Assembly (NCBI GenBank): GCA_964409365.1
Contig: CAYPCX010000007.1
Coordinates: 18,655-82,654 of the forward strand
Direction of reading: 5' to 3'
From: an uncultured Planctomycetia bacterium
Lineage (GTDB): Bacteria; Omnitrophota; Gorgyraeia; Tantalellales; Tantalellaceae
Length of the DNA stretch: 64,000 nt
The notes under the pieces are model-generated. The model was not told the DNA's origin, made no database searches, and saw only the letters and a program-made list of their open reading frames with translations. A program made the position numbers and the translations under genes. Below are positions 1 to 64,000 of the stretch, piece after piece (the first letter of the stretch is position 1; every line of letters starts with the position of its first letter).

Positions 1-966
<966 letters not shown>

Positions 967-1052
967 CAAGTACCAAGGATAAAGGAAAAAGGATACAGGA
1001 TAAAGTGGCAAGTAGCAAATGCCGAGTGTTGAGAAAATCAGGAGGAGGATTT

Positions 1053-1505
1053 ATGCGTAAACGAATAGTTGTTCTGGTATTGGTTCTTGTGTTCGGGTTT
1101 GCGGCACAAGCCTGTGCGCTGGTGGTGACCGCGAAGTCCGTATCCAGCGGTACGTATGAGGACGGTGATTATACGCCGGGCGCCGCCGGCAATTTCGAAG
1201 GGGAGTACATCGTCGACGAGGCGGGCGGTGAGGTGATCCTGGACAGGATAGTAACGAACAACAGGGAAGGCCGGTTAGAAGAAGGCGCGGAATATGACAT
1301 AACTAATATCGTTATGAGCGAAGGCCTCTCGTCGCTTCTTGTCGCCAGGAACAAGAAAGGGCAGAAGATATTCACCGCCGTGCGCGAGGACGACCTCAGC
1401 GCGGTCGAGGTCCTTATACTGGGCGAGGACTTTTACGAGTTCTGCCGCGCCGCCAACGGCAAGTTCTATCTCGAATACGGAGAGGTCACGGTAAGGTCCA
1501 GATAA
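1053..1505 (+). CDS. hypothetical secreted protein, N-terminal signal peptide
   Basis: ATG at 1053 preceded by aggaggagg RBS. N-terminus MRKRIVVLVLVLVFGFAAQACA is signal-peptide-like. No recognisable family. Confidence 0.5.
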   Translation: MRKRIVVLVLVLVFGFAAQACALVVTAKSVSSGTYEDGDYTPGAAGNFEGEYIVDEAGGEVILDRIVTNNREGRLEEGAEYDITNIVMSEGLSSLLVARNKKGQKIFTAVREDDLSAVEVLILGEDFYEFCRAANGKFYLEYGEVTVRSR

Positions 1506-1531
1506 TATGACGAATTGGCCGGAAAAGAAGA

Positions 1532-3436
1532 ATGGGAGAAAACGATATGTCTGAATCAAAAAAGGAACGGCTGACGGAAATAGAGAGCCTGCGGGAAGAG
1601 GTCCAGAAGCTCAGGGAGATAGGCCTTATCTACCAGCAGACGCTGCAGGAGTTGAAGATCAAGGAAAAGGCCATCGCGTCCTCCGTGAACGCTATCGCTT
1701 TTTTCGATCTCGAAGGGAACCTGATATATGCGAACGAAGGTTTTACCAGGATGTGGGGGTACGGCTCCGAACTGGATATCCTGGGGAAGCACGTTTCAGA
1801 TTTCTGGCAGGGGGAAGCAGGCATTGGCGATGTAATGAAGAACGTGCGCGATACCGGTAACTGGTTCGGCGAGCTGAACGCCAAAAAACGGGACGGGTCC
1901 CGGTTCGATGCCCAGCTCGTGGCGAGCGTGGTCAGGGACGACAGCGGGAACCCCACCTGTATCATGGCCTCGGTCATAGACGTCACGGACCGCAAGGAAT
2001 CCGAGGAGAAGTGGCATTCTCTTGTGCAGAACGCGCCGAACATCATCATGATCATCGACAGGGACGGGACGATATCGTTCATAAACCGCACCGTGCCCGG
2101 GTTCACCGCGGAGAACACGGTAGGCACGAAGGTCTACGATTATATAGAACCGTCTTTCCATGACGTTGTAAGGGAGACGACCGAACAGGTCTTTCGCACG
2201 AAAAAACCGGGGAAATACGAGATCGAGGGCGATGGCCCCGATGGTAACAGAGCATGGTACGAGACCCGGATCGGCCCCATAATGAAAGAGGAACAGGTCG
2301 TCGGGGCGACGCTGGTAGTGTCGGACATCACGGTGAGAAGGCGCGCGGAAGAGGCCCTTAGGGAATCGGAAGAGAAGTTCAGGACCATATACGACCATGC
2401 CATGGACGGTATACTCCTGGCCGAGACCGAGAGCAAGAAGCTCGTTGACTGTAACGACATGATGTCCAACAAGCTCGGGTACTCCCGGGAAGAGATCAGG
2501 CAGCTGAGCGTAAAAGATATCCACCCCGAGGGCGACCTTAAGCGTGTGGAAGACGTGTTTGAAAAGCAGGCCAGGGGCCAGATCATACTGGCAAAGGACA
2601 TCCCGATGCTCAGAAAGGACGGGAGTGTATTCTACGCCGAAGTGAACTCCGGCCCGGTTACCATAGAGGGGAAGCATTGTCTGATGGGTTTATTTCATGA
2701 CGTGACCGAACGCAAGGAGATGGAAGAAGCCCTGCGCCGGAGCGAGCAGAAATTCCGTTTAATAACGGAAAATACGAGCGATCTTATCGCTATCATGTCC
2801 CTGGATGGGGCATATAAATATCTCAGTCCTTCCCACAGTCAGTTGGGGTATCAACCGGAAGAGCTTATTGGAAGATCAGGCATGGATATGATACATCCGG
2901 AAGACAAAAAAAGACTCACGCCCGTGCTGGCCCGGTATTCTCTTGAAAGGATCAGGGAGATCGTCAGCAGGAGAAAAGAGGCATATGTTTACGAACACGT
3001 TGAGTTCCGTTTTCCTGACAAAAAAGGGGAATGGCACGATATGGAATCCACGGCCAACCTGATGAAGAGCCTTTCCGGGGAAGGGTATGATATATTGATG
3101 ATATCCCGCGACGTCACCAAGCGCAAGAAAGCCGAACACGAACTTAGTGAACAGAGAAAACTCCTGGACAAGACCAACAAGGAGCTGAAGTGGAAGGTGG
3201 AGGAGCTCGAAGCGGCTATAAGCCATATCAAGCGGCTGGAAGGGCTTGTGCCCATATGTGTGAATTGCAAGAAGATGCGCACCGAAGGCGGTGACCCGAA
3301 AGACCCGAAGGCGTGGATACCGCTTGAAAAGTACATTTCCGACAGGACGGACGCCAGCCTGACCCACGGGTTGTGCCCGGAATGTATAAAAAAGCTGTAC
3401 GGCGACCTTGCGCAGGGACAGGGGAAAGAAAAATAA
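1532..3436 (+). CDS. multi-PAS domain sensor protein with C-terminal Cys-rich CxxC...CPxC tail, no kinase domain
   Basis: 634 aa with several PAS/PAC-like repeats (ID(R/V)DG, DVT(D/E)RK motifs) and a coiled-coil segment. Ends with ICVNCKKMR...HGLCPECIKKLYG, a zinc-ribbon-like motif. A second possible ATG at 1547. Confidence 0.75.
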   Translation: MGENDMSESKKERLTEIESLREEVQKLREIGLIYQQTLQELKIKEKAIASSVNAIAFFDLEGNLIYANEGFTRMWGYGSELDILGKHVSDFWQGEAGIGDVMKNVRDTGNWFGELNAKKRDGSRFDAQLVASVVRDDSGNPTCIMASVIDVTDRKESEEKWHSLVQNAPNIIMIIDRDGTISFINRTVPGFTAENTVGTKVYDYIEPSFHDVVRETTEQVFRTKKPGKYEIEGDGPDGNRAWYETRIGPIMKEEQVVGATLVVSDITVRRRAEEALRESEEKFRTIYDHAMDGILLAETESKKLVDCNDMMSNKLGYSREEIRQLSVKDIHPEGDLKRVEDVFEKQARGQIILAKDIPMLRKDGSVFYAEVNSGPVTIEGKHCLMGLFHDVTERKEMEEALRRSEQKFRLITENTSDLIAIMSLDGAYKYLSPSHSQLGYQPEELIGRSGMDMIHPEDKKRLTPVLARYSLERIREIVSRRKEAYVYEHVEFRFPDKKGEWHDMESTANLMKSLSGEGYDILMISRDVTKRKKAEHELSEQRKLLDKTNKELKWKVEELEAAISHIKRLEGLVPICVNCKKMRTEGGDPKDPKAWIPLEKYISDRTDASLTHGLCPECIKKLYGDLAQGQGKEK

Positions 3437-3451
3437 AGGAGACAGTCTGAG

Positions 3452-3865
3452 ATGAGCGGGAAGGTCATATTTGTTCTGACGGTTCTTATCGCGTCTCTAT
3501 TGGCGCCCGGGTCTCTTTCAGCCCAGGGGAGAGATGAACGGTCCATGCAGAGGTATCCCGGGGGCGAATATGGTATGAGTATAGGCGGCGGGTATGCGAT
3601 GGCTCCCGACGGGGAGCTCATAGAGCCCTCAGAGTACCGCGACCCTTACATCGACACCGAATACGGGCCCCTGACCAGAAAGGGTTTTTTATTGTTCCCG
3701 GGATACGAAGTGGGCGGTTCCGCGGCGCCAAGGCCGGTCAAGGAAGAAAAGGCGAAGATAGAGGATTTCATTTTCCACGAAGCGACGACTTCCGCCGAAG
3801 AGACTACTACTACCATGCAGAGCGATCTTTGGGGAGTATATTCGCCGGGAGATGAAAGCGAATAG
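3452..3865 (+). CDS. hypothetical secreted protein
   Basis: Signal-peptide-like N-terminus MSGKVIFVLTVLIASLLAPGSLSAQG. Acidic C-terminal tail. No family recognised. Confidence 0.45.
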   Translation: MSGKVIFVLTVLIASLLAPGSLSAQGRDERSMQRYPGGEYGMSIGGGYAMAPDGELIEPSEYRDPYIDTEYGPLTRKGFLLFPGYEVGGSAAPRPVKEEKAKIEDFIFHEATTSAEETTTTMQSDLWGVYSPGDESE

Positions 3866-3883
3866 TAAAATTCCGCGCAAGTC

Positions 3884-3911
3884 TTGCATGTTAGACCATA
3901 ATAAGTATACT
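3884..3911 (+). promoter_or_regulatory. putative sigma70-type promoter upstream of receiver gene
   Basis: TTGCAT at 3884-3889, 16-nt spacer, TATACT at 3906-3911, about 50 nt upstream of the ATG at 3963. Confidence 0.3.
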
Positions 3912-3962
3912 TTAGGTGACATTTATAGTATTAATTTTATATAAGCGCTTTTTGGGGCGGAG

Positions 3963-4349
3963 ATGGAAGACAGAAGCTATAAAGCCAAGTTGCTTATCGC
4001 GGATGACGAGCTGAATATCAGGGATATACTCAGGGATTTTTTTATACGGAAGAAATACCAGGTGGACACGGCCTCAAGCGGGAGAGAGGTCGTGGAGAAA
4101 CTGAAGCAAGACAAGCCGGACATACTGCTTCTCGATCTGAGGATGCCGGATATGACCGGGGAAGAAGTGCTCAAGTTCATTGACGACAATAAGATAAACG
4201 TCGGCATCATCATAATTACGGGTTACCCGGGTGAGGTCAAGAACAGGAAACTCCTTAACAGGACCTATGATTTCGTGGTGAAGCCGTTCGATCTGGATTA
4301 TCTGAACAACACGGTCTTGACAAAGGTGATCCTTCTTACCGAGGGATAG
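3963..4349 (+). CDS. single-domain response regulator (CheY-like receiver)
   Basis: KLLIADDE...ILLLDLRMPDMTGEEVL...VVKP receiver signature. 128 aa, no output domain. Confidence 0.8.
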   Translation: MEDRSYKAKLLIADDELNIRDILRDFFIRKKYQVDTASSGREVVEKLKQDKPDILLLDLRMPDMTGEEVLKFIDDNKINVGIIIITGYPGEVKNRKLLNRTYDFVVKPFDLDYLNNTVLTKVILLTEG

Positions 4350-4363
4350 GGTTTATAAGCGAT

Positions 4364-5437
4364 ATGACGAAGATATTCGTATTGGCTTTTGGCGCGTCAG
4401 TGATATTCACGTGGCTGGCCATCAGGTTAGCCTCGAAGCTCCGCATTTTTGACCAGCCTGAGGAGAGGAAGATCCATAAGAGGCCTGTTCCGCTTCTCGG
4501 CGGGGTGGCCGTGTTCGGCGCTTACGCGCTCGCGCTTCTTCTGAACTTTCATTTTTCGTGGGCGCTTAAAGGGGTGGTGATCGCTTCTTTCATCATCATG
4601 CTCTCCGGGCTTTTTGATGACGTGAAAAAGCTTCCCGCCGCGGCAAGGCTTATCGTGCAGATATTGTGTTCGCTGGTCGTCGTTTACTGCGGCATACGCA
4701 TCAATATAATCCCCGATGACCTTCCTTTTGCCGTTACCCTCGAGACGCTGATAACCGTGTTCTGGATAGTTGGCATAACCAACGCGCTGAATTTCATGGA
4801 CGGGATCGACGGCCTGGCCGCGGGGATGTCGTTCATTGTCTCGGGCACGTTCTTCATAATAGCTTACCAGACGGGACAGCCGTATTTCGCGTTCCTGAAC
4901 ATAGCCCTGGCGGGAGCGAGCCTGGGGTTCCTTGTGTTCAATTTCCACCCGGCCAGGATATTCCTGGGCGACGCCGGGAGCAGTTTCCTGGGTTTCACCC
5001 TGGCGTCCCTGGCGGCGATGGGAGAGTGGGCCGAGAAGAGGCCTATCGTCGCCCTGAGCATACCGCTTTTGCTCCTGGCGATACTTATATTCGACATGGT
5101 CTACATCACGATCTCCCGTATCGCGCGCGGTACTGTCAGGACGTTCAAGGAATGGATAGAGTACGTGGGAAGGGACCACCTTCACCACCGGCTTATCGGA
5201 ATGGGTTTCACGCAGGTCCAGACGGTCCTGTTCATTTATCTGGTGAACGTGATATTCGCTCTCGGGGCTCTCGTGCTCATGAAAGCGACCACCGCCCAGG
5301 CGATACTGCTCCTGTCGCAGGGTGTGTGCTTCCTGGTCATAGTTACGGTGCTCATGGTCGTGGGCAAGAACCATCTCGATAAGAGCCGTTTTTATGAAGA
5401 ACAGTTGAAAGAGGCCAGACAAAACAATTCTGTGTAA
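4364..5437 (+). CDS. polyprenyl-phosphate N-acetylhexosamine-1-phosphate transferase (WecA/MraY family)
   Basis: Polytopic membrane protein with NALNFMDGIDGLAAG and DAGS motifs typical of the WecA/MraY/WbpL family. Confidence 0.85.
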   Translation: MTKIFVLAFGASVIFTWLAIRLASKLRIFDQPEERKIHKRPVPLLGGVAVFGAYALALLLNFHFSWALKGVVIASFIIMLSGLFDDVKKLPAAARLIVQILCSLVVVYCGIRINIIPDDLPFAVTLETLITVFWIVGITNALNFMDGIDGLAAGMSFIVSGTFFIIAYQTGQPYFAFLNIALAGASLGFLVFNFHPARIFLGDAGSSFLGFTLASLAAMGEWAEKRPIVALSIPLLLLAILIFDMVYITISRIARGTVRTFKEWIEYVGRDHLHHRLIGMGFTQVQTVLFIYLVNVIFALGALVLMKATTAQAILLLSQGVCFLVIVTVLMVVGKNHLDKSRFYEEQLKEARQNNSV

Positions 5438-5457
5438 ACAGCGGGGGACTTGAGGTT

Positions 5458-6270
5458 ATGGACTTTTTGACTTACTGGCACATGGAAGAGAAACCGTTCG
5501 AGAACACGGGGGACCCGAAGTTCTTCTACTATTCTCCCTGTCACAAGGAAGCGCTGGTGAGGCTGATCTACGTCATAAGGCAGAACAAGGCGGGGGCCCT
5601 GCTTGCCGGGGATTACGGGACGGGAAAGACGACCATCGCCCACGAGCTTTTGATGGAGATAGAGCAGAGCGACCGGTATTGCAGCGTGTATATAAGCAAT
5701 CCCCTGCTGTCGCCGGAAGAGCTCATACAGGAAATAGCTTACCAGCTCGGGATCACGCAGGAGGGCGCCTCGCGCCTGCAGCTGAAACGCATGATAGAGG
5801 AACGCCTGCACCAGGTGGCGGAGGAGAACAACCATACCATAATAATCGTCGACGAGGCGCATCTGATAACCAACAAAGAGGTGCTCGAAGAACTGCGCCT
5901 CATGATGAACCTGCAGGTAAGGAACCGCTTTCTGGCGACGATAATCATGATGGGCCAGCTTGAACTGAGGGATATAATCAACGCCATGCCGCAGTTCAAA
6001 CAGCGGTTCGCTATATTCTACGTGCTCAGGAACCTGGACGAGGATGAGACGCTCAAATATGTCCAGCACCGGCTGGGCGTGGCCGGGGCCAAATATACCA
6101 TATTCGACGACGAGGCGAACAGCCTGATATTCAGGTCATCCAGCGGGAGGCCGCGGCAGATAAACAACATCTGCGATATGGCTCTTCTTGTGGGGTACAT
6201 GAAAAAACTGGATGTGATCAACGGGCAGGTGATCCGGGAGGTAGTCAAGGATCTGGGAAGCGAGATCTGA
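5458..6270 (+). CDS. ExeA/GspA-like AAA ATPase of the type found in PEP-CTERM/exosortase EPS loci
   Basis: Walker A GDYGTGKTT and Walker B IIIVDEAH. Size and order match the ExeA-like secretion ATPase that accompanies Wza/Wzc in PEP-CTERM-type loci. Confidence 0.8.
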   Translation: MDFLTYWHMEEKPFENTGDPKFFYYSPCHKEALVRLIYVIRQNKAGALLAGDYGTGKTTIAHELLMEIEQSDRYCSVYISNPLLSPEELIQEIAYQLGITQEGASRLQLKRMIEERLHQVAEENNHTIIIVDEAHLITNKEVLEELRLMMNLQVRNRFLATIIMMGQLELRDIINAMPQFKQRFAIFYVLRNLDEDETLKYVQHRLGVAGAKYTIFDDEANSLIFRSSSGRPRQINNICDMALLVGYMKKLDVINGQVIREVVKDLGSEI

Positions 6271-6272
6271 TC

Positions 6273-7346
6273 ATGGTCGATTTTCACAAAGGGTTTGAGG
6301 GGTTCGAAAGGCTGGATTCTTCCAAAGAAGGGAAGAAGGAAGAAGATCTTTCGCTGTCCGGCAAGCAGCGGGAACCGGAACAGCAGGTGGAAGGTCTTGT
6401 GCCCTCCAGGTCCGACCTGGCCAAGGCCGAGGCCTTTTACGAGAACGTCCTGGATTTTGTCAGGCCCTTGCTCGATAAGGTAAAGGAAGGCAGCGAAAGC
6501 CAGATCAAGGCCGAAGAGATCCTCGGCTGGGTGGACGAATTCAGCGATTGTTTCCGCACCAGCATCGCCTCCGGCGACCTTGTGCGGCTTGCCCTGCAGC
6601 ATGATGAGTATCAGGAGAACTATCTCTATACCCATTCGGTGAACGTCTGTTTCCTGGCGGTAAAAGTGGCCCTTGACCTTAATTTCACCAAAGGCAAACT
6701 TTCGGAGCTCGTGATGGCGTCCCTTTTGCATGACATAGGCATGATGAAGATACCCGAGCATATATGGAACAAGGACGGGCGTCTCACGAAGGCGGAGAAC
6801 GAAGAAGTCCAGAAGCACGCGCTGTACGGGGAAGAGATCGTCAGGGCCCTGCCGGGCATTCCCGAGGCGGTCCCCGTTATCATAGGGCAGCACCAGGAGA
6901 GGATCGACGGGTCCGGGTATCCGAGGCACCTGACGAAGGATGCCATACATTACGGGGCTCGTCTTTTGGCCCTGATAGACAGTTATGAAGCGCAGACGCA
7001 CACCAGGCTGTGGAGGCGGCGCACGCTGCCCGACAGGGCCATACAGGGCATACTTGATTCGGAGAGCAACGGTTACGATCCGCATTTCATGAAAGCCATG
7101 CTGAGGCATATATCCATATTCCCGGTAGGTTCGTGGGTAAAGATAAGTTCCGGGGACATCGGGATGGTGATAAAGACCAACGAGGATACGCCGATGAGGC
7201 CGGTCATAAGCGTGGTGATGAGCCGCGACCGCAACAGGTTCGAGGAACCGAGGATGATAGACCTGTCCAAACAGTTCCTTATACACGTATTAGAGTGCAT
7301 AGACCCGAGAGAGATCGAAGGTCTGCAGGGGGTGAAGACAGAATGA
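6273..7346 (+). CDS. HD-GYP domain phosphodiesterase (c-di-GMP signalling)
   Basis: LLHDIGMMKIP (HD) and RIDGSGYPRHL (GYP) motifs in the C-terminal half. Confidence 0.8.
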   Translation: MVDFHKGFEGFERLDSSKEGKKEEDLSLSGKQREPEQQVEGLVPSRSDLAKAEAFYENVLDFVRPLLDKVKEGSESQIKAEEILGWVDEFSDCFRTSIASGDLVRLALQHDEYQENYLYTHSVNVCFLAVKVALDLNFTKGKLSELVMASLLHDIGMMKIPEHIWNKDGRLTKAENEEVQKHALYGEEIVRALPGIPEAVPVIIGQHQERIDGSGYPRHLTKDAIHYGARLLALIDSYEAQTHTRLWRRRTLPDRAIQGILDSESNGYDPHFMKAMLRHISIFPVGSWVKISSGDIGMVIKTNEDTPMRPVISVVMSRDRNRFEEPRMIDLSKQFLIHVLECIDPREIEGLQGVKTE

Positions 7347-8152
7347 AGGGAAAATACCGGAAGGTTTACGCAGTATCCCTGGTCCTGGCTATGACGGTAA
7401 TGGTGGCCTTGGGCGGCGCCGGGTGCGCCCGCACGGCCGCGCCCAGGGGCAAGCTTGATTATTCTCTTTACGCTCCCGAAGGGTCGATGATCTCCGAAGG
7501 CCAATATGTCATCGGCGTAAGGGATGAGCTTGATGTTTTTGTGTGGAGGTGCCCGGAGCTGGATTCCAGCGTGACCGTAAGGCCCGAAGACGGGAAGATA
7601 ACCCTTCCCTTGATAGGCGACGTGAAGGCCGCCGGCCTTACCCCGAAACAACTCGCCAAGTCCATAAGCAAAAGAATGGAGTATTACGTCAAAGAGCCTA
7701 AAATAGCCGTAGGCGTGAAGAAGTTCGGGGAAAAGAAAGTCTACATCATGGGAGAGGTCATCAGCCAGGGGACTTACAGGCTGGAAAGGAGCGACAGGAT
7801 CATAGATCTTATAACGAGGGCGGGCGGGTTCACACCCGACGCCGTGCCCTCGACTACGTATATCGTGAGAGGTAATTACCATGATCACAAGACAGTGAGG
7901 GTAAATCTGGCCAGGCTGCTGCACGAGGGGGACATGACGCAGAACGTGTACCTCGAGGAAGGCGATATAGTGTATGTGCCCGAGGACCTGATAGATAATT
8001 ATAACCGGGCGCTGCAGAAGATATTCCCCACACTGTTCTTCGCGCAAAAGGTGGGAGAACTGAAGCTCGATATAATGAGAGAAAGATTTGACTGGCATGA
8101 GGTTTGGAATAAAATGGGCGATAAGGATTACACCAGACCGGGCGCGGATTGA
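7343..8152 (+). CDS. polysaccharide export outer-membrane protein (Wza/Poly_export family), lipoprotein-type signal
   Basis: Start ATG 7343 overlaps the previous stop (ATGA). Signal LAMTVMVALGGAGCA. Poly_export/SLBB signatures (PLIGDVKAAGLTPKQL, GEVISQGTY, EGDIVYVPE). Confidence 0.85.
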   Translation: MKGKYRKVYAVSLVLAMTVMVALGGAGCARTAAPRGKLDYSLYAPEGSMISEGQYVIGVRDELDVFVWRCPELDSSVTVRPEDGKITLPLIGDVKAAGLTPKQLAKSISKRMEYYVKEPKIAVGVKKFGEKKVYIMGEVISQGTYRLERSDRIIDLITRAGGFTPDAVPSTTYIVRGNYHDHKTVRVNLARLLHEGDMTQNVYLEEGDIVYVPEDLIDNYNRALQKIFPTLFFAQKVGELKLDIMRERFDWHEVWNKMGDKDYTRPGAD

Positions 8153-8194
8153 TATTTATAATAAAACGTGAAAGGCTGATGCGGAGGATGGAAA

Positions 8195-10183
8195 ATGCCT
8201 GAATACGGTTTGAATTTGTGGGATTACTGGCGAATAATCTACAAGAGGAAGTGGATCATCATCGCGGTATTTCTTGTTTCGGTGATCAGTGCGCACTTTT
8301 TCGGCGAGAAGACCATACCTATCTACAAGTCGACCGTCACCTTATATGTGAACATGCAGAGGACTCCTATAGCCGAGATCACCGGGTCCGGCGTCACCTT
8401 CTGGGGGGGAGGCGGGGTGGATATCACCACCCAGCTCGAGCTTATAAAGAGTTACAACACGTTGAAGGACGTAGCCTTGAAACTGGGCTATATCACGCCG
8501 GAGACGGACAGCGATAAGATCCAGGCGATCGTGTCTTCCCTGAGGGTCAGGATATCCGTGGAGGAGCAGCCGAACACGGACCTCGTGGATATTACCGCCA
8601 CGGACGCCAATCCCGAAAAGGCCAAGGCTATCGTGGAAACGGTAGCGGAAGTGTTCATACAGAAGCACTGGGAGAGGAAGATAGAGGAGACCAGGAACAC
8701 CAAGGAGTTCGTCGAAAGCCAGCTCAAAAAGATGGACGAGACCATGACCAACATCAAGAGGAAACTGAAAGCCCTTGGCGTGGAGGCGCAGGTGGAAGGC
8801 GCCATACCTTCCGGGGCCATGGATTTCGGGACCCGCCTCCTCCAGCTGAAATTCGAACTGAGCAACCTGGAAGCGCGTTACACGGATAACTACCCGAGGA
8901 TCATCAATATCAAGGAAGAGATAAAGAACATAGAAAAGCAGCTGGGCACGGCGCACGATGAGATACCGGATTCCGAGCTGGAAGTCGTCGACGCGGAAAG
9001 GCTCAGGAACGAGCTTGTCATCAACCAGAAACTGTACGCTCTTCTTAAAGAGAGGTACGAAAGGGCAAGTATCCTCGAGGCTTCAAAGACAAAGGATATC
9101 GAGATCGTTAATCCCGCGACAAAACCGCGTGCTCCCGCGACGACGCCGGCTTCGGCCAACATATTTTTCGGGGGAGTGATAGGTCTTGTCCTGGGCCTGG
9201 TGGCGGCGTTCATCACGGAGAGCCTCGATACCTCCATAGGGACGATAGAGGACGTCGAGGAATATCTTCACATGCCCGTTCTCGGGGTCATACCCCAGAT
9301 CGAGGTGAGCAAGAAAGACAGCTTGGATTTCTGGAAAGAACCCCCGCCGCCCGAAGAACGTAAAAAGATCACCGAGATCATGGGACGCCTCGTCACCCTT
9401 TACCAGCCCAAGTCCTCTGTTTCGGAAGCGTACAGGAACCTCCAGACGTACATAAAGTTCTCCGGTTTGGACAAGTTCGGCAACTGCATGATGTTCACCA
9501 GCGCGGGGGTCCGGGAGGGTAAAACTATAACGAGCGTCAATTCCGCTCTCAGCATGGCCCAGCTGGGGTACAAGGTCCTGTTGATAGACGCTGATCTCAG
9601 GAGGCCTTCCGTCCATAAGGTCTTCGGCATAAAAAGGGAGATAGGCCTGACGGAGGCGGTGCTGGGGACTTTCAAGATAGAGGACGTGGTCAAATCCGTG
9701 GACGACATCATGCTGGGTAATATCAAATCGAGCTTGATACTCAAGACGTACGGTATGGAGAACCTCAACATAATAACGGCGGGTCACATGGCGGCTAACC
9801 CGACAGAGATCCTGAGCTCCCAGAACATGTCATCGTTCATAAAAGAGGTGAAAGATAAGTTCCAGGTCGTATTTTTTGATTCCGCGCCGATCCTCCCCGT
9901 AACGGATTCATGTATACTGAGCTCAAAGATGGACGGCGTGATACTCGTATATGAGGTAGGCAGGGTCTCCCGGGGTGCTTTGCGCCGGAGTAAGATGCAG
10001 GTAGAGAACGCCAAAGGCAGGCCGATCGGCGTCGTCCTGAACAATATGAGGGCTTCGGACATGAGGTTCGGATCGCCTTTCTATTATTATTACCAGAAAT
10101 ATTACGGCGAAGAGCCCGAGGAAGAGAAGGGCCATCCGGCGGAGAAAAAAGAGTCGGCCGAAAAGGATTCTTCCAAAGGGTGA
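8195..10183 (+). CDS. fused chain-length determinant (Wzz) / BY-family tyrosine autokinase (Wzc-like)
   Basis: N-terminal Wzz-like TM and coiled-coil region. C-terminal P-loop FTSAGVREGKT, Walker A' LLIDADLRRPS, Walker B VFFDSAP. C-terminal Tyr cluster FYYYYQKYYGE. Confidence 0.85.
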   Translation: MPEYGLNLWDYWRIIYKRKWIIIAVFLVSVISAHFFGEKTIPIYKSTVTLYVNMQRTPIAEITGSGVTFWGGGGVDITTQLELIKSYNTLKDVALKLGYITPETDSDKIQAIVSSLRVRISVEEQPNTDLVDITATDANPEKAKAIVETVAEVFIQKHWERKIEETRNTKEFVESQLKKMDETMTNIKRKLKALGVEAQVEGAIPSGAMDFGTRLLQLKFELSNLEARYTDNYPRIINIKEEIKNIEKQLGTAHDEIPDSELEVVDAERLRNELVINQKLYALLKERYERASILEASKTKDIEIVNPATKPRAPATTPASANIFFGGVIGLVLGLVAAFITESLDTSIGTIEDVEEYLHMPVLGVIPQIEVSKKDSLDFWKEPPPPEERKKITEIMGRLVTLYQPKSSVSEAYRNLQTYIKFSGLDKFGNCMMFTSAGVREGKTITSVNSALSMAQLGYKVLLIDADLRRPSVHKVFGIKREIGLTEAVLGTFKIEDVVKSVDDIMLGNIKSSLILKTYGMENLNIITAGHMAANPTEILSSQNMSSFIKEVKDKFQVVFFDSAPILPVTDSCILSSKMDGVILVYEVGRVSRGALRRSKMQVENAKGRPIGVVLNNMRASDMRFGSPFYYYYQKYYGEEPEEEKGHPAEKKESAEKDSSKG

Positions 10184-10303
10184 TCTTGCTTCCGGGAGGG
10201 CAAAATTAGGCTTCCAGAATTTCCCCAGACCAACTACAAGATCGCGATAACCCTCTTTTTCGTCATACTTGCTTCCATCATTTTCATAAGGTCGATATTC
10301 GAG

Positions 10304-11593
10304 GTGACCGATATCACCAAAGCCGTCATGATAGTGACCGCGTTCGTTGTCATGATAGCCACTTTCGTTGATACCAACATAGGGCTTATAGTCATACTTC
10401 TATCCATGCTTCTTTCTCCCGAGCTGGAAGCGGGGTCGACCCCGGGCCGGGCCGTGGTCATCAGGGCGGAAGACCTTGTCCTGATAATGGTATCACTTAC
10501 CTGGCTGTTGAAGATGGCCCTGAGGAAAGCGCCTGTGGTAAGGCCCAGCCCGCTCAACGCGCCCATCGGTATTTATATCGCGGTGCTGACCATATCGACC
10601 CTGCGGGGGATGGTCACGGGGAATGTGATGCCTTTAAAGGGGACGTTCTATGTCCTTAAACTGGTGGAATATTTCATACTGTATTTCATAGTGCTGAACC
10701 ATACGACTACCGACAGGCAGGTAAAGATCTTTCTCCTGACGCTGCTTTTGACCGCTACCATAGTCGGGGTATACGGCAACACCCATATCGGCAGGGTCGA
10801 AAGGATATCCGCGCCGTTCGAAGGAAGAGGCGAGCCCAACACGCTGGGAGGGTATCTCCTTTTCATAATGTCGATACTGGGAGGTATAGTCTTGTATAGA
10901 AAGCAGGGGCGCCTGCCCCTGCTCCTTTTATTCCTTTTTCTTGTGCCGACGTTCGTTTTCACGCTTTCACGCGCTTCCTATCTCGGTATGGTACCCGCGC
11001 TGATAGCTTTTGTGGTGCTGTCCAGGGATAAGAGGGTAATGAACATAGTCCTTATACTTTTCGTTTCTTTCGCGTTCCTTGTGGCGTTGGGCCCGCCTGT
11101 CTTAAAACAAAGGGTTATCGGGGCGTTCATGCCCGAGCAGTCACAGAAACTGAAATCCGTGGCGGGTGTTTCACTGGGGCCTTCACCGGCCGCCAGGGTC
11201 ACTTCCTGGAAGGTGGCCCTTACAGAGCAGCTTCCCAAAAAGCCCGTCCTCGGGTTCGGCATGACGGGCGCGGGGTTCCTGGACAGCCAGTATTTCCTCG
11301 CGCTCGCGGAAACGGGTTTTGTGGGGTTCATGGTTTTCCTCTGGCTCATGTGGCGGGTATGGAAAGCCGCCTTTGACACCTACCGCAGAGTTGAAACGCC
11401 CCTGTACAAGGGCATCGCCCTGGGGTATCTTTCGGGTTTTGTGGGCCTTTTGTTCCAGGCTATCGGGACGAATACCTTTATAATCATACGTATCGCCGAG
11501 CCGTTCTGGTTCTTTACGGCGATAGTCGTGAAACTCGTGGATATAGAGACCGGAAAAGCCAAGATGGAAGCGGATTCGCTTGCGCTCCGGTGA
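10304..11593 (+). CDS. O-antigen ligase-like / exopolysaccharide polymerase (Wzy_C family) membrane protein
   Basis: Polytopic membrane protein with Wzy_C-like central loop. First canonical start is GTG 10304. The in-frame upstream sequence (10184-10303) has no stop and encodes a TM-like segment, so the true start may be upstream or non-canonical. Confidence 0.7.
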   Translation: MTDITKAVMIVTAFVVMIATFVDTNIGLIVILLSMLLSPELEAGSTPGRAVVIRAEDLVLIMVSLTWLLKMALRKAPVVRPSPLNAPIGIYIAVLTISTLRGMVTGNVMPLKGTFYVLKLVEYFILYFIVLNHTTTDRQVKIFLLTLLLTATIVGVYGNTHIGRVERISAPFEGRGEPNTLGGYLLFIMSILGGIVLYRKQGRLPLLLLFLFLVPTFVFTLSRASYLGMVPALIAFVVLSRDKRVMNIVLILFVSFAFLVALGPPVLKQRVIGAFMPEQSQKLKSVAGVSLGPSPAARVTSWKVALTEQLPKKPVLGFGMTGAGFLDSQYFLALAETGFVGFMVFLWLMWRVWKAAFDTYRRVETPLYKGIALGYLSGFVGLLFQAIGTNTFIIIRIAEPFWFFTAIVVKLVDIETGKAKMEADSLALR

Positions 11594-11608
11594 TCTTTTT
11601 TCGCTGGT

Positions 11609-13120
11609 ATGGAAATGGATTTTAAGGAAGATATAGTATCTGGAACGGTCGAGGAAGATGGCTCTCTTGCCCGGCGCGCCGTAAAAGGGGGCGTATGGGT
11701 TTTCGCCCTGAAGACGGCCCACAGGGTATTGGGGCTGATCAGGACGATAATACTGGCCAGACTTCTCTCTCCCGCCGATTTTGGCCTCATGGGCATAGCG
11801 GTCCTGGCTATCGGCACGCTCGATACGTTCTCCCAGGCGGGCCTGGAGCCGGCCCTCGTGCAGAAAAAAGGGGATATAAGGCCCTACCTGGATACGGTAT
11901 GGACGGTCAAGATAATACGTTCCGTCGTTCTCTTCGGCCTTTTGTATGTCAGCGCCCCGGTCATCGCGGGATTTTTTAAGACCTCCCAGGCGCTGCAGGT
12001 AATAAGGGTCCTTGCTTTTCTTGAGCTCTTCATGGGGATAAAGAACATAGGGACGGTGTATTTCCAGAAAGAGCTGCAGTTCGACCGGCGTTTTATCCTG
12101 GAGTTCAGCGGCCTGGTCGCGAATATAGGCGTTTCCATTACACTGGCGTTCGTGCTTAGAAATGTGTGGGCGCTGGTCTGGGGGTCGCTGGCCGGGGCTT
12201 TTGTCACGGGCATAGTCTCCTATATGGTCCACCCCTATAGGCCCCGGATAAGGTTCGGATCAGGCAAGGCGAAGGAGCTTTTTCGTTTCGGAAAATGGTT
12301 GTTCGGGTCAAGCATACTGTATTTCCTGATAACCCAGGGAGATAACGCGTTCGTGGGGAAGGTCATAGGCATCACCGCGCTTGGCCTTTACCAGATGGCA
12401 TACCAGCTGTCCAACGCCCCGGCGACGGAAATAACGCATGTCGTTTCATCCGTCACGTTCCCGGTCTATTCGAAGATACAGGATGACATGGCAAGGCTGC
12501 GGAAGGTGTATTCGGAGGTCCTTCAGCTGAACGTGTTCCTGGCGGCCCCTATGGCTACCGGCATATTCATACTTGCTCCCGATTTCACCAGAATATTCCT
12601 CGGGGAGAAATGGCTCCCGATGGTGCCCGCGATGCAGCTATTGGCCCTGGCCGGGTTTTTGCGGGCCCTGGCGGGCACTACAGGCGCCATGTTCTACGCT
12701 CTGGGCAGGCCGAAGACGGAGACGTTGTGGCAGGGGATAAGGTTGGCGACGCTCGCGGCGCTTATATTTCCTTTGAGCATGCAATGGGGCATTTCCGGCA
12801 CGGCCTTAGCCGTATGCGCGAGCATACTGGTAGCGACCGTCGGTTTTTTTCACAGCGTAACGAGGTTGACCCGTATACCGTTCGGTATTCTCGCGAAAGC
12901 GATAGGGTACCCCGTCGCGAACACTGTGGTCATGGCGGCGTTTATGGCCTTCATGAGACGGAAGATGCAGATCGCGGGCATACCGGGGTTCATTTTTCTT
13001 GTCCTCGCGGGCTTGGCGGTATATTTAGTGGCGAGCTACGTGTTTGAACGGTTCTCTTCTTATGACGTGTTTAACGTGTTAAAGACAAGGTTGAAAGGGC
13101 AGGCCGGCCATGATCGGTGA
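11609..13120 (+). CDS. Wzx-type oligosaccharide flippase (polysaccharide biosynthesis protein, MOP superfamily)
   Basis: 503 aa, about 12-14 TM segments, N-terminal KGGVWVFALKTAHRVLGLIRTIILARLLSPADFGLMGIAVL typical of PST-family flippases. Confidence 0.8.
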   Translation: MEMDFKEDIVSGTVEEDGSLARRAVKGGVWVFALKTAHRVLGLIRTIILARLLSPADFGLMGIAVLAIGTLDTFSQAGLEPALVQKKGDIRPYLDTVWTVKIIRSVVLFGLLYVSAPVIAGFFKTSQALQVIRVLAFLELFMGIKNIGTVYFQKELQFDRRFILEFSGLVANIGVSITLAFVLRNVWALVWGSLAGAFVTGIVSYMVHPYRPRIRFGSGKAKELFRFGKWLFGSSILYFLITQGDNAFVGKVIGITALGLYQMAYQLSNAPATEITHVVSSVTFPVYSKIQDDMARLRKVYSEVLQLNVFLAAPMATGIFILAPDFTRIFLGEKWLPMVPAMQLLALAGFLRALAGTTGAMFYALGRPKTETLWQGIRLATLAALIFPLSMQWGISGTALAVCASILVATVGFFHSVTRLTRIPFGILAKAIGYPVANTVVMAAFMAFMRRKMQIAGIPGFIFLVLAGLAVYLVASYVFERFSSYDVFNVLKTRLKGQAGHDR

Positions 13121-13739
13121 TCCGAAAAAAAGCGATATATATTTTGCGTCAGGTTATGACGATAAAAAGAGGTTCGCGAGCTACTGGCATCAGATCAACG
13201 AGGTGATATCGCTGAACCCCGGGAATGTCCTCGAGATCGGCGTCGGCAACGGATTTTTCGGGGATTATCTGCGAAAAAGGTCTTTTTCCGTGACGGGAGT
13301 GGATAACGACCCGGGTCTTTCTCCCGACATCGTCGGGGACGTCAGGGACCTTCCGTTCGAAGACGGGCAGTTCGACGTCTCGGTCTGTTTCGAGGTCCTG
13401 GAACATATTCCTTACGAACATTTCAAGGAAGGCCTTTCGGAGTTACGCAGGGTCACCGCCTCGCGCGTAATGATCTCTTTGCCGGACCCGACCCTGGTGT
13501 GGAGGTTCCTGCTTGAATTACCGCTGGTGGGGCGGAGAAAACTGATGATAACGTGGCCGGGCTTCCGCATGAAAGAGTACGGGATAAAAGGCCCGGAGCA
13601 CTGCTGGGAGATAGGAGTGGACGGGTGTTCCCTGAAAAGGATCAGGAAAGATATCGGGGATACGGGTTTCAGAGTAGAGAGGACTTACAGGGTCTTCGAG
13701 AACCCGTATCACAGGTTCTTTGTCCTGGAAAAAATATGA
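13110..13739 (+). CDS. class I SAM-dependent methyltransferase
   Basis: Motif I VLEIGVGNGFFG and post-I acidic residue. VCFEVLEHIP motif. Start overlaps the previous gene. Confidence 0.7.
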   Translation: MIGDPKKSDIYFASGYDDKKRFASYWHQINEVISLNPGNVLEIGVGNGFFGDYLRKRSFSVTGVDNDPGLSPDIVGDVRDLPFEDGQFDVSVCFEVLEHIPYEHFKEGLSELRRVTASRVMISLPDPTLVWRFLLELPLVGRRKLMITWPGFRMKEYGIKGPEHCWEIGVDGCSLKRIRKDIGDTGFRVERTYRVFENPYHRFFVLEKI

Positions 13740-14908
13740 ACGACAGAAGATTGAATATAGCCGTATTCAACGAGCTCTATCCGCCGGATCATCTGGGCGG
13801 CGCCGAGAGGACGGCCGAGCTCCTGTTCAAGGAACTGTCAAAAAAGGGGCATCATGTCCGGGTGCTTACCGGATATACCCGCCACCCGTCGCGGGAAGAG
13901 GGTATCTCCAGGATATTACCCCTTTACAATGATCCGGCCAAGCGGGTGGACAAGCTGCTCTGGCTGAAAAAGCTTTACTACGATGTGACCTCTTATTCGA
14001 CGGCTCAAAGCTTTTTCAAAGCGGGAGATTTTTCCGTGCTTTTGGCGCGGAGTGTGAGGTATATGTCCTTCCGGCCCATTACGGCGGCTTTGGCCATTGG
14101 GATACCGGTAGTGTTCATCGTGCCGGACGACTGGCTGGCGCGGCTCAAGGAAGGATGTGATAAGTCTTTTGTTTACGGCACTTTAAGAAAGAAATTCTTA
14201 TACGGTGGTTTTGATTTCAGCCGCGTGCTGTGCCCCAGCGAATATGTTCTCGATGCCTATGTAAAAGCGGCTTTCAGGCGCGAGAGCCTGTCGGTGCTGC
14301 CTCACGGAGTGGACGTGGACAGATTCAAGCCGGAGGAGAGGGTTGCCGGTCCGGCTCCGGTGAAGCTCATATATGTCGGGAGGCTGTTCCCGGCTAAAGG
14401 TGTCCATGTGCTGATAGAAGCGGCGAAGGTCATCAGGGAAAAAGGCCGTGACTTCAGGATAGATATAATAGGTAAGGGCCAGGAAAGGTACGAAGAGGAT
14501 CTAAGGAAGAAGATAGAAGAGTACGGGTTAGGTCCGAAAGTGATCCTTAAGGGGATGGTGCCGCAGGAAGATCTTCCGGAACATTACAGGCAAGCCGATA
14601 TAGCCGTCGCGCCTTCCCTGAAAGAGACTTTCGGGATAACTTTGATAGAGGCCATGTCTTCAGGGCTTCCGGTCGTCGCCTCCGGGGTGGAAGCCATACC
14701 TGAGAATATCGAGGACGGTGTCGACGGCATGTTAGTGAAACCCGAAAACCCCGATGTTCTTGCCGGCGCCGTCATATCCCTTATGGATGACAGGGAAAAG
14801 AGGCTGAGGATGGGCCGGGCGGCAAGGGAAAAAGCGGTCAGGGATTTTTCCCTTCAAAAGTTCATCTCGAAACTTGAAGAAATATTATTCTCGGTGTCGA
14901 AAAGATGA
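13736..14908 (+). CDS. glycosyltransferase family 4
   Basis: ATG 13736 overlaps the preceding stop (ATGA). GT4 C-terminal EX7E-type region (KETFGITLIEAMSSGLPVVAS...EDGVDG). Confidence 0.8.
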   Translation: MNDRRLNIAVFNELYPPDHLGGAERTAELLFKELSKKGHHVRVLTGYTRHPSREEGISRILPLYNDPAKRVDKLLWLKKLYYDVTSYSTAQSFFKAGDFSVLLARSVRYMSFRPITAALAIGIPVVFIVPDDWLARLKEGCDKSFVYGTLRKKFLYGGFDFSRVLCPSEYVLDAYVKAAFRRESLSVLPHGVDVDRFKPEERVAGPAPVKLIYVGRLFPAKGVHVLIEAAKVIREKGRDFRIDIIGKGQERYEEDLRKKIEEYGLGPKVILKGMVPQEDLPEHYRQADIAVAPSLKETFGITLIEAMSSGLPVVASGVEAIPENIEDGVDGMLVKPENPDVLAGAVISLMDDREKRLRMGRAAREKAVRDFSLQKFISKLEEILFSVSKR

Positions 14909-15693
14909 CAAGGTTCGACGATATATGGAAGAAATGGGATCGCGAAAAACTGGACGAATATATAAAGTCCCACGAAAAGGAAAGAACAAGATACCTTGAT
15001 CTGGTCAGGGACCATCTGGGAAAAGCCCCGGAACGCAGGGTGCTGGAAGTCGGATGCGGCGCCGCTATAGACCTGCACCTGGTAGCCGAAGGCACGGGAT
15101 GCGACGCTTGCGGTGTGGATATATCACGCGAGGCGCTAGATATCGCGAAAGACCTGGAACGGTATTTCAGCGGGAAAGTGGACCTGCGTGTCGGTGACGC
15201 CCGGGCCCTGGAATTTGCAGACGGCACTTTCGACGTCGTCTTCAGCCAGGGACTGATAGAGCACTTTGAAAGGCCGGTCGACATCCTCAGGGAACAGGTG
15301 AGGGTGCTTAAGCCGGGAGGCATCCTTATAGTCAACGTGCCTCAGAGATACACGGTTTACACTTTGTATAAGCATCTCCTGGCGATGCGCGGCCTCTGGG
15401 AATGGGGGGATGAGACGGAATTTTCCAGCTGGCAGCTTTCATGTTACGGCAGGCTTTTGGGCCTGGAGTTCCTGGAAAAGCGGGGATATGATTACTGGCG
15501 ATCGCCCTTTGAGCTGATGTTCGTTCTCAGGACCCTTAACGGCAAGGCGGGTAAGATACCCCTGGTGAAGAGGTGCCCGGTGCATGACGTGATATCGCGT
15601 TTCTGGGACGCTGTGTGGGAGGACATAGAAAACCGTTACGGACACCTGTTCATGAAGAACATAGTTTACGCATATCGTAAGCCGGTGGAATGA
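14905..15693 (+). CDS. class I SAM-dependent methyltransferase
   Basis: VLEVGCGAAID motif I, DVVFSQGLIEHFERP, LKPGGILIV. Confidence 0.7.
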   Translation: MTRFDDIWKKWDREKLDEYIKSHEKERTRYLDLVRDHLGKAPERRVLEVGCGAAIDLHLVAEGTGCDACGVDISREALDIAKDLERYFSGKVDLRVGDARALEFADGTFDVVFSQGLIEHFERPVDILREQVRVLKPGGILIVNVPQRYTVYTLYKHLLAMRGLWEWGDETEFSSWQLSCYGRLLGLEFLEKRGYDYWRSPFELMFVLRTLNGKAGKIPLVKRCPVHDVISRFWDAVWEDIENRYGHLFMKNIVYAYRKPVE

Positions 15694-15703
15694 AAACCAT
15701 TTT

Positions 15704-16873
15704 ATGAAGATACTTTTTGTGAACCGTTATGCCGCCCGGTTAGGCGGGGTCGAGTATTACGTTAACGCGCTTTCCTCAAGATTGCGTGATGCCGGTCACC
15801 GGACCGGTATGGTCCATTGGGATGAATCCGCGCCGGCGGAACGGTTCGATACGTATTACCGCGTGCCGTCATTGTGGGACGGGGAACTGGCCCTGACAAG
15901 CGGTACCAGAAAGCTTCTGGACGGGATACTCAGGGAGTTCTCTCCGGATATCGTATACTTGCATAACATCGAGAACGGAAAGGCTATCGATCACCTCGCG
16001 TACAAGGCGCGCACTGTCCGTTATGTGCACGGATACAAGACGGTCGACCCTGACGGGAAGATGCTGCTGAAGGAGCCCCTCGAGGCTAACAGCTTTCCGC
16101 TTTCCCCGACATGTTTTATACGCGCCTATACCAGAAAGTCGATGCCCCGCGCCCCGGTCAAGGCGTTAAGGTCGTATCTCCGGGCAAGAAGCTCGCTCAA
16201 GGCCACGAACCGCCTGGAGAAAATACTAGTCGCCTCGGGGCATATGAAAAGGACGATGATAATGAACGGCACCAGGCCGGAAAACATACATGTATTGCCT
16301 TACTTCGTGGATTATGAGGATCTTGCTCCGCCTGGTGCGCCCGGGGAAAGGCGTATACTTTTTTGCGGCCGCATAGCCGAAGGGAAAGGGTTGGATGTGC
16401 TTATGGATGTCCTTTCCATGGCCGGCGGGAACTTCACGCTCGATGTGGTCGGGACCGGGCCCATGGAAGACGCCTGCCGGAAAAAAGCGCGGGAACTGGG
16501 CCTGGAAAATAAGGTCCGTTTTCTCGGCTGGAAGGAGCACGGGGAATTGCCCCGGCTTTACAAGGAAGCTCTTTTTCTGGTGCTCCCGTCGGTCTGGCCG
16601 GAACCTTTTGGCATCTCGGGTATAGAGGCGGCGTTTTTCGCGAGGCCCGCCGTCGCTTTTGACGTCGGCGGGATATCCGACTGGCTGGTAGACGGGAATA
16701 CGGGATTTTTGGTGGAGCCGTATGATAAAAAGAAGATGGCTGAAAAGATAAGTTATTTTTTAAATGATCCGGAAGAAACATTGAAAATGGGCCAAAGGGC
16801 AAGGGGATCGGCCCTTGAAAAATATAAGCCGCAGACACACCTGGAGGAACTCTTCAAGGTTTTCGCGGCATAA
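15704..16873 (+). CDS. glycosyltransferase family 4
   Basis: EPFGISGIEAAFFARPAVAFDVGGISDWLVDGNTGFLVEP GT4 signature. Confidence 0.8.
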   Translation: MKILFVNRYAARLGGVEYYVNALSSRLRDAGHRTGMVHWDESAPAERFDTYYRVPSLWDGELALTSGTRKLLDGILREFSPDIVYLHNIENGKAIDHLAYKARTVRYVHGYKTVDPDGKMLLKEPLEANSFPLSPTCFIRAYTRKSMPRAPVKALRSYLRARSSLKATNRLEKILVASGHMKRTMIMNGTRPENIHVLPYFVDYEDLAPPGAPGERRILFCGRIAEGKGLDVLMDVLSMAGGNFTLDVVGTGPMEDACRKKARELGLENKVRFLGWKEHGELPRLYKEALFLVLPSVWPEPFGISGIEAAFFARPAVAFDVGGISDWLVDGNTGFLVEPYDKKKMAEKISYFLNDPEETLKMGQRARGSALEKYKPQTHLEELFKVFAA

Positions 16874-16881
16874 CACCGGTC

Positions 16882-16916
16882 ACTGGAAACTGGTTACTGG
16901 TTACTGGTTACTGGTT
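16882..16916. repeat. perfect heptamer tandem array (ACTGGAA)(ACTGGTT)x4 in a 50-bp intergenic spacer
   Basis: Read directly. It lies between the stop at 16873 and the ATG at 16924. Confidence 0.9.
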
Positions 16917-16923
16917 ACTTGAT

Positions 16924-18036
16924 ATGAAGATATGCATGATAGCGCCATATTATCCACCCCATCCGTCCCCGGACGGTATAGGGGATTATACCCGGAGATT
17001 ATGCGCCGAGATGGCGGGTATGGGGCATGAGGTCACCGTTCTGGTGTCTCATGGATATAGAGCCGCTACCGGGGACGGGTACGAGGCTCTCAGGATAGTT
17101 CCCTTTACTTCAGCGTGGGGTTTCGGGGCATTCTTGAAACTGTTCAGGTTGTGCCGGGACGAGAAGTTCGATTGTGTTGACCTTCAGTATTCCCCGCCGC
17201 TTTACGGGGTATTTTTTAAACTGTTATATCCCCTGATCGGACTGGTAAGTCCCGCGGTGGTGACGCTCCATACGCTGGTGGGGGGGGGACTGATCAACAG
17301 ATTTCTGGCCATGTCGCTGGTCTTGTTCACGGCCGAGGTAATCAGCACGAACGAGGAAGTAAGTTATCTGATCAGAAGACACCTCACCTGGAAAAAGAAC
17401 CTGGTCGAGATCCCTATCGGTTCGAACATCATTCCCCCGGAACACGGCAGGCCTCCGGGCATCAAGAAAAAAGAAGGGATAGTACTCACTCATTTCGGGC
17501 TGTTCTATCCGGGTAAAGGGGTAGAGACCATACTGGAAGCTGCTGCGGGGCTAAAGAAGGAGTACGATGATTTTCGGCTGTTCATGCTGGGAGGTAAATG
17601 GCCGGGAGCTGAAGATTACTATGACAGGTTGCGGCAGCGGGCCCGCGAGCTGGGGCTCGCTGATAAAGTATCCTGGCTGGGATATCTTGCGGATGAAAAA
17701 GTATCGGAATACCTGTCGATGACCGATATATTCCTTGTCCCGTTCGATGCGGGTATTTCCATACGCAGGGGCAGTTACATGGCGGGACTGGTCCATGGCC
17801 TGCCCATTGTCAGCACGCGGACGGACATAGGATCGGAGTATATCAAAGACGGCGAGAATATCGTCCTTGTGCCTCCCCGGGATGCCGCCGCCCTGAAAGA
17901 AAAAATACTGGAATTGATAAAGGACCCGGGCAAGAGGGCGCGGCTCGGGGAGAACGCGAGGCGTCTGGCAGCTGAATTCAGCTGGCCGAAGATAGCTTTG
18001 GAAATGGTACGCACCTTTGAGAAGATAAAATGTTGA
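16924..18036 (+). CDS. glycosyltransferase family 4
   Basis: MKICMIAPYYPPHPSPDGIGDYTRRL N-terminus and C-terminal GT4 fold region (FLVPFDAG...GLPIVSTR). Confidence 0.75.
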   Translation: MKICMIAPYYPPHPSPDGIGDYTRRLCAEMAGMGHEVTVLVSHGYRAATGDGYEALRIVPFTSAWGFGAFLKLFRLCRDEKFDCVDLQYSPPLYGVFFKLLYPLIGLVSPAVVTLHTLVGGGLINRFLAMSLVLFTAEVISTNEEVSYLIRRHLTWKKNLVEIPIGSNIIPPEHGRPPGIKKKEGIVLTHFGLFYPGKGVETILEAAAGLKKEYDDFRLFMLGGKWPGAEDYYDRLRQRARELGLADKVSWLGYLADEKVSEYLSMTDIFLVPFDAGISIRRGSYMAGLVHGLPIVSTRTDIGSEYIKDGENIVLVPPRDAAALKEKILELIKDPGKRARLGENARRLAAEFSWPKIALEMVRTFEKIKC

Positions 18037-19097
18037 AAAAAATACTTTCAAATATTTATTACCGGCTCCCGGCATTTTTGGGCGTAAGCGTCGCCTTCCC
18101 CTGCCGCAACGTGGTCTTCGAGCTTGAATACAGCTGCAACCTTAACTGTGAGATGTGCCCGTACAGAAAAGAGGTCTCTCTTACCCGGCCGAGCGGCACC
18201 GATCTGAAGCCCCTGGACAAGGATGAGGTCATCAGGCTTCTGGGGCGGTTCCCCAAAGGCAGTAATATGACTTTCACCGGCGGGGAACCGTTCCTGAAAG
18301 AGGGTATCCTTGAGATATTGAACGCGGCCGCAGGGTCGCACAATGTGACAATAGCGACGAACGGTACGCTGATCACTGAAGATATCGCCGGGAAAATGGT
18401 CCGGTGGGGCGTAAAACTTATCGGCCTGTCGCTGGACGGCCCGGAAAATATCCATAATGACATCAGGAAGGATCCGCAGGCGTTCGGTAAGCTCGTGAAC
18501 GCGGTTGAACTTATCAATGAGCAGAAAAAAAAGCGGGGCGCGGAATACCCGAGGGTGAACTTCAACGGCGTGATATTGAGAAAGAACTTCGATTCCCTGT
18601 ATAAGAACATAGAGCTGGCTAAGGCCCTGGGGGTGAATTCCCACTCTTTTCAGATATTTGATCCGTCATGGAGCAGGTCCGGCTGGCGTTTGAGCGATGA
18701 GATCAATACCGGCGAAAAAGTGATCGAACAGGTCGAGACAATAAACAGGGAAGAATTAAAAAAGGCCCTGGAACGGTTGATGCACGCGGCGAAGGAACTG
18801 GATATCAGCGTCAATATCATGCCCCCGCTTACTATAGAGGAAATAGCCGACTATTATGACAGGAGGTTCGATATCGGCAGGTGGCATTGTTTTTTTCCCT
18901 GGAGCACGATGCGGATCTCGCCTTATGGCGAGGTTTTCCCGTGTTTGAACTTCAAGATAGGTAATATAAGGCAGCAAAGCCCGGCTGAGTTGTGGAACGG
19001 CCCCGGTTACGGGAGATTCAGGAAGGGACTGAAGAAAGCGACGCTGTTCGAGAGCTGCGTCGGCTGTTGCAAGATGATCCGTGAGGAAAGTGCATGA
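18030..19097 (+). CDS. radical SAM protein with C-terminal SPASM/twitch-like Cys cluster, embedded in the glycosyltransferase operon
   Basis: CNLNCEMC (CX3CX2C) and FTGGEPFL. C-terminal CFFPW...CLNF...CVGCCK auxiliary-cluster-like cysteines. Overlaps neighbours by 7 nt and 4 nt. Confidence 0.75.
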   Translation: MLKKILSNIYYRLPAFLGVSVAFPCRNVVFELEYSCNLNCEMCPYRKEVSLTRPSGTDLKPLDKDEVIRLLGRFPKGSNMTFTGGEPFLKEGILEILNAAAGSHNVTIATNGTLITEDIAGKMVRWGVKLIGLSLDGPENIHNDIRKDPQAFGKLVNAVELINEQKKKRGAEYPRVNFNGVILRKNFDSLYKNIELAKALGVNSHSFQIFDPSWSRSGWRLSDEINTGEKVIEQVETINREELKKALERLMHAAKELDISVNIMPPLTIEEIADYYDRRFDIGRWHCFFPWSTMRISPYGEVFPCLNFKIGNIRQQSPAELWNGPGYGRFRKGLKKATLFESCVGCCKMIREESA

Positions 19098-20296
19098 GTT
19101 TTCTTGAATTTATACGGCACGTTGTGAAGCAGATAGTCGAGAGCGTCGAGTATATGCTGCTGAGCGTTACTCTGCTCAGGGGGAAAAGACACGTCCGGGC
19201 CGTGGAACCGAATGAAGTGCGCCCAAAAAAAATACTGATCGTCCAGATGAATTCTATAGGGGATGTTCTAATGATGACCCCGGCTTTGAGAGCTTTAAAG
19301 CGGTGTTTCGGAGATAGCACGATAGATGTGCTGGTGCAGCCTTTCGCGGCGGACCTTTTGCGGGAAGATCCGGATATTAACGGGGTTTATTCCTGCGGCT
19401 GGGCGTTCTGGAGAGGCCGTTTCACACAACCAGCGGCTTTCAATAGATCAGCGAGAACGGTCAAAGCGCTCAAAAGCGCCCGGTATGATCTCTGTGTGCA
19501 CTTTGGCCGGAATTTCGAAACGGTCGTGAACGCTTTGCTTGCCGAGGCGGCGGTCACGGTCGGGTTCCGGCAGACCGTCAAAAGGGGCATATTCAGAAGG
19601 AACGCTGAAGATCTTTATGACATAGCCGTCGATACGGATGAAAAACATATCGCGAGACAGGCCCTTCAACTGGTAAAGTTTCTTGGATGCGAAGGCGCGG
19701 CCGAAAAAGAAGAACTTTTTATCTCCGTTGAAAAAACGAAAGGGACGGAAGCCTTCCTCAGGGAGAACGGCCTGGGCGAAGGGGATTTCGCGGTCATGCA
19801 CCCCGGAGCTAAGTGGCCCCCGAAACGGTGGCCTAAGGGCAGTTTTGCCCGGCTGGTGAAGTTGATATTCGACGAGAAGGGCATGAAGACGGTGCTTATC
19901 GGCAGCGCTTCCGACAAAGAGCTTTTGCGGAAGATAAAGGAGGAAAGCGGTATTCCCGATACGGTGATAGCCGGAGATCTCGATCTGGCGGCGGCCGCCG
20001 CGGTGATACGGAAAGCGTGTGTTTTCGTGGGTAACGATTCGGGGCCGGCGCACATGGCCGCTGCCCTGGGTACGGATACCGTAGTGCTTTTTGGCCCGAC
20101 GGATCCCGAGGCCTGCCGTCCTTTAGGGGGGGGAGTGAAGATATTTCACTATAAGGTCCCATGCTGGCCGTGTATGATGTATTACAGGAGGGACAGGTGT
20201 GAGGCCGGATCTAATGTCTGCCTCCAGAACATCAGCGCCGGGGACGTATATGAAACCGTCGGCCGGATCATAGAAAGGAAAGGACATGGTGGATAA
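19094..20296 (+). CDS. glycosyltransferase family 9 (heptosyltransferase-like) with extra C-terminal Cys-rich tail
   Basis: KILIVQMNSIGDVLMMTPALRALK and FVGNDSGPAHMAAALG are GT9 RfaF/RfaC-like motifs. C-terminal PCWPCMMYYRRDRCEAGSNVC. Confidence 0.8.
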   Translation: MSFLEFIRHVVKQIVESVEYMLLSVTLLRGKRHVRAVEPNEVRPKKILIVQMNSIGDVLMMTPALRALKRCFGDSTIDVLVQPFAADLLREDPDINGVYSCGWAFWRGRFTQPAAFNRSARTVKALKSARYDLCVHFGRNFETVVNALLAEAAVTVGFRQTVKRGIFRRNAEDLYDIAVDTDEKHIARQALQLVKFLGCEGAAEKEELFISVEKTKGTEAFLRENGLGEGDFAVMHPGAKWPPKRWPKGSFARLVKLIFDEKGMKTVLIGSASDKELLRKIKEESGIPDTVIAGDLDLAAAAAVIRKACVFVGNDSGPAHMAAALGTDTVVLFGPTDPEACRPLGGGVKIFHYKVPCWPCMMYYRRDRCEAGSNVCLQNISAGDVYETVGRIIERKGHGG

Positions 20297-21035
20297 GACC
20301 GCGCTTGTCGTGGACGCGGCGCCCGGTGTATACGAGAAGGTGTTAAGCCTGCTTGAAGGCGAGACTCCCGGCAGGGCGCTTGACGCCCCGGCGGGTGAAG
20401 GGGCGTTCAGCCTGGAACTGGCCGAACGAGGGTACGAGGTCAAAGCCGCGGACTTGAACCGGGAAAAGTTCAAAGCGGAAGGCATCGCCTGTGACCTGGT
20501 CGACCTGAACAAGACCCTTCCTTATGAAGACGCCTTTTTTGACGCGGTAATATGCATAGAAGGGATAGAGCACCTTGAGAACCCGCACCATCTGGTAAGG
20601 GAGTTCAGGAGGGTCCTTAAAAGCGGAGGCACGTTGATGCTGACGACGCCTAACATATTGAACGTATACTCCAGGTTGAGGTTCCTGCTGTTCGGCTCCG
20701 CCGACAGGCTTCACAGCGAGATGGACTCGTTCAAAGGCAACCTGTACCAGCTCTTGAGGAGGCACATAAACCCGGTGGGGTATCCCGAACTGAAATATAT
20801 CCTCGAGCAGAACGGGTTCGGGGTAGAGAAAATAGCGACCAACGCGAGCGTGGTCTCATACAGGGGAGGCAGGTTCGTCCTGAGGTTGTTCCTGCCCGCG
20901 GTATTCCTGATGCTGGGCGGCCTGGTCAGGCTGGTGGCCGGCAGTTTCAGGAAGAAAGATTCTTTATCGGGGGTATTGTATTCTCCTGAACTGCTTTACG
21001 GGGAAACGTTGATCCTGAAAACGAGGAAAAGGTGA
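20286..21035 (+). CDS. class I SAM-dependent methyltransferase
   Basis: ALDAPAGEGAFS motif I-like, ICIEGIEHLENP, LKSGGTLMLTTPN. Confidence 0.7.
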   Translation: MVDKTALVVDAAPGVYEKVLSLLEGETPGRALDAPAGEGAFSLELAERGYEVKAADLNREKFKAEGIACDLVDLNKTLPYEDAFFDAVICIEGIEHLENPHHLVREFRRVLKSGGTLMLTTPNILNVYSRLRFLLFGSADRLHSEMDSFKGNLYQLLRRHINPVGYPELKYILEQNGFGVEKIATNASVVSYRGGRFVLRLFLPAVFLMLGGLVRLVAGSFRKKDSLSGVLYSPELLYGETLILKTRKR

Positions 21036-21042
21036 TCAAAAG

Positions 21043-21819
21043 ATGAGTACGTTACCGAAGATATCGGTGATCATTGTCGCTAGAAATGAAGAAAAGAACA
21101 TGAAGGAATGTCTTGAGAGCGTGAAATGGGCCGACGAGATCGTCGTCGTCGACGACATGAGCACGGACAGGACTCTCGAGATATGCGAAGGATACCCGAA
21201 CGTAAAGGTCTTTCGCAGGGAGATGGAAGGGCTGGGCCCGCAGAAAAATTTCGCCCTGAGCAAGGCGAGCGGGGAGTGGATACTGTCTCTGGACGCGGAT
21301 GAAAGGGTCACCCCGGAGTTGAGAGAGGAGATACTGCGGAAAGTGCCCGGAAGCGGGAACGACGGGTATTCCCTGAAGCTGAAGCACCTGATCTTCGGCG
21401 CGTGGGTGTTGGACTATACCCCTAAGGCGGTGCGGCTCTTCAGAAAGGGCAAAGGCAGGTTTTCCGGGAAAAAGGTGCATGAATCGGTGGTCCTTGACGG
21501 GAAGGCCGGTGTCCTGGAAGGCCTGATGATACACAGGTCTTCCCACCAGGAGAACATCGCGAATTATATCGAGGTTTACGTTAACAGGTATTCTTCCTAT
21601 ACGGCGGAAGACCTGTACGAGATGGGCAGGAGAGTTACCTTAGGGAACGGCCTCTTCTGTTTTGTGTTGAAACCGTTCTTTATCTTTATCCAGAAGTACT
21701 TTTTCAAGAGAGGTTTTCGCGACGGTTTGCGGGGATTCCTTCTGAGCGTTTTCGCCTCTTTTACTTATTTCGCAAGTTATGCCAAGCTCTGGGAGAAGCA
21801 AAAAAGTGAAAAGCATTGA
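21043..21819 (+). CDS. glycosyltransferase family 2
   Basis: ISVIIVARNEEKNM...IVVVDDMSTDRT and SLDADE (DXD) motifs. Confidence 0.8.
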   Translation: MSTLPKISVIIVARNEEKNMKECLESVKWADEIVVVDDMSTDRTLEICEGYPNVKVFRREMEGLGPQKNFALSKASGEWILSLDADERVTPELREEILRKVPGSGNDGYSLKLKHLIFGAWVLDYTPKAVRLFRKGKGRFSGKKVHESVVLDGKAGVLEGLMIHRSSHQENIANYIEVYVNRYSSYTAEDLYEMGRRVTLGNGLFCFVLKPFFIFIQKYFFKRGFRDGLRGFLLSVFASFTYFASYAKLWEKQKSEKH

Positions 21820-23272
21820 TACGAGGATAAAAATATTCCTGACCGCATGGCTCGTGTACCTGCTTTTCATATACGTGAAGCCCGAATCCATGTCCGCGCA
21901 GCTTTTGGACCTCGCCATGTCCATCGTCGATACGGGGAGCGTATACATGCGTTACGCGACGGATTTTGAGGTTTCGCTCGTCGACGGCCGTTATGTTTCC
22001 GGACAGTTCCCGGGCGCGAGCATAGCGGTGGTACCCTTATATTTCGTTATCAAACCGTTCATGGGAGACGTCGCGGGGGCATCGCGGCTGGTCGTCCTGA
22101 ACGTTTTGTCGACTATCTCTCTGGCCTCCGTCGCGGGGGCGTTAGTGGTGGTCGTGTTCTATTCATTCCTGCGCCGACTCGACGTCAGGGAAAGGGACAG
22201 GCTTACCCTTACGTTCTTCCTTGCTTTCGGGACGATGGTCTTCAATTATTCAACTTCTTTTTATAAGTCCACGTTGGCGCTCTTGTACGTTTTCGCGGCA
22301 TTTTTCCTTCTTTTTCGCGTGCGGCTCGGGGAAAGAGCGGGAAGAGGCGTGTTTTTCTGGACAGGTTTCCTGCTGACGGCGGCCGTGGCGACCAACCCGG
22401 CGTCGTGTTATATCAGCGCGGTTATTTTCGCGTACGGTATCTACGTGGGTGGGATAAAGAAGGTCCCGGCGTTTCTGGCGGGCGCCGTGATCCCCTTGGG
22501 GGCGTTCATGCTGTACCGGTGGACCGTATTCGGATCCTTCTTCACGAGCACGTATTCGCACCGGGCAGGAGATTATCCGAACATGATGACCTATCCGCGG
22601 TGGCAGAACTTTATTCACCTGTTTTTCAGCCTGAGAGAGGGATTTTTTATCTATATGCCGGTGATGATCCTTTCTTTATGGGGCATCGCGGAGGCGTCCG
22701 GGAAAAAGCGATTTATGCCGGAAGTCACGGTTATAGTTTTGATCTTTCTTCTTACGGGTCTTGTGTTTTCGGGATATGTAAGAAAATACGATCCTTTGAT
22801 GGTCGCCAACCCCCACGACCAGAGTATAGTTATCCGCTATATGCTTTCGCTGTGCCCGTTCATGATGATACCTCTGGCGTTCGTAGTAAGCAGGGTGAAC
22901 AGGTATGTGCTGTATTTTCTGGGGGGACTGGGTGTATTCTTTTCATACCTGGGCGCACAGGCCGGTGTTATACCTTATGCCGGGGGGTGGCAGCCTGTTT
23001 ACGCGGTCAAGGTCTTTATAAGCGGTTTCGGCATGCCGACGCTGTTCTCGGACGTTCTGCCCGGGATATCAGGGGTCGAGACATTACATACGTATCTGGC
23101 CCGGCCCGATGTGCACTTGAAAGAGATCCTTTCCGAAGGTAACCGGCAGCTCTTGATGGGGCTGGTAGGGCGCCAGATGGTATTTTTCGTTTTTTTTGTT
23201 GTCGCGGCATTCTGCCTGGCCGTGATCATCAGGGGGCTTTGGAAGAGTGTTCCGGGGGATCAGAAAGTATGA
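21779..23272 (+). CDS. large polytopic membrane protein, putative GT-C-type (ArnT/PMT-like) glycosyltransferase
   Basis: 497 aa, many TM helices, no soluble domain. Start uncertain (ATG 21779 overlaps the upstream gene by 41 nt; GTG 21806 is an alternative). Family call is by context and topology only. Confidence 0.55.
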   Translation: MPSSGRSKKVKSIDTRIKIFLTAWLVYLLFIYVKPESMSAQLLDLAMSIVDTGSVYMRYATDFEVSLVDGRYVSGQFPGASIAVVPLYFVIKPFMGDVAGASRLVVLNVLSTISLASVAGALVVVVFYSFLRRLDVRERDRLTLTFFLAFGTMVFNYSTSFYKSTLALLYVFAAFFLLFRVRLGERAGRGVFFWTGFLLTAAVATNPASCYISAVIFAYGIYVGGIKKVPAFLAGAVIPLGAFMLYRWTVFGSFFTSTYSHRAGDYPNMMTYPRWQNFIHLFFSLREGFFIYMPVMILSLWGIAEASGKKRFMPEVTVIVLIFLLTGLVFSGYVRKYDPLMVANPHDQSIVIRYMLSLCPFMMIPLAFVVSRVNRYVLYFLGGLGVFFSYLGAQAGVIPYAGGWQPVYAVKVFISGFGMPTLFSDVLPGISGVETLHTYLARPDVHLKEILSEGNRQLLMGLVGRQMVFFVFFVVAAFCLAVIIRGLWKSVPGDQKV

Positions 23273-24747
23273 TCGCGCACACGGTAAAGTTCATACAGGA
23301 AAAGAGATGGCAGCTGTTCTTTTTGCTGGCGCTTTGCGTCCTGGTGTACTGGAAAGGGCTTCATTATTATTTTGTTGACGATGACTGGGGGTGGCTCAAG
23401 TTCTCGTCGATCACGGACAACTGTTTTAAATATTTCAACCCGTTCTACAAGCCCCTCTTGGCGCGGACTAAATTCTTCAGGCCCGTGCCGTTGATGTTCG
23501 TCTGCGGCATTTATCACGCGTACAAGATGAACCCGTTCCCGTACCACCTCTTTATGCTGGTCTTCCACCTGTTCAATGTCGCCCTATTGTATAATTTCGT
23601 CCACATGATATCAAAGCATAAGACGTACGCTTTTGTAGCCAGCCTTATATTCGCGTTCCATTTCGAGAATTTCATGGGAGTGTTATGGCTGGGGAATGTA
23701 CATTCGATGCTGAACGTCTTTTTCATATTTTTGGCGCTTACAGCGTGGTACCGGTTCCTGGGATCCGGGAATAAACTGTTCTACGGGGGCGCCCTGGCAT
23801 CGTTCACGCTGGCTATATTTTCCAAGGAACTGTCCATTTATTTTCTCAGCGTGATCATGTTCTCCGTGGACCTGATATTTGCCCGGAAGATACGGCCGGG
23901 GACGTTCCGCGAGCTCCTCTCTTGGAGGTTCTGGAGGAAATACGCCCCCTTCGGCCTGGCTATAGTTTTCTATCTGGTGAATTACGCGATCTACAGGTAC
24001 CCCTTTACGTATTCATACGGGTACGGGTTCCATTTTAACGGGATAGACCAGGTGGCCATAATATTGAGGATGCTCCAGCTGATGCTGATAGGCACGTATT
24101 CCCCGACACTGCTGAAAGCCTTTATTGGCGCGGCTTTTGCGGTATTCCTCGTATTCGCGCTGTTCATGGACCGTGATCTTAATAGGACAAAGGACCGGCT
24201 TATCTGGCTCGGCGGTATATGGCTGATAGCCCCAACGCTTTTGATATCTGTTTATTCCAAAGAGAGGCTGCATTACTGTTATCTCATGTCGATAGGGCTG
24301 GGTCTTGTCGCCTCGGGCCTTGTGTCGCAGGTCTTCCTGAAAAAAAAGGGTCTCTTGCGGGTGTTAGCGGCTGTCCTGCTGGGCGTTCTGGTGTTATATT
24401 GGGCGATTGACATGAACCACAGTGCCGCGCAACGGATCAGCGGCGAATGGTACAGGAGCCTGATAGCACAAGTGCACTCTTATCTTCCCGATGTGTCCGA
24501 AGACGAAAAGATGATGTTCGTGCCGGAAAAAAGAGGAGCCCGGTTCACTTACGCCAGGCTGACAGGTGTTGTATACCCGCTTGAGGTCAGTTACGGGAAG
24601 GAACTGGATATCGAGATCTGTTTCAGGGAAGAACTGGACAAGGATCCCGGAAGGATGGAAGGGTTCACCGTCTTTAAAGTCGACAGCGACATAAAGAGAG
24701 AATATATCAAGATAGAGCCGTATCGAAGGATAAAGGATAAAGGATAA
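23269..24747 (+). CDS. second large polytopic membrane protein, putative GT-C-type glycosyltransferase
   Basis: ATG 23269 overlaps the preceding stop (ATGA). About 13 TM helices. Periplasmic-loop motif YYFVDDDWGW near the N-terminus as in ArnT/PMT-type enzymes. C-terminal soluble domain. Confidence 0.55.
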   Translation: MIAHTVKFIQEKRWQLFFLLALCVLVYWKGLHYYFVDDDWGWLKFSSITDNCFKYFNPFYKPLLARTKFFRPVPLMFVCGIYHAYKMNPFPYHLFMLVFHLFNVALLYNFVHMISKHKTYAFVASLIFAFHFENFMGVLWLGNVHSMLNVFFIFLALTAWYRFLGSGNKLFYGGALASFTLAIFSKELSIYFLSVIMFSVDLIFARKIRPGTFRELLSWRFWRKYAPFGLAIVFYLVNYAIYRYPFTYSYGYGFHFNGIDQVAIILRMLQLMLIGTYSPTLLKAFIGAAFAVFLVFALFMDRDLNRTKDRLIWLGGIWLIAPTLLISVYSKERLHYCYLMSIGLGLVASGLVSQVFLKKKGLLRVLAAVLLGVLVLYWAIDMNHSAAQRISGEWYRSLIAQVHSYLPDVSEDEKMMFVPEKRGARFTYARLTGVVYPLEVSYGKELDIEICFREELDKDPGRMEGFTVFKVDSDIKREYIKIEPYRRIKDKG

Positions 24748-24752
24748 AGGTT

Positions 24753-25448
24753 ATGGGGGCGGAGCCGGAAAAAATAAGCATAGTCATACCCGTTTTCAAC
24801 GAAGGCGTTCATATCGAAAAGTTCCTGGGGGACCTTTTCCGGTCGTTCGCGGAAAAAGAAAGACCTGAGGTCATCGTCGTGGACGACGGGTCCACCGACG
24901 ATACTCCGGAGCGCCTTGAAAAGTACGGCATGGAAACGATCCGTCATGAAAGAAGAAGCGGTTACGGCGCTTCCCTGAAAAGCGGCATTCGCCGCGCCAC
25001 AGGTGAATATATATGCATAATCGACGCCGACAACACCTATTCGGCAGACGACATATTGCCGATCTCTTCCGAAGTGGCCGGTTATGATATGGTCGTGGGC
25101 GACAGGCAAGACGATGACGAGAGGCCGAAAGACCACCTCCTCGCGAAAAAGTCGGTGGAGAAGATACTTTCGAACATCTCCGGGGTCCGGGTCGAGGACC
25201 TGAATTCGGGCCTGAGGATAATGCGAAAAGATATACTGGTGAAATATCTCGACTCTCTGCCGAATGGTTTTTCGTTCACTTCGTCACTGACGCTCATAAT
25301 GCTCCTGAAGAAGTACAGGATAAAATATATTCCCATCCGGTACGAAAGGCGTGAAAAGGGTACGAAGGTCAGGAGGGTAATGTTCGTGGCGGCTTTTGTG
25401 TCGGGATATTTAAAGATACTCTGCCGTTATTTTACCGGCAGGCTTTAA
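24753..25448 (+). CDS. polyprenyl-phosphate glycosyltransferase (GT2, DPM1/ArnC-like)
   Basis: ISIVIPVFNEG...VIVVDDGSTDDT, IIDADNTY (DXD). C-terminal TM tail typical of ArnC-like enzymes. Confidence 0.8.
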   Translation: MGAEPEKISIVIPVFNEGVHIEKFLGDLFRSFAEKERPEVIVVDDGSTDDTPERLEKYGMETIRHERRSGYGASLKSGIRRATGEYICIIDADNTYSADDILPISSEVAGYDMVVGDRQDDDERPKDHLLAKKSVEKILSNISGVRVEDLNSGLRIMRKDILVKYLDSLPNGFSFTSSLTLIMLLKKYRIKYIPIRYERREKGTKVRRVMFVAAFVSGYLKILCRYFTGRL

Positions 25449-25465
25449 GAGAGGAGAAACAGGAT

Positions 25466-25759
25466 ATGATCTTTTTTTACGGCATCCAGATCAATATATG
25501 GCTGGTCATCGGCTTTTTAGGGCAGAGCTGCTTCTTCCTGAGATTCCTTATCCAGTGGATAGTCTCGGAGAAAAGAAAAAAGTCGACCATACCCGTTGTT
25601 TTCTGGTATCTTAGTTTTGCGGGCGCGTTCTCCGTGCTCGTTTACGCGATATACCGGAAAGACCCGGTGTTTATAGTAGGGCAGAGCATGGGGTTGATGG
25701 TCTACAGCAGGAACCTGTGGTTCATATATTCCAGGAAAAGAGCGGCGGTAGGGGGATAA
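25466..25759 (+). CDS. small membrane protein, lipid-A-biosynthesis N-terminal-domain (LAB_N) family
   Basis: 97 aa. GQSCFFLRFLIQWIVSEKRKKSTIPVVFWYLSFAGA...GQSMGLMVYSRNL matches the LAB_N pattern that pairs with ArnC-like GT2 enzymes. Confidence 0.65.
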   Translation: MIFFYGIQINIWLVIGFLGQSCFFLRFLIQWIVSEKRKKSTIPVVFWYLSFAGAFSVLVYAIYRKDPVFIVGQSMGLMVYSRNLWFIYSRKRAAVGG

Positions 25760-25771
25760 CGGGGGAGACCG

Positions 25772-26905
25772 ATGAGGGTTTTGTATATTGCGAACAGGGC
25801 GGAGATCTTAAGCGGCGGGCAGATCAGCCTGCTCGAGTTCCTGGCGGGGATCGACAAAAGCAGGTTCGATCCGGTCGTCCTGTGCCCGGGAAAGGGGAGT
25901 CTCGCCGAGGGTTTAAGCGCTCTCGGTATCCCCGTGCGTTCTTGGGACATGCCCACCGTGAAGACGTTCAACATGAGCAGGATCCCGAAAAAGATCAGGG
26001 AACTGAGATCCATAATAAAGGAGACAGAGGCTTCGATAGTACATACCAACGGCAGCAGGGCCCAGTTCTATTCGTCGTTCGCGGTAAGGGGCACCGGTTG
26101 CGGCCTGGTGTGGAACGTGAGGGAATCGCTCCGGGATATCCCTTATTATGACCGGTTGTTGGCCGGCCCTTGCGACAGGATTATATGCGTTTCCAGGGCC
26201 GTAAGGGACAGGCGTTTCGGACGGTTCGCCTCGTCGGACCCGAAAATACAGGTGATATATAACGGGGTGGATACGCGCAAATTCGCCAAAGACCCCGAAG
26301 CGGGCCGGCGCGTGCGGGACGAATTAGGGATCGGTAAAGATAAAGTGCTTTTAGGTACTATCGGGATGATAATACCCCGCAAAGGACATGAATTTCTTTT
26401 CAGGTCGTTGAAGCAGGCCCTGAAAACAAATCCGGACCTGGTCCTCCTGGTCGCGGGGAAAACGCTGGAAGGGCCTTATACCTGCCGGTTCAAAGAGATG
26501 ATATACGAGCTGAAGCTGGAGAACAACGTGATGTTCACCGACTCGCGCGAGGATATAAAGGATATCCTGTCGGCCCTTGATGTTTTCATATTGTCATCCA
26601 AAAGCGAAGGGTTCAGCAGGGTGCTGCTGGAAGCCATGGCCTGTTCGCTGCCTATAATCGCCACGGATGTCGAAGGGAATAACGAGGCGATCGAGGACGG
26701 GGTATCCGGCCGGCTTGTGCCGTATGGCGACATAGACAGCATGGTCCTGGCGATAGAGGGTTTTATGGTGAACCGTCAGAACGCCGAAAACCTGGGGAAG
26801 AACGCCAAAAAAAGGGCGGGGGAATTTTTCAGTATCGACAGCCACGTATCCCAGGTGCAGGACCTGTACGGGGAAATAGTAAAAAGCAGAAAGCCGGGAG
26901 TTTGA
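25772..26905 (+). CDS. glycosyltransferase family 4
   Basis: SEGFSRVLLEAMACSLPIIATDVEGNNEAIEDGVSGRLV GT4 signature. Confidence 0.8.
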   Translation: MRVLYIANRAEILSGGQISLLEFLAGIDKSRFDPVVLCPGKGSLAEGLSALGIPVRSWDMPTVKTFNMSRIPKKIRELRSIIKETEASIVHTNGSRAQFYSSFAVRGTGCGLVWNVRESLRDIPYYDRLLAGPCDRIICVSRAVRDRRFGRFASSDPKIQVIYNGVDTRKFAKDPEAGRRVRDELGIGKDKVLLGTIGMIIPRKGHEFLFRSLKQALKTNPDLVLLVAGKTLEGPYTCRFKEMIYELKLENNVMFTDSREDIKDILSALDVFILSSKSEGFSRVLLEAMACSLPIIATDVEGNNEAIEDGVSGRLVPYGDIDSMVLAIEGFMVNRQNAENLGKNAKKRAGEFFSIDSHVSQVQDLYGEIVKSRKPGV

Positions 26906-29157
26906 TGAAGATCGGCATTGACGTCAGAGAGTTCAAGAAGGATACGTATACCGGGATAAGGAGTATACTCGGCAACGTTATGGGCCGTTCGGCGAAGATG
27001 GGAGGCAACGAATTCGTTTACTTCTGCGACCGGGACACCGATCTTCCGGCCCTTCCCGAAGAAGGTAAGAAGGTGGTCATCGCAGGGGATAATACCTTTT
27101 TCTGGGATCAGTCGCGCCTTCCGCTGGCGCTTTCAAGGGAAAAAGTGGACCTGTTCTTCTCGCCTTACATCAAGACGCCCCTGTGGAGGGTGTGCCCGTA
27201 CGTGAGCACTATATGCGACGTTATCCCGCTCGAGGTCCCCAAGCGCAAAGGGTTGGGCGCACTTTTGGAAAAAGCTTACTTTTACGCGTATTCTTTCCTG
27301 TGCGGCCGGCGGGCGGTAAAGGTGATAACGCTTTCGGAGAACTCCCGGGAAAGGATATCGGATACATTCGGTATAGGAAAAGAGAAGATAGAGGTCGTCT
27401 ACCCCTCGGTAGAGGCGCGCGCCGGACAGGCGGAGCCGGATGACAAGGCGAAGGAGCTTATCGACAGGTATAGTTTGGAGAGGCCTTTCTTACTGTATGT
27501 AGGTAATTTTAAACCGCATAAGAACCTGCGTAATCTTATTGCCGCTTACGATCTTTTGCCGGGAGGAGTGCAAGACCGGTACCGCCTCATGCTTGTGGGA
27601 GGTTCCGAAAAGGAGATGGAGGGGATAGAAGCGGTTATAAAAGAACACGGACTTTCGGGAAAGGTTACGCCCGTTGTCAACATCGGCCATGACGATGTCC
27701 GGGTATTTTACAGGCACGCTTCGGCCTTTGTCTTTCCTTCTCTGGCGGAGGGGTTCGGTATTCCCCCGGTAGAGGCGATGGCTTACGGGGTGCCGGTGGC
27801 GTCTTCGCGCCTGGCGCCCATGACCGAAGTGCTGGGTGAGGCGGCGCTTTTTTTTGATCCGCGTGACCCCGGGGACATCTCCGCCAAAGTGTCCAGGCTG
27901 CTCACGGAAGAGGGCTTGCGGAAAGAATACGCCGCACGGGGACGGGAGCGCGCTTTGTTGTTCGATCCCGACAGGATCTCGCGAAAGATGATGGATGTCC
28001 TGGAAAACGCCGGCCTGGAGAAGACCCTTTGCGTGAGCAGCGAATTCCCGCCGGTCAGGGGAGGTATAAGCACGTTTTTGTTCAATCTTTGGAACAGGCT
28101 GCCGAAAAGGGATATTGTCATCTTGACCGCGCGCCCGGCCGGGGAAGATATTTATCCGGATGAGGGAATGGATATCGTTAGGGAGGCGTATCCCCTGGGG
28201 AAGGGTATCTTCTCAAGGGCTGTACGGTCGATACTGCTGGTGTGGCATGTTTTGCGCCAGTGCCGGGCAAGGAATATCCGGCGCGTTCATTGCGCGCAAG
28301 TCCTTTCTGCGGGATCGGCGGGACTCCTCCTGAAATGGCTCAAAGGCACGCCGTACGTGGTTTACGCGTATTCGGCGGACATCCTCGAGTTCAGCAGAGG
28401 TTTTTTTACGGATTGGATGATGAGAAAGATATTTGCCGGCAGCGAGCGTGTCATAGCGAGCAGTATTTTTGCGAAGTCGCTTATTGTCGGGCATAAACTG
28501 GCCGGTGAAGACAAGATAAGCGTTATCGCCCCGGGGGTGGATACCGCAGAATACGATCCCGGCAAGGGGGCCGGCCGGATCAGGGAGACATACGGTATAC
28601 CGGCTGAAAGCAAAATGCTTCTTACGGTAGCGCGTCTGGCGGTCCGCAAAGGCCATGATAAGGTCATAGAAGCTTTGCCGGCCGTGGTAGAAGCTTATCC
28701 GGATGTCGTTTACGTCATAGTCGGGGAAGGCGGGACCGGGCCCGGACTTGCTGAGCGGGTAAGGGAAAAGGGGCTCGAGAAGAACGTGATATTTACCGGT
28801 GAAGTATCCGCGGAGCAGCTGGTATTCTTCTATAACGCGTGTGACATATTTATCCTTACCCCGCGCTATATAAAGGAAGAGGGTGACGTCGAGGGATTTG
28901 GTATAGTGTTCATAGAAGCGGGGGCGTGCGGCAAACCCGTAATAGCCGGCAGGAGCGGTGGAGTGTCTGAAGCGGTTGTTGACGGGGTGACCGGTATCCT
29001 CGTGGACCCGGAAAATACGGATCGGATCAGGGATGCCATGCTGACCTTGCTCGGGGACGCAAGTTTAGCTCGAAAAATGGGCACGAACGGGCTTACCAGG
29101 GCCCGGGAAGAATTCGGATGGAAGAACCGGGCGCGGGAACTGGAAAAATACATATAA
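26902..29157 (+). CDS. tandem double-GT4 glycosyltransferase (two GT-B modules fused)
   Basis: 751 aa. First module ends near FPSLAEGFGIPPVEAMAYGVPV...LAPMTEV. Second module has ILTPRYIKEEGDVEGFGIVFIEAGACGKPVIAGRSGGVSEAVVDGVTG. Confidence 0.75.
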   Translation: MMKIGIDVREFKKDTYTGIRSILGNVMGRSAKMGGNEFVYFCDRDTDLPALPEEGKKVVIAGDNTFFWDQSRLPLALSREKVDLFFSPYIKTPLWRVCPYVSTICDVIPLEVPKRKGLGALLEKAYFYAYSFLCGRRAVKVITLSENSRERISDTFGIGKEKIEVVYPSVEARAGQAEPDDKAKELIDRYSLERPFLLYVGNFKPHKNLRNLIAAYDLLPGGVQDRYRLMLVGGSEKEMEGIEAVIKEHGLSGKVTPVVNIGHDDVRVFYRHASAFVFPSLAEGFGIPPVEAMAYGVPVASSRLAPMTEVLGEAALFFDPRDPGDISAKVSRLLTEEGLRKEYAARGRERALLFDPDRISRKMMDVLENAGLEKTLCVSSEFPPVRGGISTFLFNLWNRLPKRDIVILTARPAGEDIYPDEGMDIVREAYPLGKGIFSRAVRSILLVWHVLRQCRARNIRRVHCAQVLSAGSAGLLLKWLKGTPYVVYAYSADILEFSRGFFTDWMMRKIFAGSERVIASSIFAKSLIVGHKLAGEDKISVIAPGVDTAEYDPGKGAGRIRETYGIPAESKMLLTVARLAVRKGHDKVIEALPAVVEAYPDVVYVIVGEGGTGPGLAERVREKGLEKNVIFTGEVSAEQLVFFYNACDIFILTPRYIKEEGDVEGFGIVFIEAGACGKPVIAGRSGGVSEAVVDGVTGILVDPENTDRIRDAMLTLLGDASLARKMGTNGLTRAREEFGWKNRARELEKYI

Positions 29158-29163
29158 AGGGCC

Positions 29164-30324
29164 ATGAAGCGGTATAAGATCTTACATGCGATAACGCGTT
29201 TAGATAAGGGCGGTTCCTCCGTGAACACGCTGCTCAGCGCTATCGGCCTCGCGGAAAAGGGATATGAAGTGGATCTTTTATCCGGCCGGACGATGGAACC
29301 GGATAATGATCTTATCGAACGGGCCGGGAGTTCGGGGGTGCGTTTTATTTACGAGGAACGCCTGGTCAGGGATATACATCCCGTAAAGGATATCACCGCG
29401 TTTTTCAGGGTGCTGGGCTTTCTGCGCAGGAACCGGTACGATATCGTGCACGCCCATTCGTCGAAAGCGGGGCTCATCTGCCGGATGGCCGCGAAATGCG
29501 CGGGAGTAAAAAATACAGTGTACACCCCCCATGGCCACGTGTTCTACGGGTATTTCGGCAGGGAACTTTCCCGGATGGTGGTCTTCGCCGAGGCGCTGCT
29601 GGCCCATATAACGGACAGGACGATCGGGCTTACTCCCGCCGAGTGTGACGAGTGGCTCCGTTTCGGGATAGGAAAAAAAGATATGTACGAAGCCATACCC
29701 AGCGGTATAGAGTTCGACCGGCTGGAACTCGAGGCGGAGAAAGGGAAAGACTGGAGGAAGGAGCTCGGGATCCCCCGGGAAGCCCCGTTTATCGGGTCCA
29801 CAGGCAGGTTCGCCGAGGTGAAAGGCTATAAATATTTTATAAGAGCGGCCGCGGAACAGGTAAAAAAACACCCGGATACACATTTTCTGCTGGCAGGCGA
29901 CGGGCCCCTCCGCGGTGAATTCGAAAAGATTATCAAAACCAGCGGGATCGAAAAGAATTTCCACATCATAGATTGGCAGGAGAACGCGGGGTCTGTTATA
30001 AAAGCGTTCGATGTTTTCGTGCTTTCCTCTCTTAACGAAGGGATGGGGAGGGCCCTGATAGAGGCGATGTTCCTCTGTAAGCCCGTTATAGCCACGCGTG
30101 TGGGAGGTGTGCCTTCGGTGGTATCGAAGGATACGGGGGCGCTTGTTGAGCCCGCCTCGTCTCAGGCCCTGGCGGCGGCCATGGACAGGCTGCTTAGTGA
30201 CCGGGGTAAACTGGAGGAGATGGGAAGGAAAGCCAGAGAGAGGGCGCTTGCCGGTTATTCGGCGGGCGAGATGGTGAACAGGCTTGACAAACTGTACAGG
30301 GAACTGTTAGAAAATAATAAGTAA
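29164..30324 (+). CDS. glycosyltransferase family 4
   Basis: SSLNEGMGRALIEAMFLCKPVIATRVGGVPSVV GT4 signature. Confidence 0.8.
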   Translation: MKRYKILHAITRLDKGGSSVNTLLSAIGLAEKGYEVDLLSGRTMEPDNDLIERAGSSGVRFIYEERLVRDIHPVKDITAFFRVLGFLRRNRYDIVHAHSSKAGLICRMAAKCAGVKNTVYTPHGHVFYGYFGRELSRMVVFAEALLAHITDRTIGLTPAECDEWLRFGIGKKDMYEAIPSGIEFDRLELEAEKGKDWRKELGIPREAPFIGSTGRFAEVKGYKYFIRAAAEQVKKHPDTHFLLAGDGPLRGEFEKIIKTSGIEKNFHIIDWQENAGSVIKAFDVFVLSSLNEGMGRALIEAMFLCKPVIATRVGGVPSVVSKDTGALVEPASSQALAAAMDRLLSDRGKLEEMGRKARERALAGYSAGEMVNRLDKLYRELLENNK

Positions 30325-30467
30325 CAAGGACAAAGGATAAAGGAAAAAGTAACAAGTAAGCAGGGTATAGGTGGATATTCGATGTGCTATATACGATATG
30401 CGAAATACGATATACTGGTTGCAAAACAAAAACCCTTAATTCTTAATACTTGATACTTTTTACTCGA
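30321..30467. repeat. 147-bp (21 x 7) heptamer-periodic degenerate array filling the intergenic spacer
   Basis: Read in register: gtaacaa ggacaaa ggataaa ggaaaaa gtaacaa gtaagca ... cccttaa ttcttaa tacttga tactttt tactcga. Contains the 17-mer aaggataaaggaaaaag, also present at 975-991. Confidence 0.8.
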
Positions 30468-30481
30468 AACGGATCGTTTAC

Positions 30482-31168
30482 ATGAAGATAGCTATACACC
30501 AGCCGCAGTATCTCCCATGGACGGGATATTTCGATAAGATGGACCGGGCGGACGTCTTTGTCCTTCTGGACGATGTCCAGTACAAGAAGAACGAGTGGCA
30601 GAACCGTAACCGCATCCGTAATGCCGAAGGCTGGCAATGGATCACGGTCCCCGTCCTGTACGAGTTCGGCCAGAAAATAAACGAGGTCAGGATCAATAAT
30701 AAAGAGAACTGGAGGGAGAAGCACCTTAAAAGTCTCGAGGTCAACTACTCCCAGGCCGCCCATTTTGATGAATATATCCTTTTTTTCAGGAAGCACTACG
30801 CTTGTGAATGGGAGAAGCTGGTCGATATAAACGTCCGTTTTATCGAATACCTGGCGGACACGATGGGTATAACGACGGAGATCGTGAGGAGTTCTTCGCT
30901 GGGCATAGGCACTGAAAAGACCCGGCGGCTGATCGATATATGCAAAGCGGTGGGTGCTGACGAGTACCTTTCCGGGGCGGGAGGGGGCGACTACCTCGAG
31001 GAAGAAAAGTTCGCCGGTGAAGGCATCAGGCTTGAATACCAGAAATATGAACAGAAACCCTATGAGCAGGTGTATAATGGATTTTGTCCGGACCTTTCGG
31101 CCGCGGACCTTTTATTCTGTTGCGGGAAAGACAGTATCAATATAATAAGGGAAGGGAGAAAAGAATGA
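30482..31168 (+). CDS. WbqC-like family protein
   Basis: MKIAIHQPQYLPWTGYFDKM...VLLDDVQYKKNEWQNRNRI is the hallmark WbqC-like N-terminus. Confidence 0.75.
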   Translation: MKIAIHQPQYLPWTGYFDKMDRADVFVLLDDVQYKKNEWQNRNRIRNAEGWQWITVPVLYEFGQKINEVRINNKENWREKHLKSLEVNYSQAAHFDEYILFFRKHYACEWEKLVDINVRFIEYLADTMGITTEIVRSSSLGIGTEKTRRLIDICKAVGADEYLSGAGGGDYLEEEKFAGEGIRLEYQKYEQKPYEQVYNGFCPDLSAADLLFCCGKDSINIIREGRKE

Positions 31169-31785
31169 ATATCCTCGCGATCGGCGCTCATCCTGACGAT
31201 ATAGAATACGGGTGCGGAGGCACGCTCCTGAAGATGTCTTCGCAGGAACAGGTACGCCTTTTCTATTTCATAGCGACCAAAGGGGAACTCAGCGGCGGGG
31301 CCAGCGTTAGAGAGAAAGAACAGGAAGAGGCCGCCCGCCTTCTGAAAGTGGAGAAGATATACTGGGGCGGCTTCAAGGACGCCAACTTTTCCGTCGGCAG
31401 GGACCTGATAGGCAAGCTTGAGGAAGTGATATCCGAGATACGCCCCGAGGTCATCTTCGTGAATTATCCCCAGGACACCCACCAGGACCACAGGTACCTG
31501 GCGGACTGCACCGTGGTAGCTTCCCGTTACTGCAAGAAAGTCGTTTATTACGAGGACTACACGTCCGTTAATTATGAACCCGATATCTTCGTTGACATAA
31601 GCGACGTCCTGGGGGAAAAGGTAAAGCTTCTCGAGTGCCACAAGTCGCAGATCGAAAGGGTGTACCCGACGGGGCTCGACATCGTGGAGAGCACAAGGGC
31701 CGTCGCGAGTTTCCGCGGGTTCCAGGCCAAGGTCAAATACGCCGAGGGCTTCAAGGCCCTGAGATATCTGCTGGATACAATATGA
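31165..31785 (+). CDS. PIG-L/LmbE family N-acetylglucosaminyl deacetylase
   Basis: ATG 31165 overlaps the previous stop (ATGA). ILAIGAHPDDIEYGCGGTL and later HQDH motifs. Confidence 0.8.
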   Translation: MNILAIGAHPDDIEYGCGGTLLKMSSQEQVRLFYFIATKGELSGGASVREKEQEEAARLLKVEKIYWGGFKDANFSVGRDLIGKLEEVISEIRPEVIFVNYPQDTHQDHRYLADCTVVASRYCKKVVYYEDYTSVNYEPDIFVDISDVLGEKVKLLECHKSQIERVYPTGLDIVESTRAVASFRGFQAKVKYAEGFKALRYLLDTI

Positions 31786-31800
31786 TGACAAGTTGCCTTG

Positions 31801-31877
31801 AAGAGAGAAGGGTGCTCCCGTACAGGGAGGATCCACACCGGGCGGAGGGGCCCTGGTAGGGAGCACCCTTCTCTCTT
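31801..31877. repeat. perfect 19-bp inverted repeat (aagagagaagggtgctccc / gggagcacccttctctctt) with a 39-nt loop, intergenic
   Basis: Read directly. Lies between the PIG-L stop (31785) and the DegT start (31901). No U-tract follows. Confidence 0.85.
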
Positions 31878-31900
31878 TAAGAGAACATGAAAGGCGAGGC

Positions 31901-32938
31901 ATGATCCCGCATTCAAGACCAACGCTGGGTGAGGAAGAGGCGCAGGCCGCAGCGGAGGTAATACGCTCGGGCCATATAGCCCAGGGAGAAAAGGTAAAAG
32001 AGTTCGAGGGGAAATTGGCGCGGTTCATCGGCGTGAAAGGCGCGGTATGCGTCAATTCCGGCACATCCGCCCTGCATCTGGGCCTTATTGCCATGGGGAT
32101 CGGTCCCGAAGATATCGTGCTCCTTCCTTCGTTCGTCTGCAGCGCTCCGCTGAACGCCATATACCATACGCTGGCCGAGCCCCGTCTTTGCGACATAGAA
32201 CCCGAAAGCTTCAATATCTCCCTGGAAAGCGTAGAAGATAACAGGACTGAGGAGACAAAAGCTGTAATAGTCCCCCATATGTTCGGGGCTCCGGCGGATC
32301 TGCAGAAAATAGAGGAGACAGGCATCCCCGTGATAGAAGATTGCGCTCATTCCGTCGGCGCCGCCTACGGCGACAGAAAAGTCGGCAGTGTGGGACGTTT
32401 CAGCATACTGTCTTTTTATGCCAACAAGATGCTGGCATGCGGCGAGGGAGGGGCGCTCCTTTCCGATGACGAGGAGATACTTTCCAGGGCGAGGGACCTC
32501 AGGGATTATGACGAAAAAGAAGCGTACAGGGTCCGTTACAATTACAAGATGACCGACATACAGGCGGCAGTGGGCCTGGTACAGCTTGAGAAGCTCCCCG
32601 GGATGATAGAGAAAAGGAAGGGAATAGCCTCCCGTTATAACGAGGCTTTCAAGGATCTGGACGTCGTATTGCCTAAGGCGGAGTTCGACCATGTATATTA
32701 CAGGTACGTTATCAGGACCGGTAAGGACGTACAGGACATTATCAGGGCCGGGCAGGAAAAAGGGGTGACTTTTGCCAGGCCCGTATATAGACCCTTACAC
32801 CGCTATCTTGAGCTCAGGTCAGGTTTCCGTAATGCCGACGAGGCCTATTCTTCGGCTTTATCCATTCCTATCTACCCGTCCCTCAGCGGGGAAGAGCAGG
32901 AAAAGGTCATCGATGCGGTCCACCTGCTTTCCAAATGA
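31901..32938 (+). CDS. DegT/DnrJ/EryC1/StrS family PLP-dependent sugar aminotransferase
   Basis: Full-length fold-type I aminotransferase, EFEGKLARFIG, SFYANKMLACGEGGALLSDDEE (PLP Lys region). Confidence 0.85.
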   Translation: MIPHSRPTLGEEEAQAAAEVIRSGHIAQGEKVKEFEGKLARFIGVKGAVCVNSGTSALHLGLIAMGIGPEDIVLLPSFVCSAPLNAIYHTLAEPRLCDIEPESFNISLESVEDNRTEETKAVIVPHMFGAPADLQKIEETGIPVIEDCAHSVGAAYGDRKVGSVGRFSILSFYANKMLACGEGGALLSDDEEILSRARDLRDYDEKEAYRVRYNYKMTDIQAAVGLVQLEKLPGMIEKRKGIASRYNEAFKDLDVVLPKAEFDHVYYRYVIRTGKDVQDIIRAGQEKGVTFARPVYRPLHRYLELRSGFRNADEAYSSALSIPIYPSLSGEEQEKVIDAVHLLSK

Positions 32939-32995
32939 AATCATATTTGTTATAATAATCATACAGCGGATATATGTTAAATTTCTCATATTGCC

Positions 32996-33772
32996 ATGAA
33001 ACGATCCCAGGAACTCAGACTTGACGCTAAGAACAAAAAGCTTTTCTTCGGAAGTGGGAACTGTGATGAAGTGCGCCATCTGTGCGAGGCGATATGCTGC
33101 AGGACGTATGACGTGAACATCAGCGAAGAAGAATACCGCTCCGGCAGATACAAGGCCAGACCGACGTGCAGATTGACCGGGAGGGATTGCGAAAGCAAAG
33201 ATTCGAATTGCATCAACAGAGAGTTCTGGATGTATAGGAAGGCAGATAGATCCTGCGTCTATCTAACCGGAGACAATAAATGCTCTATATATGAATGGAG
33301 ACCGGAAGCGTGCAGGGAGTTTCATTGCGTGGACGGGTGGGTAATATCCCATGCATGCCTTTCAACGAACAAGGAAAGCGTAAAGGCGCGAAAGGACATT
33401 CTTGACGAACATATACTTAAAATAATGAAAGATGACATGAAGTTCAGTCCTAACCCTCTCGTCCGGCCCAAAGCGTTGTTCTATTCAAAAGATAAAAAAG
33501 AAATACACTTTGCGATAGATATCGCGAATAAATGCGGCCTGTCGACCTCCCGCCGCGAAGCCGTCACCTCGGCGCTTGATGGGAATATGCTGTTGGAACT
33601 TTTTGGTCTTTTTGACGGGAATAGAGATCTGGGATCCGTCAGAAAGGAGTTTAACGACAGGTTCGGCCAAGTATTGTCCAGAGAGGACCTTTACCGTATT
33701 GTATGGCTTTTCAATACCGAGAAATTGATAGTTTTCACGCATTGTGCGCTGGTGTTCGGAGATAAGCAGTGA
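32996..33772 (+). CDS. fusion protein: N-terminal YkgJ-like Cys-rich zinc/iron-chelating domain plus C-terminal PqqD-like (RiPP recognition element-like) domain
   Basis: N-terminal half has 14 Cys including CEAICC and CSIYEWRPEACREFHC (compare YkgJ CxxCxxCC ... C.IYE.RP..CR.F). C-terminal 90 aa (HFAIDIANKCGLSTSRREAVTSALDGNMLLELFGLFDGNRDLGSVRKEFNDRF...EDLYRIVWLFNTEKLIV) follow the PqqD pattern. Confidence 0.6.
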   Translation: MKRSQELRLDAKNKKLFFGSGNCDEVRHLCEAICCRTYDVNISEEEYRSGRYKARPTCRLTGRDCESKDSNCINREFWMYRKADRSCVYLTGDNKCSIYEWRPEACREFHCVDGWVISHACLSTNKESVKARKDILDEHILKIMKDDMKFSPNPLVRPKALFYSKDKKEIHFAIDIANKCGLSTSRREAVTSALDGNMLLELFGLFDGNRDLGSVRKEFNDRFGQVLSREDLYRIVWLFNTEKLIVFTHCALVFGDKQ

Positions 33773-34872
33773 TCTCTAAGATGATACCTTTTCCCACTAC
33801 TGTAGACCTGGCTCTTACCGGCAGGTGCAATCTGAGATGCAAACATTGCAACGCTTCCGATGCCTGGGAGTTGGAGAGCGAACTGTCTTTTGATGAGATA
33901 ATAGGGGTTCTCGATCAGATCAGGAAGGAGAAGGTCTTCAATCTGAACCTTTTTGGAGGAGAGCCGTTCTGTTATCCTGAGATCCACGAGATCCTGGAAG
34001 CGCTCAACAGTTATCCGATAAGGATCACTATCCTCACCAACGGCACGCTTATTGACAAGAAAGCCGTTGAGTCGGTCAAAAAGATGAGGTTCCTGGCCGC
34101 TGTACAGGTGAGCGTTGATGGTTCGAACCCTTCCGTGCATGACTGGCAAAGAGGAGAGGGATCGTTCGACAAGGCAATGAACGGGGTCAGGCTGCTCATG
34201 GAAGAGGGCTTGCCGGTGAACTTAAAGGCCATTATCAACAGGCACAATATCGATGATATGGAGAATATGATCCGTATGGCAATGGGCCTGGGCCTCGGCG
34301 GCATGGATTTCGGTGATGCCGTAGAGTGCGGCAGGGCCGCGGTATACGCTAACGAACTTGTTTTCGAAGGCGAGACGCACCGGAAGATGATGGAGACCAT
34401 GTTCCGTCTGAAAAAAAAGTATCCGCGCTTTAACCTGGGCGGGACGCTGGGGCAAAAGGTAAGTATGCTCTGTGACTTTTACGCGAATGGCCGGGGTAAG
34501 GGCGCCAGGGGGACGTTTTCAACCTGCCCCGCGGGATTCAGCATGCTTTCGATACGGTCCGACGGGAAGGTGGTCCCTTGTTCCGCTTTCTGGACGCTTG
34601 TCTGCGGTGATCTTGGAGAACGGTCCCTGAAGGATATATGGGAGAATTCGCAGGTCCTGAACGAGATACGGGCCCTTGCGGATGAGGCTCTTGATAAATA
34701 TAAGAAAGAATGCGCTGATTGCGATTATCTCACCTACTGTAACGGGGGATGCCGGGCGGCCGCTTATTATTCCGCCGGGGGGGATTTAAGAGGCATCAAT
34801 ATGTCGACCTGTCTCGTATTTTCGGATCTGTACGGTTTCAGGGTGGAAAAGGATACCGCTTTATCGGCTTAG
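33769..34872 (+). CDS. radical SAM/SPASM domain peptide-maturase-like enzyme 1
   Basis: GTG 33769 with ggagat SD; overlaps the upstream stop. CNLRCKHC (CX3CX2C), LFGGEPF. C-terminal SPASM cysteines (CPAGF...CSAF...CADCDYLTYCNGGCRAAAY). Confidence 0.8.
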   Translation: MISKMIPFPTTVDLALTGRCNLRCKHCNASDAWELESELSFDEIIGVLDQIRKEKVFNLNLFGGEPFCYPEIHEILEALNSYPIRITILTNGTLIDKKAVESVKKMRFLAAVQVSVDGSNPSVHDWQRGEGSFDKAMNGVRLLMEEGLPVNLKAIINRHNIDDMENMIRMAMGLGLGGMDFGDAVECGRAAVYANELVFEGETHRKMMETMFRLKKKYPRFNLGGTLGQKVSMLCDFYANGRGKGARGTFSTCPAGFSMLSIRSDGKVVPCSAFWTLVCGDLGERSLKDIWENSQVLNEIRALADEALDKYKKECADCDYLTYCNGGCRAAAYYSAGGDLRGINMSTCLVFSDLYGFRVEKDTALSA

Positions 34873-34885
34873 GACCGGGTTCACT

Positions 34886-36016
34886 ATGAGCATGTGTAAT
34901 GAAAAAACAACAGGAAATGTCGCGCCGGAAGGCGACTTGACCAGCCTGTATATCAACCCTACCAGATACTGTAACCTTAAGTGCAGGCATTGCTGGATAT
35001 CTCCGCCGCAGAAAGAAGAACTGGACGGAAAGGGCGGAGAACTGTCGACCGGGGAGATCACAGGGATCATAAAAGAAGCGAAGGGACTGGGACTTAGGGA
35101 CGTCAAGTTCACCGGTGGAGAGCCGCTTTTACGGAAGGATATTACGGAACTTTTGAGGTTCTGCTATGAAGAAGAGGTAAAAACTTCCATAGAGACCAAC
35201 GGCACTTTGATCGACAAAGAGCTGGCTTCAGCCATGAAAAGATACGGGGTGTCTTTCATAGCGGTGAGCCTCGACAGCTACCGGGAAGAACTGAACGACC
35301 GTTTCAGGGGGCGCAAGGGAGCGTTCAAAAAGGCATTGGCGGGCATCAGGGCGCTGATCGACGAGGGCATCAGGCCGCAGGTGATTATGAGCATGTACAG
35401 GGAGAATTTCACCGACCTGCCCGAGTTCCTGAAGATGATGCAGGATCTGTGGGTCAATAATATCAAGCTGAACACTATAACGCCTCTGGGAAGGGGGGCC
35501 TCGCTTTATGATACAGGTGAGATACCCTCGGTCAGGGAGATACTCGAGTTTTTGGAAAGGCTCGGCAGTATCAGAAGGTCGTTCAAAGGCCGGTTATACC
35601 TGGACGTTCCTATAGCTTTCAAAAGTGTCGAGGAAATACACGCGGGCTGTGGGGTGTGTCACATCAAGAATATCCTCGGCATATTGTCGGACGGGAGTGT
35701 CTCTATCTGCGGGATAGGCCATCTTGAGGAGGAATTGCTTTTCGGGTCGGTCAGAGAAGATCCATCCGCATTGAAGTACATCTGGCGCGAAAATACCGTC
35801 CTTAAAAAGATCAAAGAGGAAATACCTTACAAGTTGAAAGGGGTCTGCAGCATCTGTGTTTTCAGGAACAAGTGCCTGGGGTACTGCAGGGCCGAAATAT
35901 ATCATAACACCGGGGATCTTTTCGCGCCGTACTGGTTTTGCCAGGAAGCTTATGACAAGGGGCTTTTTCCTCCAACCAGGCTTGTGCCGGAACCTTTGAG
36001 AGCGGGATATGGATAG
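34886..36016 (+). CDS. radical SAM/SPASM domain peptide-maturase-like enzyme 2
   Basis: CNLKCRHC, FTGGEPL. SPASM cysteines (CGVCHIKN...CGIG...CSICVFRNKCLGYCRAE). Confidence 0.8.
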   Translation: MSMCNEKTTGNVAPEGDLTSLYINPTRYCNLKCRHCWISPPQKEELDGKGGELSTGEITGIIKEAKGLGLRDVKFTGGEPLLRKDITELLRFCYEEEVKTSIETNGTLIDKELASAMKRYGVSFIAVSLDSYREELNDRFRGRKGAFKKALAGIRALIDEGIRPQVIMSMYRENFTDLPEFLKMMQDLWVNNIKLNTITPLGRGASLYDTGEIPSVREILEFLERLGSIRRSFKGRLYLDVPIAFKSVEEIHAGCGVCHIKNILGILSDGSVSICGIGHLEEELLFGSVREDPSALKYIWRENTVLKKIKEEIPYKLKGVCSICVFRNKCLGYCRAEIYHNTGDLFAPYWFCQEAYDKGLFPPTRLVPEPLRAGYG

Positions 36017-36815
36017 CATTTCTTATAGTGCTTTCAGGACAACCATACGTCTTAATTTCCTTAATTTTGAAGAAAGACCGGAATTATTCAAGCCGTCCGA
36101 TTCGCGGGGGGAAGGAAAAGCAGATCTGGATATTTACCTGTACAGGGGCAAGCGCAAGGAGATATCCCGCAAAGCGGAGAGAAGCCGTTTTCCGGTCAGC
36201 GCGGAGACGTTCGAAGGCAAGAAGGTCATCCGGCTTTACGACGGTAAGAGCAAAAGGGTCTTCTGTTTTTTTGAGGAAGGCCTGCTCATCGATCTGGTGA
36301 CGAACAGAGCGCTCAACCTTCCCCTGATGGACCTTCAGAACGTTCTGGACATTGTTTTCATGCATTCCGCTTCGATAGTGATGAACGGCAAGGCGTACCT
36401 TTTTATAGCTCCGAGCGGGGGCGGGAAAAGCACGATAGCCGCTCTGGCCCGGGATGAGGGTTTTTTTGTGATAGACGATGATTTCTGCGCGGTGAAAAGG
36501 TCCGGCGGGAGCTTTTTCGCGGCGCGTTTTCCGTGTTTTCTGTCGAAACGAAAAAGATTTAAAGAATGGGAAGTGGGTGGGCTTTTTCTTCTGAACAAGT
36601 CAAAAGAGAACAAGGTAAGGCCCGTTTCGGGCATCGAAGCGTTGCGCGATGCACTGCCCGAAGCGGTCCGTTATCCCCGTGAGAGAGTAGGCGCCATGCG
36701 GAACCAAGATTATCTCAGGGATGTTTTTTGTTTCCTGGACGAGATGATAGATCGTGTAGGGTTGAGCGTTCTTGATTTCAAGAAGGAAGCAGGTGTTTTC
36801 TCGTGTCTGGTCTAA
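36009..36815 (+). CDS. HPr kinase/phosphorylase C-terminal-domain-like P-loop protein (HprK-related kinase)
   Basis: HSASIVMNGKAYLFIAPSGGGKSTIAA matches the HprK C-domain P-loop region (HG..V...G.G.L..G.SG.GKS). 268 aa, no N-terminal HprK domain. Confidence 0.6.
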   Translation: MDSISYSAFRTTIRLNFLNFEERPELFKPSDSRGEGKADLDIYLYRGKRKEISRKAERSRFPVSAETFEGKKVIRLYDGKSKRVFCFFEEGLLIDLVTNRALNLPLMDLQNVLDIVFMHSASIVMNGKAYLFIAPSGGGKSTIAALARDEGFFVIDDDFCAVKRSGGSFFAARFPCFLSKRKRFKEWEVGGLFLLNKSKENKVRPVSGIEALRDALPEAVRYPRERVGAMRNQDYLRDVFCFLDEMIDRVGLSVLDFKKEAGVFSCLV

Positions 36816-38548
36816 GCTTTTTCGACGGCATTTTCGCTTCGAGGCGTCTTGTTTTACTTGAAGACCTGAAGGGTGTCCTGTCTTATGCGTCTGGCATACT
36901 TAAGAAAGACCGCTTTTCCCTGGCAATGGCCTCTTTCCTGAAGCTTTTAAGTTTCCCGCTGGGTATATCGATAGTCTACATAACGAAAGAGACCTTGGAT
37001 AAAGGTATAATGTCTAAGGACCTGAGGTCGTTCGGGTTCTTCACTGCGCTGGGCCTTTTCGTTTTTCTTCTCATGAGAGTGCTGCTGTACTTTTCGGGGA
37101 GGATCATGAACAGCGTGAAGACAAAGTTTTCCCTTGCGGTGGATCATGACCTTGCCAGGAGGCTTTTCGGTCTTGATTATCTGAAGATAAGACAACTGAG
37201 CTCCGCTGAGAACGCTTTTTACGTGAGTTACGATTGCGGTATCATCGAGAACCTGGTATTCTACGAGCTTCCCGCTCTTTTATCCTTTGTGAAAATACCC
37301 GTTTTCTTTATCCTCGCGGCGCTTTTGTCCTGGCAGTTGAGCCTATTCGTGTTTCTGGCTGTCCCGTTCGCTGTAATGCATACTATCTGGGCGTCGCGAA
37401 AGAGGCGGAGATTGAGATCGGGGTATGTGAAATCAGCGGGCAAGTCCAACGCGCTTTTTAGTGACTTCCTGATCAACGTTAAGCTTATCAAGAGCTTTTT
37501 TAAGGAAAGCTGGGCCGTTGACAGGATCATGAGACGGTTCCGGAGAAAGGCCAGGATAGACCTTTTATCTTCCCGTTTCAGGCAGGTCGAGAGATTTGTA
37601 TACGATATTTTTTCAAAATCCAGCACGGCAGCATTCTGGCTGCTGGGAGGGTATTTAATAATAACCGGCAAGTTAAGTCTTGGATCTTTCAGTGCCGTAA
37701 GCATGTATTCCGCGATGCTGTTATCAGAAGTATACAACCTGGGGTCCATTGTACGGAACCTGAACGAGGAGGGGCCTTCTATACACAGGAGTGCGCAATT
37801 TATAAGGGACATTACCGGGCCGGCTGAAGATGTTCCCGCGGTGCCGGTATCTGGCAAGTCGTTTTTTGGTGGAGATATCGAGTTCAGGGATATCGCGTTC
37901 GGATATAGTAAAGAAAAGCCTCTTTTCCAGGGACTGAACATGCTGGCGCCCGCGAGAAAGTGGACGTTGATAAAAGGTCCTTCCGGCGTCGGCAAGACAA
38001 CGCTTCTAAGTTTGATGATCAGGCTCTTCAGGTCCTGGCGCGGCGGGATCTATATCGGGGGGACGAATATCTTTGATGTGGACATTGGCCGCTTTTCCGG
38101 ATACGTTTCATGCGTGCATCAGGAATCGTATATATTCAATGACACCATCTTTAACAATGTACTTTTGGGTGATAAGAAGCCGGGCGGTCTCGTCAGGGAG
38201 GTCATGCGATTGACAAGGCTTGACGAGCTTGCCGATGACCTTTCTATCGGCTATAATACCAAGATAGGCGAACTTGGCGCAACCCTTTCAGGGGGGCAGA
38301 AGCAGCGGGTCGCGATCGCGAGAGCACTTATAAGAGAACCGAAGGTGCTTATACTGGACGAAGCGACTTCGTTTCTTGACGCCAGGATGGAAAGTGATAT
38401 TTTGAGCGACATAAAGGAACAGTTTTCCGGGCTCACGGTCCTGTATGTCACTCACAGGGAGACCGCGGACAGGTTCGCCGATGTTATCTTTGAACTTAAA
38501 GAGGAAAGGGTCGGATATGGAAGAGAAATGTCCTGTAAGAAATCCTGA
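36803..38548 (+). CDS. ABC transporter, fused permease/ATPase (exporter type, no peptidase domain)
   Basis: N-terminal 6-TM exporter domain. NBD with Walker A GPSGVGKTT, signature LSGGQKQRVAIARAL, Walker B ILDEATS. Confidence 0.85.
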   Translation: MSGLSFFDGIFASRRLVLLEDLKGVLSYASGILKKDRFSLAMASFLKLLSFPLGISIVYITKETLDKGIMSKDLRSFGFFTALGLFVFLLMRVLLYFSGRIMNSVKTKFSLAVDHDLARRLFGLDYLKIRQLSSAENAFYVSYDCGIIENLVFYELPALLSFVKIPVFFILAALLSWQLSLFVFLAVPFAVMHTIWASRKRRRLRSGYVKSAGKSNALFSDFLINVKLIKSFFKESWAVDRIMRRFRRKARIDLLSSRFRQVERFVYDIFSKSSTAAFWLLGGYLIITGKLSLGSFSAVSMYSAMLLSEVYNLGSIVRNLNEEGPSIHRSAQFIRDITGPAEDVPAVPVSGKSFFGGDIEFRDIAFGYSKEKPLFQGLNMLAPARKWTLIKGPSGVGKTTLLSLMIRLFRSWRGGIYIGGTNIFDVDIGRFSGYVSCVHQESYIFNDTIFNNVLLGDKKPGGLVREVMRLTRLDELADDLSIGYNTKIGELGATLSGGQKQRVAIARALIREPKVLILDEATSFLDARMESDILSDIKEQFSGLTVLYVTHRETADRFADVIFELKEERVGYGREMSCKKS

Positions 38549-38789
38549 TATCGTGGCGCGAAGGGAGAAGAAAGAAGCGCTTCTTTTCAATCCCGCTGAT
38601 GGCCACATGCTGTGTATTAACGGTACCGGTATGTTCGTCTGGGACCTGTGTGACGGGTCAAGTTCGGGGGACGATATTGTCGAAAAAATAGCGAATGTTT
38701 ATGAAATTACTTGCGAAAAAGCGACCGAAGATTATGATCGCTTCATAAAGGATATGGAGAAAGCCGGATTTATAGGATACAGAACCTGA
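38517..38789 (+). CDS. PqqD family protein (stand-alone RiPP recognition element-like peptide chaperone)
   Basis: ATG 38517 lies within the end of the ABC gene. NPDIVARREKKEALLFNPADGHMLCINGTGMFVWDLCDGSSSGDDIVEKIANVYEI...ATEDYDRFIKDMEKAGFIG matches the PqqD pattern closely. Confidence 0.7.
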   Translation: MEEKCPVRNPDIVARREKKEALLFNPADGHMLCINGTGMFVWDLCDGSSSGDDIVEKIANVYEITCEKATEDYDRFIKDMEKAGFIGYRT

Positions 38790-38799
38790 AGGGGGCCGT

Positions 38800-39096
38800 A
38801 TGAAGAAGAAAAAGAAGAAGTACACTCCTCCTCTTGTCCATGACCTGAGCGGTACGACTATCAGGGGGGCCCAGGCGTTCAATTGCAAAAGCGGCGCCGA
38901 AGCCGGACAGCTTTGTGATTTCGGCGCTGTGGCCGGTGGACAATGCAATACCGGAAGGGTGGCTACGCTCGGATGCTCTGCCGGCGCTGAATACGTCCCG
39001 ATGCCGAAACAATGCAGACCCGGGTTCATGGCTACCCAGCAGTGCCGTGACGGCACGTCGGCTCAGGGCACGTGTAAGACGGGATTCGGCTTTTAG
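38800..39096 (+). CDS. candidate RiPP precursor peptide: 98-aa Cys-rich peptide with a hexa-lysine N-terminus and seven tandem C-x-x-G decapeptide repeats
   Basis: gggggc RBS 6 nt upstream. MKKKKKKYTPPLVHDLSGTTIRGAQA then FNCKSGAEAGQL CDFGAVAGGQ CNTGRVATLG CSAGAEYVPMPKQ CRPGFMATQQ CRDGTSAQGT CKTGFGF. Eight Cys; every repeat starts C-x-x-G. Sits between the PqqD and peptidase genes. Confidence 0.55.
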   Translation: MKKKKKKYTPPLVHDLSGTTIRGAQAFNCKSGAEAGQLCDFGAVAGGQCNTGRVATLGCSAGAEYVPMPKQCRPGFMATQQCRDGTSAQGTCKTGFGF

Positions 39097-39119
39097 CCAA
39101 AGGTCTTATTTTCCCTGAT

Positions 39120-39848
39120 ATGCGCAGGATCGTGTACGGCCAGAGCATGATGCCATTTCTCAGGATGCTGGATGAATGCGTCTGCAAAAGTATAGACCCT
39201 CTTCAGATAAGTGCAGGAGATATAGTAACCTACCGCATACCCGATTGTGGTGCCACTGCCATTCACCGGGTCCTATATGTGAACAAGGAAGAAAAACATA
39301 TTGTAGCCAAGGGCGACAATATTCTTTCTGTCCCCGGTGACATAGTGCCTTTTTCGGAGGTGAAGGAAAAGGTGGTAACTGTTAAAAGGGGGGACAGGGT
39401 CTTTGATCTGGATACTTTTCCCCGCAGACGGGCGAACGCTCTTATCGCGTTCCTTTCCCGTCATAACCTGACGCCGTTTTTGGTCAAAAGGAGATTCCTT
39501 TCGCCGGTATTATTGAGTATTTCAAGAAAAAAGATCTACAAAGATGCGAGGAAGAGATATTATAAAAAGCTCTTTTTCACGTCCTATAGAAGCGGGGAGG
39601 GCCTTCGCTTTTTTGCTTTCGTGGGCAAGACAAAGAGCGCGGATGCCCTGATAAAAGAAAAGTCTGGATGCGGCGTGATAGTGAGCGCGCGTATCAGGCA
39701 CAGGGACAGGAACGAAGAGTTCGCCCGCGTATTCCTTGACAAGATCATAGAAGCGGCGGACAGGCAGTATGGCTCGGAGCATGATATCCATATAACCGAT
39801 GATACTTTCGAGGACCTTTTTTTGACTCCCACCGAATATAATGCATAA
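39120..39848 (+). CDS. Sec11/SipW-type (Ser-His dyad, ER/archaeal-type) signal peptidase I homolog with about 120-aa C-terminal extension
   Basis: YGQSMMPFL (catalytic Ser box), GDIVTYRI, AIHRVLYV (HRV His box as in SipW/Sec11 rather than bacterial KR), KGDN. The C-terminal 120 aa have no recognisable family. Confidence 0.55.
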   Translation: MRRIVYGQSMMPFLRMLDECVCKSIDPLQISAGDIVTYRIPDCGATAIHRVLYVNKEEKHIVAKGDNILSVPGDIVPFSEVKEKVVTVKRGDRVFDLDTFPRRRANALIAFLSRHNLTPFLVKRRFLSPVLLSISRKKIYKDARKRYYKKLFFTSYRSGEGLRFFAFVGKTKSADALIKEKSGCGVIVSARIRHRDRNEEFARVFLDKIIEAADRQYGSEHDIHITDDTFEDLFLTPTEYNA

Positions 39849-40983
39849 CATAGAACTTTTCCCGGCTTTGGGTTTCGATCTTTCCGCTTTAAGCGATGAA
39901 AAAAAGCTCATCGTCCTTTTTTCCAGGACGGATCTTGATGATGATATCCGGACGCAGGCGGAGTCCATACTTCACCCGGATAAAGTGGACTGGGACCGTT
40001 TCCTTGAGCTTGCCAACGTAAATCAGGTAACCTCTCTTTTTTACAGGTCCATTCAGCGGGTCGACGGCATTCCCGAAAAGGTGCTGGCCCGTTTGAGGGA
40101 ATGGTCGGCCGATATCTTCGCTTATAACATTAGGAACTTTGACGCCGCGAGGAGGCTTTCGGAACTTTTCCGCGAGGAAGAGATGGAGATCATTTTCACG
40201 AAGGGGCTTCCGTATCTCATTGATATATATGAAGATATGGGGCTCAGGGAGATGGCGGACGTCGATATTTTAGTGAAGCCGGAGGATATTCGCAAGGTGG
40301 ACATGCTGCTGGAAGGCGAAGGGTTCGCTCCTTTCGAAGAAAAGGAAGGGCTTGACGATTACAGGGCCCAGAAACTGTATTTTCGGGGTGACGGGATACA
40401 CCTGGACGTGCACAGGGGTTTTGTCGGGCGCATGCTGCACAACAGGGTCTTGGGAATAGATCCGGAAAAGGCCTGGGAGAATAAAAGAGAGCTCAGAAGG
40501 GACGATGTCCGCATTGATACACTTGACCTCACTCATACGCTTGTTTACCAGTGCCTGCACCTTTCCATGCAGCACAGTTTTTCCGGGATAAGGTGGTACG
40601 TCGACATCAATGAGTTCGTGAGAAAGTATGAGAAAGAGATCGATTGGGACAGGCTGGTCGACGCCGCGGGGGAGTACAGGATCAGGAAGCCCGTTTATTA
40701 TTCGCTTCTTTTTACGAAGGACATGTTCGATGCTCCCGTGCCCGGCCGGGTCATGAAAGAACTGAGCGGGGCAACGGGCAGGTGGGACCGGTGGTTCTTC
40801 CGCCGGATAAAGGCGAACGCGACGGGCGTGGATTATCTCGCGGAACTGGCGATGTTCGACAACTGCCTGGATGCCGCAAAGTTCATCATGCTGAGTTTCG
40901 TGTTTTATCCTCGCCGGATATTGCATTTTTTCGGGATATCAGGCAGTATATTTAAGGCATTACTATGGAAAAAGAAAAGTTGA
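39841..40983 (+). CDS. nucleotidyltransferase family protein (uncharacterised nucleotidyltransferase, NTP_transf_5-like)
   Basis: 380 aa. ADVDILVKPEDIRKVDMLLEGEGF (GS/D..D nucleotidyltransferase core context). Same length and architecture as the NTP_transf_5 proteins seen in lasso-peptide and PqqD-containing clusters. Confidence 0.55.
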   Translation: MHNIELFPALGFDLSALSDEKKLIVLFSRTDLDDDIRTQAESILHPDKVDWDRFLELANVNQVTSLFYRSIQRVDGIPEKVLARLREWSADIFAYNIRNFDAARRLSELFREEEMEIIFTKGLPYLIDIYEDMGLREMADVDILVKPEDIRKVDMLLEGEGFAPFEEKEGLDDYRAQKLYFRGDGIHLDVHRGFVGRMLHNRVLGIDPEKAWENKRELRRDDVRIDTLDLTHTLVYQCLHLSMQHSFSGIRWYVDINEFVRKYEKEIDWDRLVDAAGEYRIRKPVYYSLLFTKDMFDAPVPGRVMKELSGATGRWDRWFFRRIKANATGVDYLAELAMFDNCLDAAKFIMLSFVFYPRRILHFFGISGSIFKALLWKKKS

Positions 40984-41504
40984 GAGAGGTCTGGTGGACT
41001 ATAGCCGCGGCGTATGTCCTGGTTATCTATTCCACCCTTACGGTCGCGCCGAGTATATGGGAAAGTATCGATGTTTTCTTCGGCGGCAAGGCCATAATTG
41101 TCCTGTATTCTCTTTACTTCATAGCTGTCGTTTCTGTTCTGTATTATCTCATCCATGTAAAAAGAGAAATGTTCATTCTGACCTATATACTTTTTTTCCT
41201 TTTCATCGCTATCCTGTTCATGCTGACGAAGCTCGTAAAGAGTCCCGCGGAAAAGATACACTTGGCCGAGTACGCGATATTGGGAGTCATTTTATACAAC
41301 GCTTTAAAGGTGGATCTCGATGTTTACGGCGGAAAGCTTTATTTGTACGGTTCTCTCATCTGCGTTTTAGCGGGTTTTGGCGACGAAATAATACAGAAGT
41401 TCCTCCCCGGCAGGTTCTTCGGGTGGAAAGACGTCACCGTTAACGCCGTCAGTGGTATAATAGCCCTGCTTATGATCAGGTTCGTTGTCCTGAAAAAAAG
41501 TTAG
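40965..41504 (+). CDS. VanZ-like family membrane protein
   Basis: Four TM helices and the GFGDEIIQKFLPGRFFGWKDV motif typical of VanZ-like proteins. Overlaps the upstream gene by 19 nt. Confidence 0.6.
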   Translation: MEKEKLREVWWTIAAAYVLVIYSTLTVAPSIWESIDVFFGGKAIIVLYSLYFIAVVSVLYYLIHVKREMFILTYILFFLFIAILFMLTKLVKSPAEKIHLAEYAILGVILYNALKVDLDVYGGKLYLYGSLICVLAGFGDEIIQKFLPGRFFGWKDVTVNAVSGIIALLMIRFVVLKKS

Positions 41505-41525
41505 AAAAATATCCCTCAAAATTCT

Positions 41526-41554
41526 TTACAAGTTGTAAAGCTAAGTGATAAAAT
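41526..41554 (+). promoter_or_regulatory. putative sigma70 promoter overlapped by a 17-bp perfect palindrome (CTTTACAAGTTGTAAAG, 41524-41540)
   Basis: TTTACA at 41526-41531, 17-nt spacer, TAAAAT at 41549-41554. The palindrome covers the -35 element. 45 nt upstream of the receiver gene. Confidence 0.35.
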
Positions 41555-41598
41555 AAGTAACGCCGCTCGACGGTCGGTGACAGGGAAAGAAGAGCATA

Positions 41599-41955
41599 AT
41601 GCCGGAACATAGAAGAGTAGTAATAGCAGACGATAACAGGGAGATATGCGAACTGATCTCGGATGTCCTCGGACATTCGGGATACAACGTAGATACGGTA
41701 TATAACGGTTATGAGCTTTTGTCCTATCTGGAGAATAACAACCCTTCCATAATAATACTTGATCTGATGATGCCGGAGAAGACCGGCCTTTCTATCCTCA
41801 GCACGCTCAAACAGGTATCCCCTTATGCCCGTATCATCATCTATACGGGTTACCAGGAATATGAGAACAGCGTCTACGCCAGGACGGCGGACAGGTTCCT
41901 TGTGAAGGGCGGGAGCATGGAGGACCTGATCCAGGCCGTGCAGGACCTGACCTGA
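41599..41955 (+). CDS. single-domain response regulator (CheY-like receiver)
   Basis: RVVIADDNREI...IIILDLMMPEKTGLSIL...FLVKG receiver signature, 118 aa. Confidence 0.8.
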   Translation: MPEHRRVVIADDNREICELISDVLGHSGYNVDTVYNGYELLSYLENNNPSIIILDLMMPEKTGLSILSTLKQVSPYARIIIYTGYQEYENSVYARTADRFLVKGGSMEDLIQAVQDLT

Positions 41956-43080
<1,125 letters not shown>

Positions 43081-43108
43081 TATCCAACATCTAAGATCTA
43101 ACATCTGA
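43081..43108. repeat. heptamer-periodic degenerate repeats (tatccaa catctaa gatctaa catctga)
   Basis: Read directly. Reverse complement resembles the gatgttagat units at 46741-46790. Confidence 0.6.
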
Positions 43109-43135
43109 CTTGTCGTTCTCTTCTTATATACACTG

Positions 43136-43163
43136 TTGCAATTTCAGCGAATTTTAGTATACT
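43136..43163 (+). promoter_or_regulatory. putative sigma70 promoter for yajC-secDF
   Basis: TTGCAA at 43136-43141, 16-nt spacer, TATACT at 43158-43163. ggaagga RBS before the ATG at 43222. Confidence 0.35.
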
Positions 43164-43221
43164 TATACATATCTTATCTTGATTTACCTGCCAAAATAAC
43201 ATACTGAGGAAGGAGCATTAC

Positions 43222-43551
43222 ATGTTAACATTAGCATTTGCCCAGGAACAGGCTGCACAGGCTGGAACGGGAGCGGTCAGGGCCAACCCGATAATGGGCC
43301 TCATGCCGATATTCCTGATATTCATCATTTTCTATTTCCTGCTCATACGTCCGCAGAAGAAGACGCAGCAGGACCATGCCAAGATGCTCGGGGCCCTCCA
43401 GAAGAACGACGAGGTCGTCACTTCGGGCGGCATACACGGTACGATCGTCAATATCCAGGATGATGTGGTGACGCTGCGCATAGATGACAATACGAGGGTA
43501 AAGATACAGAAGGCGTCGATAGCCAGGCTCAAAAAGACCAAATCAGAATAG
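43222..43551 (+). CDS. yajC: preprotein translocase subunit YajC
   Basis: 109 aa, single TM (LMPIFLIFIIFYFLLIRPQKK) and VVTSGGIHGTIV motif. Position between tgt and secD. Confidence 0.85.
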   Translation: MLTLAFAQEQAAQAGTGAVRANPIMGLMPIFLIFIIFYFLLIRPQKKTQQDHAKMLGALQKNDEVVTSGGIHGTIVNIQDDVVTLRIDDNTRVKIQKASIARLKKTKSE

Positions 43552-43570
43552 AAGGAGGGATCACGGGAAT

Positions 43571-45799
43571 ATGGGTAAGAATCTCAAGTGGAAAGCTTTG
43601 TTGATAGTCCTTGTGGCGGCCGCTGCCATATGGTTTTCATACCCGCCGTTGGACGTGGTTGACCGGGAAGGGAACGTTGCCCAGGAAGGCAAGATAAACC
43701 TTGGGCTCGACCTGCAGGGCGGCATGCACCTTGTGCTCGAGGTGGATACCTCGAAACTTTCCGCGAACGAGGCGAAAGACGCGCCCCAGCGCGCGCTTGA
43801 GATCATACGCAACAGGATAGACCAGTTCGGCGTGTTGGAACCGGTGATACAGCTTCAGGGCAACAACAGGCTGCTCGTGCAGCTTCCGGGCATAACCGAC
43901 AGGCAAAGGGCCAAGGATATAATCGGGAAGACGGCCCACCTGGAATTCCGGCTGGTATCCGATGACCCCGATCTTTTAAAGAAGGCTACGGGAGGCGAGA
44001 TAGTAGCAGGATACGAGCTGAAGACCATCAAGAGAAGGGACGATTCGGAAGAGCAGGTCCTGATAGCTGAGGAAGCGGTCCTTACCGGGGACCTCCTTGT
44101 GGACGCTACAACGGAGTTCAGCCAGCAGGGCTTCGGCCAGCCCTATGTCTCGCTCGAGCTTAACGATAAAGGCGCCGACATATTCGCGGACGTGACGGGC
44201 CGTAACGTGGGCAAGCGCCTGGCCGTGGTGCTCGACGGCGAAGTGAACACCGCGCCCGTGATACGGGAGAGGATACCTTCCGGCAGGGCGCAGATAACCG
44301 GCAATTTCTCGCTCCAGGAAGCGAAGGATATCGCCCTCATCCTGCGGGCCGGTGCTTTACCCGCCCCGGTAGAGATCATCGAGGAGAGAAGCGTGGGCCC
44401 GGCGCTCGGGAAGGATTCCGTCCGGCAGGGTATCAACGCCATCATCATAGGCGGTATCCTGGTGCTTTCGTTCATGGCTATATATTACCTGCTCGCGGGG
44501 CTCATAGCCGACATGGCCCTTGTGCTTAACATAGTGCTCATAACGGGCGCGCTTTCATATTTTAAAGCCACGCTTACGCTTCCCGGTATAGCGGGTCTTG
44601 TGCTCACCATCGGTATGGCGGTCGACGCCAATGTCCTGATCTTCGAGAGGATACGCGAGGAATCGAGGCTCGGTAAGTCTCTCAGGGCGGCCATCCACGC
44701 GGGGTACGACAAGGCTTTCTGGACCATCCTTGACGCTAACGTGACGACGCTCATCACCGCGCTGATACTCTTCCAGTTCGGGACCGGGCCGGTGAGAGGG
44801 TTCGCGACTACTTTGAGCATAGGTATCCTGGCCAGCATGTTCACCGCGCTCGTCGTCACGCGTGTCGTGTTCGACCTTATCACGATCGCCAGGCCGCAGA
44901 TGGAGAAGCTCCCCATGCTGCAGTTCTTCAGCCAGCCGAACATACCGTTCGTTAATATACGCAAGGGAGCGTACGCTTTTTCGGTGATCCTGATAATCCT
45001 GGGGATGTCGCTTTTTATCCACCGGGGCGAGAAGAATTACGGTGTGGATTTTACGGGAGGCACGCTTCACCAGTTCCGGTTCACCGAGGTCGTCCCCGTC
45101 GATGAGGTGAGGTCCATCCTCGCGGGTGTCGGGCTCGGGGAGTCGTCCATCCAGCAGTTCGGGGAAGGCAAGGAAATGATAATCAGGTCGTATGCCGGGA
45201 AGACCGAGGATATCGTCTCCAGCCTGAAGGAAAGGTATGGCGTGGATTCCGTCGAGGTCCTGAGGGTGGAAACGGTGGGCCCGGCGGTAGGCGAAGACCT
45301 CAGGAGGGCGGCTATCAAGGCGCTTATCTTCGCCATGATAGGGATATGTATCTATATATCGTTAAGGTTCGAGTTCAGGTTCGCCGTCACGGCGATCATA
45401 GCGATCATCCACGATCTTCTGGTCAGTCTGGGGATGATCGCCCTTACCGGGAGGGAGATATCGCTGCCTGTCATTGCGGCTCTGTTGACCATCGTGGGTT
45501 ATTCCATAAACGATACGATAGTCCTTTTTGACCGGATAAGGGAGGACAGGAAGTTCATGCGCAAGGCCGGCCAGGAAGAGATAATCAACACCAGTATAAA
45601 CCAGACGCTTTCGAGGACGGTGCTCACGTCGCTTACAACGCTGCTCGTTGTCCTGGCCCTGTTCTTTGTCGGCGGCAAGGTCATCAACGATTTCGCTTTC
45701 GTGCTGATGGTCGGCGTGCTGGTCGGTACTTATTCTTCAATATTCATCGCAAGCCCGCTCCTTATAGACTGGCCGGGGCGGAGGGTAGTAAGACGGTGA
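43571..45799 (+). CDS. secDF: fused protein-export membrane protein SecD/SecF
   Basis: 742 aa. SecD periplasmic domain plus 6 TM, then SecF repeat (second set of TMs from about residue 440). Confidence 0.9.
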   Translation: MGKNLKWKALLIVLVAAAAIWFSYPPLDVVDREGNVAQEGKINLGLDLQGGMHLVLEVDTSKLSANEAKDAPQRALEIIRNRIDQFGVLEPVIQLQGNNRLLVQLPGITDRQRAKDIIGKTAHLEFRLVSDDPDLLKKATGGEIVAGYELKTIKRRDDSEEQVLIAEEAVLTGDLLVDATTEFSQQGFGQPYVSLELNDKGADIFADVTGRNVGKRLAVVLDGEVNTAPVIRERIPSGRAQITGNFSLQEAKDIALILRAGALPAPVEIIEERSVGPALGKDSVRQGINAIIIGGILVLSFMAIYYLLAGLIADMALVLNIVLITGALSYFKATLTLPGIAGLVLTIGMAVDANVLIFERIREESRLGKSLRAAIHAGYDKAFWTILDANVTTLITALILFQFGTGPVRGFATTLSIGILASMFTALVVTRVVFDLITIARPQMEKLPMLQFFSQPNIPFVNIRKGAYAFSVILIILGMSLFIHRGEKNYGVDFTGGTLHQFRFTEVVPVDEVRSILAGVGLGESSIQQFGEGKEMIIRSYAGKTEDIVSSLKERYGVDSVEVLRVETVGPAVGEDLRRAAIKALIFAMIGICIYISLRFEFRFAVTAIIAIIHDLLVSLGMIALTGREISLPVIAALLTIVGYSINDTIVLFDRIREDRKFMRKAGQEEIINTSINQTLSRTVLTSLTTLLVVLALFFVGGKVINDFAFVLMVGVLVGTYSSIFIASPLLIDWPGRRVVRR

Positions 45800-45826
45800 T
45801 TCCCGTCGACACTTCGGCGCTGCGTC

Positions 45827-46714
45827 ATGCTGCATTTCAATGAAAAGGGGTATAAGGAAGGCGAAAAAGGCGCCTGGCTGGGGATACTCACCAATATCCT
45901 TCTTTTCGCGATCAAGTTCGCCGCGGGGGTTTTGGGCAGGTCCCAGGCGATGGTGGCCGACGCTTTCCATACCGCGAGCGACGCGTTCACCAGCATAGGT
46001 GTGCTGATAGGGTTCAAGATAGCGCAGAGGCCCCCCGACAAGCACCATCCTTTAGGGCACGGGCGGGCGGAATCGATAGTCGCGAAGATAGTATCTCTTA
46101 TCCTCATACTGGTCGGCCTGGAGGTCGCCTACCACTCGGCGAGGGTCCTTATCGCCGGGAAGATGACGGAACCCGGGAACATAGCTCTGGTGGTGGTCAT
46201 CATCTCCATAATCGTGAAAGAGATGACATACCGCCGGGTGATCGCCGTCAGCAGCAGGATAAAGAGCCTTTCGCTTAAGACGGACGCTTACCATCACCGG
46301 AGCGACGTGCTTTCATCCGTGGCGGCTCTCGTGGGTATAGTGGGAGCCAAGTTCGGCCATACGTTCATGGACCCGCTGGCCGGTATAGTCGTAGGCGCTT
46401 TTATCATAAAGATCGGGGCGGAAGCGTTCCACGCGGCTTACGATGAACTGATGGACGCCGCGCCCTCGGAGGAGTTCAAGGGGAAGGTGCGGGGAATAGT
46501 CGCCGGCGTAGAGGGCGTAAAAGAAGTGAAGGACATAATGGCAAGGAAGACGGGGATCGAGTATTTCCTCGAGGTTATTATAGGAGTGGACGCTACGAAG
46601 ACGGTAGAGGAAGGCCACACCGTTACCATGAAGATAAAGAGGGATATGTTCAAGGCGATGCCGGATGTAAGGGACGTTATAGTCCACGTCGAGCCTTGCG
46701 GCGCATCCGATTAA
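45827..46714 (+). CDS. cation diffusion facilitator family metal efflux transporter
   Basis: AIKFAAGVLGRSQAMVADAFHTASD, six TMs, C-terminal cytoplasmic domain ending VHVEP. Confidence 0.85.
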   Translation: MLHFNEKGYKEGEKGAWLGILTNILLFAIKFAAGVLGRSQAMVADAFHTASDAFTSIGVLIGFKIAQRPPDKHHPLGHGRAESIVAKIVSLILILVGLEVAYHSARVLIAGKMTEPGNIALVVVIISIIVKEMTYRRVIAVSSRIKSLSLKTDAYHHRSDVLSSVAALVGIVGAKFGHTFMDPLAGIVVGAFIIKIGAEAFHAAYDELMDAAPSEEFKGKVRGIVAGVEGVKEVKDIMARKTGIEYFLEVIIGVDATKTVEEGHTVTMKIKRDMFKAMPDVRDVIVHVEPCGASD

Positions 46715-46740
46715 CCCGGAAACAATATGCAGGTTAACGG

Positions 46741-46887
46741 GTTTTGATATTAGATGTTAGATGTTGGATGTTAGATATTTGATGTTAGATTTTAGTTGTT
46801 AGTTTTTAGTTCTTAGTTTTTAGTCGTACAACTCATAACTAACAACTCACAACTCAATACTCAATACTTTATACTTGATACTTATGA
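46741..46887. repeat. 147-bp (21 x 7) heptamer-periodic degenerate array with three unit sub-families (tgttaga / ttttagt / ctcacaa-ctcaata)
   Basis: Read in register from 46741: gttttga tattaga tgttaga tgttgga tgttaga tatttga tgttaga ttttagt tgttagt ttttagt tcttagt ttttagt cgtacaa ctcataa ctaacaa ctcacaa ctcaata ctcaata ctttata cttgata cttatga. The last unit contains the recJ ATG. Confidence 0.85.
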
Positions 46888-48578
46888 GAAAGATCTGGAA
46901 ACCGCTCGACGCGAATCCACGGCTGCAAAAAAAACTCAGCGATGAGCTCGGAATATCACCGGTCTTCGCGCAGCTTCTTTTGAACAGGAATATCAGGACT
47001 CCGGAGGAAGCCCAGTTCTTTCTTTTCGGCGACCTCACGCATTGTCACGACCCGTCCCTCCTGAAAGACATGGAAAAGGCGGTGCGGCGGATAAAGCAGG
47101 CGGTCGAGAAGAGAGAAAAGATACTTATCTACGGCGATTATGACGTGGACGGGGTGACCTCCACGGCTCTCCTCGCGAACGTATTCGGGGAGATCGGAGC
47201 CGATTTCGAGACGTTCATACCGAACCGGCTGGAAGAGGGCTACGGCCTGAACCTCGGGGCCGTCGCGGTGGCGAGGGAACGCGGCATAGGCCTCATCGTT
47301 ACGGTAGATTGCGGCATCAATTCCGTGAAGGAGGTCGAATGCGCGAACGGTTACGGCATCGACGTGATCGTGACCGACCACCACGAGGTGAAAGCGGACG
47401 AACATCCGCCGGCCTACGCCATTATCGATCCTCACCAGGCCGACTGCCGGTATCCGTTCAAATACCTGGCAGGGGTAGGGGTCGCGTACAAGCTGGCCCG
47501 CGCCCTGATGCGGGGGTACGAGGATTCCGTGGACAGGCATCTTGACCTTGTGGCGCTCGGGACGGTGGCCGATATCGCCCCGCTTCACGGCGAGAACAGG
47601 ATCCTCACGAAGCTCGGTATGAACCGGCTCAAGGGTACTGACAAGCTCGGCCTTAAGGCGCTCATGGACGTGGCCAGGATAAGCCCGGAAAAACTTACCT
47701 GCAGGCATATAGGTTTTATATTAGGGCCCCGTATAAACGCGATGGGGCGCGTGGGGTCGGCGAACGTCGCGCTGGAGCTCCTTTTGATGAAGGACGCCGC
47801 GGAAGCGAAAAAGCTTGCCAACGTTCTTGAAAGAGAGAACAGGAACCGCCAGGCCATAGAAAAGGGTATCTTGAAGCAGGCGGTCGAAAAGGTGGAAGAA
47901 CTGATGGCCTTTGGCGAACAGAACGCCATCGTCCTGGCGGACGAGGCGTGGCATCCGGGCGTTATAGGTATCGTCGCGTCCAGGTTGACCGAGGAATATG
48001 GTGTCCCGGCGGTCCTGATCGCGCTCGAAGGCGAAAAGGGAAAGGGGTCCGGCCGGAGCGTCGACGGGTTCAACCTGTTCGAAGCGATCATGGAGGCGGA
48101 GGAACACCTTATAGATTTCGGCGGGCACGAAGCGGCCTGCGGCGTCAGGATAAAAAAAGAGAAAGTGGATGCTTTCAGGGAAAAACTCAATAAAGTAGCC
48201 GAAGGATATTTCGCGGGGAGGGAAGCGACCCTTCCTGAACTGGATATAGACCTGAGCCTGCCGTTCTCCCGGATAGGGGGCAACCTGGTGAATGAGCTCC
48301 AGCTTTTGATGCCTTACGGCCCCGGCAACAGTGAACCGGTCTTTTCGACCGGCGGCATCAAAGTGAAGAACACGCCGCGCGAGATCGGCAGGAACGGTTT
48401 CAAGTTCCTCGCCAACTGCGGTAACCTTACCTGGGAGGCAGTGACCTTCAGGAAGAATGAGGTGCTGAAACCGAAGGCAGGGAACAAGATCAATCTCGCC
48501 TATACGCCGTCCATTAACAGCTGGGACGGTATCGACTCCATCCAGCTCAATATCAAGGATATACAGGTAGTAAACTGA
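46884..48578 (+). CDS. recJ: single-stranded-DNA-specific exonuclease RecJ
   Basis: DHH motifs (ILIYGDYDVDGVTS, VTVDCG, IVTDHHE), DHHA1, C-terminal OB-like domain. ATG 46884 preferred over the upstream TTG 46875. Confidence 0.85.
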   Translation: MRKIWKPLDANPRLQKKLSDELGISPVFAQLLLNRNIRTPEEAQFFLFGDLTHCHDPSLLKDMEKAVRRIKQAVEKREKILIYGDYDVDGVTSTALLANVFGEIGADFETFIPNRLEEGYGLNLGAVAVARERGIGLIVTVDCGINSVKEVECANGYGIDVIVTDHHEVKADEHPPAYAIIDPHQADCRYPFKYLAGVGVAYKLARALMRGYEDSVDRHLDLVALGTVADIAPLHGENRILTKLGMNRLKGTDKLGLKALMDVARISPEKLTCRHIGFILGPRINAMGRVGSANVALELLLMKDAAEAKKLANVLERENRNRQAIEKGILKQAVEKVEELMAFGEQNAIVLADEAWHPGVIGIVASRLTEEYGVPAVLIALEGEKGKGSGRSVDGFNLFEAIMEAEEHLIDFGGHEAACGVRIKKEKVDAFREKLNKVAEGYFAGREATLPELDIDLSLPFSRIGGNLVNELQLLMPYGPGNSEPVFSTGGIKVKNTPREIGRNGFKFLANCGNLTWEAVTFRKNEVLKPKAGNKINLAYTPSINSWDGIDSIQLNIKDIQVVN

Positions 48579-48790
48579 TTTAATGTTTGAGAGGATTTTC
48601 GGGGACGTGAATTTTTTAACAAAGAAGAGTACCCCGTGCTCAAACAGTTTTTGCCTCGCATGTTCACGACAGCAAAAAAACTGCGCGCGGGACACTCTCC
48701 TCTGTTTAAATAGCATGGGCGGAACGATTAAAACCACTCAACCATAGAACTATTTTTCAACAGAAATAAGCGACGAGCTGGGTGGGGTAC

Positions 48791-49021
48791 TTATGCTACT
48801 TTTTTGACCTTGCCGGCTTTGAGACACTTGGAGCAGACCTTGATCTTTTTCTTTTTACCCTGGATAAGGACGTTCACGGTCTGTATGTTGGGGGCGAACC
48901 GGCGGAGGGTCTTTCCGGTGATCCTCTGACCTACGCCGCCTTTACTTTTGGCCATACCTCTCCGGGCTATGGTCCTTCCGCTTACGGGTTTCTTGCCGCA
49001 TATATAACATTCCCTTGCCAT
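48791..49021 (-). CDS. rpmB: 50S ribosomal protein L28
   Basis: MARECYICGKKPVSGRTIARRG...RRFAPNIQTV aligns with L28 (CxxCGK..xxG...SH...T.RRF.PNLQ). Confidence 0.85.
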   Translation of the reverse strand: MARECYICGKKPVSGRTIARRGMAKSKGGVGQRITGKTLRRFAPNIQTVNVLIQGKKKKIKVCSKCLKAGKVKKVA

Positions 49022-49146
49022 CCTGGAACCTTTCTTTTATAATTTACAAATGGCCGCTGTTTTAGCGGCTAAATCAATCTATATAAGTACTTTAGCGAAA
49101 ACAGGGCAAATAATATCACATTAGAAAATATTATGCAAGGGAAAAA

Positions 49147-51198
49147 ATGCCCCGCGATATCCCCATAAGATACATAAAAGGCGTAGGCCCCCAGAAAGCC
49201 CGGGTTTTTGAAAAGCTGGGCATCGAGAACGTATCCGACCTTTTTTATTACCTGCCCCGCCGTTACGAGGACAGAAGCCGGATAGTCGATATCAAAGACC
49301 TCAAGCCGGGTGAAATGCAGGCCGTTATAGGTAATGTCCTCAGCGCGAACATCTTTACCGCCAGGACCGGCACCTGTATATTAGAGGTGGCGGTGGGCGA
49401 CGACAGCCACAGGGTGTTCGCCGTGTGGTATAACCAGCCCTATATGAAGAAGCTTTTCACCGCCGGGCAGAAAGTGATGCTTTACGGTAAGGTAGAGCTC
49501 GAGAGGCGTTTCCAGATCACTCATCCGACCTTCGAGATACTGGAGGGGGAGGATAAAAAAGGGTCTCTCGATATCGGCAGGATAGTTCCCGTGTATCCCT
49601 TGACCGAGAATCTCTCCCAGAAGTACATGCGCAAGACGGTGCACCGGGCCATCGGTTCTCACCTCAGGGAACTGCAGGACTGCCTGCCCACGCGCGTGAG
49701 AGCGAGGAGGAAACTGGTCGATTCCAGGTTCGCCGTGGAGAACATACATTTTCCGCATTCCTTCGATAATCTCGAAAGGGCCTATAAGAGGCTCGTGTTC
49801 GAGGAGTTCTTTATCCTGCAGGTCGTGATGGCGCTGAGACGTAAAAGTTTCAAGACCAAAGGAGTAAAGCACGCGGCGGGGCAGGGTTTTTTGGATGATC
49901 TCGAGAAGCTGTTCGATTTCAAGCTGACCCGCGAACAGAAAAAATGCATAAAAGAAATAGAACGCGACATGTCCGATGAAAAGCCGATGTACCGATTGCT
50001 CCAGGGGGATGTCGGAAGCGGCAAGACCGCCGTGGCCATGTACGCGATGTTGCTTTCGGCGAAGAACGGGTACCAGGCCGTGATCATGGTCCCCACGGAG
50101 ATCCTTGCCCGCCAGCATTATGTCACGATAAGCAAGACCTTCATGCCGCTGGGGCTGAACATACGCCTTTTGGTGAGCGGGATGGACCGGAAAGCGGCTG
50201 AAAAGGTAAAGAGCGAACTGGCGAGCGGGGAGGCGGATATAGTCGTCGGCACGCATTCGCTTATACAGGAGGGTGTTGATCTTGCCAACCTCGGCCTTGT
50301 GGTCATCGACGAACAGCACAAGTTCGGTGTCGCGCAAAGGAAGACGCTGCGCGGCAAGGGTGCCGCGCCGGACACGCTCGTGATGACGGCCACCCCGATA
50401 CCCAGGAGCCTGGCGCTCACAGTTTACGGGGACATGGACATCTCTTTCCTGAAGGAGAAACCCGAAGGCAGGGAAAGCGTTATCACATACTGGGTAGGTG
50501 AGGGCCGCAGGGAAAAGGTGTATGAGTTCATCCGCGGTGAAGTGAAAGAAGGAAGGCAGGCTTTTATCGTGTATCCCAGGATAAAGGATACGGCTTCTTC
50601 CGACCTTTTGTCGGCGGAGACGATGTATGAACACCTGTCCAAAGACGTTTTCGGGGACCTGCGCCTGGCGCTTGTCCATGGAAGGATGAAAGTGGAAGAA
50701 AAGGACAGGGTCATGAGCGATTTCCGCCGCGGAAAATACGACATACTCGTGGCCACTACGGTGATAGAAGTGGGGGTGGACATTCCCAACGTCACGGTGA
50801 TGCTCATCGAGCACGCCGAACGTTACGGTCTGGCACAGCTTCACCAGCTCAGGGGCAGGATCGGCCGCGGCGGGCACGCTTCGTATTGCATCCTGCTGGG
50901 GGAGGCGAAAACGGGATCTTCGCGTGAAAGGCTTTCGACACTGGCGGAAACGGAAGACGGTTTCGAGATAGCCGAAAAGGACCTGGATATCAGGGGGCCC
51001 GGAGAATTCCTCGGTACGCGGCAAAGCGGCCTGCCGGAACTGAGGTTCGGCAACATAGCCAGGGATTACGCGATCATGGAGGAAGCCAGGGGAGAAGCGT
51101 TCGGTGTGGTCAGTGGGGATCCGGGTCTCAAAGATCCCCACAATGCGGGTATCAGGGCAAGTATAACTGAAAGATTCAGGGGCAAGCTGAAAATATGA
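49147..51198 (+). CDS. recG: ATP-dependent DNA helicase RecG
   Basis: N-terminal wedge domain. Helicase motifs LQGDVGSGKT, DEQHKFG, MTATPIPR, TTVIEVGVD, QLRGRIGRG. Confidence 0.9.
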   Translation: MPRDIPIRYIKGVGPQKARVFEKLGIENVSDLFYYLPRRYEDRSRIVDIKDLKPGEMQAVIGNVLSANIFTARTGTCILEVAVGDDSHRVFAVWYNQPYMKKLFTAGQKVMLYGKVELERRFQITHPTFEILEGEDKKGSLDIGRIVPVYPLTENLSQKYMRKTVHRAIGSHLRELQDCLPTRVRARRKLVDSRFAVENIHFPHSFDNLERAYKRLVFEEFFILQVVMALRRKSFKTKGVKHAAGQGFLDDLEKLFDFKLTREQKKCIKEIERDMSDEKPMYRLLQGDVGSGKTAVAMYAMLLSAKNGYQAVIMVPTEILARQHYVTISKTFMPLGLNIRLLVSGMDRKAAEKVKSELASGEADIVVGTHSLIQEGVDLANLGLVVIDEQHKFGVAQRKTLRGKGAAPDTLVMTATPIPRSLALTVYGDMDISFLKEKPEGRESVITYWVGEGRREKVYEFIRGEVKEGRQAFIVYPRIKDTASSDLLSAETMYEHLSKDVFGDLRLALVHGRMKVEEKDRVMSDFRRGKYDILVATTVIEVGVDIPNVTVMLIEHAERYGLAQLHQLRGRIGRGGHASYCILLGEAKTGSSRERLSTLAETEDGFEIAEKDLDIRGPGEFLGTRQSGLPELRFGNIARDYAIMEEARGEAFGVVSGDPGLKDPHNAGIRASITERFRGKLKI

Positions 51199-51273
51199 TA
51201 GGTGTAAGGTGTGAAGTGTTAGTTTGCCGTGGATCCTAAGGGGGATGTAAGATGTTGGATATTAGATATTTGA
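51199..51273. repeat. heptamer-periodic degenerate repeats downstream of recG (taggtgt aaggtgt gaagtgt tagtttg ... tgtaaga tgttgga tattaga tatttga)
   Basis: Read directly. Same unit family as 46741-46790. Confidence 0.6.
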
Positions 51274-51349
51274 TGGGGGAAGAAGACATGTCTTTTTCCA
51301 AAGGCCTGTAACCTGTTTTCTGTTCACTGTTCACTAACATAGCGAGCAC

Positions 51350-51904
51350 ATGATGCGTATTATAGGAGGCGAGTTCAGGGGAAGGAAGATCAGGCAGCCC
51401 GGTACGGGAGCTGTAAGGCCCACGAAAGACAGGATACGAGAGGCGGTGTTCAATATCGTCGCCGCGGAGGTCCCGGGGGCTAAAGTGCTTGATATCTTTT
51501 CCGGCAGCGGCGCTTACGGGCTGGAAGCGGTATCGCGCGGCGCGGAGAAAGCCGTCCTGGTGGAGAGCGATAGATCTTCAGCCGGCACGATCTCGGAGAA
51601 TGTCCGTGCTCTCGGGGTAGGGGATAAGGTCAGGACAGAGGTCGCGGATGCCTTCGAAACCGTGGAGTCATTAAGCGAGGACAAAGAAAGGTTTGATCTG
51701 GTGTTCGCGGATCCCCCCTTCGGTAAGGGGCTGGCCAAAAAAACCTTGCTAATAATAAATCAATATGATATATTATTCCCTTCCGGATTGCTTATTATCG
51801 AGCATCACGCGGAAGAGTGTCTTCCCGAGACAGAGGGAAACCTTTCTGTTTATAAGAAAAAGACTTACGGAGATATTTTGATCTCCGTTTATTCCAGGAA
51901 ATGA
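51350..51904 (+). CDS. rsmD: 16S rRNA (guanine966-N2)-methyltransferase RsmD
   Basis: MRIIGGEFRGRKI...RPTKDRIREAVFN...FADPPF signature. Confidence 0.85.
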   Translation: MMRIIGGEFRGRKIRQPGTGAVRPTKDRIREAVFNIVAAEVPGAKVLDIFSGSGAYGLEAVSRGAEKAVLVESDRSSAGTISENVRALGVGDKVRTEVADAFETVESLSEDKERFDLVFADPPFGKGLAKKTLLIINQYDILFPSGLLIIEHHAEECLPETEGNLSVYKKKTYGDILISVYSRK

Positions 51905-52383
51905 CTAGAAAAGCGGTTTATCCCGGCACTTTCGATCCTGTCACGTACGGTCATCTTGATGTCATCAAGAGGGCTGCCCAGCTGTATGACAGGGTCTTCG
52001 TCGCTGTCGCGCACAGCGCGGAAAAATCACCCCTGTTCTCGGCCAAGGAACGTGTCCAGATGATGGCGGAAGCCGCTAAGGGTCTGGAAAATGTCGAGGT
52101 AGAGGACTTCGATGGGCTGGTGGTCGATTACGCCGTGAGTAAGTCGGCCAGGGTGGTCTTAAGGGGATTGAGAATGATCTCGGATTTTGAATATGAGTTT
52201 CAGATGGCCCTTACCAACAGGAAGCTCAACTCGGATGTCGAAACGGTGTTCATGATGCCGAACGAATCGTATTCATATCTTTCGAGCAAGCTGATAAAAG
52301 AGGTCGCCCGGCTGGGGGCGGACGTGTCCGAGTTCGTTCCCGGGAACGTCGACGCGAAATTGAAGGAGAAGCTCCGCAAATGA
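51901..52383 (+). CDS. coaD: phosphopantetheine adenylyltransferase
   Basis: AVYPGTFDPVTYGHLDVIKRA, RGLR, ISSKLIKEVARLG, full-length alignment to CoaD. Confidence 0.9.
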   Translation: MTRKAVYPGTFDPVTYGHLDVIKRAAQLYDRVFVAVAHSAEKSPLFSAKERVQMMAEAAKGLENVEVEDFDGLVVDYAVSKSARVVLRGLRMISDFEYEFQMALTNRKLNSDVETVFMMPNESYSYLSSKLIKEVARLGADVSEFVPGNVDAKLKEKLRK

Positions 52384-53381
52384 GCAGGATATTGGAGCTC
52401 AGAGAAAAGGCCAAGAAGGAAAAAAGAAAGATCATCCTTCCCGAGGGAGAGGACGCGAGGGTCCTGAAAGCCGCGTCGGTACTGGCCGCGGAGAACATGG
52501 AAGAAGTGTATACCCTGGGCAGAGAAGGCAGTGTGGCCGCTCTGGCGAAGGAACATTCCATATCTCTCGACAGGGTGAACATCATAGATCCTGTTACCTT
52601 TGAAAAGCGGGAAGAGATAATCAATACTTATTACGAGCTCAGGAAACATAAAGGCATGACGCCCGAAGAAGCGGAAAAGATCGTGATGGGTAAGCTCGTG
52701 TTTTACGCCGCCATCATGACGCGGCTTGAGATGGCCGACGGATTCGTCGCGGGAGCGTGCCACACCACATCGGACGTCGCCAGGGCCGCCATACATTGCC
52801 TTAAGCTGGACAGGGAGATCGGCACCGTTTCTAGTTCGTTCATAATGGAACTGGAGAATTGTCCTTACGGCGAGCAGGGCCTTTTCGCCTTCGCCGACTG
52901 CGGGATAATACCGTACCCGTCGGCGAAACAGCTCGTGGGGATAGCGATATCCACCAGTGACATATTCCGCAAGCTCTTTAATGTCGAGCCGCGTGTCGCG
53001 CTTTTGAGCTATTCCACCAAGGGCAGCGCGAAGGGGGATTCCATAGATACCATACGGACGGCACTTGCCAAGATAAAGGAGAAGAGGCCGAACCTGATGA
53101 TCGACGGCGAGCTCCAGGTAGACGCGGCCCTGGTGCCTGAAGTGGCCAAGATCAAATGCCCGGACAGCAACGTGGCAGGGAAAGCGAACGTGCTGATATT
53201 CCCCAACCTCGACGCGGGGAATATCTCTTACAAGCTCACTCAGCGCCTGGGCAGGTCAAGAGCGGTGGGCCCGCTTGTTCAGGGGATGAACAAGCCCTGC
53301 AGCGATCTTTCCCGCGGCTGCAGCTGGGAAGACGTTGTCGATACGACCGTTGTGACCGCGATAAGGGCGCAGGGGCTTTAG
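52380..53381 (+). CDS. pta: phosphate acetyltransferase (short-form phosphotransacetylase)
   Basis: 333 aa PTA_PTB fold (IILPEGED, AGACHTTSD, SRAVGPLVQG). Directly upstream of acetate kinase. Confidence 0.8.
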   Translation: MSRILELREKAKKEKRKIILPEGEDARVLKAASVLAAENMEEVYTLGREGSVAALAKEHSISLDRVNIIDPVTFEKREEIINTYYELRKHKGMTPEEAEKIVMGKLVFYAAIMTRLEMADGFVAGACHTTSDVARAAIHCLKLDREIGTVSSSFIMELENCPYGEQGLFAFADCGIIPYPSAKQLVGIAISTSDIFRKLFNVEPRVALLSYSTKGSAKGDSIDTIRTALAKIKEKRPNLMIDGELQVDAALVPEVAKIKCPDSNVAGKANVLIFPNLDAGNISYKLTQRLGRSRAVGPLVQGMNKPCSDLSRGCSWEDVVDTTVVTAIRAQGL

Positions 53382-53402
53382 CAGGTTTAAGGATAGAACG
53401 AT

Positions 53403-54545
53403 ATGTTGATCTTAGTTATAAATTGCGGTTCGTCTTCGGCGAAGTACGAACTCCTGAACGTGGAAAAAGAGACGGTACTGTGCGGCGGCATAGTGGAACG
53501 GATCGGCGAAGAACAGGCTTTTTTCCGCCATGAAGTCAACGAAAAAGGCGAGTTCCGGGAGAACGTCTCCTGCCCGAACCATCACAGGGCCATAGAGATC
53601 ATCAGGGACGCCCTGGTCGATCCGGAGAAAGGCGTATTGAAGGACGTCAGTGAGGTTTGCGGCGTCGGCCACAGGGTGGTCCACGGGGGAGAGGAGTTCA
53701 ACGCCAGCACCGTCATAGACGATAACGTCATAAAGAGTATAGAGAAATTTTCCGAGCTCGCCCCGCTTCACAATCCGCCCTCCCTGGAAGGCATAAGGGG
53801 CTGTATGAAAATATTCAAAGGCGTGCCCCAGGTGGCGGTATTCGACACCGCGTTCCACCAGACTATGCCCGAACACGCGTACTGTTACGGTATACCTTAC
53901 GAGTATTACGAGAAATACGGCATCAGGAGGTACGGTTTTCACGGGACGAGCCACCGGTACGTGGCGGGTAAGACGGCGGAACTCCTGGAAAGGCCCCTGG
54001 AAGAACTCAATATCATCACCGTGCATCTCGGTAACGGCTGCAGCATAACGGCCGTTTCGGGCGGGAAAAGCATAGAAACATCGATGGGTTTCACGCCCCT
54101 GGAGGGGCTTTTGATGGGCACCCGTTCGGGGGACCTTGACCCTGCGGTAGTCAGCTTTTTAATGGAAAAGGAAGGCATGAGCGCCGACGAGGTCACCACT
54201 GATGTGCTTAACAAGAAAAGCGGTCTCCTGGGCGTCTCCGGTATCAGCAATGACATGCGTGATATACTGAAGGCCATTGGTGAAGGGGACGAACGCGCCA
54301 AACTGGCTTATGAGATTTTTGCCTACAGAATAAAAAAATACATCGGCGCGTATGCCGCCGTTCTTGGCAAGGTGGACGCCGTGGTGTTCACGGCGGGCAT
54401 CGGGGAGAACGTGCCGAAATTAAAGGACGATATCAAGAACCAGTTAAGGCCCCTGCTCGGCAGCGGCACCGAGTTCCTGACGATAAGCACGAACGAAGAA
54501 CTTTTGATAGCGAAAGACACCTATCGTATAGTTCAGAGACGGTAA
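53403..54545 (+). CDS. ackA: acetate kinase
   Basis: ILVINCGSSSAKYEL, VHGG, FDTAFHQTMP, HLGNGCSITA, GTRSGDLDP motifs. Confidence 0.85.
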   Translation: MLILVINCGSSSAKYELLNVEKETVLCGGIVERIGEEQAFFRHEVNEKGEFRENVSCPNHHRAIEIIRDALVDPEKGVLKDVSEVCGVGHRVVHGGEEFNASTVIDDNVIKSIEKFSELAPLHNPPSLEGIRGCMKIFKGVPQVAVFDTAFHQTMPEHAYCYGIPYEYYEKYGIRRYGFHGTSHRYVAGKTAELLERPLEELNIITVHLGNGCSITAVSGGKSIETSMGFTPLEGLLMGTRSGDLDPAVVSFLMEKEGMSADEVTTDVLNKKSGLLGVSGISNDMRDILKAIGEGDERAKLAYEIFAYRIKKYIGAYAAVLGKVDAVVFTAGIGENVPKLKDDIKNQLRPLLGSGTEFLTISTNEELLIAKDTYRIVQRR

Positions 54546-54564
54546 AGCCATAGAGGAGAATAGC

Positions 54565-54789
54565 ATGCCAAAAGTAAAACACAGACATTCAAAATCACGC
54601 GGAGCGAAAAGGAGAACTCACTATAAAGCGGAAACCGTCGCTCTTTCCAACTGCCCCCAGTGCGGAAAAGCGAAAAAACCGCATCATGTTTGTCCTTATT
54701 GCGGGTATTACGCGGGCAGACAGGTAAAGTATGTCGAGACCCTCGAAGAGCGCAAAGCCCGGAGAGAGGCGAAACAGAGAAAGACTTAG
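54565..54789 (+). CDS. rpmF: 50S ribosomal protein L32
   Basis: MPKVKHRHSKSRGAKRRTHYK...CPQCGKAKKPHHVCPYCGYYAGRQV is the L32 zinc-ribbon pattern. Conserved position before plsX. Confidence 0.85.
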   Translation: MPKVKHRHSKSRGAKRRTHYKAETVALSNCPQCGKAKKPHHVCPYCGYYAGRQVKYVETLEERKARREAKQRKT

Positions 54790-54824
54790 TTCAGGTTCCA
54801 AGTTGCAGGTTTCAGGTCTCAGGT
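54790..54824. repeat. heptamer tandem array (ttcaggt tccaagt tgcaggt ttcaggt ctcaggt)
   Basis: Read directly, immediately after the rpmF stop. Confidence 0.8.
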
Positions 54825-54848
54825 ATTCGGATAATGACGGAGGTTTAA

Positions 54849-55841
54849 ATGAGGATAGGTTTGGACGCGATGGGCGGCGACAAGGCTCCCGAGAGCCCTG
54901 TGGGCGGCGCGGTCATGGCGGTCAATGAGTTCGGGTATCATGTCACACTGGTGGGCAGGGAGCACGAGATACGCGGCCACCTGAGGGACTATGACTACCC
55001 GGCCGACAAGATAGACGTGATCAACGCCACACAGACGATCGATATGGGCGAACCCGCCGCGCTTTCCGTAAGAAAGAAACGGGATTCCTCTATCGTCAGG
55101 GGTGTCGACCTTTTGAAGAACGGTGTTTTCGACGCGTTCGTGAGCGCCGGGAATACAGGCGCCGTGGTCTGCGCGGCCACGCTGAGCCTGCGGCTCCTGC
55201 CGGGCGTGGACAGGCCGGGCATAGCAGTGATAATGCCGAGCCTTCACGAGCCCTGCATGGTCATAGACGTGGGCGCCAACATAGACCCCAAGCCTTTTCA
55301 TCTTTTGCAGTACGGCATAATGGGGGACGCGTATTCCAAACACATATTGTCGAAACACAATCCCACTATAGGCCTTTTGAATATCGGCGAGGAATCCACC
55401 AAGGGCACGGATTTTATCAAAGAGACCCACATGATGCTTTCGGAAAGCAAGCTGAATTTCATAGGGAACGTCGAGCCCAAAGACGTGTATTGCGGCAATG
55501 CCGATGTTGTCCTGTGCGACGGGTTCGTCGGGAACGTCCTGCTGAAGGTGACCGAAGGGCTCGTTGACGCCGCGACCGCACTTCTGCGCCGCGAGTTCAG
55601 GCACAGCAGTTTCGTAGCGAAGTTCGGCGCGACCCTTACGCTTCCCGTTATCAATAATATCAAGAAGAAGGTGGACTCGGCCGAGTACGGCGGGGCGCCG
55701 CTCATGGGGGTCGACGGCAGCGTTATAATAGCGCACGGGGCTTCCAACGATATAGCTATAAAGAACGCGGTGCGCGTCGCGGGCGAGTTCGTGGACCATA
55801 AAGTGAACACGCACGTCGTCGAGGAACTGCAAAGCTATTAA
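54849..55841 (+). CDS. plsX: phosphate acyltransferase PlsX
   Basis: MRIGLDAMGGD, SAGNTGA, GFVGNV motifs. 330 aa. Confidence 0.9.
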   Translation: MRIGLDAMGGDKAPESPVGGAVMAVNEFGYHVTLVGREHEIRGHLRDYDYPADKIDVINATQTIDMGEPAALSVRKKRDSSIVRGVDLLKNGVFDAFVSAGNTGAVVCAATLSLRLLPGVDRPGIAVIMPSLHEPCMVIDVGANIDPKPFHLLQYGIMGDAYSKHILSKHNPTIGLLNIGEESTKGTDFIKETHMMLSESKLNFIGNVEPKDVYCGNADVVLCDGFVGNVLLKVTEGLVDAATALLRREFRHSSFVAKFGATLTLPVINNIKKKVDSAEYGGAPLMGVDGSVIIAHGASNDIAIKNAVRVAGEFVDHKVNTHVVEELQSY

Positions 55842-55897
55842 GTTATGAGTTATGAGTTATGAGTTGTGAGTGAGGAGTTGGGAGTTCGGAGTTAAAA
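55842..55897. repeat. heptamer tandem array: (gttatga)x3 gttgtga gtgagga gttggga gttcgga gttaaaa
   Basis: Read directly. Starts at the base after the plsX stop and runs to the fabH RBS. Confidence 0.9.
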
Positions 55898-55913
55898 ACG
55901 AGGAGAAAAATTA

Positions 55914-56891
55914 ATGAGAACAGGGATACTTGGTGTAGGAAAATATCTTCCGGAAAACGTTCTCACCAATGCCGACCTTGAGAGAATGGTCGACACTACC
56001 GATGAATGGATCACCACGAGGACCGGCATAAAGCAAAGGCGTATAGCTTCCGACACCGAAGCTACCAGCGATATGGCCGTTAAGGCCGCGCGTAACGCGC
56101 TCAAGCACGCGAACCTGGAACCGAAAGACATCGACCTTATCATCGTAGCGACGATAACCCCCGACATGTTCTTTCCGTCGACCGCCTGTATCGTACAGAA
56201 CAAGCTCGGCGCCAGGGAAGTGCCGGCGTTCGACATAGCCGTTGCCTGTTCGGGATATATATACGGGTTGGCTATCGCGGACCAGTTCATCAGGGGAGGC
56301 GCTTATAAACACGCGCTGGTCATAGCTTCCGAGAAGCTTTCGGCGGTGACCGACTGGGAAGACCGCTCGACATGCGTGCTTTTCGGTGACGGCGCCGGCG
56401 CGGCTGTACTGGGTCCTGTGGAAGAAGGCGGTATCCTTGGCGCCAATCTCGGCGCGGACGGCAGCAAGGGCGAACTTCTGCAGCTTCCCGCCGGCGGCTC
56501 GCGCATGCCCGCTTCCTTTAAAACGGTGGAGAACAAACTGCATACGATAAAGATGGAAGGCAACGTCCTTTTCAAGCACGCGGTCAAGATAATGGCGGAC
56601 GCGGCTCTCGCGGTAACGGAACCTCTCGGGCTCAAAGGGGATGATATCGATATTATCATACCTCACCAGGCCAATGTCCGTATTCTCAATGCCCTGGCCA
56701 AAAGGATGGGCGTCGATCCCGCGAAGAAGGTCTATCTTAATATTGAAAAATACGGGAACATGTCGGCGGCTTCGAGCGCGGTAGCGCTTACCGAGGCCGT
56801 GGAAGAGGGAAGGATCAAGAAAGGCGATACCATCCTGATGGACGCTTTCGGCGGTGGCCTTACGTGGGGCGCGCTTATTATCAAATGGTAG
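55914..56891 (+). CDS. fabH: 3-oxoacyl-ACP synthase III
   Basis: GILGVGKYLPENVLTNADLE, active-site AFDIAVACSGYIY (Cys), HQANVRI (His), GGGLTWGA. Confidence 0.9.
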   Translation: MRTGILGVGKYLPENVLTNADLERMVDTTDEWITTRTGIKQRRIASDTEATSDMAVKAARNALKHANLEPKDIDLIIVATITPDMFFPSTACIVQNKLGAREVPAFDIAVACSGYIYGLAIADQFIRGGAYKHALVIASEKLSAVTDWEDRSTCVLFGDGAGAAVLGPVEEGGILGANLGADGSKGELLQLPAGGSRMPASFKTVENKLHTIKMEGNVLFKHAVKIMADAALAVTEPLGLKGDDIDIIIPHQANVRILNALAKRMGVDPAKKVYLNIEKYGNMSAASSAVALTEAVEEGRIKKGDTILMDAFGGGLTWGALIIKW

Positions 56892-56897
56892 GACTTC

Positions 56898-57037
56898 GAT
56901 GTTTGTGCATTTCTTTCGGGGACGGTCGATTTTCCCAGCGAGAAAATCGACCTCGACAATTCCTTCGCTCGTCCGCGCTTTGCGCGGACACCGTGCTCGC
57001 TCAGTCATTAACGCCCCGTCAGAAATAGCACAAACAT
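56898..57037. repeat. ~140-bp structured element bounded by imperfect 17-bp terminal inverted repeats, with internal stem-loops; MITE-like or small-RNA-like
   Basis: Arms gatgtttgtgcatttct (56898-56914) and agaaatagcacaaacat (57020-57036). Internal hairpins gtcgattttc/gaaaatcgac and gtccgcgc/gcgcggac. Lies in the 197-bp fabH-fabD spacer. Confidence 0.5.
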
Positions 57038-57088
57038 TCTCAGTAATATGGGTTTTTGTTTAATAGTAAATTATTTTGGGAAAGGTTG

Positions 57089-58099
57089 ATGATCATGGAG
57101 AGGAAATTCGGGCTTTTATTCCCCGGGCAGGGCGCCCAGCAGGCGGGCATGGGCAGGGAACTTTACGAGATCCAGGCGGCGGCGAGATGGGTCTACGACC
57201 GCGCTGACGAAGTGCTGGGAAGAGATATCAAAAGGCTTTGTTTTGAAGGTCCGGAGAACGAGCTCGCGACGACCGCCAACAGCCAGCCGTGCATTTTCAC
57301 TACCAGTATCGCCACACTGAACGTGCTCGTCGAGAAACTGAAAGGCTCTCCCGTGGGGAACGATGAAAGAGAAATATTCTCCCCGGAGGATATACAGTCT
57401 ATAGGCGCTCTGGCGATGGGCCTCAGCCTCGGAGAACCGACGGCTCTGGTAGCTTCCGGCGCCATGAGCTTCGAGGACGGATTGAAGTTCGTCGCGAAAA
57501 GGGGCGAATTCATGGAAGAAGCCTCTAATAAAGAACCCGGCAAGATGGCTTCCGTGATCGGCATGGAACTGGACAAGGTAGAAGAGCTCTGCATGGGGCT
57601 CGGCTGTCAGGTAGCCAACCTGAACTCGCCCGGCCAGGTCGTTATTTCCGGCGCGGCGAGCAGGGTGGAACTGGCGGCCGACCTCGCGAAAAGCCAGGAC
57701 GCGAAGAAGGTGATTATGCTCAAGGTGAGCGGCGCGTTCCATTCGGAACTCATGCTCCCGGCAAAGGAAAAGCTCATCAAGGTGCTTGAGGAGATAGATA
57801 TAAAAGAGCCGGTCATAGATTTTATAAGCAATATCGACGCGGAAATCACGAGGGATCCCGCGAAGATAAAGGAAAACCTCGCCAACCAGCTTGACAACAA
57901 GACGTTGTGGGAAGCTTCAATGAAAAAAGCCGCTTCGCTCGGCGTAAAGGATTACCTCGAAGTCGGCCCCGGAAGCGTCCTGAAGGGTCTTGCGAAAAAG
58001 ATCGATAACACGCTCAAGGTCACCCCGATCCATACCCCCGAGGACATAAAAAGCCTCGCCGAACCCCAGCTTCAGGAAGGGCCCGAAGCGGCCCAGTAA
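57089..58099 (+). CDS. fabD: malonyl CoA-acyl carrier protein transacylase
   Basis: LLFPGQGAQ, active-site AMGLSLGE (GLSLGE Ser), GAFHS. Start is ATG 57089 or 57095. Confidence 0.85.
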   Translation: MIMERKFGLLFPGQGAQQAGMGRELYEIQAAARWVYDRADEVLGRDIKRLCFEGPENELATTANSQPCIFTTSIATLNVLVEKLKGSPVGNDEREIFSPEDIQSIGALAMGLSLGEPTALVASGAMSFEDGLKFVAKRGEFMEEASNKEPGKMASVIGMELDKVEELCMGLGCQVANLNSPGQVVISGAASRVELAADLAKSQDAKKVIMLKVSGAFHSELMLPAKEKLIKVLEEIDIKEPVIDFISNIDAEITRDPAKIKENLANQLDNKTLWEASMKKAASLGVKDYLEVGPGSVLKGLAKKIDNTLKVTPIHTPEDIKSLAEPQLQEGPEAAQ

Positions 58100-58291
58100 G
58101 CTGTCGAACTGCGGCATACTGCAATTTAAAGGAAATCATTATTATAGCGGTTAGTTATAAAATAGCAAGTTCTTTGCTTGTTGAGGATTCTCCCCTTTAG
58201 TAGTATAATAATAGTAGATATCACGATTTGACGTTTTGTAAAAACGGAGGTTGTGATGAAACTGATAAGAACTGGAGAATAATATACTGGG

Positions 58292-58314
58292 AACACCCGA
58301 AAGGGTGTTTTTTG
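58292..58314 (+). terminator. rho-independent terminator downstream of fabD
   Basis: aacaccc-gaaa-gggtgtt stem-loop followed by tttttg. An 8-codon mini-ORF (MKLIRTGE, 58256-58282, ggagg RBS) lies immediately upstream. Confidence 0.6.
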
Positions 58315-58348
58315 ATCCGTGATATTTTGAAATTATTGAAAATTTTAT

Positions 58349-58377
58349 TTGACAAATCATCAAAGATTTGCTATCTT
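58349..58377 (+). promoter_or_regulatory. putative sigma70 promoter for the RHS-repeat gene
   Basis: TTGACA at 58349-58354, 17-nt spacer, TATCTT at 58372-58377. About 240-nt leader follows. Confidence 0.4.
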
Positions 58378-58502
58378 GTACTTGTTGTTGTCGTTCTTTT
58401 ATGAGGTGACAAAGGTAAACCTGCCGAGAGGCAGGGACACAAAGCCACGGGTGCTTTTGTCCGGGCATTACTTCAGGAATATCGGACAGAAAGTAACGCA
58501 TA

Positions 58503-58567
58503 GCCGGGCTGCCGGATCGTTCATAACGCGGAAACGCGCGTTATATCGAAAAGCAGCCCGGTTTTTT
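58503..58567 (+). terminator. terminator-like/attenuator-like nested hairpin with U6 tract inside the 5' leader of the RHS gene
   Basis: Outer stem ccgggctgc/gcagcccgg encloses inner stem ataacgcg/cgcgttat, followed by tttttt at 58562-58567. Ends 52 nt before the ATG at 58620. Confidence 0.45.
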
Positions 58568-58619
58568 CATATATACGATAAAAGGTTTCGCGCGTGCATT
58601 ACGGATCAGGGAGAAGAAG

Positions 58620-61600
58620 ATGGGCTCGTATACAAGATCAAATAGTTTCATGAAGATCATCTCGGTCGCGGTGGCCGTGATATTTTTGTGGAACCAGATC
58701 GTATGGGCGGGGGAGCCTGCTAATATCCCTTTGGATGCTCCTGTTGAAGAACAAATCCCCGGGACCCCTCCTGAAGATTTCCAGCAAGAACAGGAACAAG
58801 CACAATCTCTTGTAAACCAATTAAATGAGATAGAAGATTTTATCGACACGCAAAATTCATATGATCCTCTGGGAGAAAGCACTGATGAGGAGATATTTAC
58901 CTACTATAGTGGAAGCGGTCGCGTGCATACTAAAACCACATTCGACGGGACCATATACGAATACAGCGATGAAGACTGGGAGAGAGTCGGCGGCAACGAT
59001 GGCGAGATATACGGCGCCAGTTGGGTAGATGACGACGGAAGATCAGTGTTGAATTTTGACGGGGTAGACGATTATGTTGATTGTGGCAATGATGAGAGCC
59101 TGGATATTACAGGTGAGCTGACGTTGGAGGCGTGGGTAAAGACGACCGACACAAACGGGGTATATGTCATATCCAAGCGGGATCAGACGGGTCTGCAATA
59201 TGTCCTATACGTCTATGACGGCATTATGAACCTTGTTTATCATGGTGGAATGCTGGCCTTGAGCGCCACTTCGGTCACTGATGGTCTTTGGCATCATCTT
59301 GTGATAACTGTGGATGGTACTACGGCTAAGGGTTTTGTGGATGGGGATCTGGAGATCACCGGCACGATGAACAACTGTCTGCGAAGTTTCCCGTCCGTTC
59401 CGCTATACCTGGGGGTGCACAAGAGGACGGATACCATACTGAAATCTCTTTTTGAAGGCGAGATGAAAGAGGTGGGAATATATAACAAAACTTTGACGGC
59501 TGAAGAAATATCCGGCAGGCATGAGGGGAACGATGTTCTTAGTGGCCTTGTCGCGGCTTGGAACCTTGATGAAGGTGCAGGCGCGATGGCCGGGGATATG
59601 ATGAGCAAGCGTTACGGAAAGTTGATGAACAAAACACTTGCTGAAGCGAATGCCGACGGCGAGATCGCGTTTGTATATGAATATTTCCAAGGCACTAATG
59701 ACGTTAGATTCATGTATTCATATTCAGATACGGCTAGGACACAACGTGTTGCGTTGTATGAGTATGATACAAATGGCGAACTTTTGTATCGCGCATCAGA
59801 AGGCCAGCCGGGATATACATATTATCCAAGCGGCCGCGTGCATACGGAAGTCTTTCTGGACGGAACCATATTTGAATATATCGACGAGGATTGGGAAGAA
59901 CAGGAACACGGGAGAGTTATCAAGAAGACCTTTCCGAACGGGTTTTATACAACATATAACAGTTATTATCCTGGTACTGACCGGGCGAAATATGAAAACG
60001 ACTATTGTCCGGGAGGGTTTTTTAGCCGGATCGAGACCCGGGAATATGATATCAATGGATTTTTGATTAAGAAAACTGATTTTATTGGAAAGGTTTATAC
60101 TTATTATGTCCCCAGTGGTTTTTTGCGTAACGAGTATTTTGCCGGAGTTTACAAGGAGTATCTGGATGAGAATTGGAATAATACCGGTCGGGGCAGATTG
60201 ATCAAAACAACATGTCCAGACTCAAGTTATTACTTATATGAAGATTATTTTGAGGGCACTAATCAGGCCAGGTATATAAAATCTTATGGTATGTATCGTG
60301 AGTATGTTACTACTCCTTCCGGTACTTATTTTCATTATGTGTTCGGACACAGATGGACATGTGAATATGACGCCGAAAGCCACCTTGTGAAGAGAATGGA
60401 TTATTCCACTGGAACGATTTATGAATACTATGTGCCCAGCGGCCGGGTTTATTCCAAGACCCTGTCTGATGGCACTGTAGAGGAATATATCGACGAGGAC
60501 TGGAACGATCAGGGAGTTGGAAGGTTGATTAAACGCATACGCCCTGACGGAAGTTATTTAGTATTTGAAGAATACTATGAAGGCACGGATCAGGCGAAAT
60601 ATATTAAAGAATATGATGCTAATGACAACCTTTTTTCTGTCGCCGAATATGATGAAAACGGCGAATTTTTGTATTGTGTTTCAGAAAATCAACCAGGATA
60701 CACATATTATTCCAGCGGGCGAGTAAAAACCAAGATCATGTTCGACGGGACCATATACGAATACAGCGATGAAGACTGGGAGAGAGTCGGCGGCAACGAT
60801 GGCGAGATATACGGCGCCAGTTGGGTAGATGATGATGGAAGATCAGTGTTAAATTTTGACGGGGTGGATGATTATGTTGACTGTGGCGATGATGATAGCC
60901 TGGATATTACAGGTGAGCTGACGTTGGAAGCGTGGGTAAAGACGACCGACACGAACGGGGCATATGTCATATCCAAACGGGATCAGACGGGATTGCAGTA
61001 TGTCATGTATGTCTATGGCGGCATTATGAACCTTGTTTACCATGGCGGGATGCTGGCTTTGAGCGCCACTTCGGTCACTGATGGTCTTTGGCATCACCTT
61101 GTGATAACCGTGGACGACACTACGGCTAAGGGTTATGTAGATGGGGATCTGGAGATCATCGGTACGATGAACAACTGTCTGCGAAGTTTTCCGTCCGTTC
61201 CGCTGTACCTGGGGGCGTACAAGAGGACGGATACCATACTGAAATCTCTTTTTGAAGGCGAGATTAAAGATGTACGAATATATAATAAAACTTTGACGGC
61301 TGAAGAGATATCCGGCAGGCATGAGGGGAACGATGTTTTTAGTGGCCTTGTCGCGGCGTGGAACCTTGATGAAGGTGCAGGCACGATGGCCGGAGATATG
61401 ATAGATGAACGTTGTTATGGACGGCTTATAAAGGAAACAAGGCCCGATGGGACTTATACGGTATTTAAGGATCATTACAGGGATAAAGAGCAGGCGAAGT
61501 ATGTGGAAGAATACGATGCCGGTGAGAACCTGCTTTCCGTGACCGAGTATGACTGGAACGGCGTAGTCGGCGATGTTTACACATATACGTATGACAGCCG

Positions 61601-64000
61601 GGACAACTGCACGTCTATCTCGCACCCTGGCGGTACATATGAATATTTCGAGTACACTTATGAGAACGAAGTGGTGAAAGAGGCCGTTTATCTCAACACC
61701 GAATATAATAACCTGATATTCGCTGAATACTACGATTACGAGAAAGGGTATGTGGTCAGCACACAGGCCGGGCAGGGCGCGTATGTCGCAGGTTCCATAG
61801 TGTATGATGAGAACGCTCTTGATGCGCCGAAAATAGTTTACGAATATTCTCTGGATGGGGATGTTTTGACCCAGACAGGACACGCGCAGCATGTCGACAG
61901 TCAGGGAAATTCTGTAAATTATTATATTATAAATAGATACGATGCCGATGACAACCTTGTAAGCACCACGGAGAAGCTGAGCCAGGAAGAGTACGATGAC
62001 CCGCAGGCGGTCGTTTTAAAGACGACCACATATACCTACGATGCCGACGGTGACGTTCTTTCGGCCATCGACGGGGAAAGCAAGGGTTACAGGTACGAGT
62101 ACGTCAAGGACGGGGAGGGGAAGATAACGGACCTCGTGACCCTCGATCTGGAATATGGCGTCGTAAAAGGGCCCGAGACATACGATAGCGAAGAACGCCT
62201 TCTTACCTACAACGAAGGCGACGGGCATTGGAATGATACCGCTCAGGCGATAGTTGTGGACTCCATTCCGCAGGTACCGAAAATACGGAACACATATACG
62301 GATATTGGCGGGGGAGCCGGCTATACCCTGGAAAGTCATGTTGTGTATGCGGACGCGGAAGGGAACGGCATAGACTATATCGAAACAACGGTCTTTGATG
62401 GTGATGAAAATGTGGTCCATTTCGAGGATAAGGAAGGGAATATAACGGATTATACTTATGATGATGAAGGCAATATGCTCACCGAAGAATATTTCCCCGC
62501 GGGTTCGACCCTGAACGAATTAATGACATGCACATATTCCCATTCATATGTGAACGATGAAAGCATTGAGGTCATAACTGAACGGTATACAGCCTATGAG
62601 GATACGGAAAGGACCGTCATCAAGGAGGAAACGGAAATAAGCCGGACTTATTACAGGAATACGTTCTATGAGGTAGAGAGATATGTAGAGGAAATATCAT
62701 ATTCCGATCCCGCCGGGGAATCCGTGTATGTGGAGAAGTTATTCGATTCCGACGGAAGGCTCATTTCGGAGACCGAAAGAACGGGGGATGCCGATCCGGA
62801 GACCACGACTTATTCTTATTATGCTGACGGCGCCCTGGAGACGATCGCCTATCCGGGCGGAAGGACGGAGACATATGCTTACACGGAAGACGTAAGAGGC
62901 CGCATGACCGGGCAGGTCCTTACCGTGAGCGATACTGATATAACCGGTGCCCCTTACACCTATACGGAGACAACGACATACGATCCCGAGACCGGGGAAG
63001 TGAGGACTTTGACCGATAGGGACGGCAATGTAACGACTTACACTTATCAAACGGACGAAAAAGGTTCGATCAGCGTAAATACGGTGGTAAATGAGGATAT
63101 CGCCGATCCCGAGAGCAGCGTGACCACCATCGATACCTATAACGAAGAGGGTAACCTGCTTACCCGCAGCGAGCAGGTCGGAAGTAATGCCCCCGAAGTG
63201 ACCACTTATACCTATTACGCGGACGGCACGGTCGGATCCGTGACTTATCCGCTCGGGGAAGGTCAAACCCAGCCGAAGACGGTCAGTTTCAGCTATGAAT
63301 ATGATGACAAGGGAAGGCTGACTCGTTATGTCCAGAACGTGACCGAACCGGACGGCACCGTGTATTCAGTGACGGAAGAATACAACGCCGACGGTGATAT
63401 CAAAAGAACGATAGACGCCGACGGCAATGTTTATATTTATTCCTACGCCAGGTCCTCGACAGGAAAACTTTTGGTTAAAACGGTCACTGAACAGGACCCC
63501 GAGGGCACTACCGTATATATAAAGGAATTCGACTCAAGGGGGAACATAGTAAAAAGCGAGGATGTGGCCAGAGGACTGGTCCATGAATACGTATATGAAT
63601 ATGCTTATGAGAACACCAGGTACGAATACATCCTGACGATCACGGAAACGGTCACCCAGAACTTTCCGAATAACCCGGGTGTCGAACCGATAGTCACTTC
63701 CACCATCAAGCATTTCGACGAGGATGGCCAGATAACGGAGCTTGCTGACGGGAATGATAATTCTACGGTTTACGTATATTATGACGGTTCTACTGCCGGT
63801 GGCAAGGACGGCGACTTGAAAGAAGTGATCGACGCAAAAGGCAATAGAACTGAATACCTGTACGAATATGCCGGTGAGGATGAGTATCTGTCCAGGAAAA
63901 CGGTTAAATACTATTCGAACGATGGCGGCGGGCTGGTCCTGCAGTATACGGTCGAGCAGGAATATGACCCCGAGGGAAGGGTCCTGGTGGATAAGGATAA
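58620..64000 (+). CDS. giant secreted RHS/YD-repeat protein with two LamG/concanavalin-like domains, 3'-truncated by window edge
   Basis: gggaga RBS, signal peptide MKIISVAVAVIFLWNQIVWA. Open in frame to the window end (>1790 codons; hand-translated because the ORF track lists only closed ORFs). LamG-like segment (LNFDGVDDYVDCGNDESLDITGELTLEAWVKT...GLWHHLVITVDG) occurs twice. Many YD repeats (YEYDTNGELLY, YTYDADGDVLS, EYNADGDIKRTIDADGNVYIY). Confidence 0.75.
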   Translation, partial: MGSYTRSNSFMKIISVAVAVIFLWNQIVWAGEPANIPLDAPVEEQIPGTPPEDFQQEQEQAQSLVNQLNEIEDFIDTQNSYDPLGESTDEEIFTYYSGSGRVHTKTTFDGTIYEYSDEDWERVGGNDGEIYGASWVDDDGRSVLNFDGVDDYVDCGNDESLDITGELTLEAWVKTTDTNGVYVISKRDQTGLQYVLYVYDGIMNLVYHGGMLALSATSVTDGLWHHLVITVDGTTAKGFVDGDLEITGTMNNCLRSFPSVPLYLGVHKRTDTILKSLFEGEMKEVGIYNKTLTAEEISGRHEGNDVLSGLVAAWNLDEGAGAMAGDMMSKRYGKLMNKTLAEANADGEIAFVYEYFQGTNDVRFMYSYSDTARTQRVALYEYDTNGELLYRASEGQPGYTYYPSGRVHTEVFLDGTIFEYIDEDWEEQEHGRVIKKTFPNGFYTTYNSYYPGTDRAKYENDYCPGGFFSRIETREYDINGFLIKKTDFIGKVYTYYVPSGFLRNEYFAGVYKEYLDENWNNTGRGRLIKTTCPDSSYYLYEDYFEGTNQARYIKSYGMYREYVTTPSGTYFHYVFGHRWTCEYDAESHLVKRMDYSTGTIYEYYVPSGRVYSKTLSDGTVEEYIDEDWNDQGVGRLIKRIRPDGSYLVFEEYYEGTDQAKYIKEYDANDNLFSVAEYDENGEFLYCVSENQPGYTYYSSGRVKTKIMFDGTIYEYSDEDWERVGGNDGEIYGASWVDDDGRSVLNFDGVDDYVDCGDDDSLDITGELTLEAWVKTTDTNGAYVISKRDQTGLQYVMYVYGGIMNLVYHGGMLALSATSVTDGLWHHLVITVDDTTAKGYVDGDLEIIGTMNNCLRSFPSVPLYLGAYKRTDTILKSLFEGEIKDVRIYNKTLTAEEISGRHEGNDVFSGLVAAWNLDEGAGTMAGDMIDERCYGRLIKETRPDGTYTVFKDHYRDKEQAKYVEEYDAGENLLSVTEYDWNGVVGDVYTYTYDSRDNCTSISHPGGTYEYFEYTYENEVVKEAVYLNTEYNNLIFAEYYDYEKGYVVSTQAGQGAYVAGSIVYDENALDAPKIVYEYSLDGDVLTQTGHAQHVDSQGNSVNYYIINRYDADDNLVSTTEKLSQEEYDDPQAVVLKTTTYTYDADGDVLSAIDGESKGYRYEYVKDGEGKITDLVTLDLEYGVVKGPETYDSEERLLTYNEGDGHWNDTAQAIVVDSIPQVPKIRNTYTDIGGGAGYTLESHVVYADAEGNGIDYIETTVFDGDENVVHFEDKEGNITDYTYDDEGNMLTEEYFPAGSTLNELMTCTYSHSYVNDESIEVITERYTAYEDTERTVIKEETEISRTYYRNTFYEVERYVEEISYSDPAGESVYVEKLFDSDGRLISETERTGDADPETTTYSYYADGALETIAYPGGRTETYAYTEDVRGRMTGQVLTVSDTDITGAPYTYTETTTYDPETGEVRTLTDRDGNVTTYTYQTDEKGSISVNTVVNEDIADPESSVTTIDTYNEEGNLLTRSEQVGSNAPEVTTYTYYADGTVGSVTYPLGEGQTQPKTVSFSYEYDDKGRLTRYVQNVTEPDGTVYSVTEEYNADGDIKRTIDADGNVYIYSYARSSTGKLLVKTVTEQDPEGTTVYIKEFDSRGNIVKSEDVARGLVHEYVYEYAYENTRYEYILTITETVTQNFPNNPGVEPIVTSTIKHFDEDGQITELADGNDNSTVYVYYDGSTAGGKDGDLKEVIDAKGNRTEYLYEYAGEDEYLSRKTVKYYSNDGGGLVLQYTVEQEYDPEGRVLVDKD
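58941..59603. repeat. ~660-bp direct repeat, copy 1 (LamG-domain-encoding segment inside the RHS gene)
   Basis: Near-identical (roughly 95% by eye) to 60741..61403 at an exact 1800-bp offset. Confidence 0.85.
60741..61403. repeat. ~660-bp direct repeat, copy 2
   Basis: See copy 1. Explains the paired spurious minus-strand ORFs 59294..59608 and 61133..61384. Confidence 0.85.

Follow-up and report, generated by a model that had tools for sequence, protein, structure and literature searches.

Intergenic tandem repeats of seven-nucleotide units have been described in several groups of bacteria. According to Mrazek et al. 2007, as summarized in later papers, heptanucleotides are the commonest unit class in genomes rich in long simple-sequence repeats (LSSR), and the cause suggested there is polymerase slippage tied to how long a stretch of DNA the enzyme holds (PMC4679880, PMC4692102). 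The STRR (short tandemly repeated repetitive) heptamers of Calothrix, Nostoc and Anabaena are a named example. Others are the GGGAATC/GGGGAYT heptamers of Xanthomonas and Nostoc, for which an arrangement in inverted pairs and a scarcity between divergent genes have been noted (PMC4692102), the TAACTGA repeats of marine Beggiatoaceae, some Cyanobacteria and Bacteroidetes, which are frequently found immediately before start codons without a ribosome-binding site (PMC4679880), and the heptanucleotide elements of Geobacter metallireducens (PMC2700814). At recF and recO of Nostoc, runs of heptamers are reported to affect expression modestly (preprint 10.1101/2022.06.06.494920). We found no report of such repeats in Omnitrophota in the literature searched. 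Here we describe heptamer arrays in a 64-kb window (the whole stretch of DNA that was analysed) from a member of this phylum, and we find that they are best explained as long simple-sequence repeats with a heptanucleotide unit, akin to the cyanobacterial STRR. They fit the general heptanucleotide class and none of the specific named families with which we compared them. The preliminary description of this DNA could attribute the repeats to no named class, a statement that does not hold, given that intergenic heptanucleotide tandem repeats were already on record as LSSR, STRR, GGGAATC, TAACTGA and Geobacter elements.

The 7-bp periodicity is real and lies far beyond chance. When the window was scanned for self-matches (21-nt windows, at least 80% self-match), lag 7 gave 11 segments covering 441 nt, lag 14 gave six and lag 21 three, whereas the remaining lags from 2 to 20 gave none; 50 composition-preserving block shuffles gave zero segments in the same scan against the 11 observed, and a stricter 35-nt scan left the picture unchanged. 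Within the 64 kb, only lag 7 and its multiples give such segments. Tandem Repeats Finder reported period-7 arrays, all with 0% indels, at nine intergenic loci (975-1005, 16878-16919, 24726-24750, 30311-30359, 30374-30415, 30435-30458, 43077-43106, several overlapping arrays at 46746-46883, 51320-51335, 54791-54824 and 55841-55894), and every locus listed in the preliminary description is among them. The array at 24726-24750 was missing from that list. Spacers of this kind had been placed across the window; they do exist, but make up about one in three: among the 22 spacers no shorter than 25 nt, 7 are period-7 overall (z from 5.0 to 11.9, lag 7 being the best among lags 1-12), there are two local arrays besides, one of them at the 5' end of its spacer (43077-43109), and the other 14 of the 22 carry no period-7 signal (z from -2.6 to 1.4). 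At several arrays a period of 14 fits better than a period of 7 (85% against 80% matches at 46746-46823, 87% against 78% at 43077-43106, and 80% against 71% at 30374-30413, all by Tandem Repeats Finder), which suggests to us that the arrays grew as blocks of two units were duplicated.

All 11 lag-7 segments are intergenic or touch just the last codons of a gene. No ORF covers the arrays, as had been noted before, no credible small peptides lie within them, and no Rfam family was found at them. CRISPR arrays consist of repeats of 24-48 nt that alternate with unique spacers; here the units are 7 nt long and contiguous, and there are no cas genes among the annotated genes, so that the earlier exclusion of CRISPR stands. 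The positions and units of the arrays are collected in Table 1.

Table 1. Heptamer arrays of the 64-kb window, with the hairpin that precedes the CDF-recJ array
Feature	Position	Strand	Description
After queA	958-1034		NGCAAGT-type units flanking an (AAGGATA)x4.4 core at 975-1005; spacer z7 = 5.0
Between two GT4 glycosyltransferase genes	16878-16919		(GGTTACT)x6, 88% matches; z7 = 9.7
Gene 3' end	24726-24750		(AAGGATA)x3.6, perfect copies; overlaps the final codons of the preceding gene with its stop (24745-24747)
Composite after GT4 gene, first run	30311-30362		AAGTAAC/AAGGATA-type units, 7 copies; begins at the stop codon (30322-30324)
Composite after GT4 gene, second run	30374-30415		(GATATAC/GATATGC)x6; period 14 (80%) over period 7 (71%)
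Composite after GT4 gene, third run	30435-30467		CTTAATA/CTTGATA units; contains TACTTGATACTT; right arm 30447-30464
After tgt	43077-43109		(CTAACAT/CTAAGAT)x4.3, reverse-complementary to the GATGTTAGAT family; begins at the tgt stop (43078-43080)
Hairpin before CDF-recJ array	46713-46747	+	Arms 46713-46723 and 46733-46743, then TTTT; overlaps the end of the CDF stop codon (46712-46714)
CDF-recJ array, left half	46742-46827		12 in-register heptamers, NTTAGAT x7 then NTTAGTT x5; period 14 85%, period 7 80%
CDF-recJ array, right half	46828-46884		9 in-register heptamers, NNANAAC then TNNATAC; reaches the recJ ATG (46884); no SD-like motif
recG-rsmD spacer	51201-51340		Runs of GGTGTAA type (51201-51221), GATGTTA family (51243-51277) and CTGTTCA (51306-51340); z7 = 5.2
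After rpmF	54791-54826		(TTCAGGT/TGCAGGT)x5; begins 2 nt past the rpmF stop; z7 = 5.0
After plsX	55835-55894		(AGTTATG)x3 decaying to AGTTGTG, AGTGAGG, AGTTGGG etc.; 7.7 copies; z7 = 6.1

The largest array lies in the 169-nt spacer between a cation-efflux (CDF) gene, whose last base is 46714, and recJ, with its start at 46884. Cut in sevens, 46741-46887 gives 12 units that change gradually from NTTAGAT to NTTAGTT, followed by 9 units of NNANAAC and then TNNATAC, the last of which overlaps the recJ ATG. Neighbouring units are identical at 4-7 of 7 positions, save at the centre, where they agree at 1 of 7, and the array is thus made of two in-register runs (12 + 9 units). Its autocorrelation at multiples of 7 exceeds that at adjacent lags to about lag 63. 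Across the centre (46827/46828) the two halves form a dyad, 46828-46864 being 73% complementary, without gaps, to 46791-46827. The spacer after a GT4 gene is built differently: 30321-30467 consists of three separate runs (units 1-6, 8-13 and 17-21), across the junctions between them the units agree no better than by chance (2-3 of 7), and its autocorrelation at multiples of 7 is lost by lag 42. In the preliminary description both stretches had been read as arrays of exactly 147 bp, or 21 heptamers; 46741-46887 does divide in this way, as two runs, but 30321-30467 does not hold together as one array, and the equal length follows from the boundaries that were chosen, since the spacers themselves measure 169 nt (CDF-recJ) and 157 nt (after the GT4 gene). 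With arbitrary boundaries and a second "array" that is in fact three runs, we reject 147 bp as a meaningful length, and we know of no meaning of a nucleosome-sized length in bacteria. The hairpin at 46713-46747, which lies outside the array, is possibly a weak intrinsic terminator; it was not picked up in our terminator scan. A promoter role for the array was also considered and rejected: it contains a single weak match (9 of 12, at 46846-46875) in a scan that returned 25 sites overall against 13 expected.

Units of the same family recur between loci, and this recurrence is real and moderately beyond chance. Matches of 7-nt consensus units between spacers number 9, against 4.4 +/- 1.9 for letter-shuffled units (P = 0.028). 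The GATGTTAGAT (GATGTTA) family occurs on the minus strand at 43075-43112 and on the plus strand at 46746-46804 and 51244-51274 (14 matches, 0.10 expected), which agrees with the earlier statement that families recur in both orientations. It is thus found at three loci; TACTTGATACTT is found exactly at two, with variants elsewhere, and both families occur in either orientation relative to transcription. AAGGATA is likewise present at three loci, is on the sense strand at all of them and contains the SD-like AAGGA. We note that a 25-nt block, GATGTTGGATRTTAGATATTTGATG, is common to 46760-46784 and 51251-51275 with one mismatch, which hints at copying between loci.

How do these arrays compare with the described systems? 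With LSSR they share head-to-tail 7-nt units that run longer than chance, a mostly non-coding position, a proposed origin by slippage and a patchy phylogenetic distribution in which some genomes are rich and near relatives poor; they differ in their small size (3-12 units), in their strong degeneracy and in frequently combining several kinds of unit within a single spacer. Like STRR they comprise several distinct heptamer families at intergenic loci in either orientation; within the 64 kb three families occur at two to three loci or more each, a modest excess over shuffled units (P = 0.028). From STRR they differ in host phylum (Omnitrophota, not a cyanobacterium) and in the sequences of their units. 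The STRR1-3 units are CCCCAGT, TTGGTCA and CAACAGT, none of which is among the Tandem Repeats Finder consensus units of the window. The TAACTGA repeats of Beggiatoaceae resemble the window arrays in forming intergenic runs of 2-6 or more copies, some of them directly before starts that lack an SD sequence, and related units are present here, namely TAACTCA at 55839-55866 on the minus strand (the minus-strand unit of the 55835-55894 array) and CAACTCA/TAACTAA at 46829-46849 on the plus strand. Exact TAACTGA repeats do not occur in the window, however, where even the closest sequences depart from it at 2-3 positions in 14 nt (7 found, 3.3 expected), and the window differs further in its many unit families, in its anchoring at upstream stops and in having no consistent forward orientation. 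The GGGAATC/GGGGAYT repeats share with the window arrays an intergenic position near ORF ends, a rarity between divergent genes, an occasional arrangement in inverted pairs and variability between related species, but the window units are AT-rich and without tracts of three to four G, which makes a G-quadruplex impossible; no window unit provides a G3 tract repeated four times.

We think it probable, with moderate confidence, that the arrays arose by slippage-type tandem duplication in tolerant intergenic DNA, followed by substitutional decay, with quasi-palindromic pairs as a frequent variant. Intergenic spacers that were short at first would have grown as units of 7 nt, and later two-unit blocks of 14 nt, were duplicated in tandem through replication slippage or through unequal exchange. 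Mismatch repair is not known to correct loops as large as 7 nt. The copies would then have decayed by point substitution without indels, and such decay would explain why the arrays keep a strict register while their units drift. Where a run met a run of its reverse complement a quasi-palindrome would result, able to fold as a hairpin, and its symmetry may be kept by intrastrand template switching. Arrays that grew in this way would need no sequence-specific function; their main effect would be to place an AT-rich, partly hairpin-forming spacer between co-transcribed genes.

Several observations support an origin by slippage. Units occur in both orientations relative to transcription, they drift gradually along an array, and relatives differ in the spacers and units concerned. 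A metagenome search for four consecutive TTAGNTN units returned at least 120 loci. Among the matches listed (730 kb) there are 249 lag-7 segments against 3-45 at other lags, and so contigs with one array tend to hold more; one of them, a contig of a Parcubacteria genome (L054), has 8 arrays in 10.7 kb. Again among the matches listed, arrays that lie mostly inside long ORFs number 21 of 217 (about 10%). The clustering of arrays in contigs, together with the 10% in long ORFs, fits a genome-wide mutational propensity. Other observations tell against this explanation. Unit families at separate loci (three for GATGTTA, three for AAGGATA, two for TACTTGATACTT) are not predicted by slippage that is purely local, and the shared 25-nt block hints at copying; copy-number polymorphism was not seen, although the assemblies compared make this a weak test; slippage alone does not account for a unit of 7 nt in place of 5, 8 or 10; and the preference for stop codons and for positions downstream of genes could reflect function rather than tolerance. 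The recurrence of families, the anchoring at stops and the dyads leave room for a possible REP-like or protein-binding role.

One functional reading is that the arrays are cis-regulatory sites, at which a heptamer-recognising protein, bound to mRNA or DNA, would tune the translation or transcription of the downstream gene. The same regulatory model has been proposed for the heptamers upstream of Nostoc recF and recO (10.1101/2022.06.06.494920) and for the TAACTGA repeats of Beggiatoaceae, where ribosomal protein S1, a cold-shock protein or a CsrA-like protein have been put forward as candidates for heptamer binding (PMC4679880). In the window every array-bearing spacer sits between plus-strand genes, and matches to Pfam and to homologues identify the neighbours as GT4 and GT2 glycosyltransferases, a WbqC-family protein, TGT, YajC, CDF, RecJ, RecG, L32, PlsX and FabH. 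Regulation in cis would suit the recurrence of unit families at several loci and the AAGGATA arrays, which are all on the sense strand and hold the SD-like AAGGA. It would also suit the four array-preceded genes that start without an SD-like motif, at 16924, 30482, 46884 (recJ) and 51350. The array abuts the ATG for two of these, 16924, where it fills a 50-nt spacer and ends 4 nt before the start, and recJ; at 30482, the start of the WbqC-family gene, the third run of the composite stops 14 nt short of the ATG. An SD-like motif is also missing from many genes that have no array, however, and we therefore rejected the idea that arrays replace SD sequences, for which there is no clear association.

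The placement of the arrays likewise tells against a role in regulating the downstream gene, because they are anchored at the upstream stop and not at the downstream start. At eight of the nine loci the array begins no more than a few bases from the stop codon of the preceding gene, and several begin on the stop itself (at 966 for queA and at 55839-55841 for plsX). The CDF-recJ array departs from this pattern and starts 28 nt past the stop, behind the small hairpin and its T-run. At four of the nine loci the downstream gene has an SD sequence (genes at 1053, 43222, 54849 and 55914), and there the array halts before it. The array after queA ends 18 nt short of the next ATG, with GGAGGAGG as the SD sequence of the following gene; the remainder of the 141-nt tgt-yajC spacer is aperiodic and has a promoter-like site and the SD sequence of yajC; and the SD sequences of plsX (GGAGGT) and fabH (GAGGAG) lie 3' of the arrays at 54791-54826 and 55835-55894, respectively. 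In the 24726-24750 array TAA occurs at 24731, 24738 and 24745, giving a stop in each of the three frames, and an ATG follows at 24753. Transcription runs through the GATGTTA and TACTTGATACTT families in either orientation, the units are degenerate and differ between spacers, and the arrays are absent from the orthologous spacers of relatives. On balance we regard cis-regulation as unlikely.

We are similarly sceptical, and slightly more so, of a second functional reading, in which the arrays are REP-like hairpins at gene 3' ends that act as RNA stabilisers, as weak terminators or attenuators, or as DNA cruciform or protein-binding sites. Like the REP/BIME elements of enterobacteria, the window composites are imperfect palindromes between co-transcribed genes, near stop codons. 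REPs, however, are copies of a single conserved sequence of 20-40 nt that a RAYT transposase scatters, whereas the arms in the window are variable tandem heptamers, and both arm and centre sequences vary by locus. Inverted arms are present in both long window composites (46791-46827/46828-46864, and 30341-30358/30447-30464, the latter an 18-nt inverted repeat with 89% complementarity), but the predicted hairpins are weak (-13.6 kcal/mol with z = -2.5 for one, and z = -1.8 for the other), and the whole CDF-recJ spacer folds no better than its shuffles (z = -0.83). No T-run follows the dyad arms of the window composites, and most window arrays (those at 16878, 24726, 43077, 54791 and 55835) are runs of a single orientation without a partner.

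Stronger folds are predicted on other contigs. In one relative (L006) a composite at 6203-6341 fills the yajC-secDF spacer with arms of (GNCTCGT)n and (NCACGAG)n, the units being GTCTCGT/ACGAGNC, and has a predicted energy of -59.9 kcal/mol (z = -6.2); an array pair on a metagenome contig (L047) reaches -73.9 kcal/mol (z = -8.4), and on another (L075) a GGGGATT-type repeat is in dyad arrangement. Neighbouring array pairs are reverse-complementary in 18 of 48 cases among the metagenome matches listed, against a background of 8% (p about 1e-8). The flanks of arrays in the same set, for which ORF calls are crude and loci were picked by one unit type, coincide with a gene 3' end in 188 cases and with a 5' end in 126, some 3.5 standard deviations off an even split, and 35% of the 3'-end flanks fall between -15 and +10 nt from the stop. 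These observations favour hairpins at gene 3' ends, as does the rarity between divergent genes of the published heptamers that also form inverted pairs (PMC4692102).

A more far-reaching proposal can be made from the same observations, namely that stop-abutting inverted array pairs are a distinct class of self-expanding hairpins. Slippage would lengthen one arm, template switching would restore symmetry, the product would be REP-like or read by a protein, and the class would be common to many uncultivated lineages, Omnitrophota and Patescibacteria included. If this is so, the recurring families and blocks would reflect selection or active copying rather than chance. We consider the proposal doubtful at present.

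Comparison with relatives bears on the possibility that the arrays are a small mobile element (MITE-like), or the cargo of one, that inserts into intergenic DNA. Homologues of RecJ with 58-74% identity come from annotated Candidatus Omnitrophota MAGs; a RecJ search of the genome collection gave as its sole match a WOR-3 protein that is 29% identical, and no close relative. Gene order is kept in five Omnitrophota contigs (RecJ 58-72% identical), in which the CDF-recJ spacer measures 29, 14, 0, 6 and 16 nt against 169 nt in the window, and the CDF-recJ array is therefore a lineage-specific gain, by recent insertion or expansion, and not a conserved element. The roughly 150 extra nucleotides would suit an insertion, and so would the inverted arms of the composites and the multi-unit blocks common to several loci. 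Against this, we found neither conserved ends nor target-site duplications nor a central sequence in common, the centres of composites are wholly different between loci and contigs, and array length and unit vary continuously. We rejected a mobile element, which we hold to be very improbable, because ends and centres are not shared between copies. In lag-7 scans the window gave 11 segments in 64 kb, whereas stretches of about 21 kb from related contigs gave 1-3 (L006), 1-2 (L136) or none (L007, L008, L135 and L137), even though L008 has two short spacers at a z7 of about 4. The arrays of relatives lie in other spacers and have other units than those of the window. Among these contigs the trait is patchy within the clade, with units that vary by genome.

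Independent assemblies confirm the sequence of the arrays. An ENA megahit contig (L010) spans the CDF-recJ array and is identical to the window, and Logan contigs from four runs flank it, are identical through every array that they cover and have few SNPs elsewhere. All of the Logan contigs end at 46821 or start at 46828, at the palindrome centre. Five independent assemblies contain no copy-number polymorphism, a weak test given that all are of 99.98-100% identical genomes. Of the conservation and length polymorphism that the preliminary description had raised, the array spacer is thus not conserved among relatives (0-29 nt against 169 nt), and no difference in copy number was seen among the five near-clonal assemblies. 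An origin in chance, base composition or assembly artefact, for which the break of short-read contigs within the largest array might be cited, has practically no probability left and is refuted by shuffles that gave zero segments, by other lags that are unaffected, by identical sequence in the spanning ENA contig and on both sides of the Logan break in four runs, and by the position of that break (46821/46828) at a palindrome centre, a place at which a de Bruijn assembly is expected to stop.

In practical terms, the arrays, and their palindromic centres above all, break short-read assemblies of such genomes. Ever since the reports on STRR and the 2007 survey it has been asked what leads long simple-sequence repeats in bacteria to a preferred unit of 7 nt and whether such repeats are functional. 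Our findings add Omnitrophota to the phyla that carry heptamer repeats and, through a metagenome contig, add a Parcubacteria genome. They also provide a natural comparison, in which one syntenic string of genes in six Omnitrophota species has gained arrays in one lineage and has spacers of 0-29 nt elsewhere. This six-species comparison could be used to study the effects of arrays on transcript ends, on the coupling of adjacent genes and on the set of replication and repair genes.

The largest of the heptamer arrays, in the CDF-recJ spacer, contains a 37-nt imperfect palindrome centred at 46821/46828. All of the Logan contigs concerned (independent short-read assemblies of near-identical genomes, here from four sequencing runs) either end at 46821 or start at 46828, and it is thus at the centre of this palindrome that short-read assemblies of the window genome break. 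We note that another Logan contig, L134, starts at ~55841, within the plsX-fabH array.

The array in the CDF-recJ spacer also extends to the start of recJ. We found no Shine-Dalgarno-like motif ahead of recJ (window 46867-46886), and in the same interval the array includes a TATACT hexamer that ends ~12 nt 5' of the recJ ATG; given this short distance, it is conceivable that the recJ transcript is leaderless or carries only a very short leader. The spacer before recJ is just 0-29 nt long in five relatives. Elsewhere, three successive AAGGATA units supply TAA triplets at 24731, 24738 and 24745, stopping every reading frame within 21 nt, and the third of these is the actual stop codon of the upstream gene. 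This all-frame-stop property is common to any heptamer with a stop triplet inside.

Two further features of the window lie outside the arrays (see table). A c-di-GMP-I-GGC riboswitch immediately precedes a giant ORF of >1,824 aa, which begins near 58527 and continues past the window end. The radical-SAM gene cluster, which is conserved in part among relatives, looks like a peptide-maturation (RiPP-like) cluster.

In L006, a contig of the related Omnitrophota MAG GCA_034723315.1, a dispersed repeat of ~190 nt (CGTAACGGAATTTCAATAACCAAAGCCGTAGGAGCCGCC...GGGGGATTTTTTAATTTAT) occurs in at least two long spacers. The repeat looks MITE-like, and it accounts for the unusually long spacers of this genome.

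Features of the window and repeat copies in L006
Feature	Sequence	Position	Strand	Evidence
c-di-GMP-I-GGC riboswitch	window	58405-58517	+	RF03167, 66.2 bits, E = 1.9e-13
Radical-SAM enzyme, ScmC, ABC transporter, PqqD, small ORFs	window	34886-39096		
~190-nt repeat	L006	~11760-11940		
~190-nt repeat	L006	~19355-19540		
~190-nt repeat, partial third copy	L006	~19540-19640		

Heptamer arrays are also present in metagenome contigs. Metagenome contig L054 (Ga0076076_103), which derives from Parcubacteria group bacterium GW2011_GWD2_38_12 (GyrA identity 100%), carries eight in 10.7 kb, among them an inverted pair, (GCTTTTA)4 ... (TAACAGC)3, at 5742-5851; we found no published description of heptamer-rich spacers in Patescibacteria. 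In L075, a GC-rich (71%) metagenome contig, (GGGGATT)n stands opposite (AATCCCC)n at 4044-4126, with a hairpin of -53.5 kcal/mol; this repeat is of the Nostoc/Xanthomonas G-quadruplex type, here arranged as a dyad.
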